From Okeania sp. (GTDB lineage Bacteria > Cyanobacteriota > Cyanobacteriia > Cyanobacteriales > Microcoleaceae), in NCBI RefSeq assembly GCF_035285525.1, contig NZ_JAYKGW010000187.1, positions 14,461 to 46,460 on the forward strand: 32,000 nucleotides of DNA, in the 5' to 3' direction. Numbering within the stretch: the first letter of the stretch is position 1; every line of letters begins with the position of its first letter. The position numbers were made by a program, and so were the translations under genes. The notes beneath the pieces were generated by a model. That model saw nothing but the letters and a program-made list of their open reading frames with translations, did not search any database and was not told the origin of the DNA. Shown here one piece after another: positions 1 to 32,000 of this stretch.

Positions 1-1
1 T

Positions 2-1192
2 GACTATTATCGAGTCGATCCAATTTTAGGCGGTAATGAAGCTTTAAGAATATTAATAGATGCTGCTCACGCTCGGAATATAAAAATTGTTCTGGATGGA
101 GTTTTTAACCACGCTAGTCGGGGTTTCTATTTCTTCAACGATATTTTGGAAAACGGTCCTCATTCTCCCTGGTTACATTGGTTTAAAATAGAAGACTGGC
201 CTCTATCTGCTTATGATGGTAGTTTACCTGCTAATTATGTGGGATGGGTAGGCAACCGTGCTTTACCTGTATTCAATCACGATAATCCAGAAGTGAAAGA
301 ATATATTATGGAAATTGGGGAATATTGGTTAGAATTTGGTATTGATGGTTGGCGGTTGGATGTACCTGCTGAGGTGACGACTCCTGGGTTTTGGCAAGAA
401 TTTCGCGATCGCATCAAGGCTATTAACCCGGAAGCTTATATTGTGGGTGAAGTCTGGACTGACTGTGTACAATGGTTGGATGGTACTCAGTTTGATGGGG
501 TGATGAATTATTTATTTACTGGTCCGACTATTGCTTTTACGGCAGGCGATCGCGTAGATTTTGACCAAGTGAAAGGCCGTGACTATGTAGCTTATCCAGC
601 TATATCTGCTGCTGTTTATGGTCAAAAAATGCAGGAGTTGTTGCAACTATATCCTTGGGAAATTCAATTAACTCAACTTAATTTATTAGATAGTCACGAT
701 ACAGCTAGAGTTTTGAGTATTGCTCAAGGAGATAAAGCAAGTGTGGAATTAGCTACTTTATTATTGATGACTTTTCCGGGAGCGCCGAGTATTTATTATG
801 GTGATGAAGTAGGTTTACTAGGGAAGTTAGACCCTGACTGTCGTCGTGGTTTTCCTAATAATGAAAAATGGGATATTCAAGTTCTAGAATATCATAAAAA
901 ATTAATTGCTATTAGGAATAAATATTCTGCTTTGCGTACTGGTAATTATGAAGTTTTATTTGCGGAGGGAAATGTTTATATATTTGCTCGAATTTTAGGA
1001 AATGAAGAAATTATTATTGCCGTTAATATTGGTATAGAAAAAACTAAGGTAAATGTTAGTATTAATCAGCTAAAATCTCAACCTAATACAATTATTTATG
1101 GTAGTTGTGAAATTTTGCAAAGAGGAAATAAAGTTAGTCAATTAGAGTTAGATTTACCAGGAAGAAAAGGCTGTATTTTAATGAATAATTGA
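2..1192 (+). CDS. Glycoside hydrolase family 13 (alpha-amylase superfamily, neopullulanase/cyclomaltodextrinase-like); 5' end cut by window edge
   Basis: Frame 2 is open from base 2 (DYYRVDPILGGNEAL...), upstream of the ORF-track TTG at 146. All four GH13 signature regions are present: DGVFNH (I), GWRLDVPAEV (II, nucleophile Asp), IVGEVW (III, Glu), LLDSHDT (IV). Confidence 0.9.
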   Translation, partial: DYYRVDPILGGNEALRILIDAAHARNIKIVLDGVFNHASRGFYFFNDILENGPHSPWLHWFKIEDWPLSAYDGSLPANYVGWVGNRALPVFNHDNPEVKEYIMEIGEYWLEFGIDGWRLDVPAEVTTPGFWQEFRDRIKAINPEAYIVGEVWTDCVQWLDGTQFDGVMNYLFTGPTIAFTAGDRVDFDQVKGRDYVAYPAISAAVYGQKMQELLQLYPWEIQLTQLNLLDSHDTARVLSIAQGDKASVELATLLLMTFPGAPSIYYGDEVGLLGKLDPDCRRGFPNNEKWDIQVLEYHKKLIAIRNKYSALRTGNYEVLFAEGNVYIFARILGNEEIIIAVNIGIEKTKVNVSINQLKSQPNTIIYGSCEILQRGNKVSQLELDLPGRKGCILMNN

Positions 1193-1849
1193 TAATGAAA
1201 ATATAGCAATCAGCCCTTATGTTTTCACAATTAAAAAATTAGAAATAAACTCCGGTAGTATTGGTATACAGAGGTTTTCACTTCGATAAACCACAGTAGG
1301 GGCGCCCCTACAGAGTTCTTGGTTATGACGGTGTGGTTCATTAATCTGAAAAGCCCTGTAATTAAAGCTCCGTATCAGTTTGGAAACTAAAATTTGTAGG
1401 AGTTTAGTTTTTGCTCTTTTCTGATGGTAGAACCTTATTCACCAAAGCAAGAGAATTTGATATTACCCATTAAACATCTCCAGAAAATAGGGAGTGGGGA
1501 GTAGAGGGAAAGAATAGATAATTTCTGTCTGATAATTATAATTGATTTAATTGTTTATTTTTGGAGATGTCTATTATCTTGTTCATGCTTTTAAAACCCC
1601 TACAATAATCAGATACGCTTACAGCACTTTCGGATTTAGTGAGCTACAAAATTTTTTTTTGTTAAAAACTGGAAGTCTGTTAGTAATGATTGGTAACACA
1701 ACCTTCTAGGTTGTTACAGCAAACGAAGGCTGTGGTACAAAGATTAATATCTATCTTTAAAGTTTACCTCACTATCGTCATGCATTGCTGTAAAAATAGC
1801 TGATCCAATTTATTTGAGAGAGCTTTATTTATCATTTTTCTCCTTTTTT

Positions 1850-1891
1850 ATATAAGTAAGCATTTTCTGCGGAATGCTTACTTATATTTTT
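1850..1891 (+). terminator. 15-bp perfect hairpin followed by TTTT (terminator-like)
   Basis: atataagtaagcatt-ttctgcgg-aatgcttacttatat-tttt. It lies 650 nt from the nearest upstream + strand gene, so it may be a repeat-family hairpin rather than a real terminator. Confidence 0.3.
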
Positions 1892-2004
1892 CCCTATTTT
1901 TCCTTCTTTCTTCTTTCTTCTTCCTTGCTTCTACAATCTGTAAGAAACATTTATAAAATTGGTATAATCAAGCAGACTAATGAATAACAAATGATTATTA
2001 TATA

Positions 2005-2160
2005 ATGGGAAAAAATAAATCTAAATCTGACTTACCAACAAAAATATGCCCTGTCTGTAACCGCCCTTTTTCCTGGCGAAAAAAATGGGCAGACTGTTGG
2101 GATGAAGTCAAATATTGTTCCGAAAGATGTCGGCGACATAAATCAAAAATTGACAAATAA
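2005..2160 (+). CDS. Small four-cysteine zinc-ribbon protein, DUF2256-like (51 aa)
   Basis: Hand-translated ATG..TAA ORF missing from the ORF track: MGKNKSKSDLPTKICPVCNRPFSWRKKWADCWDEVKYCSERCRRHKSKIDK. The CPVC...CSERC pattern and basic tails match the DUF2256 family as I remember it. Confidence 0.65.
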   Translation: MGKNKSKSDLPTKICPVCNRPFSWRKKWADCWDEVKYCSERCRRHKSKIDK

Positions 2161-2217
2161 ACTGAGACGTAATAGTATATATAGGCTAAATTATTCTGTA
2201 ATTAATCACAAACAAAA

Positions 2218-3141
2218 ATGCAGCCAAAACTTATTATTCACGGTGGTGCAGGTAGTTCCCTTGAGGAAAAAGGAGGATTAGAAATTGTTAGAAAATCTCT
2301 CCATCGCATTGTAGATGAATTATACAACTTGCTTCTAGCTGACACCGCAGCTTTAGATGTAGTAGTCCGTGGTTGTCAACTGTTAGAAGATGATCCAATT
2401 TTTAATGCTGGCACTGGTTCCGTACTCCAATCTGATGGTCAAATTCGGATGAGTGCTTCCTTAATGGATGGTTTGAATCATCGGTTTAGTGGAGCGATCA
2501 ATGTCTCCCGAATTAAAAATCCCATTGACTTAGCTAGAGCATTGCAAGAATCACCTGATCGTGTATTATCAGATATTGGAGCTGCTGAATTTGTGCGAGA
2601 ATTGCAAATGCCAGTTTATAACCCTTTGACAGATAAACGATTAAATGAATGGCTGCAAGATCGTCAACAAAATTTTAGTAGAAAAATGGCTAACGTGATT
2701 GCCGAATCTCCAGGTACTGGCACTATTGGTGTAGTAGTTTTGGATAAAGAGGGGAGATTAGCCACCGGCACTTCTACTGGTGGCAAAGGTTTTGAAAAAA
2801 TTGGTCGAGTCAGTGACTCGGCGATGCCTGCTGGAAACTATGCTACTGGTAGTGCTGGGGTAAGTTGTACTGGCATTGGAGAGGATATTATTGATGAGTG
2901 TTTGGCTGCAAAAATTGTGATTCGAGTAACGGATGGTTTTTCTATGAAGGCAGCTTTTGAACGTTCATTTGCTGAAGCTCACGAACATAAACGGGATTTG
3001 GGAGCGATCGGTATTGATGCTAGTGGTATTATTGGTTGGGGAAAAACTTGCGATGTAATTTTGGCAGCTTTTCACGATGGGCAGAAAATTGGTGATAGTT
3101 TGGAAGCCGATAAGGGAACACTCGTTTTTACTGCTGAATAA
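2218..3141 (+). CDS. Isoaspartyl peptidase / L-asparaginase (plant-type, Ntn-hydrolase)
   Basis: N-terminal IIHGGAG, autoproteolytic/nucleophile motif GTGTIGVVVLD, then TGTSTGG and SCTGIGE motifs typical of the asparaginase_2 family. Confidence 0.9.
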   Translation: MQPKLIIHGGAGSSLEEKGGLEIVRKSLHRIVDELYNLLLADTAALDVVVRGCQLLEDDPIFNAGTGSVLQSDGQIRMSASLMDGLNHRFSGAINVSRIKNPIDLARALQESPDRVLSDIGAAEFVRELQMPVYNPLTDKRLNEWLQDRQQNFSRKMANVIAESPGTGTIGVVVLDKEGRLATGTSTGGKGFEKIGRVSDSAMPAGNYATGSAGVSCTGIGEDIIDECLAAKIVIRVTDGFSMKAAFERSFAEAHEHKRDLGAIGIDASGIIGWGKTCDVILAAFHDGQKIGDSLEADKGTLVFTAE

Positions 3142-3792
3142 TATCAATACAGTGCTTTCCTTTGCCCTTAGAGATTAGGGGAGGAGGAGAGTAGGGAGTA
3201 GGGGAGAGATTTAAACGCTAGTATTAACTTGAGAGATGCGACCTTTGCAAGACCCGTCAATGCCTGTGGGCGGAGTGCTGCCGACAGTTCCTGTGGAAAC
3301 AGGAAGTAAACATTAAAATCTCAGTTGTTCTTACGTTTTATATCGGTTTTATGAAGCAGAAATAAACTCGCGCGAGCAAGATGCACGGTTCCCGAAAAAT
3401 CGCACTATACTCCCTGGCTTTCTGGCTTGTACTACAAAACTTTCACCATTTACCTTGTACATCATTTGCCCGAAATATATATGTATAGATAATTTAGGGT
3501 TGGCGCTCAAAAGTTTGTTGGTGAAGGTAGGCAATAGGTATAGGGGCAATAGGCAATAGTGACAGACCTTAATTGTTCTAAATTTTTCCAAGTTTTGTGA
3601 TCAAAAATCTAGAGTTTTTCAGGTTAACTTAATAGTTTGTTGATACTTTATTATTACCAGAAAAAGCCTTTAAACTTTGTCTGTTAATGCTTTTATATTT
3701 AATCAGCAGAGCAATAATTTAGTCATCTTTAGATGACTTCAGCTATTAGCTAAAGATTAAAATCCTTGGCTTGGTGAGTTTGGCGGGCTTGG

Positions 3793-4605
3793 TTACGAAA
3801 GTATTTCAATTTCAATCCAGACTCCTGTTTTTTTAGTATTAGGAATATATTCAATAGTAAGCTTGGGAATACAACTCAGGCGATCGTCCTGAAGCACCCC
3901 CGCCCCATTTAATGTTAAAGCATCAAGACAGGCTCCTGCTAAATTATCTAAATCAGAATTAGTGCGATGTTTTCCACAAAAACTAATATAAATAGCTGCT
4001 CTTTTTATTGGTAAATTTATCTCTAAATTCAGTTCAGAAATTTGACGGTAAATTTCTACTTCTGCTTGATTTCTCCAGGCACGATATTGAGGTGGTAAAT
4101 AAGTACCATTAGCAGTAACTCGCGGACGTGCTTTAGGAACTACTTTCCCTGGAAGATAGAAATGAATTGTTGGAGAATTTTCAGATTCTTTAGATTTAAG
4201 GGGAGAAGTTGTATAATTCTTAGAATTATCCAAGGACAGAATATTTTTGTTAATTTGGGTCTCTAGTTTTTCTGGCAAATTATCTTTTGGCTCCAAAGTA
4301 GCAAATTGCATTTGATATTTATCCTCTGTAGCAGATAAATCAACTTTTCTATAAGTATCTAATTGTTTCCGGAAGCTAGGCCAACTTTTAGCTATTTGTA
4401 AATAAGTCTCTGCACAGTTGGTTGAGAAATGACAATTCTTTTGGAACCAAGTTTGCCATTCAGTAGGTGAAAATAAAGTTTTAATTTCTAATAATAATTG
4501 ACCCAAAGAATAAGCATAAGCCATAGAATTTTTTGGGTCATTTTGGCATTTTTGATGTTTGAAATTAATATCATTTATTAAGTTTTTCCAGTTAATTAAT
4601 ACCAT
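3793..4605 (-). CDS. RusA-family Holliday junction resolvase domain fused to a ~150-aa N-terminal domain of unknown function
   Basis: C-terminal ~120 aa: PGKVVPKARPRVTANGTYLPPQYRAWRNQAEV...SDLDNLAGACLDAL...VLQDDRL. This matches the RusA acidic catalytic cluster (DxDN ... DD). ATG start at 4605. Confidence 0.8.
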   Translation of the reverse strand: MVLINWKNLINDINFKHQKCQNDPKNSMAYAYSLGQLLLEIKTLFSPTEWQTWFQKNCHFSTNCAETYLQIAKSWPSFRKQLDTYRKVDLSATEDKYQMQFATLEPKDNLPEKLETQINKNILSLDNSKNYTTSPLKSKESENSPTIHFYLPGKVVPKARPRVTANGTYLPPQYRAWRNQAEVEIYRQISELNLEINLPIKRAAIYISFCGKHRTNSDLDNLAGACLDALTLNGAGVLQDDRLSCIPKLTIEYIPNTKKTGVWIEIEILS

Positions 4606-4613
4606 CTTAAATA

Positions 4614-4638
4614 GGGAGTAGGGAGTAGGGAGTAGAGG
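4614..4638. repeat. Heptamer tandem array GGGAGTA x3 (CTACTCC on minus strand)
   Basis: Direct reading. More copies at 4663-4680 and 4790-4808, and related copies at 1490-1510, 3190-3215, 12435-12450, 12720-12740, 15481-15515, 17300-17322, 29432-29449. Confidence 0.9.
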
Positions 4639-4854
4639 TTAGTGATTAGTTATTAGCTAAAGGAGTAGGGAGTAGGGGTTAGTTATCAGTTATTTAGTTA
4701 CAGCAGATTCCAAGTATATCAAGTACAAATATTAATAATTACAGGACTTACAGAAAACCAATATATCTAGCCATTTATTCCTACAAATAGGGAGTAGGGA
4801 GTAGAGGTTAGTTCAGGACTTACGCAAGACACTATATATAATGTCTATTAATTT

Positions 4855-4888
4855 AGGCGATCGCTCTCTTAATAGAGAGCGATCGCCT
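4855..4888. terminator. Perfect 15-bp hairpin built from two HIP1 sites (possible bidirectional terminator)
   Basis: aggcgatcgctctct-taat-agagagcgatcgcct. It lies between the RusA-like gene (upstream of its start) and the 3' end of the lipoprotein gene. There is no clear U-tract, so the function is uncertain. Confidence 0.35.
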
Positions 4889-5238
4889 GAATGACAAAAT
4901 TCTCACCATATAAAGACATGATGATATAATTTATTTTTATAATTAGGACTTAGACAAAACAACCTATTTCTGTCATGGCGCGACTCGCAGCACAAGCGAC
5001 AGCGTTATGCGGAGCGCAAAACCCACGTTAATGCTGCGCAAACAGCTATTAACTTTCAGTTGTCAGCTAGCCTCCTGGGTCGTAACTTCGCAATTCAGCA
5101 ATAAAATTCTGTCTTTAAAGCTATCCATTATAAATTTTTATATCAAGAGAGATGTTTATAAAGTATAGTCTTAAAGGAAGGGTTTAAATCTCAAACCAAA
5201 AACAATAGCTGAATTGGGCAGTTCCGGCCATAGGAGGC

Positions 5239-5276
5239 TAACAGATAACAGATAACAGATAACTGATAACTGTTAA
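5239..5276. repeat. STRR-type heptamer array (ATAACAG/ATAACTG, about 5 units) overlapping the lipoprotein stop codon
   Basis: taacagataacagataacagataactgataactgttaac read directly. Confidence 0.9.
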
Positions 5277-6148
5277 CGGCCTTTTCTACTGCCAAAACCA
5301 CCACTCCGACGTGAAGGTGATAACCCACCGCTACCAAAACTACGACGTTGTTGAGGAGGTTTTGCTGTATCTGAGCGACGCAAGTCACTAGCACCAACAC
5401 CGCTTCCAGTAGAACGATTTGTATTTTGTTGTTGTTTACGAGTTCTGCTGCTGCCAGTAGAATTAGTTACACCTGTGGAACGCAAAGTTTGACGGTTTTT
5501 TACTGCTGCTGGTGGAGCTTGATAACGTTCTTGATATCGGTTAATAGCTTGGTTGTAGCTAGTTCCATATCCACCATACCCATTCATTACTCCACCTGCT
5601 TGATAAACTGGTGGTACATAATATTGAGGGGTGAACAACATACTACTAATTGCTCCACCAACTACTTGACCTGCTACTGCTCCAGCAAAAGGTGCCCAGA
5701 AGTTAGACTCCCGACGCACAACAATAGTTTCTTGTCTACCAGTTTCTGGGTTAGTTTGGGTTTCGGTTACGTTGTGTACATATTCAATTTTAAAGTCAGA
5801 TTTAATGTGTAAACTAGCTTGATTACTATTAATTTTGGCATAGTTACTTTTGCCTTCCTGAATTTCCTCTTCTGTTAAACTTGCCATTTGCAAGTCTGTA
5901 GTGGTATAAATTGGAGGTTTACCTGAAGGAGTATTCAGTAACATGAGGGAATATTCACCATTAGCATCGTTATAGGTTGCTTGTTGTACAGGATATTCTC
6001 CTTCAGTTACTTGGTTACGGTTGGGATTAGATGTAGATGAGATATTGAGATTTGAGTTTTGAGATGAGGTTGTACTGGAACTGCCACAGGCAACTGTTGT
6101 CCAAGACAATATTAAGCACATAAACAAAACGGTTAATTTACGCAGCAT
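5273..6148 (-). CDS. Putative lipoprotein with Gly-zipper-like segment and Arg/Gly/Ser-rich C-terminal tail
   Basis: Signal peptide plus lipobox (MLRKLTVLFMCLILSWTTVAC-GSS). The ORF is long and uninterrupted in an AT-rich region. No recognisable catalytic motif. Confidence 0.65.
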   Translation of the reverse strand: MLRKLTVLFMCLILSWTTVACGSSSTTSSQNSNLNISSTSNPNRNQVTEGEYPVQQATYNDANGEYSLMLLNTPSGKPPIYTTTDLQMASLTEEEIQEGKSNYAKINSNQASLHIKSDFKIEYVHNVTETQTNPETGRQETIVVRRESNFWAPFAGAVAGQVVGGAISSMLFTPQYYVPPVYQAGGVMNGYGGYGTSYNQAINRYQERYQAPPAAVKNRQTLRSTGVTNSTGSSRTRKQQQNTNRSTGSGVGASDLRRSDTAKPPQQRRSFGSGGLSPSRRSGGFGSRKGR

Positions 6149-6548
6149 ATAATGATAGCTCCTAAAATAACTTTGAGTGATTTTTACTTACTTATTCTAC
6201 CTTGATTTTGCTTTTGAATATGTAAGGTAGTGAAATATTTTATCCCTTAGACCTCTCCAAAAATCAAACTTAAAATCAATTATCCCATACGAAATTATCA
6301 ATTATTCTTCCCTGTTCTCACATATCTAGTGTTCCCTGTTCCCTCTTTTCTAGAGATGTCTCTTGATTTTTCTCCCATAGTCAGCAAAAAATGCTAAATT
6401 TTTGATTTTTCACCGATTTATCGGGAACCGTACCGTACCTGAGAGACTTAAAAGCTGGTAATTTTTCCAGAGATAAGAATGCTAAAACATTTACCTGTCA
6501 ATCCTTTGATATTTAATCAGCCAGCCCTAATTATCCATTATGAATTTA

Positions 6549-8447
6549 CTACTCTCCTTTCCCTGAATTCAAAACCTTCACAGCCGCTCCATCATTCAAC
6601 TTCTGTAAACCTGAAACAATCAACTTATCCCCAGACACCAAACCCGACACCACCTCAGTCATATCACCCTGAACCAAACCCAACTCAATTATTTGACGTT
6701 TTGCCTTTTGCTGTTCACCTTCTCCCTCCAATAAATACACAAATCGTGTCTCCCCTTCAAAAACTACTGCCGTCATTGGTACTACTACTGCTTGACGCTG
6801 TTCCCAAATCGCATTAACTTGCACAAACTGACCATCTTTTAAATTTCCAGCCCTATTATCCACATCTACTTTAACCAAAACAGTTTGAGAATCACTAACA
6901 GTAGGAGAAATAAAACTAACCTTCCCAACTCCCAAAATCTTATCTTCAGAACTCCTAATCTCCACAGGTAAACCCAGTCGTAAATCCTCTCGTCTCTCCA
7001 AAGGAATTGGTAAATTTACATCTAATACCTGATTTTCGGTCACAGTAGTTATAGTGTCACCATCATTAACAAAATCTCCTATCTTTACAACCATATCTCC
7101 AATCACACCTGCAAAAGGAGCAACAACCACCATATTGTCTAACTCAGCCTCCCAATTTTCTACCTCCGCTAAAGCTGCTCTTACTTCCGCCTCTGCCTGA
7201 GCAATTTCTTCCGAGCGAGTACCATTTTGCAACTCCTCTAAATTACTACGAGTCTCTGCTACCTCTGCCTCTGCTCTGGCAATCTCTTCCGGACGAGTAC
7301 CATTTTGCAGTTCCTCTAAATTACTACGAACCTCTGCTACTTCTGCCTCTGCCTGAGCAATTTCTTCCGGGCGAGTACCATTTTCTAGTCTTCTCAATAT
7401 CTGGCGTTGTTGTTCTAATGCTGCTTCTAATGTTTGAATTGTAGATTCTCGATTTCTCTGTAACTGAGTCACTCGTTTTTTTGCTTCTTCTAATCTGGCT
7501 TTAGCTGCTCTCTCTTCCTGAAAAATTTCCTGAAAAGTTAACTCAGCGATCGCTCCTTCTGCTCTTAAATTTTGGTTTCGCGTGACTTCTTCACTAGCTA
7601 ATTCTAATTCTGCTTTTTGTACTTCTATTTGTGCCTCAGCTTGAGCAATTTCTTCTAAAAGACTACCCGTTCTGGCATTTTCTAGTCGTACTTTTGCCTC
7701 TTGTAATTCTGCTTTAGCTTCGGCAATCTCTTCCTCACGAGTACCAGCCCGGAGTTCAGCCAAGTTAGCTTGAGATTGTTGGAGACGTGCTCTAGCTGCG
7801 GCAATTTGTTCTGGTCTGGCTCCTGTTTTTAGTTGTGCCAAAGTAGCTTGAGATTGTTGGAGACGTGCTTTAGCTGCAGCAATTTGTTCTGGTCTGGCTC
7901 CTGTTTTTAGTTGTCCTAAACGTGCTTCTCTTTGCTGAAAGTTAGCTTTTGCTCTCCTTAAGTTAGCTTCCACATTATCACTTTTGAGTTTAGCGATCGC
8001 CTGCCCTTCAAAAACAAAAGTTCCTTCTTTTACTAAAATTTGGACTACCCTTCCATCTATTTCTGGTTTAATACTAACTGAGCGTTTGGCTTCCATAGTT
8101 CCTACAAATTCTGAAGTTTCTTGGAGGGAGGTAATTTTTATTGGTATTACTTTAACTAAGGGAGTTCGTCGTCTACTTGGAGCTGTTTTTGCTGGTTGGT
8201 TTGTTGTTTGGTTAATATTAGATTGTCTAGATTCCCACCATTGTCCTCCTAGAAATCCCAGTCCGAGAGTGGCAATAATTACTGTTACCCAAAGTACAAC
8301 AGAAAAATTCTTTTTTTCAGACTGAGACGATTGAGGAATAGTATTTATTTGCTCTTCATGGAATTCTGTTTTAGTATTTTCTTGTAGATTTTCTATCGGT
8401 TTAGGTTTTTCTTCAATTACTGAGTTTGATGAATTATTATTTAGCAT
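6549..8447 (-). CDS. HlyD/membrane-fusion-protein family periplasmic adaptor with greatly expanded alpha-helical hairpin
   Basis: N-terminal TM helix (FSVVLWVTVIIATLGLGFLGG), lipoyl/beta-barrel motifs (IKPEIDGRVVQILVKEG, VVAPFAGVIGD), and a coiled coil built of repeated G-x-RPEEIA-x-AEA units. The ORF-track start at 8498 is a TTG; the first ATG (MLNNNSS) is at 8447. Confidence 0.85.
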   Translation of the reverse strand: MLNNNSSNSVIEEKPKPIENLQENTKTEFHEEQINTIPQSSQSEKKNFSVVLWVTVIIATLGLGFLGGQWWESRQSNINQTTNQPAKTAPSRRRTPLVKVIPIKITSLQETSEFVGTMEAKRSVSIKPEIDGRVVQILVKEGTFVFEGQAIAKLKSDNVEANLRRAKANFQQREARLGQLKTGARPEQIAAAKARLQQSQATLAQLKTGARPEQIAAARARLQQSQANLAELRAGTREEEIAEAKAELQEAKVRLENARTGSLLEEIAQAEAQIEVQKAELELASEEVTRNQNLRAEGAIAELTFQEIFQEERAAKARLEEAKKRVTQLQRNRESTIQTLEAALEQQRQILRRLENGTRPEEIAQAEAEVAEVRSNLEELQNGTRPEEIARAEAEVAETRSNLEELQNGTRSEEIAQAEAEVRAALAEVENWEAELDNMVVVAPFAGVIGDMVVKIGDFVNDGDTITTVTENQVLDVNLPIPLERREDLRLGLPVEIRSSEDKILGVGKVSFISPTVSDSQTVLVKVDVDNRAGNLKDGQFVQVNAIWEQRQAVVVPMTAVVFEGETRFVYLLEGEGEQQKAKRQIIELGLVQGDMTEVVSGLVSGDKLIVSGLQKLNDGAAVKVLNSGKGE

Positions 8448-8842
8448 TTTTTGACTTTTATTTTTAATTTTTTTGACTAAAGTTATAGTAATTCTCAAAA
8501 AGAATGAGGTACAAAATTCCTAATTTTTAGGCAATAGGAAATAGGAATTATCGTTATGTGGGAATAGGAAAAAAACTGTACCTCAGTTACTTGAGAAACG
8601 TTATTATTTCGAGTTACTACTCATTTTTTATACTTTCTTAGATCGAGAATTTATCAATTATAATTCTCCTCTGAATTAAATGATTTTGTAAGCATTCAGC
8701 TATTATAGCAATCAGCAATGAGATGTGAGAAAAAAACTGTAGGGGTTTGGTCTCCAATTTCTCGGGAACCGTACCCAAGTGTTAAGGGATTTAGAAACCA
8801 AACCCCGCATTTATAAAATCTTACAACCTATTTCAGATTGCT

Positions 8843-8863
8843 ATAGCTGATAGCTGATAGCTG
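8843..8863. repeat. Heptamer array ATAGCTG x3
   Basis: atagctgatagctgatagctg read directly. Confidence 0.9.
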
Positions 8864-8983
8864 TTTCGCTTGCTTCGCTGCCCATTCATGTCGCGCAGCA
8901 TTCGGCAGGAAATGCTTACGTTATTTTTTATTCTATTTTTAATTAGGGCTGAATGATTAATTATAAAAACATTTATATCATCA

Positions 8984-9080
8984 GGACTTACGCAAAGGTA
9001 CTTACTATATCTATATGTAGATTTAAAAAACTATTTCGTAATAGTTTTAAGTACTATATCTAGGGTTGCTGCGTAAGTCC
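8984..9080. mobile_element. Small palindromic element (~97 bp) with GGACTTACGCA terminal inverted repeats
   Basis: ggacttacgcaaagg...ctgcgtaagtcc, with an internal 9-bp stem aaaactatt/aatagtttt. Solo ends of the same type at about 4743, 4815 and 4945. Confidence 0.6.
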
Positions 9081-9649
9081 CGATCATGTTCGTTTGAATA
9101 CTTAAACTTTGCAGGAAGTAAGGCACAAGACAGAAAGCAGAAGGAAAGAAAAGGTAACTATGGGAGAAATTTTTTTTTATAACTGATTATCTGAAAATGA
9201 TATTACAGGTAAAAGATTGATACTTCTTAGATTCGCAAAAAGTGCTAGATAAAGAGTTTAAAACCTGCAAAAAATTAGCATTTTAGACTAACTAAGGACA
9301 GAAAAATTGAGAGGCAATTATTACTCCTACTTTTTCTAAATTACCTGTTTGTCCTGACTCCTAACCCCTACCTCTACCACTCATACTTTCCATACGCAAA
9401 CCCTAATTACTTTTGACTTCCGTAAAATTGAATAACCCATAAAAAGAAGTATTCGAGCGGATGAAATATATCGTAACAAATAATCAGTTAGTTTTCAATA
9501 TTTCTTAATATTTGTCCAAATTTATTTAATCCTTTGTCATGTTATGGTAGTAACTATGTTAAAATTTTGATAATTAACAAAAACTATAACGTTATAGTTA
9601 TGACGGAATTATTAGTAAGTACAACGGAAGCACCTTTGAAAAACCTAGC

Positions 9650-9893
9650 CAATCCTAGACATTTTTAGGAATTGTCTCTTCATTGGTTGCAGATTAAGTC
9701 AAAACTGACTACGTTGGCAGGTCACGACCACTATAAGTGAACTCCAGCTTATATCCAGGTCGCTCTAAATTAAGGAAAGCGTTTAGTAGCGCCAATCGGA
9801 AGTAGGTTTTGTACCGATAGTGTTTAGAGTATGGACAAGCCTGGCCAACATAATCGAGGAACACTTTACTGAAAAGGACTAGACGCCAAAATG
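9650..9893 (+). ncRNA. Candidate omega-RNA (IscB guide-RNA scaffold); 5' boundary and guide not resolved
   Basis: Lies immediately upstream of and abutting the iscB start. About 44% GC by hand count over 9701-9860, against visibly lower GC in the flanks. Nested complementary segments: 9713-9721/9840-9849, 9724-9736/9748-9762, 9763-9769/9823-9829, 9795-9799/9814-9818, 9697-9701/9706-9710. Known IscB loci encode the omega-RNA in exactly this position. Confidence 0.55.
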
Positions 9894-11195
9894 TCTAACA
9901 CTAATTACGTTTTCGTCATAGATACAAACAAAAAACCATTGCCACCCTGTAAGCCAAGTGTAGCTCGTAGATTGTTAAATTCTGCTAGAGCTGCTGTATG
10001 GCGACGCTTTCCGTTTACTTTAATTCTCAAAAAAGCTGTAAAAAGAGTTACCAAAATAACTTTAGTTCTGAAAATTGACCCAGGCTCAAAATTCACAGGT
10101 ATGGCTTTATTAGAAGGAAATAAGGTGATATGGATGTTAGAAATTCAACATCGAGGTTCATTAATTTCCGAAAAACTGCAAAAGCGTTCTCAAAGAAGGA
10201 GAGCGAGAAGGACAAAAAATCTGAGATATCGTAAACCAGGATTACCTAATAAAAAGAAACATACTGGTTGGTTAGCACCTTCTCTCATGCACAGAGTTGA
10301 AACTACTATGACTTGGGTGAAACGATTAATGAAGTTTTGTCCTGTTCAATCAATCTCAATGGAGCTGGTTCGCTTTGATACTCAATTGATTCAAAATCCA
10401 GAAATTTCTGGCACTGAGTATCAGCAAGGGGAATTAGCAGGGTATGAGCTGAGAGAATATTTATTAGAAAAATGGGGTCGTCAATGTGCTTATTGTGGTC
10501 AAACTGATACGCCACTAGAGATAGAACATATTCGCCCTAAGTCAAAAGGAGGTTCAGACCGAGCATCTAACTTAACAGTGGCCTGTACTAAATGCAATCA
10601 ACTAAAGAGTAACCAAGATGTTAAGGACTTCTTATCTGGAAAACCAGAATTATTAAAGCGAATACAAACCCAAGCCAAATTGCCTTTAAAAGATGCAGCA
10701 GCGGTTAATTCTACTCGGTGGAAATTGTTCAATGCGTTAAAAACTACAGGTCTGGAAGTAACTACAGGTAGCGGGGGACAAACAAAATTTAACCGAAGAA
10801 AACATAAACTGCCAAAAGCGCACTGTATAGATGCTGCTTGTGTAGGTGAAGTTCGGGAGTTAAACTTTCATACTACCCAAGCTTTAGTTGCTATTTGCAA
10901 GGGGCAAGGAGGTAGACAGAAAGCAGCGGTAAATAAATATGGATACCCCATAAGGTACAACCCACTAAAACCGATAAAAGGTTGGAATAGTGGAGACTTA
11001 GCTTTGAATATGGAAACTGGAGTTGTAGGTAGAGTTAATCCTCGCTCAAAATCAAATAGTTTTAATTTCACAGTGCCTGGGCACAAAGCCAAAAGTGTTC
11101 ATGTAAGGAAATTAAAAATTGTACACAAGAAAGACGGTTATGCCTATACATTTAGTCCACAGTTGTCCATAGATGTCAAGGAAAATGCCGTCTAA
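9891..11195 (+). CDS. iscB: IscB, OMEGA-system RNA-guided DNA endonuclease (Cas9 ancestor-type)
   Basis: PLMP-type N-terminal domain (YVFVIDTNKKPLPPCKPSVARRLL...RRFPFTLIL). RuvC-I (LKIDPGSKFTGMA). Arg-rich bridge helix (RRRARRTKNLRYRKPGLPNKKKHTGWLAPSLMHR). RuvC-II (ISMELVRFD). HNH (CAYCG...LEIEHIRPKSKGGSDRASNLTVACTKCNQLKSN). RuvC-III (KAHCIDAACVG). 434 aa, a typical IscB size. Confidence 0.9.
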   Translation: MSNTNYVFVIDTNKKPLPPCKPSVARRLLNSARAAVWRRFPFTLILKKAVKRVTKITLVLKIDPGSKFTGMALLEGNKVIWMLEIQHRGSLISEKLQKRSQRRRARRTKNLRYRKPGLPNKKKHTGWLAPSLMHRVETTMTWVKRLMKFCPVQSISMELVRFDTQLIQNPEISGTEYQQGELAGYELREYLLEKWGRQCAYCGQTDTPLEIEHIRPKSKGGSDRASNLTVACTKCNQLKSNQDVKDFLSGKPELLKRIQTQAKLPLKDAAAVNSTRWKLFNALKTTGLEVTTGSGGQTKFNRRKHKLPKAHCIDAACVGEVRELNFHTTQALVAICKGQGGRQKAAVNKYGYPIRYNPLKPIKGWNSGDLALNMETGVVGRVNPRSKSNSFNFTVPGHKAKSVHVRKLKIVHKKDGYAYTFSPQLSIDVKENAV

Positions 11196-11327
11196 AACTT
11201 AACAGGTAGTCGTGGCCCTGAAGGAACTTGGAACAAAAATAAGCGTAAAGCGAATACTTTTGTTCACGTTCTACGCAAGACTATTGATTATAACAGAAAC
11301 AACGGAACTTCTCATCCTGCAATTGCC

Positions 11328-11615
11328 GTGAAAGTCGGAAATAAAAAGGATTATTGTCACGCTTTGAAAATTCACGGACCCTGCGTAATAGTCTATCAAC
11401 CCCATCAACCCAATACAAGTCAAGCTGGGGGAGCGCGCTTGTGGATGGAAGTTGAACCGCAACATAGAGTAGAGCGAGTATATTTTTCCGATGGAGATTA
11501 TGGTCTGCCTCCAGAAGTGGTTCAGCAAAGACAGACATTTAAAAAGAAGAAATCAAAAGTCAAAAAGGGAAAACTGAAACCGAAGGGTAAGAAGGGTAAT
11601 AAAAGAAGAAATTAA
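11328..11615 (+). CDS. Hypothetical protein with Lys-rich C-terminal tail (possibly N-terminally truncated)
   Basis: GTG-initiated ORF. The frame is open back to 11196 and is the same frame as iscB. Non-low-complexity core (DYCHALKIHGPCVIVYQP...GGARLWMEVEP) followed by KKKKSKVKKGKLKPKGKKGNKRRN. Confidence 0.35.
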   Translation: MKVGNKKDYCHALKIHGPCVIVYQPHQPNTSQAGGARLWMEVEPQHRVERVYFSDGDYGLPPEVVQQRQTFKKKKSKVKKGKLKPKGKKGNKRRN

Positions 11616-12053
11616 ATAATTTATACAAATAATTAGTCTGAGAAAGAAGATTTTTGAGCAGTGTCTATTTTCTGTTCTATTTTTTGCTGTCTAATTTTGA
11701 CGGCTTATAATAAAGAGGTAGCGATCGCCAAAATAATTATCAATTTTATACTTCATTTTATGTTTTACCTTACGAAGTTAATAATTCTAGTTAAGAAATA
11801 ATTTTAAAGAAGCAAAAATCCCAGAGCATAACTATATTGTTTAGTCTGGAAATGTCAAAGGAGCCGACTTTTTGCATCTAAAATATTGAGATATTAATAT
11901 TCAAAGCCAAAAGTTTTACCTACTGCTAAAATTTGATAATTGATGTTTTAATTTCAACTTGCTCTGTTGATTCTGAATTGTCTAGTAAAAAATCACCAAG
12001 CATGATCGCTACCTCATAGTAGTTCTAAGGATCAGATAGAATAGACCACTAAA

Positions 12054-12265
12054 TAGGGTTTGCTGAAAAAGTATTTTTAAGGGGATGGGGAGATAGGGTG
12101 ATGGGGTGATGGGGAGTAATTTTGTGACCCAACTCTTCCCCAAAATATGCTCCTTTTTGATTTTTCAGGAACTGTACCAAAGCTACCCAAAAAGTTGCAC
12201 TTTTTCCTTACCTAAAAAGGTACTTATATATGTCAAATTTTTTAGATTTATTCAGCAAGCCCTAA
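12054..12265. mobile_element. MITE-like element (~212 bp) with TAGGG(T/C)TTGCTGAA terminal inverted repeats
   Basis: Left end tagggtttgctgaa at 12054; the right end ttcagcaagcccta is its reverse complement with 1 mismatch. Non-coding interior. Confidence 0.7.
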
Positions 12266-12397
12266 ATATCTAAATTCATCCCTAATTTTAGTACATCAAA
12301 ACTTATTTTGACAGTTATTTTATAGATTCACTATAATCCCTTCAAGAATTAGCTTTTCTAGTAAAAATTGATACTCAGGCTGGATGATAAATATATC

Positions 12398-12660
12398 TAG
12401 GGTTTGCGTATGGAAAGTCTGATGGTTAAAGGAGGGAGTAGGGAGTATGTAGTTGCATGCAACGTCCTTACAGAGTTAAGATTTAAGGGAGTTGTAGAAG
12501 AAGTGGTTATTTATAATCTCCCCTTAGTTTTTCTGTCATAATTACCCTAAAGTCCTCACTTTTTCCCTCCATCAACCCAAAAGCTGGTACTTTTTTAGCA
12601 TCTAAAATTATTCAAACGTTTATCTATAAACGCTTTCATATTTAATCAGCAACCCCTATA
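12398..12660. mobile_element. MITE-like element (~263 bp), type-1 end + type-2 end
   Basis: Left end tagggtttgcgtatggaaagtctgatggttaaaggagggagtagggag. Right end is the reverse complement of tataggggttgctgattaaatatgaaagcgtttatagataaa. Confidence 0.65.
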
Positions 12661-12745
12661 TATATTAGACATATCCAATAATAAAAAATTAATCAATTAG
12701 GGGTAATCATTAATTATTTCCCTCTACTCCCTACTCCCTCTTTTC

Positions 12746-13900
12746 CTACAACTTCAAACTTAACTGTTCATCCGGCGGACTAAAGCCCAAATGCTTCCAA
12801 CCTGCGGAAGTCACAACCCTACCACGAGGAGTACGTTGCATAAACCCAATCTGCATCAAATATGGCTCATAAACTTCCTCAATAGTTTGAGCATCTTCCC
12901 CCGTCGCTGCTGCCATAGTCTCCAAACCAGCAGGCCCGCCATTATAATTCTCTATCATAGTCCTCAATAAATTACGGTCAGTCCAATCTAAACCTAGAGG
13001 ATCGACATTAAACAACTCTAAAGCTTCCCCTGCAACCTCAGCATTTATCGGACTTAACTTTTTGACCTCGGAATAATCTCTCACCCTGCGCAGTAAACGA
13101 TTAGCGATTCGAGGCGTACCCCGGGAACGACGGGCAACCTCTTCAGCACCATCCTCTGTAATATCCATATTTAAAAGTTTTGCTGCTCGCATAATAATTA
13201 AACTCAGTTCATCAACCTCATAAAACCGTAACCTCTGAATAATTCCGAAGCGATCGCGCAGAGGAGAAGTTAAGGAACCAACTCTAGTAGTTGCTCCTAC
13301 CAAGGTAAAAGGTTTGAGAGGAATACTTTTAGTTTTAGATGCTTTACCTTGACCGATTGTAATATCTAATCGAAAATCTTCCATGGCTGGATATAGAATT
13401 TCTTCGGTCATTTTGGAAAGGCGATGAATTTCATCTATAAATAAAATATCTCCTTTTTGTAAACCTACTAGCAAGCCAACTATATCTCTAGGTTTTTCAA
13501 TGGCAGGTGCAGTAGTAATTTTACAATTAACTTCCATTTCGGTTGCCAATATTAGAGACATTGTAGTTTTGCCTAACCCCGGAGGACCATACAATAGTAA
13601 ATGGTCTAAAGATTCTTTTCTAGATTTAGCCGCCGAAATCGCAATATTCAATACTTCTTTAAGGTCTTTCTGTCCAATATATTCAGCTAACCTTTGAGGT
13701 CGGATTTTTTCTTCATTTTGATTACCGCTTTTTTCTTCAGTAGTTGCCTCTGCTGCTAATAAAGCTTCTACTTCGGCTGTTTCAGTTTGAGATTTTGATT
13801 TTTTGGTTTTATATGAAGTTCTTTTTTCGGAGGCTAAGAAAATGTTTTCATCTGGCCTTTCTGGTTGAGGAGATTGTTTTTTAGAAGAAAATATGGCCAT
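12746..13900 (-). CDS. ruvB: Holliday junction branch migration DNA helicase RuvB
   Basis: Walker [14 protein letters not shown], Walker B/sensor [44 protein letters not shown]. Has a ~55-aa K/E/S-rich N-terminal extension. Confidence 0.95.
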
Positions 13901-13969
13901 AACTGGAAAATTACAGATAACATCCTTATTATCATATTAGATAGTCTATTTAATAATTGTCCCAGATTT

Positions 13970-14506
13970 ATGAAATCCTTATTATCAGTACCAGAAAATA
14001 TAACGTTTGAAGAGGCGATCGCCTTAACTCAAGAAATTATGTCTGAGATGGAAACAGGCCAGTTATCAGAGTCTCAAGAATTAACATTAATTGGAGATTT
14101 AGTCAAGAGTAAAAATGGTGCGAGAGGATTTTTTGTTAGTTATCTTACAGACTCTAGACCTGTAGCGGATAATCCATCACCATCGATATTTAAAGCTTTA
14201 GAATCAGCTCCAGAAATAGTTGTAGAACTGTTAGTCAAAAATCTGGCCATGTCTTCGGCAATGGTAGTCCACCATCAGCGAAACCAAGATGAGGAGACAG
14301 CTAATGGCTCAAAAAGAGTGCGAGTGAGAACTACGAAACTAATAAAAAGTGTAAATATACCGAGTTTACGCGGTAATATTCAGGAATTATATCAAAGTAC
14401 AACTACTGGCCAGGGAAATTACAAAGATTTTCTTAAACGTTGGGGTTATGATACTGAGCAGTTAAAGGCTATTGAACAAGCGATAGAACCTTTACTGAAT
14501 GGATAA
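13970..14506 (+). CDS. Conserved hypothetical protein (178 aa)
   Basis: The ORF-track start at 13865 is a TTG that overlaps ruvB. The first ATG at 13970 (MKSLLSVPENITFEEAIAL...) gives a non-overlapping, divergent gene with non-repetitive composition. Confidence 0.55.
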   Translation: MKSLLSVPENITFEEAIALTQEIMSEMETGQLSESQELTLIGDLVKSKNGARGFFVSYLTDSRPVADNPSPSIFKALESAPEIVVELLVKNLAMSSAMVVHHQRNQDEETANGSKRVRVRTTKLIKSVNIPSLRGNIQELYQSTTTGQGNYKDFLKRWGYDTEQLKAIEQAIEPLLNG

Positions 14507-15442
14507 TTGATAATGGATAATTAATAATTAATAATGAAAACTATCTTTAATTAGGGTTTACTAATTAAAGATAAAAGCATTTACAGATAAAGGCTAAAGT
14601 CTTTTTATATTGAAAAAACTGAACTTGTTTCAATTTTAAAAAAACTCAATATCTTAGCATTTTCGGGAATAAATAATTGGCAACAAATTACTTACCGAAA
14701 AATTAGGCTATAAATTCTCTCTATTAATGGAGAAAAAAATTTCTTTTAGCTAATCCTATTATTTATAAAAGTAGGTGATTATTAGTTATTGATTATTAAT
14801 TAGGGCTGGCTGAATAAATATGAAAAGATTGATAGATAAAAATAAAAGTTTAAACCTTTTCATGTCTGGAAAAAGTACCTGGTTTTTAGCTATTCATGGT
14901 GAAAAAGAAGCGTATTTTAGTCATAGAGTATGGGGAAAATTAATGGAGAATTCTTCTGACTACCTCCTCTATAATTATCCTGAATTATGGATTCTTGATT
15001 CTGACTTCTATCCTGAAAAAAAAAGACTTTTACGGCTCCCGATAAATCAGCAAACCACAATTAGGGTTTACTGATTAAATACCAAAGCTTTTACACATAA
15101 AAATTAAAGGCTTTTTCTGGTCACAATAAAGTGCAAAAAAATTACTAAATTAATCTTTAAAATTCTGAATCTTTCCTCATAAAAATTGGAAAAATCTAGA
15201 AAAATTAATACCTGTAACTATTGCCTATTCTCTACCTTCACCAAAAGACTTTATTCATCCAACCCTAATTATTGAAATGCTCCTTAGAAATACTTTTTCA
15301 GCACACCCTAATTATCAAATTATTAATTACCTATACTTAAAACAGAGAGGATTGAATTAAGTACGGAAATATCCTAGCACTTTATTTTTCCTGAAAAGGA
15401 TAGGCTTGAAATCTCTATAGATTAATTATCAATTATCCATTC

Positions 15443-15731
15443 TTAATTAGGGCTGGTGTATCGAAAGTCTGGTGGTTAAGGTAGGGAGTAGGGAATAGGG
15501 AGTAGGGAATAAACCCACCCCTAGTCCCTCCCAAGAGGGGAATTTAGGAGGAATGAGAGTTATAGAGAAATTAGTTGTCAGAATTGTCTCTTAATTTTTG
15601 TTTCCTAGTGAGGAATTTACTGCTAACTTTTTTAATTTTTTTGACCTAAAATATGGTATTGTTCCCGACTTAAAGTTCCTAAAAGCTTTATCTTTGAATG
15701 GTTTTATATTTCCATACGCAAACCCTAATTA
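15443..15731. mobile_element. MITE-like element (~289 bp) of the same family, immediately upstream of the wzm-like gene
   Basis: Left end ttaattagggctggtgtatcgaaagtctggtggttaaggtagggagtaggg. Right end tttccatacgcaaaccctaatta is the reverse complement of TAATTAGGGTTTGCGTATGGAAA. Confidence 0.7.
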
Positions 15732-15778
15732 TCAATTATCCATTATTAATTATTAATTATTAATTATCCATTATTCAG

Positions 15779-16630
15779 ATGAAAGGAATTGTCCGCAAAA
15801 CTAGCAGGGTTAGCAATTGGTTGACCAAGGTAAATATTCATTGGTTAGTTAACTTAAACCTATTATTCACATTAGTAAGAAGAGATTTAGAAGCTAGATA
15901 TAAAGGCTCAGTTTTAGGCAACTTATGGCCACTACTTAATCAACTATCTCAACTTTTAATTTATACTTATGTCTTCTCGATTATTCTGAAAGTTAAGCTT
16001 GACCTCAAAGGATTACCAGCAGATAGTAAACTAACATTTGGATTATGGTTATTTGCTGGATTAATACCTTGGTTAGCTTTTACGAGTGGATTGACTCAAG
16101 CTTCTGGTTCTGTAATTACACAGCCTAATTTAGTTAAAAAATTAGTTTTTCCCCTTAGTTTATTACCCTTAGTTCCGATTCTTTCAACATTTATAGAAAG
16201 TACATTTGGATTAATAGCTTTAATAGTAATGTTTTATATATCATCTGGGGCAATAAATCAAACATTATTCCTGTTACCTTTAGTGGTTATACCTCAACTT
16301 TTATTAACAACAGGTTTAGGATATTTTACTGCTGGATTAACGGTATTTTTGCGAGATATTCCACAGACTTTAGGAGTAATTATTAATCTTTGGTTTTATG
16401 TTACGCCAATAGTATATCCGGCATCAGTAATTCCAGAAAATTGGCGAATTTGGGTGTTTTGGTTTAATCCTTTAACAGCGATCGCTGAAGTATATCGTGA
16501 CTTGGTTTTAGTAGGAGAAATTAAGCATTGGGGAGAGTTAGGAATTTCGGCTTTGATATCTCTACTAATTTTTTATTTTGGCTGGTGGGTTTATCAAAAA
16601 TTACGTCCTGCTTTTGCTGATGTTTTATAA
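15779..16630 (+). CDS. ABC-2 type polysaccharide export permease (Wzm/TagG/KpsM family)
   Basis: N-terminal RDLEARYKGSVLGNLWPLLNQL signature followed by six hydrophobic helices. It sits upstream of a Wzt-type ATPase. Confidence 0.9.
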   Translation: MKGIVRKTSRVSNWLTKVNIHWLVNLNLLFTLVRRDLEARYKGSVLGNLWPLLNQLSQLLIYTYVFSIILKVKLDLKGLPADSKLTFGLWLFAGLIPWLAFTSGLTQASGSVITQPNLVKKLVFPLSLLPLVPILSTFIESTFGLIALIVMFYISSGAINQTLFLLPLVVIPQLLLTTGLGYFTAGLTVFLRDIPQTLGVIINLWFYVTPIVYPASVIPENWRIWVFWFNPLTAIAEVYRDLVLVGEIKHWGELGISALISLLIFYFGWWVYQKLRPAFADVL

Positions 16631-16697
16631 GAAGTAAGAAGGAAGAAGGAAGAAGGAAGGAGGAAGGAGGAAGAAGGAAGGAGGAAGAAGGAAGAAG
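16631..16697. repeat. Purine-only heptamer array (GAAGGAA/GGAGGAA, about 9 units) starting right after the wzm-like stop
   Basis: gaagtaagaaggaagaaggaagaaggaaggaggaaggaggaagaaggaaggaggaagaaggaagaag has period 7. Pyrimidine-strand relatives at 1890-1935, 19590-19615, 19800-19820. Confidence 0.9.
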
Positions 16698-17173
16698 TCA
16701 ATAATTAATAATTACCAAAAAATGAGGTATAAAGCCTCCTCTTTGAAGGAGATGAAAAAATATTTAACACGGTTCCCGATAAATCAGTATTTCCAGCCTT
16801 CGACTTTAGTCGGAGCTTCGCTGATAACTGATAACTGAAATGACCTCTTCTTATAAAGAAAATGATTAGCTAAAAGGATTTTTTTCTTATTTATCCATGA
16901 ATGGAGAGACTTTATACTTTAATTTTTTCGTAAGAAGAAAGAAGGAAGAAATATTCAAAAAAAATTTAAAATTATGTACATCTCCAATGTAATTACTCCC
17001 CCTACCTAACTCCTAAATTCTAATTGGTATCGAAATCTTAGAACTTAAAAATCATTGATAAATTATAATAAAAAACTCTAATATGCTGAAAAATATAAGT
17101 AATTAATATGCAGGATTTTCCAAGTATTAAATGAATATTTAGCTTGACTAAAAGATACTAATTTTGGATTCAG

Positions 17174-17354
17174 TAATTAAGGCTTGCTGATTAAATATCA
17201 AAGCATTTATAGATAAAGGTTTGAACAATAAAAGTAAGGCTCAATTATGAATTAACAGTTATTCTAGAACTCCTCTAAATCCTAACTCTTAACTACTCCT
17301 TACTCCCTACTCCCTACCATAGCAAAAAGATTTTCCATAAGCAAACCCTAATTA
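17174..17354. mobile_element. MITE-like element (~181 bp), type-2 end + type-1 end, inside the wzm-wzt spacer
   Basis: Left end taattaaggcttgctgattaaatatcaaagcatttatagataaagg. Right end ctccctactccctaccatagcaaaaagattttccataagcaaaccctaatta. Confidence 0.7.
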
Positions 17355-17676
17355 ATAATTACTCTTAAAAAAATTGAGTATTAGTTCGGAGTGACTTATT
17401 TTCTTTTTTTCTCCCTAAAAAGAGAAGCTTTAAACCTTAAAACTTTGGTATATTTGTATTTTTCCTAGATTTTTAAATTGCTTTTTCCTGCTCCATTCTG
17501 AAATAGCTGATGACCTAATACTTATGAAAAAAGATTAATTTTTGACAAATTGAATATATAATATATACTACTAAATTTCCCTTTTATTTCCTGGGTTATG
17601 TTCCGCAAACATAATTTCACTTCTTGGAGATTAATTCCTCCTTCGATGTGATAATTAAGTTAATAACTAATAGCTG

Positions 17677-19089
17677 ATGGCTGATAGCTTATATATAAAA
17701 TCCATGATGCCTGAAACTGTAATTTCACTACAAAATGTTTCTAAATGTTTTAAGCGATATCCACATCCTGTAGATCGTTTAAAAGAAATTTTACTGCCTG
17801 GAAAAAGTCGTGCTGATGAATTTTGGGCAGTGCAAAATATAAACATAGAAATAGAAAGAGGACATACTTTAGGAATTGTAGGGCGGAATGGTTCAGGAAA
17901 AAGTACCCTTTTACAAATAATTGTTGGTACTTTAACACCAACAATAGGAAAAGTAAAAGTTCAAGGCAGAATTTCTGCTCTATTAGAACTTGGTAGTGGA
18001 TTTAATCCGGAATTTACAGGCAGGCAAAATGTTTTTTTTAATGCTCAGTTACTAGGATTAAAAATACCAGAAATTGAAGCAAAATTTGACCAAATTGCTA
18101 GTTTTGCTGATATTGGTGATTTTATTGACCAACCTGTAAAAACATATTCTAGTGGAATGTTTGTTAGATTAGGATTTGCTGTAGCTACCAGTGTAGAACC
18201 AGATATTTTAGTTGTTGATGAAGCACTTTCTGTAGGAGACGAAGCATTTCAAAGAAAATGTTTTGCTCGTATTCAAGACATTCAAGAAAGAGGAGGAACA
18301 ATATTATTTGTCTCTCATGCTGCTTCCACAGTTGTGCAACTTTGTGATTCAGCAATTTTGATGGATAATGGGGAAATGTTACTTTATCATACTCCTAAAT
18401 ATGTGGTTTCTAAATATCAGAAACTAATCTATGCTTTTCCTGATAAAGTTCCCTCCATTAGAGAAGAAATTCGCCAAATTCCTGATTTAACTATTCACGA
18501 TTTTTTTGATGATGAGGAGACAAATGAATCTACATCTAAATCTCAAGAAAATAGTGAAAATCAAAGTAAAGATAGGATTGCAGAAGCAACAGAATATGAA
18601 GAAATTTATGACCCAGAAATGATACCTTCAAATACTATACGTTATCCTGATAAAGGAGCAGAAATTATTGACCCCCATATTATTACTTTGGATGGTAAAA
18701 GAGTAAATCATTTAATTAATCGTCGGGAATATTACTACACATATAGAGTAAAATTTATTAATTCTACATCTAAAGTTAGGTTTGGAATGTTGATCAAAAC
18801 TCTTAGTGGTTTTGAGTTAGGAGGAGCGTCTTTACATAGTTCTACTAAATCTGTAGAATATGTTGCAGCTCAACAAATAGCTATAGTTAAATTTAAGTTT
18901 AAATGTTTACTAAATCCTGGTGTATATTTTTTAAATGCTGGAGTTGTGGGAATGGCAGACGATCATCTAACATATTTATCTCGTTGTATTGACATAGCTA
19001 TGTTTAGAGTGCAACATTGTAGTGATTCATCCGGTACGGGTGTGGTTGACTTTTTGATAGAACCTAGATTAATAATTAATAATGGATAA
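17677..19089 (+). CDS. Polysaccharide ABC exporter ATP-binding protein (Wzt/TagH type) with ~190-aa C-terminal extension
   Basis: Walker A GIVGRNGSGKSTLLQII, signature YSSGMFVRLGFA, Walker B ILVVDEALSVGD, H-loop FVSH. The C-terminal part (DKGAEIIDPHIITLDG...VYFLNAGV...FRVQ) looks like the Wzt C-terminal beta-sandwich. The ATG at 17677 lies inside a heptamer array; the ATGATG at 17704 (MMPETVISLQNVSK) is an alternative start. Confidence 0.9.
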   Translation: MADSLYIKSMMPETVISLQNVSKCFKRYPHPVDRLKEILLPGKSRADEFWAVQNINIEIERGHTLGIVGRNGSGKSTLLQIIVGTLTPTIGKVKVQGRISALLELGSGFNPEFTGRQNVFFNAQLLGLKIPEIEAKFDQIASFADIGDFIDQPVKTYSSGMFVRLGFAVATSVEPDILVVDEALSVGDEAFQRKCFARIQDIQERGGTILFVSHAASTVVQLCDSAILMDNGEMLLYHTPKYVVSKYQKLIYAFPDKVPSIREEIRQIPDLTIHDFFDDEETNESTSKSQENSENQSKDRIAEATEYEEIYDPEMIPSNTIRYPDKGAEIIDPHIITLDGKRVNHLINRREYYYTYRVKFINSTSKVRFGMLIKTLSGFELGGASLHSSTKSVEYVAAQQIAIVKFKFKCLLNPGVYFLNAGVVGMADDHLTYLSRCIDIAMFRVQHCSDSSGTGVVDFLIEPRLIINNG

Positions 19090-19372
19090 TGAAAAGTGTA
19101 TCTAATTATCAATTATTAATTACCTTTAGTTAAAGCCGATAGAATTGAATTAATTATGGAAATATTATTTCTTTTTTTTATGAAAAGGAAAGGTTTTAAA
19201 CCTCTGGAGATTAATTATAGAAATCAACTCTTATGTTGTCATAATTCAAAAACTAGAAATAAATTTTTAAACTCTTACCAATTGACCAAAAAAACTTGGG
19301 TAGTTACGCCTCTTCAAATAAGAGGATAAAAAAAGAAGGCTCGGTATTTAAAGCCTCCTTATTCCACAATAT

Positions 19373-19400
19373 ACTAATAACTAATAACTGATAACTGAAA
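19373..19400. repeat. Heptamer array TAATAAC/TGATAAC ending in CTGAAATAACC
   Basis: Direct reading. The same terminal motif closes the arrays at 16821-16845 and 29364-29431. Confidence 0.9.
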
Positions 19401-19765
19401 TAACCATTACCTACAGAAATATTCTTAAAAAGCTGTAAGATTATAGACACAAATAAAATAGAATTTCTAGATCAATTATCTATTAGTAAGTAGTGTAATT
19501 TTTTTCATTGTATATAATACTTTAAAATTCACCTACTTATTAAAGTCTACTATCGAAAAACTTGAGGTATTTGTTTGTTTACTAAATACCTTCTTTCTTT
19601 TTCCTTCTTCCGTAACCATTCAGCTATTCCTACGGAATGCGCTCGCATTCAGCAATAAGACCCTATGTTAAAGATAGGTTTTAAGTGAATATAGACTTTA
19701 GAGCTGACTTTATAGTAAAATTTTTTTAGCTTAATTAAGAGAGCTTTTATCACTTACTAAAAGCA

Positions 19766-19799
19766 ATAGCTGATAGCTGATGGCTGATGGCTGAATGCT
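19766..19799. repeat. Heptamer array ATAGCTG x2 / ATGGCTG x2
   Basis: atagctgatagctgatggctgatggctgaatgct read directly. A similar mixed array at 17664-17690 overlaps the annotated wzt-like start. Confidence 0.9.
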
Positions 19800-19832
19800 T
19801 ACCTTCTTCTTTCTTCCTTAAAATCTAAAAAT

Positions 19833-22685
19833 ATGAACACTGAAAAAATAGATTTCAATCATAAGTTAATTATAGATAATTTTCTTCAAGACCAAACTAC
19901 CAAACCGGAAATAATTAACATAAAAATTCATCCACAAGATGAAATGTATCTCTATGCTTTGAAAAATACAGATGGGAAAAAAGAAGAAGCTCTACTACGA
20001 TATTTTTCTAATGGCAAAAGAATTTTTGATGCAGTTAAACAAATTGTAGAATGGTATTTTAATGGTTTTGAAAATATCTCTTCTTTTTTAGATTTTGCTA
20101 GTGGTTATGGGCGTTTTAGTAGATTTTTGGTTCAGGAAATACCGACTAATAAAATATGGGTTTCAGATATTTATTCTGAAGCAGTAGAATTTCAAAAACA
20201 AGAGTTTGGTTTTGATGGGATAGCTTCAACTACTGCTCCTGAAGATTATCAAATAAATCAGAAGTTTGACTGCATTTTTGCTTGTTCTTTCTTTAGTCAT
20301 ATTCCTCAAAAAACTTTTGCTAGTTGGTTAGAAAAGTTATATAGTTGTTTAACTGAAAATGGCATATTAATATTCAGTACCCATGATTTATCTTTGATGA
20401 CTATAGAGACAGATATAGAGGCAGAAGAAATTTATTTTACTCCAGAAAGTGAAAGTCTTTTTCTGAATACTGAAGATTATGGAGTTACTTATGTGGGAGG
20501 AAAATGGGTAGGTAAAATAATTGAAAAAGTGACTCAGGGAAAAGCAAAATGGCATCGAATTAAAAAAGGTCTTTGTGGATTCCATGATTTATATATTATT
20601 GGGAAGGAGGAATTCTTTATAAATTCAAAAGTTAAAAGTCAGGATTCAAAAGTTGGAAAGGAAGAAGTATTAATAAATTCAGAAGTTAAAAGTCAGGATT
20701 CAAAAGTTGGAAAGGAAGAAGTATTAATAAATTCAGAAGCAAAAATAGAAGCAGAAGTAGAAAGTAATCAGTTAGAAGTATTTATAAATTCGGAAGAATT
20801 AGCAGAAAATAATCAGTCAGAATTATCTCTAAATTTAGAAATTAGGAAGGAAAAAGTTTGGGAACAAATAGATGAATTATTAAACTTTCATTGTCATCCT
20901 GATGGAGGTTGCCAAAAATTTGAAATTACAGCTACAGGGGAACTTTATTTAGAGGGATGGGCAGCAGATATTAATCAAGAAGAAAAGGTAGAAAAAATTT
21001 CAGTTTTAATCAATGGAAAAGAAGTAGTAAGCTGTTTACCTAAACCTGAAATTAAGAATAAAAAATATCAATGGTCATCTACTATTAAGAGTGAATATCT
21101 ATCACCAAATAACATTATCCTAGTAAAAATTATTAATAACTTCCATTTTGAACGAGTAGTTAATATTTCTCCTATTAATACCATTGCATTACTTCCACCA
21201 AGTCATCTGTTATTAAGAATAAGTGGTAACCCTAGTGTTAAAGCTTTTATTAGTTCATTTGATGATCTTAGACATACAATAAAAAATTACCTTCAAACCG
21301 CAGGATTTGATTTTAATCAATTTGAAAATATACTAGATTTCGGCTGTGGAGTCGGACGTTATTTAATGGCGTTTCAACCTGAACTTTTGCCTAATCAAAA
21401 ATTATTTGGTTGTGACGTTTTTCCCGAATGTGCTGAATGGTGTCAAGAAAATATTAAGTTTGCTACGGTTAAACGTAACGATATTCAACCACCTTTACCT
21501 TTTGAAAATAATCAGTTTGATTTAATTAATTCTATTTCAGTATTTACTCATCTAAGTATAGATTTACAACATCTTTGGGCTTGGGAAGTTTATCGAGTTT
21601 TGCGACCTGGGGGAATATTATTTATGACTCTTCACGGACCTCAATTTTTCCCAGTAGTTTATGATATTTTTCTGACTGGAAATGCTCATAAAGCGGAAAT
21701 GTATAGTATTGGTGAAGAGGGATTATTTTTATATCTTGACCATGAGGGAGAAAGAGATGGTCAAGGTCAAAATACTATTGCAGCAGTTCATACACCTGCT
21801 GCTTATCAAGAAATATTTTCTATGTTTAAACACATTAAAAGATTTCCTCAAAGTAATTTGGCAAATGGGCAAGATTTATATATTTTACAAAAGCCAATTT
21901 CTGGTACTTTGGTTGCTCAACCTCTGAATGTGAAGTCAAAGTTCAAAAGTCAAAATTCAAAAGTTAGAAGTAAGAAGTTAGAAGTTCAGAATTTTGAGAA
22001 TAAAGAAGATTTGGCAAAGACTCAGGAAGAAATAATCGGAAATATTGACTCAGATGTGATAACTCAAAAGTTGGAAGTTGACAATTTTGAGAAGGAGGAG
22101 AAAGTTGGAAATGTCGAAGAAGAAATAATGGGAAATATTGACTCCGAAGTGACAACTCAGAAGTTGGAAGTTGACAATTTTGACAATAAGGAGAAAGTTG
22201 CAAATGTCGAGGAGGAAATAATCGGACAAAATATAGAAGAGGAAAAAATTCTCATATCTGATAATAGAGAAACTCAAAATTTGTCGGAAGTGCCAAAAGT
22301 ACCTTTGTCTAGTGATGGAAAAATTGAAAATTTATCAGAGCAAACATTGTCTGAAAGTTATCACTCTCAAACTGAGATGAAGTTTCAATTACAAGGTCAA
22401 AAAATATTCCGAGTTTATCCACAAATTGAACCTATGGGAAATTATTCTCTTGCTTCTAAAATTGAAATTATTGACAGCAAAAACGAAGAAATTTTAGTGC
22501 AAAAAACTATTCCTTTAAATAATAAAAAAATATTTGGTAAAACTAACTATGGAGTGATACAAATAGAAATTCCTGAATACTCAGGAGAAGTAATTGTCAG
22601 ATTAAAAACTTTCATTACTGACTGGATTAATTTACCACTAGAACAAGAAGTATTAGTATATTGGAATTTTGCCAATTTTGCTTAG
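19833..22685 (+). CDS. Double class-I SAM-dependent methyltransferase protein with repeat linkers (950 aa)
   Basis: Two motif-I/post-I sets: LDFASGYGRFSRFL...FDCIFACSFFSHI...NGILIFSTH and ILDFGCGVGRYLMAF...FDLINSISVFTHL...PGGILFMTLHG. They are separated by tandem-repeat low-complexity linkers and a GW-containing beta-rich module. Confidence 0.8.
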   Translation: MNTEKIDFNHKLIIDNFLQDQTTKPEIINIKIHPQDEMYLYALKNTDGKKEEALLRYFSNGKRIFDAVKQIVEWYFNGFENISSFLDFASGYGRFSRFLVQEIPTNKIWVSDIYSEAVEFQKQEFGFDGIASTTAPEDYQINQKFDCIFACSFFSHIPQKTFASWLEKLYSCLTENGILIFSTHDLSLMTIETDIEAEEIYFTPESESLFLNTEDYGVTYVGGKWVGKIIEKVTQGKAKWHRIKKGLCGFHDLYIIGKEEFFINSKVKSQDSKVGKEEVLINSEVKSQDSKVGKEEVLINSEAKIEAEVESNQLEVFINSEELAENNQSELSLNLEIRKEKVWEQIDELLNFHCHPDGGCQKFEITATGELYLEGWAADINQEEKVEKISVLINGKEVVSCLPKPEIKNKKYQWSSTIKSEYLSPNNIILVKIINNFHFERVVNISPINTIALLPPSHLLLRISGNPSVKAFISSFDDLRHTIKNYLQTAGFDFNQFENILDFGCGVGRYLMAFQPELLPNQKLFGCDVFPECAEWCQENIKFATVKRNDIQPPLPFENNQFDLINSISVFTHLSIDLQHLWAWEVYRVLRPGGILFMTLHGPQFFPVVYDIFLTGNAHKAEMYSIGEEGLFLYLDHEGERDGQGQNTIAAVHTPAAYQEIFSMFKHIKRFPQSNLANGQDLYILQKPISGTLVAQPLNVKSKFKSQNSKVRSKKLEVQNFENKEDLAKTQEEIIGNIDSDVITQKLEVDNFEKEEKVGNVEEEIMGNIDSEVTTQKLEVDNFDNKEKVANVEEEIIGQNIEEEKILISDNRETQNLSEVPKVPLSSDGKIENLSEQTLSESYHSQTEMKFQLQGQKIFRVYPQIEPMGNYSLASKIEIIDSKNEEILVQKTIPLNNKKIFGKTNYGVIQIEIPEYSGEVIVRLKTFITDWINLPLEQEVLVYWNFANFA

Positions 22686-22814
22686 AAAAAGCTTTTAGCT
22701 ATCAGCATTCAGCGGTCATCAAGATTATTTTTTTTAAGGTTAGTAAAGGATATTTCAATCTAAGTTAAGGGCGAATATCCATGATATATAGTTAACATTA
22801 AGGAGAAAAATTAC

Positions 22815-25800
22815 ATGAAATCAACAGTTTTAATTATTACAGGAATGCACCGTTCGGGAACTTCTTTAACTGCTTCTTTATTTCAGAGTGTAGGAGTAAA
22901 TATTGGGGAGAAATTAATTGGTCCTGAATATGGAAATATTAGAGGGCATTTTGAAGATATTGAGTTTGTTGAACTACATAAACAAATCTTGCGATCGCAA
23001 CATATTGATGAGTTGGGTAGCAATGTGGAAATTTCTGAAATTCCGGTTAAAGATGAATATTTGGAAGCAGCAAAAAGACTGATAGAAAATTGTCAAGTAA
23101 AAAATGAGAAAGTAAATAAATTTTGGGGATGGAAAGACCCGAGAACTACATTATTTTTAAGTTTTTGGTTGCGGTTATTGCCTGATGCTAAGTTTATTTT
23201 TGTTTATCGTTCCCCTTGGGAAGTTGTAGATTCTCTTTATCGTCGAGGTACTGATAAAAAGTTATTGGAACAACCAGAGTTAGCTGTGAAAATGTGGTGG
23301 GATTATAATCGGAGAATATTGGATTTTTATCAACAATTTTCGGCACAATGTTTAATTGGAAAAGTTGATACTATTGGCAAAAATTCTGAGGGTTTTATTG
23401 AAGCAGTTAATGAAAAATTTGAAATTGATTTGTCAGCGCCTCCCCCTGGGAATTTTACTGAATCTTTATTGGTGAAAGATATTAGTAAAACTACTAAACC
23501 TGGTTTGATAGAAAGATATTTTCCAGAAGCTTTAGAGGTTTATAAGGAATTAGAAAAAATTGGTGTGGAAGAAGGAGTCAGCAGCTTTTATGAAGTTAGA
23601 CTTCAGAAATTAGAAGTCGGTAGTGAAGTGTCTAAAGTTAAAGATGAAAATTTAGGTACTAAAAATTGGGAAGTCGGTAGTGGAGAGTCTAAAGTTAAAG
23701 CTGAAAAAGTGGGAAGTCAGAAATTAGAAGTTGGTAGTGAAGTGTCAGAAGTTAAAGATGAAAAGTTCGGTACTCAAAATTGGGAAGTCGGTAGTGAAGT
23801 GTCAGAAGTTAAAGCTGAAAAATTAGGTACTAAAAATTGGGAAGTCGGTAGTGAAGAGTCTAAAGTTAAAGATGAAAAGTTCGGTACTAAAAATTGGGAA
23901 GTCGGTAGTGGAGAGTCTAAAGTTAAAGCTGAAAAAGTGGGAAGTCAGAAATTAGAAGTTGGTAGTGAAGTGTCTAAAGTTAAAGATGAAAAAGTGGGAA
24001 GTCAAAATTTAGAAGTCGGTAGTGAAGAGTCTAAAGTTAAAGCTGAAAAATTAGGTACTAAAAATTTAGAAGTAGGTAGTGAAGAGTCAGAAATTGAAAC
24101 TAAATCAGAATTATGGGAATTTCGAGATTGGTTAAATATTCGGAGGTTAGAAAAACAAAATAATCTTTTAGAAAAACAAATTAATAGTTTAGAAACAGAT
24201 GTAGAAAGATGGAGAGAAATATTTCGAGAAGCACAACAGAAAGTAGGAAATTTAGAAACAGAATTAGGAGAAACTCAACAACAACTTGATAATAGAACAA
24301 TCAAACTTCAAGAGTCTGGTAAAAAATTAGAACTACTTGAAACAGAATTAGGTAAAACTCAAGTTCAACTTGAAGCTAGAGAAACAAATTTACAAGCATC
24401 TCAAACTAAAGTAGTTACATTAGAAAAAAAATTAGGGCAGACTCAATCTCAACTAGAAAATAATCAAATTAAATTACAACAGTCTCAAACAAAAATCTTT
24501 ATATTAGAAACAGACTTTGGGAAAACTCAGGCAGAACTTGATAACTCAAAAACTAAATTTAAAGAAGCATTAACTAAAATATCTAATTTAGAAACAAATT
24601 TAGGAGAAACTCAACTTCAACTAGATGGTACTCAAATTAAATTAACTGAGTCTCAGGAAAAAATTGGAATATTAGAAACTGATTTAGGAGAAACTCAAAA
24701 TCAACTTCAGAATCAAGTTCAGACAAATAAAATTCAATTAGGAGAATCTCAGGAAAAAATTGGAATATTAGAAACAAAATTAGGAGAAACTCAAATTACT
24801 CTCGAAGAAACCAAAGCAGAAATTTTAGCTATGAAATCTTCTAAGTTTTGGAAACTTCGAGAAAAGTGGTTTAGTTGGAAAGGGAAAATAAAAAAGGTTC
24901 TGAGAAGTTTACAACCGCGCTTCGTTTTTTCCATCGACTCTCCTATTAATTGGAAATTTTATAATTCTCAAATAGAAATAGTTGGTTGGTGTTTCCACAA
25001 TACTCTCGACATCCAAAATATTCGCGCCAAAATAGGAACAGAAATTTTTCTTGGTAATTATGGCATTCCACGAAAGGATGTTGCTCAACTTTATGAAGAA
25101 GTAAAAATTCAAAATTCAAAAGTAAAAATTCAAAAGTTAGAGATTGGAAGTAATGAGTTAGAAAATGAAGAAGTCGGAAGTAAAAAGTCAAATAATACCT
25201 CGACTCTAGAAAATTGTGGTTTGGAAATTTCTGCACAACTTTCTTCAGGAAATTATCAGTTAATTCTGGAAGCGGAGGATAAAAAGGGTAAGTGGCAAAA
25301 ATTTGCGAGTTATCCTATATCGGTATCTACTGTTGAGGCAAATTTTGATGCTCCGACAAATTGGGAACAACGGGAGGGAATAATTTTCTTTGCTGGTTGG
25401 TGTTGTCATCCAGAACAGAAAATTACTAAGTTAGTTTTAAAATGTGGGGGTATTTCTGTAGATTGTGCTTATGGTTTGCGTCGGAAAGATGTGGGGGAAG
25501 TTTTTCCAGATTGGGTGGGAAGTGAGTATAGTGGGTTTGAAGTAACTGTGGAAGTTCCATCGGGAAAATGGGAAGTTAGTTTAGAAGCATATTTGGAAAA
25601 TGGGGAAGTGGTAGGTTTTTCTTGTCAAGAAATTTTCAAACTAAAACGTTATAGTTTCTGGGATAAAACTCAGGATAAATTTCAAGATTTATATAAATTT
25701 AGTCAAGCTCTTCAGAAACGAGTTGCCGAAAGAAAACAAAGATTAGGTCGCATTTTACCTTTACCTTCAGAAATACCTAATATTGTCAGACAAATATTAA

Positions 25801-28800
25801 CTATATATAGAGAGCAACAAAAATTGGAGGGAGAATTATTACCTCCCCCTGAGTTTGTTTTGCCAGAAACTATAGATGTTTATGATGCTTGGTTAGCAGT
25901 AAATAAATGGGGCGATCGCTCTCGTCAATATTTAATGTCTCGTTTGGAAAGTTGTCGGACTGCTTTACCGAAAATTTCTGTGGTGATGCCTGTTTATAAT
26001 CCACCCCTAGAATTTTTGCGCAAGGGAATAGCCAGTGTACAAAACCAAGTATATCAAAATTGGGAATTTTGTATAGCGGATGATTGTAGTAGTAATTCGG
26101 ATGTTCGAGAAATTTTGACGGAAATAGCTCAGACTGACTCTCGGATTAAATTAATATTCCGTTCCGAAAATGGAAATATTAGTGCTGCGACTAATTCTGC
26201 TGCGGAACTTGCTACGGGAGATTTTATTCTTTTTATGGATAATGATGATGAACTTACTCCGGATGCTTTAGGAGAAGTTGCTCTATATATAAGTGAAAAT
26301 CCAGAGACGGATTTTCTTTATTCGGACGACGATAAAATTACTACGGAAGGGAAAAGATTCGCTCCTCAATTTAAACCAGAATATTCTCCAGAGTTGTTAC
26401 TTTCTTATATGTATATGGGGCATTTATGTGTAGTGAGAAAGGAAATTTTTGACAAAGTTGGAGGTTTAAGAATTGGTTTTGAAGGTTCTCAAGATTATGA
26501 TTTTGCTTTAAGAGCAACGGAATTTTCTCGTCATGTCGGACATCTACCTTTAGTATTATATCATTGGCGAACTTCTCCTGGTTCGACTGCTATTTCGGGG
26601 GGGGAAAAACCAAAGAGTTTTCTAGCAGGTGAAAAAGCAGTTCAAGAAAGTTTAATTCGTCGAGGTATAGCAGGAAAGGTTGCTCAACCAGATTGGGCAA
26701 TACGAGAAAATTTAGGAATTTTTAAACCTACTTTTCCTGATCAAGGTGATTCGGTGACTATTATTATTCCGACGAAAAATCAAGCTAAGTTATTGAAGGC
26801 TTGTATTGAGTCTTTGCAAAAGACAACTTATCAGAATTATCAAGTTTTTGTGATTGATAATGAAAGTGATGAGTCAGAGAGTTTAGAGTATTTGGCAAGT
26901 TTAAAAGATTTATTTTTAGGTGAAGCAAATGTATCGGTTTTGCCAATTCCTAATAATGATGGAAAGTTTAATTTTGCTGCCATAAATAATCGTGCTGTTG
27001 AGAGGGCAAAAACTGAATATATTTTATTTTTAAATAATGATACGGAGGTGATTTCTTCTAACTGGTTAAGTCAGATGATGGGTTATGCAAAAATTCCTGG
27101 AGTCGGAACAGTCGGAGCTAAATTAATTTATCCCGATCAAAGGATTCAACACGCTGGTGTGATTCATGGTTTACATCATGGTTTAGCAGGTCATGCTTTT
27201 AAATTATTATATAGTGAAAATAGGGGTTATCTTTCTCAAGCATTTGTGTCAAGAAATTATTCGGCAGTAACGGCAGCTTGTATGTTAACTCCTCGGAAAT
27301 TATTTTTAGATAATGGTGGTTTTGATGAGGAAAATTTTGCTGTTGCTTATAATGATGCAGATTATGGTTATCGACTTTTAAGAAGTGGTTATCGTTCGGT
27401 TTATTGTCCTGATGCTGAGTTGATTCATAAGGAAGGAACGAGTCGTGGTTATTCTGATAATCCTCAAGAGGAGGCAAATTATCGTCGGAAGTATTCTAGG
27501 ATGATAGATGGTTTTTATAGTCCTCATTTTTCTCTAGAAAGTGAGTTATTTGAAATTAAACCGAGAAGATATTTCATTGAAATTGAAAAGTCAAAATTCA
27601 CAAGTAAAAAATTAGAAAATTCTTCAAAAGAGTCAGAATTAAATTCTCAAACATTAGAGGAAAATTCTGCTAATGAACCAGAAATAGATGTTCAGACAAA
27701 AGTTGATAATCTGCCCAAAGATTCTCAAATAAATAGTCAGACAAAATTTGATATTTCTCAAAAAGAGTCAGAATTAAATTCTCAAACATTAGAGGAAAAT
27801 TCTCCTAATGAACTAGAAATAAATGTTCATAAAAAAGTTGATAATCTTCCCAAAGATTCCCAAATAAATAGTCAGACAAAATTTGATATTTCTCAAAAAG
27901 AGTCAGAATTAAACTCTCAAGCAAGAGACTGCCTGTTCCCTCATACAAACATTAAAATATTGATGTGTAGTAATTCCTTAGACTTAACTGGTGCACCACT
28001 TCATCAATTAGAAATTGCCCTAAAATTAGCCAAAGACGGAATTATTGAACCAATAATATTTTGTGTCAGCGATGGGGAACTTCGAGAAATTTATCAACAA
28101 CAAAATATTCAAGTAATTGTTAAAGAAAACCCCCTAGAACATATCTATCAAATAGATGCTTATAACGCAGCCTTAACCACCTTTGCTGAACAAATAAAAT
28201 CTCTAAATATTGATGTTATGTATATCAACACTTTAGAAAACTTTTTCATGGTAGATGTCGCTCAAATGTTAAACATTCCTAGTGTTTGGAATGTGCATGA
28301 AAGTCAACCTTGGCAAACATATTTTAATCGTTTTGGAAACGAGATAGCTGCCAGAGCATTAGAATGTTTCCGTTATCCTTATCGGATAATTTTTGTTGCT
28401 GATGCTACTCGAAATAGATACCTTCCTTTAAATAGTCATCATAACTTTACCGTCCTTCATAATGGATTAGATTTAGAACTATTAAAAAAAGCAGCAACTA
28501 AATGGTCTAGAAAAGAAGCAAGGTCAACTTTAGGAGTACAAAAAGATGAAATAGTTATTCTCTTATTAGGTACTGTCTGCGAAAGAAAAGGTCAACATGA
28601 TTTAGTAAAATCTCTATCATTTATTCCAGAAAAAGAAATAGAAAAAATCAAATGTTTTATAGTAGGTGATCGCCCGAATCTTTATAGTTTAAAATTACAT
28701 GAACTTGTCAAAAATTTGCCAGAAGAAGTTCAGAAAAAAGTAGAAATAGTAGGAGAAACTCCTGATACGGCAAAATATTATCAAGCAGCAGATATATTTG

Positions 28801-29171
28801 TTTGTACTTCTCGAATAGAAAGTTTTCCCAGAGTAATATTAGAAGCAATGGCTTATAATTTACCAATAGTTACTACTCCAGTTTTTGGCATAGTTGAACA
28901 AGTTAAACCAAATATTAATGGTTTGTTTTATACTCCAGAAAATCCAGAAGAATTAGCAAATGTTTTGACATCTTTATTAATAGATGAAGAGTTACGTCAG
29001 AGATTTGCTAATAATGCTAAATATGTATTGGAGTCGTTAAATACTTTTGCAGAAATGACCGAAACTTATGGTGAAATATTCCAAGAAGCTTACTTTTCTT
29101 TAGATAAATTAGCGCACAAGGATTATACCACGGCACACAAGGATTTAGGCACGGATACACGGATTAATTAG
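22815..29171 (+). CDS. 2118-aa multidomain glycan assembly protein: sulfotransferase, 19-aa repeats, ~230-aa coiled coil, duplicated beta-rich module, GT2, GT2, 45-aa repeats, GT4
   Basis: AAGGAG Shine-Dalgarno at 22799-22804. Sulfotransferase PAPS motifs ITGMHRSGTS and FIFVYRSPWEVVDS. Seven 28-aa LETxLGxTQxQL heptad-based repeats. GT2 #1 ISVVMPVYNPP...DDCS...FMDNDDE. GT2 #2 VTIIIPTKNQ...IDNESD...LNNDTE. GT4 ExxxxxxxE motif ESFPRVILEAMAYNLPIV. Confidence 0.85.
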   Translation: MKSTVLIITGMHRSGTSLTASLFQSVGVNIGEKLIGPEYGNIRGHFEDIEFVELHKQILRSQHIDELGSNVEISEIPVKDEYLEAAKRLIENCQVKNEKVNKFWGWKDPRTTLFLSFWLRLLPDAKFIFVYRSPWEVVDSLYRRGTDKKLLEQPELAVKMWWDYNRRILDFYQQFSAQCLIGKVDTIGKNSEGFIEAVNEKFEIDLSAPPPGNFTESLLVKDISKTTKPGLIERYFPEALEVYKELEKIGVEEGVSSFYEVRLQKLEVGSEVSKVKDENLGTKNWEVGSGESKVKAEKVGSQKLEVGSEVSEVKDEKFGTQNWEVGSEVSEVKAEKLGTKNWEVGSEESKVKDEKFGTKNWEVGSGESKVKAEKVGSQKLEVGSEVSKVKDEKVGSQNLEVGSEESKVKAEKLGTKNLEVGSEESEIETKSELWEFRDWLNIRRLEKQNNLLEKQINSLETDVERWREIFREAQQKVGNLETELGETQQQLDNRTIKLQESGKKLELLETELGKTQVQLEARETNLQASQTKVVTLEKKLGQTQSQLENNQIKLQQSQTKIFILETDFGKTQAELDNSKTKFKEALTKISNLETNLGETQLQLDGTQIKLTESQEKIGILETDLGETQNQLQNQVQTNKIQLGESQEKIGILETKLGETQITLEETKAEILAMKSSKFWKLREKWFSWKGKIKKVLRSLQPRFVFSIDSPINWKFYNSQIEIVGWCFHNTLDIQNIRAKIGTEIFLGNYGIPRKDVAQLYEEVKIQNSKVKIQKLEIGSNELENEEVGSKKSNNTSTLENCGLEISAQLSSGNYQLILEAEDKKGKWQKFASYPISVSTVEANFDAPTNWEQREGIIFFAGWCCHPEQKITKLVLKCGGISVDCAYGLRRKDVGEVFPDWVGSEYSGFEVTVEVPSGKWEVSLEAYLENGEVVGFSCQEIFKLKRYSFWDKTQDKFQDLYKFSQALQKRVAERKQRLGRILPLPSEIPNIVRQILTIYREQQKLEGELLPPPEFVLPETIDVYDAWLAVNKWGDRSRQYLMSRLESCRTALPKISVVMPVYNPPLEFLRKGIASVQNQVYQNWEFCIADDCSSNSDVREILTEIAQTDSRIKLIFRSENGNISAATNSAAELATGDFILFMDNDDELTPDALGEVALYISENPETDFLYSDDDKITTEGKRFAPQFKPEYSPELLLSYMYMGHLCVVRKEIFDKVGGLRIGFEGSQDYDFALRATEFSRHVGHLPLVLYHWRTSPGSTAISGGEKPKSFLAGEKAVQESLIRRGIAGKVAQPDWAIRENLGIFKPTFPDQGDSVTIIIPTKNQAKLLKACIESLQKTTYQNYQVFVIDNESDESESLEYLASLKDLFLGEANVSVLPIPNNDGKFNFAAINNRAVERAKTEYILFLNNDTEVISSNWLSQMMGYAKIPGVGTVGAKLIYPDQRIQHAGVIHGLHHGLAGHAFKLLYSENRGYLSQAFVSRNYSAVTAACMLTPRKLFLDNGGFDEENFAVAYNDADYGYRLLRSGYRSVYCPDAELIHKEGTSRGYSDNPQEEANYRRKYSRMIDGFYSPHFSLESELFEIKPRRYFIEIEKSKFTSKKLENSSKESELNSQTLEENSANEPEIDVQTKVDNLPKDSQINSQTKFDISQKESELNSQTLEENSPNELEINVHKKVDNLPKDSQINSQTKFDISQKESELNSQARDCLFPHTNIKILMCSNSLDLTGAPLHQLEIALKLAKDGIIEPIIFCVSDGELREIYQQQNIQVIVKENPLEHIYQIDAYNAALTTFAEQIKSLNIDVMYINTLENFFMVDVAQMLNIPSVWNVHESQPWQTYFNRFGNEIAARALECFRYPYRIIFVADATRNRYLPLNSHHNFTVLHNGLDLELLKKAATKWSRKEARSTLGVQKDEIVILLLGTVCERKGQHDLVKSLSFIPEKEIEKIKCFIVGDRPNLYSLKLHELVKNLPEEVQKKVEIVGETPDTAKYYQAADIFVCTSRIESFPRVILEAMAYNLPIVTTPVFGIVEQVKPNINGLFYTPENPEELANVLTSLLIDEELRQRFANNAKYVLESLNTFAEMTETYGEIFQEAYFSLDKLAHKDYTTAHKDLGTDTRIN

Positions 29172-29363
29172 TAGCTTTAATTTTACTAATAGATTCTAAT
29201 TTGATGTTACTTTTGACTTTGGTTTCAAAGTAATTAAATATTTTTGCATAAATGTTAGATTTGTAAATTCCTTATTACCAAAAAAAGAAGTCTAAAGCCT
29301 CCCTTTTTAAGGGAATGAAAAAAAACGATTCAGTATTTCAAGACTCCTAATGAATTAGGAGGT

Positions 29364-29424
29364 ACTAATAACTAATAACTAATAACTAATAACTAATAAC
29401 TGATAACTGATAACTGATAACTGA
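29364..29424. repeat. Longest STRR-type array in the window: TAATAAC x5 then TGATAAC x3
   Basis: actaataactaataactaataactaataactaataactgataactgataactgataactg read directly. Confidence 0.95.
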
Positions 29425-29454
29425 AATAACCTACTCCCTACTCCCTATAAAAAA

Positions 29455-30312
29455 ATGATTTTTATTAACCCTAAAACAGATTTTGCTTTCAAGAAAATTT
29501 TTGGTTCTGAAAAGAGCAAAGATATTTTAATTAGTTTCTTAAACGGCATCCTTTATGATGGTAATCCTACCATTAAAGACTTGGAAATTCTTAATCCTTA
29601 TCTTGTACCAAAAGTTCGGGGATTAAAAGATACTTATTTAGATGTTAAAGCTAAAATTACTGGCAAAAAAACTGTGATTATTGAAATGCAAGTCTTAAAC
29701 CTAGAAGGATTTGAGAAACGGATTTTATATAATGCAGCTAAATCTTATTCGACTCAATTAGACTCAGGAGAAGATTATACTTTATTGAATCCTGTAATTG
29801 CTTTGACTATTACAGATTTTGAGATGTTTTCTGGATTAGATAAAGTGATTTCTCGGTTTCTATTAAAGGAAAAAGAATACTTGATAGATTATCCAATTTA
29901 CGACATTGAATTAATATTTGTAGAATTGCCAAAATTCCAGAAAGAAATTTCAGAATTAGTAACTCTTACTGATAAATGGCTTTATTTTCTCAAGAGTGCG
30001 AATGATTTAGATTCTGTACCAGAAATCATGGAAGAAGTACCAGAAATAAATAAAGCATTTGTAGTTGCTAATCAAGCTAATTTAACTAGGGAAGAAATTG
30101 AAAATTTAGAGGCTAGACAAATCTATATATATGACCAAAAAAATTCTATTAAAAGAGCTAAGAATCAAGCAATCGAGGAAGGTAAACAAATAGGTATTCG
30201 AGAAACTCAAATTGAAATTGCCAAAAAATTACTTGAGTTTTTAGATGTAGAAATAGTTAGTAAAAATACAGGTCTGAGTTTAGAAGAAGTTAAACATTTG
30301 AGAGAACAATAA
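29455..30312 (+). CDS. Rpn-family recombination-promoting nuclease / PD-(D/E)XK putative transposase
   Basis: Characteristic N-terminus MIFINPKTDFAFKKIFGSEKSKDILISFLNGIL, then DLEILNPY...DTYLDVKAK...VIIEMQV (D...E-x-Q nuclease core) and FVELPKF. Confidence 0.85.
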   Translation: MIFINPKTDFAFKKIFGSEKSKDILISFLNGILYDGNPTIKDLEILNPYLVPKVRGLKDTYLDVKAKITGKKTVIIEMQVLNLEGFEKRILYNAAKSYSTQLDSGEDYTLLNPVIALTITDFEMFSGLDKVISRFLLKEKEYLIDYPIYDIELIFVELPKFQKEISELVTLTDKWLYFLKSANDLDSVPEIMEEVPEINKAFVVANQANLTREEIENLEARQIYIYDQKNSIKRAKNQAIEEGKQIGIRETQIEIAKKLLEFLDVEIVSKNTGLSLEEVKHLREQ

Positions 30313-30479
30313 ACACACAAGGATTATGCCACAGATATACAGATTAATTAGTAGGTTTTACTACTTGCTGAAGAGGAATGCAAGAACAATATCTATCTGG
30401 TTTTATCTGGTTTTGTTGAAACTTAAGAAAATAAAGATTTTGATTCTTGCTCAAAATTCCTCTAACTTATAATTAAGCA

Positions 30480-30524
30480 CTAATAACTAATAACTGATAA
30501 CTGATAACTGATAACTGATAACTG
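30480..30524. repeat. Heptamer array TAATAAC x2 / TGATAAC x4 abutting the 3' end of the MnmD-like gene
   Basis: Direct reading; it ends 3 nt before the stop codon complement at 30528. Confidence 0.95.
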
Positions 30525-30527
30525 TTT

Positions 30528-31394
30528 CTATGACCAACGTTTTTTCCAATGAGATGTCGGTTCCAAAGATGATTTTTGTTGCTCTAACTGACGGCGATGC
30601 AAAATAACTTCAGCAGAGTCTGATAAACTTGGGTCACGATAAGGAATACCAGCGCGAGTAAGTAAATGTTCTTTTTCCTTTTCCGAAAGTGGGGGTAAAT
30701 TTTCCTCCCCAAAACTAGCTACTGTTCCTGGCGATCGCCTACCCACTGGTGCAGTAGAACCAATTTTCAAACCAGCTTTAAGTAATGCTGTTCTCACTGC
30801 TGCGGAACAAGAATAGGTTGCCAGATAACCATCCGGTTTCAGAAAGCTACTGACTAAAGATAAAAATTCTACCGTCCAGAGTTGAGGACAACTAGGTGGT
30901 GAAAAAGGGTCAAGAAATATAGCATCTGTCTGGAAACCAGAGTTACTTAATTGTTGAATAGCTTTCCTTGCGTCCCCTGTGAGGAGTTGAGCGTGAATTT
31001 TGTCTTTTTCTAATTGGTGGGTTGTGGCTAGGGTTGCTAATAATTCTGGCACAGGTTCAGGCCAACTATTGAGAAGACCTTCGGCGATCGCTGCTTTTGG
31101 CACTTCTGGGTCTAACTCTAGTCCCACTTGCATAACTTTGCAACTAGGATTAATTTTCCAAATAGCCGCTAAAGCTGAGGCTGTATTATATCCTAGTCCG
31201 TAACAAATGTCAAGTAAACAAACTACAGATTGATTTGATTCTACTTTAGATAGTAGTTGAACTGGGTAAACAAATTTATATTCGGCTTCTTGTTGAGCGC
31301 CAAAATGAGAGTGAAAAGTTTCACCAAATTCAGGTGAAAAGAAAGTCCATGAACCATCTGCTGTTAGTTGTGGTGTGAATTTATAATTTGTCAA
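30528..31394 (-). CDS. tRNA (mnm5s2U34) methyltransferase, stand-alone MnmC2/MnmD-like (DUF752 SAM-dependent MTase)
   Basis: TADGSWTFFSPEFGETFHSHFGAQQEA..., LDICYGLGYN (SAM motif I), DAIFLDPFSPPSCPQLWTVEF. TTG start at 31394 preceded by a GGAAG SD-like element. Confidence 0.8.
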   Translation of the reverse strand: MTNYKFTPQLTADGSWTFFSPEFGETFHSHFGAQQEAEYKFVYPVQLLSKVESNQSVVCLLDICYGLGYNTASALAAIWKINPSCKVMQVGLELDPEVPKAAIAEGLLNSWPEPVPELLATLATTHQLEKDKIHAQLLTGDARKAIQQLSNSGFQTDAIFLDPFSPPSCPQLWTVEFLSLVSSFLKPDGYLATYSCSAAVRTALLKAGLKIGSTAPVGRRSPGTVASFGEENLPPLSEKEKEHLLTRAGIPYRDPSLSDSAEVILHRRQLEQQKSSLEPTSHWKKRWS

Positions 31395-31704
31395 TTCTTC
31401 CTTTTCAAACTTTTATCGACTAGACAGTACAAAGTTATAGGAATAATTATTACTCTTTGAAGGCTTTCAGATATCTAAAGGTGAGAAACTTTATATTCGG
31501 AATTTTAAGTTCTGTAAGCTTTTTCCAATAACGCTTTCAGTATACTCGCCAATTCTCAATTTGTACTTTCAAGTTATCTATCAATGCTTTGATATTTAAT
31601 CAGTAAGCTTTAATTATATATTCTTTTGACCAAAAAATTAGGAAATTAATTTTGTATAACCAACTATAGCAATTTCCAAACAGCGGAAGGTACGAATCCT
31701 TGCC

Positions 31705-31765
31705 AAAATAAAAGTCCCTTCATCAATCTTGACAAGGGACAAATAACGATCAGGGTGCATCTACT
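31705..31765 (-). ncRNA. Candidate ~60-nt sRNA, copy 1 of a tandem pair
   Basis: Minus strand: TATACT (31772-31777), a 6-nt spacer, AGTAGATGCACCCTGATCGTTAT, then hairpin GTCCCTT-N13-AAGGGAC followed by TTTTATTTT. Confidence 0.4.
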
Positions 31766-31874
31766 GAGCGCAGTATAACACCTGTGATGGGTTTAGCCCA
31801 TCTGTTTTTGTTAGAAAAATCATATAGTAAAGAAAAAAAATATAAGTTTAATTAAACTAATTTCAAATACTCAA

Positions 31875-31933
31875 AAAAAAAGCCCTCTAGCCAAAATTGA
31901 CCAAGGGACTATAACTATCAGGGTGCATCTACT
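31875..31933 (-). ncRNA. Candidate ~60-nt sRNA, copy 2 of a tandem pair
   Basis: Minus strand: TATACT (31940-31945), a 6-nt spacer, AGTAGATGCACCCTGATAGTTAT, an imperfect hairpin (AGTCCCTTGGTC...GGCTAGAGGGCT), then T9. Confidence 0.4.
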
Positions 31934-32000
31934 AAAATTAGTATAGCTTAAACTAGGGGGTAAAACCCCTCACTTAGTTATATTTATTAATTATAAAAAA

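Follow-up and report, generated by a model that had tools for sequence, protein, structure and literature searches.

A probable non-autonomous ISC-type transposon copy with an intact iscB gene and its omega RNA in Okeania sp.

Elements that combine the nuclease IscB with an omega RNA and carry no TnpA are already known and have been described since 2016 and 2021. The 2016 study described ISC transposons as non-autonomous (Kapitonov, Makarova and Koonin 2016, PMC4810608), and the TnpA transposase normally acts in trans from another location in the genome [PMC4810608; Meers et al. 2023]. Only ~1.5% of iscB genes are found near tnpA (Meers et al. 2023); absence of TnpA in cis is therefore the norm for iscB. 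In IscB elements the guide is supplied by the flanking DNA on the 5′ side of the omega RNA, at the right end (RE) of the transposon (Meers et al. 2023). The locus discussed here lies in a 32-kb stretch of Okeania sp. DNA (the window, which is the whole of the DNA analyzed). We consider it highly probable that positions 9631-11202 constitute a copy of a non-autonomous IS200/IS605-superfamily (ISC-type) transposon, which carries only an omega RNA gene and iscB (Table 1) and would operate by the mechanism outlined below.

Table 1. Features of the element and of the interrupted host gene (window positions).
Feature	Position	Strand	Basis or remark
Host gene 5′ remnant, first 10 codons	9601..9630	+	Gapless alignment to the start of the syntenic Dapis 185-aa gene, up to ...ACAGAAG|CAG
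Predicted guide GTAAGTACAACGGAAG	9615..9630	+	Host flank directly 5′ of the element end
Omega RNA scaffold, divergent HEARO-type	9631..9875	+	Rfam HEARO match and covariation; 3′ limit approximate
Shine-Dalgarno-like AAGGA	9874..9878	+	12 nt before the iscB ATG; read from the sequence; invariant in the 28-copy alignment
iscB CDS, 434 aa	9891..11195	+	PLMP-type N-terminal domain, RuvC-I, Arg-rich bridge helix, RuvC-II, HNH, RuvC-III, C-terminal domain
Transposon left end (LE, canonical IS200/IS605 orientation)	11132..11202	+	Inside and just past the iscB 3′ end; last bases ...AAAACTTAA
CAG, target-derived, abutting LE	11203..11205	+	Predicted TnpA target (CTG on the canonical strand) and predicted IscB TAM, 3′ of the protospacer
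Host gene 3′ part, Lys-rich tail	11203..11615	+	Corresponds to residues ~58-185 of intact homologs

The 434-aa protein belongs to the IscB family, with a RuvC fold that is split by an inserted HNH domain. In a profile search, the NCBIfam model guided_IscB (NF040563, an equivalog model for "RNA-guided endonuclease IscB") matches residues 7-319 over model positions 1-314 with 446.9 bits against a cutoff of 175, and Pfam identifies RRXRR (1.3e-65) and HNH (2e-12) in the same ORF. An earlier reading based on the letters of the window (the sequence-only reading) had listed IscB hallmark motifs and judged the catalytic residues to be intact; every motif that it quoted is present in the translation, and the residues are all in place and invariant among the 47 members of a family alignment. 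This applies to D63 (RuvC-I), E158 (RuvC-II), and H311/D314 (RuvC-III) as well as to the HNH residues and zinc ligands C199/C202/H213/N227/C232/C235/N236. The N-terminal motif reads PLPP, not PLMP. The C-terminal domain of ~115 aa (residues 320-434) is strongly conserved within the family; it occupies the place of the TAM-interacting domain and may be involved in reading the TAM. Structure prediction, which the same reading had proposed together with a profile search, leads to the same family. The AlphaFold2 model (pLDDT 81.9) has its best Foldseek matches in the PDB with 8CSZ, 9LIQ, 9NVU, 7XHT, 7UTN, and 9K30 (E 7e-23 to 6e-17), all of which are IscB-omega RNA-DNA complexes. The top 10 PDB matches, aligned over ~430-630 columns, all show IscB or IsrB bound to omega RNA, and matches to solved IscBs were also found at the sequence level. 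The exact protein is already held in RefSeq as WP_324238111.1 under the name "RNA-guided endonuclease IscB". Some sources label its relatives "HNH endonuclease" or "McrA".

Directly upstream of iscB and on the same strand, the Rfam model RF02033 (HEARO) matches 9648-9869 over its full length (model positions 1-211). The match reaches 59.7 bits (E 6.5e-11 for a searched length of 2.9 kb), which is below the gathering score of 83; HEARO was not found at the locus when this threshold was applied, and the E-value mode of the search was needed to pick it up. Every copy of this family scores 42-69 bits, compared to 137-164 bits for other cyanobacterial IscB loci, and default Rfam annotation therefore misses the omega RNA of this family. 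Relative to the model, the omega RNA is extended by 17 nt at its 5′ end, and one stretch of 12 nt in the model corresponds to a segment of 35 nt. In an alignment of 28 copies, 12 of the 63 predicted pairs carry compensatory changes, i.e., changes on both sides, vs 6.5 ± 1.6 in shuffled and 0-2 in slid controls. By minimum free energy, the leader (9560-9895) folds no more stably than shuffled sequence (z -0.48). Support for the predicted omega RNA structure thus comes from homology and covariation, not from thermodynamic folding. The HEARO match and the covarying pairs bear out the proposal of an OMEGA system, in which IscB and an upstream omega RNA occur without TnpA. The RNA upstream of iscB is real, but its limits differ from the structured leader starting at 9582 that had been suggested: the conserved element begins at 9631 and the guide at ~9615, while 9582-9630 is host flank, consisting of a palindrome and, after it, what is left of the beginning of the interrupted host gene. 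The guide GTAAGTACAACGGAAG, whose length of 16 nt is assumed by analogy with characterized IscBs, occurs a single time in the window. Scanning for sigma-70-type promoters revealed none on the + strand just upstream of 9631.

Among the 28 copies, only the window copy alters an invariant stretch of the omega RNA, where TCAAAGG is changed to TTCATTGG at about 9679-9686. This unique 3-nt change weakens a predicted helix and leaves the other omega RNA helices intact. It might impair the RNA itself or recognition of the RE.

The ends of the element were set by comparing ~30 related copies or fragments in Okeania, Trichodesmium, Dapis, and Microcoleaceae genomes, which have common ends at 9631 and 11205 and unrelated flanks and lack target duplications. 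Homology among them ceases exactly at 9631, where the left flanks are all different, and the right boundary is kept in more than 20 copies. The search for other copies thereby defines the inserted DNA as a 1.57-kb unit, 9631-11202, with the ends CACCTTTGAAAAACC and AAAACTTAA. Deletion derivatives (L062, L065, L076-L079) still have the omega RNA together with both ends. Y1 transposases of the IS200/IS605 superfamily recognize imperfect subterminal hairpins. Near LE lies a candidate for such a stem, the subterminal inverted repeat AGACGG...CCGTCT (11132-11137 and 11188-11193), and a second candidate, CCTTTGA/TCAAAGG, is present near RE in sister copies and weakened in the window copy. Folding of both ends as ssDNA, on both strands, gave hairpins no better than those of shuffled sequence. 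Of the traits of the IS200/IS605 (ISC) group, the copies show sharp ends that lack terminal inverted repeats, an absence of target-site duplication, and insertion beside a short specific motif.

CAG terminates ~21 of 23 copies, and no conservation is seen in the bases beyond it. The CAG belongs to the target and not to the insert because three sites that lack the element already have it. L048 is the unoccupied counterpart of the L065 insertion, in the intact ortholog from Dapis (L081) CAG occurs at both junction positions, and L043 and L063 also have CAG at site 2. Judged from the insertion sites, from which alone it is derived, CAG is likely to be the IscB TAM as well. Published IscB TAMs are TTCAT, NWRRNA, and NAC; the 3-nt CAG is shorter than these. 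A TAM outside the conserved block was ruled out, given that bases after 11205 are unconserved and that the empty sites already hold CAG.

Alignment with intact homologs places the element inside a small helix-turn-helix gene of the Okeania sp. chromosome, in the same orientation as this gene. The gene is intact in the syntenic Dapis locus, which lacks the element. Its 3′ part begins exactly at the element end, with 83% amino acid identity to residues 58-166 of a 188-aa protein (L043), and is syntenic with L081 12095-12582. The two host gene parts do not add up to a complete gene: 132 bp, an in-frame loss, are missing exactly between two CAG sites. Another option is that one insertion entered an allele from which the 132 bp had been lost beforehand, which would need both deletion ends to fall exactly at CAG sites.

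No Y1 transposase was detected in the window, either by Pfam scans of non-overlapping ORFs of at least 75 aa or by tblastn with an IS608-type TnpA, in agreement with the absence of TnpA from the 32 kb that had been claimed. The only tblastn match was a fragment in L009, which Pfam confirms as a Y1_Tnp fragment (35.7 bits). This Y1_Tnp fragment and a TnpB fragment are located 1.4 kb from a sister copy in Okeania SIO3B5, and in a related contig an OrfB_IS605 fragment adjoins ruvB. An intact TnpA was seen neither in the window nor in the other loci examined.

The model for how the element would function takes expression, RNA-guided cleavage, TAM recognition, mobilization by TnpA, and a role in homing from the literature (Meers et al. 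2023; PMC4810608). The host gene that the element interrupts runs in the same direction, and its promoter is the probable source of transcription, which would come in from the left. The RNA produced would include ~16 nt of flank (9615-9630) as the guide, joined to the scaffold (9631 to ~9875). IscB in complex with this RNA is expected to scan DNA for a match to the guide with the predicted TAM, 5′-CAG, behind it, whereupon HNH would cleave the target strand and RuvC the opposite one. A perfect target would be offered only by the same site without the element, i.e., the donor joint left after excision by a Y1 TnpA, or an unoccupied sister chromosome. The occupied site would be spared because the guide match there precedes CAC, not CAG. 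Homologous repair from the occupied copy would restore the element, which would therefore be retained and spread. Moves to new N|CAG sites would require a Y1 TnpA supplied in trans.

Frameshifts are present in 12 of the 17 full-length relatives, and the 434-codon ORF in the window is free of defects. Its dN/dS is 0.09-0.15 in comparisons with five intact relatives, which shows that the lineage leading to the window iscB has, on this measure, been under purifying selection at the protein level. Programmed recoding at the recurring premature stops in sister copies (codons 27 and 51) was rejected; these stops arise from +1 frameshifts, after which many more stops follow.

We put forward tentatively, as less likely than not, that the intact copy is one of a few "master" iscB genes that serve frameshifted and protein-less copies in trans, each with a conserved omega RNA and a guide from its own flank. 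In the same scenario, the TAM is the unusually short 3-nt CAG, and the 132-bp loss records either an element-mediated deletion, by recombination of two nearby insertions, or a one-ended TnpA reaction. If correct, the "master" copy would stand at the center of a dispersed multi-guide network built around one nuclease.

An unlikely alternative is that the ORF is still open but the copy is dead, with no compatible TnpA or with a disabling change in the omega RNA, and represents a fossil awaiting decay. The number of frameshifted relatives suggests that decay is a common fate, and the unique 3-nt change affects an otherwise invariant RNA segment; the other omega RNA helices are, however, intact, and the undamaged ORF with all of its catalytic residues and the low dN/dS relative to other intact copies speak against such a relic. 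The lack of TnpA in the window would fit a relic, but TnpA is normally supplied in trans from elsewhere in the genome.

The sequence-only reading had left the choice between a non-autonomous copy and a domesticated nuclease, and of these the former is upheld by the recurrence of the 1.57-kb unit with identical ends in many flanks, the interruption of a host gene, and the decay of sister copies. The same evidence leaves domestication unsupported. We regard it as very improbable that the host keeps IscB and its omega RNA, e.g., for defense or regulation, with a fixed guide aimed at another locus. An intact ORF under purifying selection and the lack of TnpA in cis would fit such a role, but the unit occurs in many copies, which have ends like those of a transposon and differ in their flanks. 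Moreover, it disrupts a host gene and is absent from the syntenic Dapis locus, and the guide differs from copy to copy, being simply the flank, and matches nothing else in the window. The names given to some relatives, together with weak HNH-only matches to retron HNH proteins and group II intron maturases, might suggest a simple HNH endonuclease (group II intron, phage, or McrA type) that lacks a RuvC fold and a guide RNA. This reading is refuted by the RRXRR/RuvC N-terminal region (1.3e-65), the end-to-end match to the IscB equivalog model, the invariant acidic and histidine residues of RuvC-I, II, and III, whole-protein fold matches to IscB complexes, and the HEARO RNA upstream, and we give it next to no credence.

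With the transposon reading preferred, the locus is an ordinary copy, to all appearances undamaged, of a selfish mobile element that is already known, and it has little weight as a discovery. It is of modest value in adding a family of compact IscBs (434 aa) found in filamentous marine cyanobacteria and an omega RNA variant that the Rfam HEARO threshold misses. The very short predicted TAM, CAG, would be attractive for genome editing if confirmed. In addition, the locus offers a clean natural case in which the guide of an insertion is programmed against the intact allele of the disrupted gene, with an intact syntenic allele for comparison.

Comparison with ISC transposons, as presented in the portions of PMC4810608 used here, reveals the same 1.3-1.7-kb unit that codes only for IscB, without terminal inverted repeats or target-site duplication. 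In both cases the element sits directly 5′ of a short, specific sequence, read on the iscB-sense strand (N|ATGA in the published elements and N|CAG in Okeania), copies are multiple in filamentous and other cyanobacteria, and both would depend on a Y1 transposase in trans. The target differs, being CAG in this family vs ATGA, GT|GG, or GT|RA, and the Okeania/Trichodesmium/Dapis family is not among the families named in those portions. OgeuIscB (7XHT, 7UTN, 8CSZ) and GstIscB (Meers et al. 2023) share the domain order PLMP, RuvC-I, bridge helix, RuvC-II, HNH, RuvC-III, and C-terminal domain. They likewise have an upstream HEARO-type omega RNA, a 5′ guide outside the transposon RE, a TAM abutting LE, and no tnpA in cis. 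However, Okeania IscB has only ~17-22% identity to solved IscBs in fold alignments and is shorter than OgeuIscB (434 vs 496 aa), its omega RNA diverges from HEARO (42-69 bits vs the gathering score of 83), and its TAM, CAG, is a prediction. With Rfam RF02033, the RNA shares the main helices, the coverage of model positions 1-211, and the location directly upstream of an HNH/IscB ORF, although every copy of this family scores below the gathering threshold. The RuvC-HNH-RuvC core and bridge helix are also shared with Cas9 of type II CRISPR systems, including Cas9d. Profile matches of Okeania IscB are weak, with Cas9d at 1.1e-15 and cas_Csn1 at 1.5e-4, each far under its cutoff; unlike Cas9, it has no REC lobe, CRISPR array, or cas1/cas2, and would use a single guide that is fixed by the insertion site.

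The long ORF of the element (434 aa, plus strand) encodes an IscB, as the sequence-only reading had concluded from a series of motifs, every one of which is found in its translation. A Pfam search places RRXRR (PF14239) over residues 7-180 (1.3e-65), and residues 199-242 match three HNH models. The NCBIfam equivalog NF040563, "RNA-guided endonuclease IscB", scores 446.9 bits relative to a curated cutoff of 175 and is matched end to end (model positions 1-314, IscB residues 7-319); the Cas9d and Cas9 NCBIfam models are far under their cutoffs against this protein. In a phmmer search of PDB sequences, TbaIscB, HfmIscB, OgeuIscB, and other IscBs rank first (4.6e-39 to 1e-22), followed by Cas9d-like proteins and IsrB. 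Moreover, D63, E158, C199, C202, H213, N227, C232, C235, N236, H311, and D314 are invariant in a 47-member family alignment. For the AlphaFold2 model derived from this alignment (mean pLDDT 81.9, pTM 0.75), Foldseek ranks ten structures of IscB or IsrB bound to omega RNA and target DNA ahead of everything else in the PDB [among them 8CSZ (7e-23), 9LIQ, 9NVU, 7XHT, 7UTN, and 9K30]. Collectively, the profile, sequence, and fold matches and the invariant catalytic-motif residues agree with the IscB assignment and exclude a plain HNH endonuclease. The protein corresponds to MEB3342679.1 / WP_324238111.1, "RNA-guided endonuclease IscB [Okeania sp.]". The host is Okeania sp.; an Okeania protein at NCBI matches the window RuvB with 100% identity.

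Relatives were sought in one genome per species, which gave 79 loci. The closest (83-91% protein identity) are from Okeania, Trichodesmium, Dapis, and Microcoleaceae MAGs, often several per genome. In blastn comparisons of the window with these loci, homology begins at 9628-9631 and stops at 11204-11208 in ~20 full-length copies. The aligned copies have identical ends, CACCTTTGAAAAACC... on the left and ...AAAACTTAACAG on the right; their flanks are unrelated and a target duplication is absent. Internal-deletion derivatives (L062, L065, and L076-L079, the last four occupying the same orthologous position in four Okeania genomes) retain the omega RNA and both ends. The conserved element start at 9631 thus replaces the start at 9582 proposed earlier, which falls in a host palindrome. 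This palindrome lies outside the element, shortly before the start codon left over from the interrupted HTH gene, and in Dapis conservation is limited to its right half.

The omega RNA abuts the right end (RE) of such transposons and the guide is the flank past RE, while the TAM adjoins the left end (LE), on the far side of iscB (Meers et al. 2023). Three unoccupied sites define the junction. The Dapis locus L048 aligns collinearly with the DNA on either side of the L065 insertion; its sequence there is ...ATATAG CAG TCGAAG, where the occupied L065 site reads ...ATATAG|CACC...TTAA|CAG TCGAAG. In Dapis BLCC M126 (L081), the gene order is that of the window (HlyD-like gene, small gene, ruvB), and an intact 185-aa gene (L081 12185-12742, minus strand) carries the sites matching the left (...ACAGAAG|CAG CATTTC) and right (...GTTATAC|CAG GTAGTCG) junctions of the window insertion. 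Since the unoccupied sites already have CAG, the CAG at 11203-11205 comes from the target, and the insertion proper spans 9631-11202. Past CAG, the bases are not conserved among copies. Together, these features point to N|CAG as the predicted insertion site, with 5'-CAG as the predicted TAM. The element's own first bases are CAC, and the occupied site is therefore one base off a cleavable site, a difference described for other IS605-family elements (Meers et al. 2023). The predicted guide would be GTAAGTACAACGGAAG (9615-9630), which differs from the intact Dapis allele at two positions.

Of the interrupted gene, the first 10 codons remain in the left flank. From 11203 onward, the right flank codes for residues ~58-185 of a small protein that gives a weak HTH_17 signal at its N-terminus and ends in a Lys-rich tail (83% identity to an Okeania SIO3I5 paralog). 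Exactly between the two CAG sites of this gene, 132 bp (44 codons, the helix-turn-helix part) are gone from the window. Recombination between two copies at both neighboring CAG sites is one possible cause; a one-ended TnpA reaction, in which RE was joined to a nearby target motif, is another. It is also possible that the element entered an allele already deleted, a less economical explanation. The element and the host gene have the same orientation, which fits the reported orientation bias, with host transcription feeding the omega RNA (Meers et al. 2023). A simple sigma-70-type promoter scan gave no plus-strand promoter just before 9631. In L043, L010, L063, L024, and L006, paralogs of the interrupted gene are found no more than a few kb from IscB copies.

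HEARO (RF02033) is the RNA today called IscB omega RNA. At Rfam gathering thresholds HEARO is missing, and the whole-window scan gives NsiR1 alone, far from the element. In E-value mode, a search of 8800-11700 matched the whole HEARO model upstream of iscB with 59.7 bits (E 6.5e-11), under the gathering score of 83. The sub-threshold score is a trait of the whole element family and not of the window copy: sister copies reach 42-69 bits, against 137-164 bits at other cyanobacterial IscB loci. When the 260 nt preceding iscB were aligned for 28 copies, RNAalifold predicted 63 pairs, 12 of which have changed on both sides yet kept pairing. Column shuffles gave 6.5 +/- 1.6 such pairs, with 0/500 reaching 12, and sliding the consensus structure by 1-3 columns left 0-2. 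The folding energy of the leader relative to shuffled sequences (z -0.48) is uninformative on its own. A 17-nt 5' extension, CACCUUUGAAAAACCUA, precedes the first HEARO helix in this IscB family. At ~9679-9686 the window reads TTCATTGG, where TCAAAGG is invariant in the remaining copies of the 28; with this change, two or three of the predicted pairs can no longer form in a helix whose prediction comes from invariant sequence. Besides the divergent HEARO RNA, the L004 contig has a second one (226-443, minus strand), which lies on the other strand and is of the canonical type (157 bits); two IscB families are hence found together on this contig.

An open frame (429-435 codons) is present in 5/17 full-length relatives; the others are frameshifted. 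Relative to five intact copies, the window iscB has dN 0.055-0.078 and dS 0.46-0.87. The resulting dN/dS of 0.09-0.15 shows protein-level selection on its lineage. Several frameshifts are common to different genomes: an extra base near codon 19 and CTCAAAAAAGC -> CTCACGCAAAGC near codon 47 (+1 frameshifts in L008-L010, L026, L027, L029, L031, L053, and others, equivalent to window ~9945-10035). Copies whose iscB was already broken seem to have gone on spreading, presumably with help in trans, although shared frameshifts might possibly be MAG assembly artefacts.

The lack of TnpA noted in the sequence-only reading holds in Pfam scans of non-overlapping window ORFs of at least 75 aa, which find no Y1_Tnp, and the inserted unit itself has no transposase. 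In Okeania SIO3B5, two fragments are located 1.4 kb away from a sister copy, one of Y1_Tnp (35.7 bits) and one of a TnpB zinc ribbon; in the metagenome contig L080, ruvB is directly followed by an OrfB_IS605 (TnpB) fragment (9874-10218). These fragments show that IS200/IS605 machinery is or was present in the lineage; no intact helper transposase was seen in the window or the related loci examined. The region downstream of ruvB seems to draw IS200/IS605-family insertions.

Coordinates of the element and of other features in the window
Feature	Coordinates	Strand	Remarks
270-aa ORF	3793-4605	-	C-terminal RusA Holliday-junction resolvase domain, weak DUF3102 match
Tandem heptamer GCTGATA	~8841-8863		About 3 units, upstream intergenic
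Inverted repeat GGACTTACGCA...TGCGTAAGTCC	about 8985-9082		Adjoins interspersed repeat
Short interspersed repeat	8985-9206		~430 nt upstream of element
Palindrome AACTATAAC|GTTATAGTT	9582-9599		Perfect, 18 bp
Interrupted host gene remnants	9601-9630 and 11203-11615		HTH-like N-terminus, Lys-rich C-terminus in intact gene
HEARO match	9648-9869	+	
iscB	9891..11195	+	
Polysaccharide export and modification cluster	15779-29171	+	
PD-(D/E)XK nuclease family transposase ORF	29455-30312	+	PDDEXK_2, 7.8e-51
NsiR1 (nitrogen stress-induced RNA 1)	31875-31934	-	Rfam, 47.6 bits, over gathering score 39

The interspersed repeat, possibly a MITE or else a structured RNA, recurs near IscB copies at other Okeania loci (L027 8326-8456, L070 1486-1613, and L009 ~3590-3650). 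The PDDEXK_2 ORF is a mobile or recombination-promoting gene unrelated to the IscB element, and the RusA-domain ORF may be a prophage remnant. The polysaccharide cluster, syntenic in Dapis (L081) and the JGI metagenome contig L080, includes a Wzm/Wzt-type ABC transporter, a 950-aa double methyltransferase, and a 2118-aa multi-domain sulfotransferase/glycosyltransferase. NsiR1 has been described in heterocyst-forming cyanobacteria, and its match in Okeania is therefore unexpected.

The window element is of an already known kind, and its protein was already annotated. ISC transposons include non-autonomous, IscB-only elements of 1.3-1.7 kb that are abundant in cyanobacteria and insert 5' of a short motif (Kapitonov et al. 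2016, PMC4810608); the element resembles them in each of these respects. For iscB, absence of tnpA is the rule (association ~1.5%; Meers et al. 2023), and by analogy the element would match the OMEGA IscB-omegaRNA mechanism and homing role presented in the same study. Locally specific are the divergent HEARO variant, the predicted 3-nt TAM, the 132-bp host deletion, and the mostly decayed copies.

Follow-up and report, generated by a model that had tools for sequence, protein, structure and literature searches.

The window, by which we mean the whole 32-kb stretch of DNA analysed here, contains a single copy of a compact mobile element that interrupts a gene. The element occupies 9631-11202 on the + strand (approximately 1572 bp, from CACCTTTG... 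to ...GTCTAAAACTTAA) and consists of a structured non-coding leader and iscB (9891-11195, + strand; ATG at 9891-9893), which encodes an RNA-guided endonuclease of 434 aa in an intact, uninterrupted ORF; no transposase gene is included. On either side lie the remnants of an HTH gene that runs in the same orientation as iscB. The 5' remnant comprises the start codon and 10 codons (9600-9630, + strand), and the 3' remnant (11203-11615, + strand) begins GSRGPEGTWNKN..., continues to the stop codon and encodes the protein GSRGPEGTW....

By curated models, by a domain order in which the PLMP/RuvC-I/arginine-rich helix part is followed by HNH and RuvC-III, and by matches to solved structures, the ORF at 9891-11195 is a full-length IscB. 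Its product scored 446.9 bits against the NCBIfam equivalog model guided_IscB (NF040563; cutoff 175) over residues 7-319, and matched the Pfam family RRXRR (PF14239) at 1.3e-65 and the HNH families at 2e-12. Moreover, it aligned with PDB chains of IscB from solved structures at E-values of 1e-24 to 4.6e-39, and the closest database proteins, which are 88-90% identical, are named IscB and come from Okeania, Trichodesmium and Microcoleaceae. Residues D63, E158, C199/C202, H213, N227, C232/C235, N236, H311 and D314 are invariant across 16 IscB homologues; we take their catalytic and zinc-binding roles from knowledge of the family and not from a structure of the window protein.

The first-pass annotation had proposed that the leader of this gene is an omega-RNA. 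The composition that it had estimated, about 44% GC over 9701-9860, agrees with the measured 0.444, compared with a window mean of 0.340, and 5.8% of 160-nt windows reach 0.44. The flanks, which it had called very AT-rich, are so upstream (GC 0.266 over 9400-9647) but not downstream, where the iscB coding region has a GC content of 0.383.

In E-value mode, positions 9648-9869 matched the full Rfam HEARO model (RF02033, model positions 1-211) with 59.7 bits and an E-value of 5.8e-11. The covariance-model search that had been suggested for this leader thus finds the family over its full length, but with a score under the curated gathering score of 83. At gathering thresholds, Rfam reports no HEARO at the leader, NsiR1 being the sole match, and no Rfam family besides HEARO was matched in the surrounding 4.4 kb (8400-12800). 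All close relatives of the window leader, whose named sources are Okeania, Trichodesmium, Dapis and Microcoleaceae, score 52-66 bits against HEARO and likewise stay under 83. The sub-threshold score is therefore shared by this cyanobacterial subgroup as a whole instead of being peculiar to the window copy. More distant relatives give HEARO matches above the threshold (84-160 bits) at the same position, directly upstream of iscB. HEARO was later shown to be the omega (guide) RNA of IscB (PMC9755519; bioRxiv 10.1101/2023.03.14.532601), and the guide RNA is encoded in the IscB 5' UTR (PMC9755519).

We fetched 80 related loci from genomes, out of 587 relatives seen, and built a covariance model (R1) from 14 sequences of two clades, the structure of which combines the helices of the first-pass annotation, the HEARO layout and a new guide-adjacent stem, P1. 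A search of the window with R1 returned a single match, at 9631-9872, with 269 bits (clade range 256-283). Among the 80 loci, R1 gave 70 matches at E <= 0.001, and 68 of these lie directly upstream of the fetched iscB; L002 (- strand) and L062 each contribute one further match, from a second copy. The model joins the close clade with the distant relatives that exceed the HEARO threshold. In the window, the scaffold lies on the iscB strand, and 18 nt separate its end from the iscB ATG at 9891. Its start, 9631, is 19 nt upstream of the extent first proposed, 9650-9893. The leader joins the IscB omega-RNA/HEARO family on every testable criterion except the curated Rfam score, and the original identification is borne out by the IscB models, the HEARO match and covariation. 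We conclude that the structured leader is a HEARO-family omega-RNA, the type of guide RNA used by a small Cas9 relative that is carried on transposons, and that it belongs to a known system.

The HEARO-type scaffold (9631-9872, + strand) is delimited by the HEARO and R1 matches and by covariation, and its pairs were checked in the window sequence. Its helices all lie on the + strand. It opens with P1 (9632-9639 with 9680-9687), the interior of which contains a hairpin (9654-9659 with 9664-9669). A closing helix, GAUUA/UAAUC (9692-9696 with 9851-9855), surrounds a small hairpin (9697-9701 with 9706-9710) and a long-range helix (9713-9722 with 9839-9849). Within the latter lie the helices 9725-9729 with 9758-9762, 9732-9737 with 9748-9753, 9763-9770 with 9822-9829, GCGU/GCGC (9779-9782 with 9789-9792) and 9795-9799 with 9814-9818. 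Downstream, a start-codon hairpin, UAGACG/UGUCUA with a 6-nt loop (9880-9885 with 9892-9897), encloses the iscB start codon at 9891-9893. Five of these helices, namely P1, the 9654-9669 hairpin, the closing helix, GCGU/GCGC and the start-codon hairpin, are additions to the first-pass annotation. The five that it had listed all form standard pairs in the window sequence, and the strings that it had quoted lie where it had placed them, except CGACCACTATAAG, which is found at 9725-9737 and not at 9724-9736.

Two readings suggested by the Rfam match were rejected. Rfam puts the first stem at 9648 onward, but conservation begins at 9631, and P1 at 9632-9639/9680-9687 covaries, with U-A changing to A-U in the next clade. 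The closing helix that Rfam annotates could be read as a pseudoknot, but the helix is nested.

Comparison with the related loci demonstrates that the helices are real. Compensatory covariation among homologous leaders, on which the helices of the first-pass annotation had been staked, is abundant. In the R1-fitted alignment, 92.1% of 3431 cells form standard pairs, compared with 62.9% in shuffles (0/500 reach the observed value) and 30-42% when the partners are slid; because this alignment follows the structure of the model, its pairing figures are inflated somewhat. Both-sided changes occur in 60 of the 61 pairs, and all 11 helices are supported. RNAalifold on the 14 sequences aligned with MAFFT, which is not fitted to the structure, found compensatory changes in 25 of 51 pairs. 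These pairs include every helix of the first-pass annotation except ATCGG/CCGAT, which is backed by the R1-fitted alignment.

The pairs also reveal the strand. G-U cells (341) greatly outnumber A-C cells (42), which indicates that the folding species is the + strand RNA and not DNA or the opposite strand; when the opposite strand is assumed, pairing drops from 92.1% to 83.4%. Moreover, the Jukes-Cantor distance of the leader between the window and its siblings is 0.07-0.12, while the dS of the adjoining iscB is 0.36-0.87, so that divergence at the iscB synonymous sites is 4-8 times that of the leader. The non-coding leader is thus more constrained than the silent sites next to it.

These data bear on the idea that the inverted repeats and their conservation are DNA-level signals of a transposon end, such as hairpins bound by TnpA, or that the pairing arose by chance where GC is higher, and that no RNA is involved. 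The region does adjoin the element end, IS200/IS605 ends bear subterminal DNA hairpins, and folding of the single sequence is unremarkable, with z-scores of -1.11 (9650-9893) and -1.20 (9631-9897) that are not significant against shuffles. However, the conserved structure extends over 240 nt, far beyond a subterminal hairpin, the excess of G-U over A-C and the loss of pairing on the opposite strand point to RNA, and none of the 500 shuffles matches the observed covariation. We therefore regard this explanation as hardly credible. Minimum-free-energy folding, proposed earlier as a check, gave a mixed outcome: the fold of 9631-9897 recovers 49 of the 66 comparative pairs, but with the above z-scores folding energy is unusable as evidence in AT-rich sequence here. 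The case for the structure accordingly comes from homology and from comparison with related loci, and not from thermodynamics.

The boundaries of the element were located by comparing independent copies. At the left end, similarity starts abruptly at CACCTTTGAAAAACC, which corresponds to window position 9631; 17 independent copies are similar from CACCT[T/A]TG onward, and the sequences upstream are unrelated. At the right end, similarity stops just past the iscB stop codon, at ...GTCTAAAACTTAA(CA), with an ambiguity of 2-3 nt (11202-11205), since the CA dinucleotide can be assigned to either side of the junction. Two stand-alone Okeania contigs of 1573 bp, L004 and L005, consist of the element. 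The flanks of the window copy show no target-site duplication. The sibling copy L014 has a 9-nt direct repeat at its flanks, an unexplained exception; such a repeat is not expected for the IS200/IS605 family. No Y1 TnpA transposase was detected among the 15 larger ORFs of the 32-kb window that were scanned with Pfam. The element is best explained as a non-autonomous element of the IS200/IS605 type, which carries only the omega-RNA and iscB. An ORF on the - strand within the leader (9709-9864, 51 aa) has no Pfam family match.

The start-codon hairpin lies beyond the R1 match, and its support is moderate. A stem of at least 5 bp occurs at the same place in 33 of 58 distinct leaders, and compensatory variants are found in other clades (TAATCA/TGATTA, TGACA/TGTCA, TTACACA/TGTGTAA and GGACA/TGTCC). 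In a fixed register, 60.6% of cells are paired, versus 53.9% in shuffles and 32-40% when slid. The hairpin probably belongs to the 3' part of the omega-RNA or else controls translation. Its position around the start codon, together with its covariation, would fit a leader that acts only in cis, as a 5' UTR controlling the translation of iscB or the stability of its mRNA, and not as a guide RNA in trans. The P1 loop of close-clade members is also complementary to the start-codon region over 8-10 nt, as such a role might predict. However, this complementarity is confined to that clade: the best match between the P1 loop and the start region averaged 4.85 nt over 68 loci, compared with 4.54 nt in shuffles, and we rejected the pairing of 9656-9665 with 9888-9897 for this reason. 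Furthermore, the structure starts exactly at the element boundary and has variable sequence upstream, an arrangement that a guide needs and a UTR does not. Experiments have identified the homologous RNA family as the IscB guide RNA (PMC9755519; bioRxiv 10.1101/2023.03.14.532601). A purely cis-acting leader is thus highly improbable, and the omega-RNA reading is retained below.

The interrupted gene belongs to a multicopy family of approximately 190 aa proteins with an excisionase-type HTH, annotated as 'DNA-binding protein', of which we found 84 members that are 60-85% identical. The upstream region and ATG of the 5' remnant align with the intact paralogue L086 at 1480-1504, and its N-terminus, VSTTE, matches the family. 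The DNA of the 3' remnant, from window position 11203, aligns with L086 at 1664-2013. Approximately 132 nt (44 codons, the HTH part) are absent between the two remnants. ORFs at 11281-11615 have no Pfam family match; among them, the + strand ORF at 11328-11615 is the 3' part of the interrupted gene.

Because conservation between independent copies begins at 9631, the scaffold starts at this position and the guide would be approximately 9615-9630. The first-pass annotation had expected the guide at the 5' end, and the copy boundaries and the flank in the target gene now place it there. This putative guide segment, GTAAGTACAACGGAAG (9615-9630, + strand), is drawn as 16 nt but could be longer, with a 5' end at, say, 9607. 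The window contains this sequence a single time, within the 5' coding part of the interrupted HTH gene. No exact empty site was found, and we took the target-site sequence from intact paralogues, which read GTAAGTACAACAGAAG and then CAGCATTT. The guide matches GTAAGTACAACAGAAG at 15 of 16 positions, and the first triplet after GTAAGTACAACAGAAG is CAG.

The same triplet borders the element on the right. CAG at 11203-11205 (+ strand, in the sense of the omega-RNA) would, after loss of the element, directly follow the target on its 3' side. The right flanks of nine close copies read CAG in eight and CAA in one, and those of three next-clade copies read CAG, CAG and CAC; in this small set of 12 flanks, 10 are thus CAG, one is CAA and one is CAC. 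Since CAG both follows the guide match in the paralogues and is the first flanking triplet at most copies, it is likely the target-adjacent motif (TAM). The element's own 5' end, CACCT, resembles this motif without matching it.

Directly upstream of the start codon of the interrupted gene lies a perfect 18-nt palindrome, AACTATAACGTTATAGTT (9582-9599), which reads alike on both strands. Its 3' part, ACGTTATAGTT, which adjoins the start codon, is conserved upstream of the paralogues L086, L088, L089 and L090. The palindrome is a candidate operator or promoter region, and read-through into the guide and the omega-RNA could begin there. A scan for sigma-70-like promoters found none on the + strand upstream of the RNA.

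Taken together, we propose that 9631-9872, probably extending to 9897, is the scaffold of an IscB omega-RNA and lies at one end of a non-autonomous, 1.57-kb element of the IS200/IS605 type whose only genes are this RNA and iscB, a reading to which we assign a probability of roughly 0.88. From the arrangement of the locus, we infer that transcription enters from outside the element, its likely source being the promoter of the co-oriented interrupted HTH gene, whose start codon is at 9600. Transcription from outside would make the RNA begin with flanking sequence, and because the HTH gene and iscB are co-oriented, read-through from the promoter region of the gene could supply a guide-bearing transcript. 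This transcript would open with approximately 16 nt or more of flank (9615-9630), followed by the multi-helix scaffold. By analogy with characterized members of the family, the scaffold would be bound by IscB, and the flank-derived 5' segment would serve as the guide. If TnpA supplied in trans excised the element, the guide match would be followed by CAG at the rejoined site. The IscB-omega-RNA complex would then cut the rejoined site, and repair from a sister copy would restore the element. The CACCT end differs from a CAG-type motif, and the occupied site would presumably be protected in this way.

The state of this particular copy must also be considered, since the leader could be homologous to an omega-RNA and yet belong to a decaying relic, a stranded element whose RNA, alone or together with the protein, has lost its function. 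Two of the 61 modelled pairs are non-standard in the window copy, and both fall in the guide-adjacent P1, where they form a tandem U-U (9635/9684 and 9636/9683). The changes in P1 are specific to the window and consist of AA to UU and an adjacent 1-nt insertion; they lead to the tandem U-U and to an 8-bp alternative helix (GCCAAU/AUUGGU) that is preferred by the minimum-energy fold. The clade-consensus pair between A9730 and the T at 9757 is also lost. Decay of this kind would fit with the truncation of iscB in five of the nine sibling copies, with the lack of a tnpA among the ORFs scanned in the window and with the lack of a clear promoter in the scan. On the other hand, two non-standard pairs lie within the sibling range of 1-4, and the R1 score, 269 bits, falls inside the clade's range of 256-283. 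The iscB gene is full-length in the window copy, as it is in three siblings, its conserved catalytic residues are kept, and its dN/dS against the sibling copies is 0.09-0.15. We therefore consider a relic unlikely; judged by its sequence, the window copy is probably functional.

Two further ideas concern the history of the insertion. In a related Okeania genome, a TnpB element lies in the 5' region of a paralogous HTH gene. This observation and the 15/16 guide match followed by CAG might point to spread of IscB and TnpB among paralogues: the guide may be a live homing guide against the multicopy HTH family, and IscB and TnpB elements might spread by cut-and-copy among its members in addition to holding their own sites. 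We offer this as speculation and doubt that it is correct. In addition, self-inflicted cutting followed by repair could have left both the 132-nt loss and the changes in P1 that are particular to the window copy.

For the IscB family this mechanism is known already, and a specialist will find nothing surprising in it. The omega-RNA was recognisable to a reader from the sequence alone, and the present follow-up added its 5' boundary, guide, candidate TAM and target gene. Because the cyanobacterial subgroup of Okeania, Trichodesmium, Dapis and Microcoleaceae scores under the Rfam gathering score, its omega-RNAs are missed by routine annotation. For genome editing, the points of note are the small size of the window IscB (434 aa) and, should it be confirmed, the TAM of three bases, which for an IscB would be a short one.

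Named HEARO/IscB omega-RNA systems include OgeuIscB, KraIscB-1, GstIscB (ISGst5) and MG35. Like this family, the window RNA immediately precedes iscB on the same strand and contains a nested guide-adjacent stem, a closing helix, a small hairpin and a long-range helix around two multi-stem arms. The 5' end of the scaffold is likewise the transposon end, with variable flank as the putative guide. It differs from Rfam HEARO in several respects. The first stem is aligned by Rfam 17 nt too far inside, an offset that applies to the cyanobacterial subgroup, whereas the comparative P1 is CACCUUUGA/UCAAAGG(U)UG. The consensus has two hairpins in the P1 interior, whereas the window RNA has one hairpin and an A-rich single strand, and an insertion in one arm is 12 nt in the consensus but 35 nt in the window copy. 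The candidate CAG also differs from the GstIscB TAM, which is TTCAT in transposase orientation. Unlike CAG, the published TAM of OgeuIscB is NWRRNA (PMC12660989). The length of the window scaffold, 242 nt, equals the reported average (bioRxiv 10.1101/2023.03.14.532601).

As in other iscB-only IS200/IS605 elements, the omega-RNA and iscB of the window form a compact unit that is multicopy in related genomes, lacks a nearby tnpA and is inserted in the orientation of the interrupted gene. However, 132 nt of the target gene are lost at the window insertion site, and clean peel-and-paste insertion does not cause such loss of target sequence. Only approximately 1.5% of iscB genes have tnpA nearby, and IscB elements tend toward co-orientation with the upstream gene (bioRxiv 10.1101/2023.03.14.532601). 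In these elements, the omega-RNA adjoins the transposon end, which has an internal motif (TEM), and the opposite end is flanked by a TAM that resembles this motif but differs from it and that meets the guide match after excision (bioRxiv 10.1101/2023.03.14.532601). The flanking CAG.. and the internal end CACCT of the window copy are similar without being identical, as expected of a TAM and a TEM.

Finally, the window RNA resembles the tracrRNA:crRNA and single guide RNAs of Cas9 in that a 5' guide is carried on a structured scaffold, the nuclease is of the RuvC/HNH type and the target is followed on its 3' side by the adjacent motif. Unlike at Cas9 loci, there is no CRISPR array, and the insertion site determines the one guide. 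Moreover, the scaffold is much larger, and the protein, at 434 aa, is much smaller than in the Cas9 systems.

The IscB element splits a gene for an HTH "DNA-binding protein", the remnants of which lie on the forward strand on either side of it, at 9600-9630 and 11203-11615. The interrupted gene belongs to a multicopy family encoding proteins of about 190 aa, for which we found 84 homologues, with many per Okeania genome. Comparison with intact paralogues revealed that about 132 nt, equivalent to 44 codons of the HTH part, are absent between the two remnants, and that in those paralogues CAG and AGCA microhomology borders the segment lost here.

A perfect 18-nt palindrome, AACTATAACGTTATAGTT, is located directly 5' of the ATG of the interrupted gene (9582-9599), and its 3' part, ACGTTATAGTT, is kept upstream of the HTH-gene paralogues in four loci (L086, L088, L089 and L090). 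An imperfect second copy is present 553 nt upstream, at 9026-9046. The palindrome at 9582-9599 may be an operator through which the HTH protein regulates its own gene.

Two inverted-repeat pairs flank the unit formed by the interrupted gene and the IscB element: 65 nt with 74% complementarity (9357-9421 with 12382-12446) and 25 nt with 80% complementarity (9297-9321 with 12513-12537). Since parts of the downstream spacer are found again at other places in the window, and also in L014, a Dapis locus carrying a copy of the element, both pairs look like short dispersed (MITE-like) repeats. Further afield, the window contains a forward-strand ORF of the PD-(D/E)XK nuclease-family transposase type (29455-30312; PF12784, 7.8e-51) and a reverse-strand ORF (3793-4605) whose C-terminal domain is a RusA resolvase. 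These are additional mobile or phage-derived genes, and the rest of the region is housekeeping. A match to NsiR1 (nitrogen stress-induced RNA 1, RF02399) lies on the reverse strand at 31875-31934 and scores 47.6 bits, above the gathering score of 39.

Within the element, a 10-nt stretch (9656-9665, TAGACATTTT) in the loop of P1, the guide-adjacent stem of the omega-RNA, is a perfect complement of the iscB start-codon region (9888-9897, AAAATGTCTA). This complementarity extends over 6-8 nt in close relatives and was not found in the wider family.

The iscB gene is shortened in five of nine close sibling elements, to 272 codons in L014, 271 in L020, 388 in L004 and 50 in both L005 and L083. The omega-RNA scaffolds of the first four score 272-281 bits with the covariance model, and the omega-RNA appears to outlive the protein gene in sibling elements. 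One Microcoleaceae genome (L002) houses two adjoining IscB lineages: a further HEARO RNA, from another subgroup (L002:223-468, reverse strand; Rfam 157 bits), lies about 1 kb upstream of its IscB element, on the opposite strand.

Identical 9-nt sequences, CAGAATAGA, border the Dapis copy in L014 at either end (about 2232-2240 and 3815-3823), a repeat seen in no other copy of the element. It looks like a target-site duplication, which is not expected from IS200/IS605 transposition. Okeania sp. SIO2C9 carries a split TnpB (OrfB_IS605) element (L087:1528-2754, reverse strand), adjoining L087:3001-3438, in the 5' part of a gene of the same HTH family, and at the corresponding site in L086 this gene is intact. 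IS200/IS605-type elements may repeatedly insert into the 5' region of this gene.

What the first reader, a model, noticed from the sequence alone, without database searches (positions are those of the whole stretch)
22815..29171. 2118-aa sulfotransferase / coiled-coil / GT2 / GT2 / GT4 megaprotein: terminator, molecular ruler and polymerase in one chain?
The domain order is unusual. It begins with an N-terminal PAPS-type sulfotransferase (GMHRSGTS; FVYRSPWEVVDS). Next comes a ~500-nt block of 19-aa repeats, then ~230 aa of heptad-based 28-aa repeats (LETxLGxTQxQL) ending in the MKSSKFWKLREKWF motif. Two copies of a beta-rich module (IVGWCFH / FAGWCCH) follow, then two GT2 domains with DxD motifs and a C-terminal GT4. 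In ABC-transporter-dependent O-antigen systems (E. coli O9a WbdD/WbdA, Klebsiella O12 WbbB), a chain-terminating enzyme sits at a fixed distance from the polymerase through a coiled coil that sets glycan length. The same logic appears here in a single polypeptide, with sulfation as the putative capping chemistry, next to Wzm/Wzt. At ~0.15 nm rise per residue the coiled coil would span roughly 30+ nm if continuous.
Basis: partly seen in the sequence, partly recalled or inferred. Interest (0 to 1): 0.75.

Follow-up and report, generated by a model that had tools for sequence, protein, structure and literature searches.

The report
Sulfotransferase–coiled-coil–glycosyltransferase glycan assembly fusion
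One 2118-residue cyanobacterial protein joins a sulfate-adding enzyme, a long rod-like coiled coil and three sugar-adding enzymes beside a polysaccharide export pump; it looks like a sulfate-using variant of the known "molecular ruler" machines that set the length of bacterial surface sugar chains.

Summary
The protein is 100% identical to an Okeania sp. "glycosyltransferase". It has full-length relatives in at least 129 species-level genomes of Microcoleaceae/Oscillatoriales, including Trichodesmium erythraeum IMS101.

Domain order: PAPS-type sulfotransferase (ST), 160-aa repeat linker unique to this strain and predicted disordered, 241-aa heptad coiled coil, basic Trp/Phe-rich helix, two Ig-like β-sandwiches, GT2, GT2, GT4. 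The gene follows wzm, wzt (with a Wzt_C carbohydrate-binding module) and a double methyltransferase.

Other cyanobacteria carry the same parts split. A stand-alone ST–coiled-coil–"SKFWKLR" protein sits next to Wzm/Wzt_C and separate GTs, once beside an APS kinase. This mirrors WbdD/WbdA (split) versus WbbB or Klebsiella O7 ORF6 (fused).

Coil length ranges from 216 to 482 aa across relatives and is almost always ≡6 mod 7. Trichodesmium variants differ only by 7- and 28-aa units.

Best reading: a terminator–ruler–polymerase of the known kind with sulfation as a candidate new cap. Capping, ruler action and glycan identity are inferred, not shown. The disordered linker weakens the "fixed distance" idea for this particular protein.

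The parts
22815..23579 (+). N-terminal PAPS-type sulfotransferase domain (aa 1-255): candidate chain terminator
   Evidence: Pfam Sulfotransfer_3 above cutoff. The family profile hits CurM and OLS sulfotransferases. AF2 pLDDT ~90. The top 41 Foldseek PDB hits are all PAPS sulfotransferases. The 5'-PSB residues R13-S17 and the 3'-PB residues R132/S140 are invariant.
23598..24104 (+). 19-aa (57-nt) tandem-repeat linker, aa 262-430, rich in E/K/V/S/G; a strain-specific insertion predicted to be disordered
   Evidence: TRF finds 8.5 copies at 83% match. AF2 pLDDT is 32-47 with no secondary structure. There is no 3.5-residue periodicity. The block is absent from all relatives.
24114..24839 (+). Heptad coiled coil (aa 434-675) built of 28-aa LETxLGxTQxQL repeats and bounded by the conserved WxFxDW and SSKxW motifs: candidate molecular ruler
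   Evidence: No proline. One heptad register runs from aa 434 to about aa 630, followed by a +4 shift. Periodicity z = 8.8. AF2 predicts helices at aa 434-537 and 550-674. Coil length in relatives is 216-482 aa, and 52 of 55 are ≡6 mod 7.
24840..24911 (+). Basic, Trp/Phe-rich helix SKFWKLREKWFSWKGKIKKVLRSL (aa 676-699): candidate membrane-interface anchor
   Evidence: AF2 predicts a helix at aa 677-699. Net charge is +9 with 5 aromatic residues in 28 aa. The same motif lies 20-35 aa from the C-terminus of stand-alone ST–coil proteins. The membrane role is inferred by analogy to WbdD.
24921..25325 (+). Ig-like β-sandwich module 1 (aa 703-837), interrupted by a strain-specific low-confidence insertion at aa ~754-793
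   Evidence: AF2 pLDDT is ~90 outside the insertion. Foldseek gives generic Fn3/BIg/SGBP-like matches. The module is homologous to module 2.
25335..25646 (+). Ig-like β-sandwich module 2 (aa 841-944), carrying the highly conserved FAGWCCH...GLRRKDV motif
   Evidence: AF2 pLDDT ~90. Invariant columns are listed. The motif served as the search pattern that recovered 129 genomes.
25656..25952 (+). Helical linker (aa 948-1046) with the conserved KQRLGRIxPLP motif
   Evidence: AF2 predicts helices at aa 948-977, 984-1003 and 1022-1046, with lower confidence. Invariant residues are listed.
25968..26669 (+). GT2 module 1 (aa 1052-1285), DxD at aa 1142-1146
   Evidence: Pfam Glycos_transf_2. Matches chondroitin synthase K4CP, PDB 2z86, at E 3.6e-20. 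DxD located.
26754..27455 (+). GT2 module 2 (aa 1314-1547)
   Evidence: Pfam Glyco_tranf_2_3 and Glyco_tranf_2_2. Together with GT2 module 1 it is 45% identical to the stand-alone GT2-GT2 protein of Gloeocapsopsis.
27608..27920 (+). 135-nt x2.3 in-frame repeat linker between GT2 module 2 and GT4
   Evidence: TRF, 92% match.
27942..29093 (+). GT4 (GT-B) module (aa 1710-2093), EX7E at aa 2002
   Evidence: Pfam Glycos_transf_1 and Glyco_trans_4_5. Matches PDB 4xso (Alr3699) at E 8.7e-20. EX7E located.
15779..16630 (+). Wzm, ABC-2 permease
   Evidence: Pfam ABC2_membrane, E 3.4e-24.
17677..19089 (+). Wzt ATPase with a C-terminal Wzt_C carbohydrate-binding module (aa 320-458)
   Evidence: Pfam ABC_tran plus Wzt_C, E 2.5e-25. 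The nucleotide-binding domain matches Aquifex Wzt, PDB 8dku, at E 1e-69.
19833..22685 (+). 950-aa protein with two SAM-methyltransferase domains and no coiled coil: a decorating enzyme or an alternative capping enzyme
   Evidence: Pfam Methyltransf_12/25/11 at two sites. No long proline-free heptad region. A methyltransferase occupies this position in Microcoleus and Trichodesmium.

Best explanation
The gene encodes a cytoplasmic, membrane-peripheral, single-chain assembly machine for a lipid-linked surface polysaccharide exported by the adjacent Wzm/Wzt ABC transporter.

Proposed steps:
1. The C-terminal GT2-GT2-GT4 modules polymerise the glycan at the inner face of the membrane (domains shown; activity inferred).
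2. The basic Trp/Phe-rich helix after the coiled coil, together with the two Ig-like modules, holds this end at the membrane (inferred).
3. The ~36-nm heptad coiled coil, probably a parallel homo-oligomer, projects the N-terminal PAPS-dependent sulfotransferase away from the membrane.
4. Only chains long enough to reach the sulfotransferase are sulfated at their non-reducing end. This stops extension.
5. The sulfate creates the epitope read by the Wzt_C module, which licenses export (inferred from the WbdD/WbbB paradigm).

The protein is the fused format of a two-protein system common in cyanobacteria: an ST–coiled-coil–SKFWKLR terminator plus separate GTs. In this Okeania strain a recent, disordered 160-aa repeat insertion tethers the sulfotransferase to the rod.
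For: Shown here:
- Sulfotransferase fold and PAPS-binding motifs.
- Three GT modules with catalytic motifs.
- No transmembrane segment: the highest 19-aa Kyte-Doolittle mean is 1.35.
- Coiled coil with significant heptad periodicity and no proline.
- Wzm and Wzt+Wzt_C in the operon-like cluster.
- The gene order RuvB / UCP020893 / Wzm / Wzt_C / methyltransferase / megaprotein is conserved in Microcoleus vaginatus PCC 9802 and in a Trichodesmium MAG.

Comparative evidence:
- More than 7900 homologues of this ST subfamily were found. The 120 best hits listed are mostly 200-475-aa proteins, nearly all cyanobacterial where a source names the organism; of these, 22 of 120 end in a coiled coil plus SKFWKLR.
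- In all three stand-alone contexts examined, the gene lies beside Wzt_C (Wzm also called in two).
- In one locus the order is RuvB / UCP020893 / Wzm / Wzt_C / APS kinase / ST-coil / GT4 / GT2 / GT2. This is the same chromosomal slot as the window, with a PAPS-making enzyme.
- The Gloeocapsopsis GT2-GT2 protein adjacent to its ST-coil protein is 45% identical to aa 1052-1582.
- Coil length between the two conserved end motifs is 216-482 aa, with 23 distinct values; 52 of 55 are ≡6 mod 7.
- In species-level genomes, 22 of 26 are ≡6 mod 7, including the complete T. erythraeum IMS101 genome at 377 aa.
- Trichodesmium variants differ only by 7- and 28-aa units in the membrane-proximal third. One-sided changes of this kind fit a parallel rod and do not fit a folded-back hairpin.

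Established knowledge: in every characterised capped system the terminator sits at the distal end of a coiled-coil ruler, and a Wzt CBM reads the cap (PMC11231755).
Against: - No biochemical or glycan data exist for this family. A terminal sulfate cap has not been described in the papers I could search.
- Cyanobacteria are known to sulfate polysaccharides along the chain (PMC8205485).
- The cluster also encodes a double methyltransferase that could supply a methyl cap.
- In this strain a predicted-disordered 160-aa tether separates the ST from the rod. Its rms reach is ~7 nm and its contour length ~61 nm, so the ST is not at a fixed distance.
- The query coil has a +4 register shift near aa 630. 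Its length is ≡3 mod 7, not 6.
- The AF2 monomer model breaks the helix at aa 538-549. A hairpin cannot be excluded without a multimer model.
- The hydrophobic moment of the putative anchor helix is unremarkable on the Eisenberg scale, 0.2-0.46.
- Heptad-quantised variation would also arise automatically from slippage of 21- and 84-nt repeats. Some of the variant lengths come from short-read metagenome assemblies.
- There is no APS kinase in the window.
- In Synechocystis, Wzm/Wzt mutants changed EPS rather than O-antigen (PMC4390846), so the glycan may not be O-antigen.
Confidence: 0.55

Rival explanations
1. The sulfotransferase decorates the polymer along its length, giving a sulfated capsule or EPS as in other cyanobacteria. 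Any chain-terminating cap is a methyl group from the neighbouring double methyltransferase. The coiled coil serves only to oligomerise or scaffold the enzyme complex.
For: - Cyanobacterial sulfated polysaccharides carry internal sulfates, and ABC-type clusters with sulfotransferases were suggested to make sulfated CPS (PMC8205485).
- A methyltransferase gene is conserved immediately upstream of the megaprotein, and methyl caps are established elsewhere.
- Several related clusters hold a second sulfotransferase without a coil, so sulfation is not limited to one event.
Against: - The methyltransferase protein has no coiled coil. In all characterised systems the terminator is the domain on the distal end of the coil.
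- Stand-alone ST-coil-SKFWKLR proteins reproduce the WbdD layout.
- A decorating enzyme would be expected close to the polymerase active sites, not 30-70 nm away from them.
Confidence: 0.25
2. The coiled coil is a spacer or oligomerisation rod whose length is selectively neutral. The wide length variation reflects only replication slippage of 21- and 84-nt repeats (partly assembly artefact). Chain length is set instead by transporter-to-polymerase stoichiometry, as in Klebsiella O2a.
For: - All length differences are whole repeat units, as slippage predicts.
- Many of the variant sequences come from short-read metagenome contigs, and one locus has the repeats masked by N.
- Stoichiometry-based length control is known for systems without caps.
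Against: - The ≡6 mod 7 phase also holds between distant genera whose repeat sequences differ: Microcoleus 216, Kamptonema 216, Okeania 328-482, P0046 440.
- Complete or isolate genomes also differ: IMS101 377, PCC 9802 216.
- Wzt carries a CBM, the hallmark of capped, ruler-controlled systems.
Confidence: 0.15
3. The N-terminal domain is catalytically inert or acts on a non-glycan substrate such as a lipid, a protein or a small molecule. Its fusion to the polymerase would then be incidental.
For: Sulfotransfer_3 relatives include enzymes acting on polyketides (CurM, OLS) and on protein tyrosine. The Pfam score is modest at 34.9 bits.
Against: - The PAPS-binding residues are invariant across 59 sequences.
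- The domain is linked to Wzm/Wzt_C and GT genes in 6 of 6 contexts examined. One of these includes an APS kinase.
Confidence: 0.05

Closest known systems
WbbB of Klebsiella pneumoniae O12 / Raoultella terrigena (single-chain terminator–coiled coil–polymerase)
   Same: One polypeptide carries an N-terminal terminator, a coiled-coil ruler and C-terminal polymerising GT modules. It works with Wzm/Wzt, whose CBM reads the cap (PMC11231755).
   Different: The WbbB terminator is a GT99 β-Kdo transferase, not a sulfotransferase, and no sequence match to it was found. WbbB has two GT modules. The window protein has GT2-GT2-GT4, two Ig-like modules and a basic aromatic helix between the coil and the GTs. 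Its coil is 241 aa, and up to 482 aa in relatives.
ORF6 of Klebsiella pneumoniae O7 (methyltransferase-kinase + CBM – coiled coil – GT2-GT2)
   Same: The order is N-terminal terminator, coiled coil, then two C-terminal GT2 modules. An extra β-rich (CBM-like) domain is present in the same chain.
   Different: The ORF6 cap is methyl-phosphate. According to that paper, its CBM sits with the terminator head, whereas here the Ig-like pair lies on the membrane side of the coil. The window protein also has a third (GT4) module in the same chain.
WbdD + WbdA of E. coli O9a / Klebsiella O3 (separate terminator-ruler and polymerase)
   Same: WbdD has an N-terminal catalytic head, an extended coiled coil and a C-terminal membrane-associated amphipathic helix with a polymerase docking site. 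The stand-alone cyanobacterial ST–coil–SKFWKLR proteins copy this layout, and the window protein is their fused version.
   Different: The WbdD head is a kinase plus methyltransferase. Its polymerase is a separate GT4 mannosyltransferase. There is no sequence homology in the head.
Cyanobacterial stand-alone ST–coiled-coil proteins (e.g. Kamptonema formosum P0189, Oscillatoria princeps P0175, Gloeocapsopsis P0145), annotated only as 'sulfotransferase', 'ParA' or 'chromosome segregation ATPase-like'
   Same: The ST domain is 45-52% identical. They share the WxFxDW start motif, a heptad coil and the SKFWKLR end motif, and they neighbour Wzm/Wzt_C and GT2 genes.
   Different: They are not fused to GTs. 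Their coils are shorter, ~83-139 aa where both end motifs were located. They have no Ig-like modules.
Xss sulfotransferases of the synechan pathway (Synechocystis PCC 6803)
   Same: They are cyanobacterial PAPS-dependent sulfation enzymes acting on an extracellular polysaccharide (PMC8205485).
   Different: Synechan is made by a Wzx/Wzy-type pathway. Its sulfotransferases are separate decorating enzymes, and that paper does not mention a coiled coil (0 occurrences).

Membership tests
Coiled-coil 'molecular ruler' terminator systems of ABC-transporter-dependent glycan assembly (WbdD/WbbB type) | Wzm/Wzt ABC-2 exporter encoded in the same locus | tested here: met
   ABC2_membrane (E 3e-24) and ABC_tran (E 4e-22) lie upstream on the same strand. 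The arrangement is conserved in relatives.
Coiled-coil 'molecular ruler' terminator systems of ABC-transporter-dependent glycan assembly (WbdD/WbbB type) | Wzt carries a C-terminal carbohydrate-binding module that reads the cap | tested here: met
   Wzt_C (PF14524) at aa 320-458, E 2.5e-25. It is present in 6 of 6 related contexts. Cap binding itself was not tested.
Coiled-coil 'molecular ruler' terminator systems of ABC-transporter-dependent glycan assembly (WbdD/WbbB type) | Extended coiled coil in the terminator-bearing protein | tested here: met
   A 241-aa proline-free heptad region with periodicity z 8.8. AF2 predicts long helices. The oligomeric state and continuity are untested; there is a +4 shift near aa 630 and an AF2 break at aa 538-549.
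Coiled-coil 'molecular ruler' terminator systems of ABC-transporter-dependent glycan assembly (WbdD/WbbB type) | A non-polymerising modifying enzyme at the end of the coil distal from the polymerase and membrane | tested here: met
   The sulfotransferase is N-terminal of the coil, and the GTs and basic helix are C-terminal. That the enzyme actually terminates chains was not tested.
Coiled-coil 'molecular ruler' terminator systems of ABC-transporter-dependent glycan assembly (WbdD/WbbB type) | Membrane-associating amphipathic helix at the proximal end of the coil | tested here: inconclusive
   A conserved helix at aa 677-699 has net charge +9 and 5 aromatic residues, and it is C-terminal in the stand-alone homologues. 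The Eisenberg hydrophobic moment is only 0.2-0.46.
Coiled-coil 'molecular ruler' terminator systems of ABC-transporter-dependent glycan assembly (WbdD/WbbB type) | Glycan modal length changes with coil length, and the cap is required for export | not testable with these tools
   This needs genetics and glycan profiling. Only the natural heptad-quantised length variation was documented.
PAPS-dependent sulfotransferases (Pfam Sulfotransfer_3 clan) | 5'-phosphosulfate-binding loop (xxRSGTS/T) and 3'-phosphate-binding R...S motif | tested here: met
   R13-S14-G15-T16-S17, R132 and S140 are invariant in 59 sequences.
PAPS-dependent sulfotransferases (Pfam Sulfotransfer_3 clan) | Sulfotransferase α/β fold | tested here: met
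   AF2 pLDDT ~90 for aa 1-255. The Foldseek top 41 hits are all sulfotransferases, with target-normalised TM 0.4-0.5. Pfam scores above the gathering cutoff.
WbbB proper (GT99 β-Kdo transferase terminator) | N-terminal GT99 Kdo-transferase domain | tested here: not met
   The N-terminus is a sulfotransferase. No PDB or Pfam match to a Kdo transferase was found. The protein therefore works like WbbB but is not a WbbB family member.
WbdD proper (kinase/methyltransferase terminator) | Kinase and/or SAM-methyltransferase head on the coiled coil | tested here: not met
   There is no kinase or methyltransferase domain in the coil-bearing protein. The methyltransferases are in a separate protein without a coil.

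The most novel reading that the evidence does not exclude
Sulfation would be a previously uncharacterised chain-terminating cap chemistry for ABC-transporter-dependent glycans, read by a sulfate-specific Wzt CBM. It would be widespread in cyanobacteria in both split and fused formats. In bloom-forming Trichodesmium and Okeania, the ruler would be a hypervariable, heptad-quantised rod (216-482 aa, ~32-72 nm) whose copy-number changes retune surface-glycan length between closely related populations, for example under phage or grazer pressure.
Probability: 0.35. Interest if true: 0.75.

Novelty: new variant of a known kind. Interest (0 to 1): 0.58.

Why it matters
- If the sulfotransferase is the terminator, this adds a new capping chemistry and a new CBM specificity to the molecular-ruler paradigm. 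So far that paradigm rests on a few enterobacterial prototypes.
- It would extend the paradigm to ecologically dominant cyanobacteria: Trichodesmium, Okeania, Microcoleus.
- The family supplies a ready-made natural experiment. Catalytic domains are near-identical while coils range from 216 to 482 residues in heptad steps. The ruler hypothesis could therefore be tested by comparing glycan lengths across existing strains, including the complete-genome strains IMS101 and PCC 9802.
- It would give a function to thousands of cyanobacterial proteins now named "sulfotransferase", "ParA" or "chromosome segregation protein".
- It bears on how sulfated cyanobacterial surface glycans are made. These glycans are relevant to metal binding, colony formation and biomaterials.

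Tried and rejected
- **19-aa repeat block as part of the ruler or a folded domain.** Rejected. It is unique to this strain, has no heptad signal, and AF2 gives pLDDT 32-47 with no secondary structure.
- **β modules as a specific CBM family.** Foldseek gave only generic tandem Ig/Fn3/BIg matches with low TM. No family was assigned.
- **β module shared with the methyltransferase protein.** Only a weak similarity was found (E 0.06). Not claimed.
- **Amphipathic-helix test by Eisenberg hydrophobic moment.** Inconclusive.
- **Intramolecular hairpin reading of the AF2 break at aa 538-549.** Considered unlikely because natural indels are one-sided.
- **Literature.** Mann, Kimber & Whitfield 2019 (Glycobiology 29:822), Whitfield et al. 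2020 and Williams et al. 2017 are not held. I could not check whether sulfotransferase terminators were already listed in that census. Six full-text searches combining "sulfotransferase" with other terms found nothing describing a sulfotransferase–coiled-coil terminator.
- **P0189 genomic context.** Not on record.
- **Motif-based coil measurement.** The regular expressions failed for about half of the Microcoleus-type sequences, so the mod-7 statistic covers 55 proteins and 26 genomes, not all relatives.

Full report
**Observation.** The window holds a single open frame at 22815-29171 (+) of 2118 codons. Its product is 100% identical to a protein that NCBI lists only as "glycosyltransferase [Okeania sp.]".
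- Sulfotransfer_3 at aa 7-175, above Pfam's cutoff; two GT2 modules; a C-terminal GT4.
- A 57-nt x8.5 tandem repeat at 23607-24088 and 84/168-nt repeats at 24227-24707.
- The MKSSKFWKLREKWF motif at aa 673-686, and two mutually homologous β modules.
- Upstream on the same strand: Wzm, a Wzt carrying the Wzt_C carbohydrate-binding module, and a 950-aa protein with two SAM-methyltransferase domains.

**Anatomy.**
- Sulfotransferase head. A profile of the N-terminal domain hits the CurM and olefin-synthase sulfotransferases. The AF2 model of aa 1-255 has pLDDT ~90, and its 41 best PDB matches are all PAPS sulfotransferases. The PAPS-binding residues R13-S17, R132 and S140 are invariant in 59 relatives.
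- Repeat linker. The 19-aa block (aa 262-430) is predicted disordered, with pLDDT 32-47 and no secondary structure. It has no heptad signal.
- Coiled coil. Residues 434-675 contain no proline and keep one heptad register for about 190 residues, followed by a +4 shift near aa 630. Their 3.5-residue periodicity is matched by none of 500 shuffles. AF2 models them as helices 434-537 and 550-674.
- Membrane-proximal part. A basic helix at aa 677-699 (net +9, five aromatic residues) is followed by two confident Ig-like β-sandwiches and a helical linker. The β-sandwiches match only generic Fn3/BIg/SGBP folds.
- No transmembrane segment is present.

**Relatives and context.**
- Full-length relatives at 51-74% identity occur in Trichodesmium, Dapis, Okeania, Kamptonema, Microcoleus and Tychonema. 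A pattern scan found 129 species-level genomes, including the complete T. erythraeum IMS101 chromosome.
- The gene order RuvB / UCP020893 / Wzm / Wzt_C / methyltransferase / megaprotein is conserved in M. vaginatus PCC 9802 and in a Trichodesmium MAG.
- The sulfotransferase subfamily has more than 7900 homologues. The 120 best hits listed are mostly 200-475-aa proteins from cyanobacteria; 22 of them carry the sulfotransferase, the WxFxDW motif, a heptad coil and a C-terminal TSKFWKLR motif. This is the WbdD layout.
- All three such genes examined lie beside Wzt_C (Wzm also called in two).
  - In one metagenomic locus the same RuvB / UCP020893 / Wzm / Wzt_C slot continues with APS kinase, ST-coil, GT4, GT2 and GT2 as separate genes.
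  - In Gloeocapsopsis the ST-coil gene is followed by a GT2-GT2 protein that is 45% identical to aa 1052-1582 of the window protein.
- The megaprotein is therefore the fused format of a split system.

**The coil as a variable rod.**
- Between the two conserved end motifs the coil measures 216-482 aa in 55 relatives, with 23 distinct lengths. Of these, 52 are ≡6 mod 7. In species-level genomes 22 of 26 are, with IMS101 at 377 aa.
- Trichodesmium variants are identical over the first ~240 residues. They differ only in the copy number of a 28-aa unit and a 7-aa LEQTQxx unit in the membrane-proximal third, and every gap is a multiple of 7.
- One-sided heptad steps fit a parallel rod and argue against an intramolecular hairpin.
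- Slippage of 21- and 84-nt repeats would also produce this pattern, and some of the lengths come from short-read assemblies.
- The query is atypical. Its coil is 241 aa (≡3 mod 7). It alone has the 160-aa disordered insertion: ST-to-coil spacing is 424 aa, against 256-278 in all relatives.

**Mechanism.** The characterised paradigm places the terminator at the distal end of a coiled-coil ruler, the polymerase and an amphipathic helix at the membrane end, and a Wzt CBM that exports only capped chains (PMC11231755). Every sequence-level element of that paradigm is present here, with a sulfotransferase as the only distal catalytic domain. I therefore favour sulfate capping at a coil-defined distance. 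This is inference. No activity, glycan structure or length data exist. Sulfation along the chain (PMC8205485) or a methyl cap from the neighbouring methyltransferase remain live alternatives. The glycan could be capsule or EPS rather than O-antigen (PMC4390846).

**Novelty.** Single-chain terminator–coil–polymerase proteins are already known, namely WbbB and Klebsiella O7 ORF6. I found no description of a sulfotransferase terminator, of this family, or of its heptad-quantised length polymorphism. However, the 2019 bioinformatic census of terminators could not be read. I rate the finding a new variant of a known kind, of moderate to high interest. The main reason is that natural coil variants make the ruler hypothesis directly testable in environmentally important cyanobacteria.

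Noticed in passing
window 31875-31934 (-): Rfam match to NsiR1 (RF02399, nitrogen stress-induced sRNA of cyanobacteria): 47.6 bits against a gathering score of 39.
   Followed up: no
window 15481-15508, 15727-15774, 16629-16697, 17293-17317, 19368-19396, 19766-19794, 29364-29422: Heptanucleotide tandem arrays, for example (AAGAAGG)x10 and (ACTAATA)x8, fill the intergenic spaces of the cluster. Non-coding gaps of about 1 kb and about 0.75 kb separate wzm from wzt (16631-17676) and wzt from the methyltransferase gene (19090-19832).
   Followed up: no
window 20599-20739, 22026-22226, 23607-24088, 25074-25193, 27608-27920: Both large genes of the cluster carry recent in-frame K/E/S/V-rich tandem repeats or insertions, all at domain boundaries. 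The methyltransferase protein has 54-nt and 93-nt repeats. The megaprotein has 57-nt and 135-nt repeats, plus an insertion inside Ig-like module 1. Relatives lack most of them.
   Followed up: partly
window 29455-30312 (+): A PD-(D/E)XK_2 'transposase' (Rpn-like) gene lies directly after the megaprotein. In Microcoleus and Trichodesmium the cluster continues downstream of the megaprotein with a methyltransferase and a GT4 (PF12000) gene, so the 3' end of the cluster appears rearranged in this strain.
   Followed up: partly
window 9891-11195 (+): A 434-aa RRXRR + HNH endonuclease protein (PF14239, E 1e-65). It is a mobile-element-type nuclease near the cluster.
   Followed up: no
window 13865-14506 (+): A 213-aa ORF between ruvB and wzm has no hit in my Pfam copy. 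It occupies the position of the conserved UCP020893 (PF27721) gene that precedes wzm in Microcoleus, in Trichodesmium and in a metagenomic cyanobacterial locus. Its link to the glycan cluster is unexplained.
   Followed up: no
L002 18461-19198; L003 7040-7867; L005 7248-8078: Related clusters carry a second, coil-less sulfotransferase (Sulfotransfer_1 or Sulfotransfer_3). These glycans may therefore be sulfated both internally and terminally.
   Followed up: no
window 3793-4605 (-), 6549-8498 (-): A RusA-like resolvase fused to DUF3102, and a 649-aa HlyD-type membrane-fusion protein, lie upstream of the cluster. Neither has an evident link to it.
   Followed up: no
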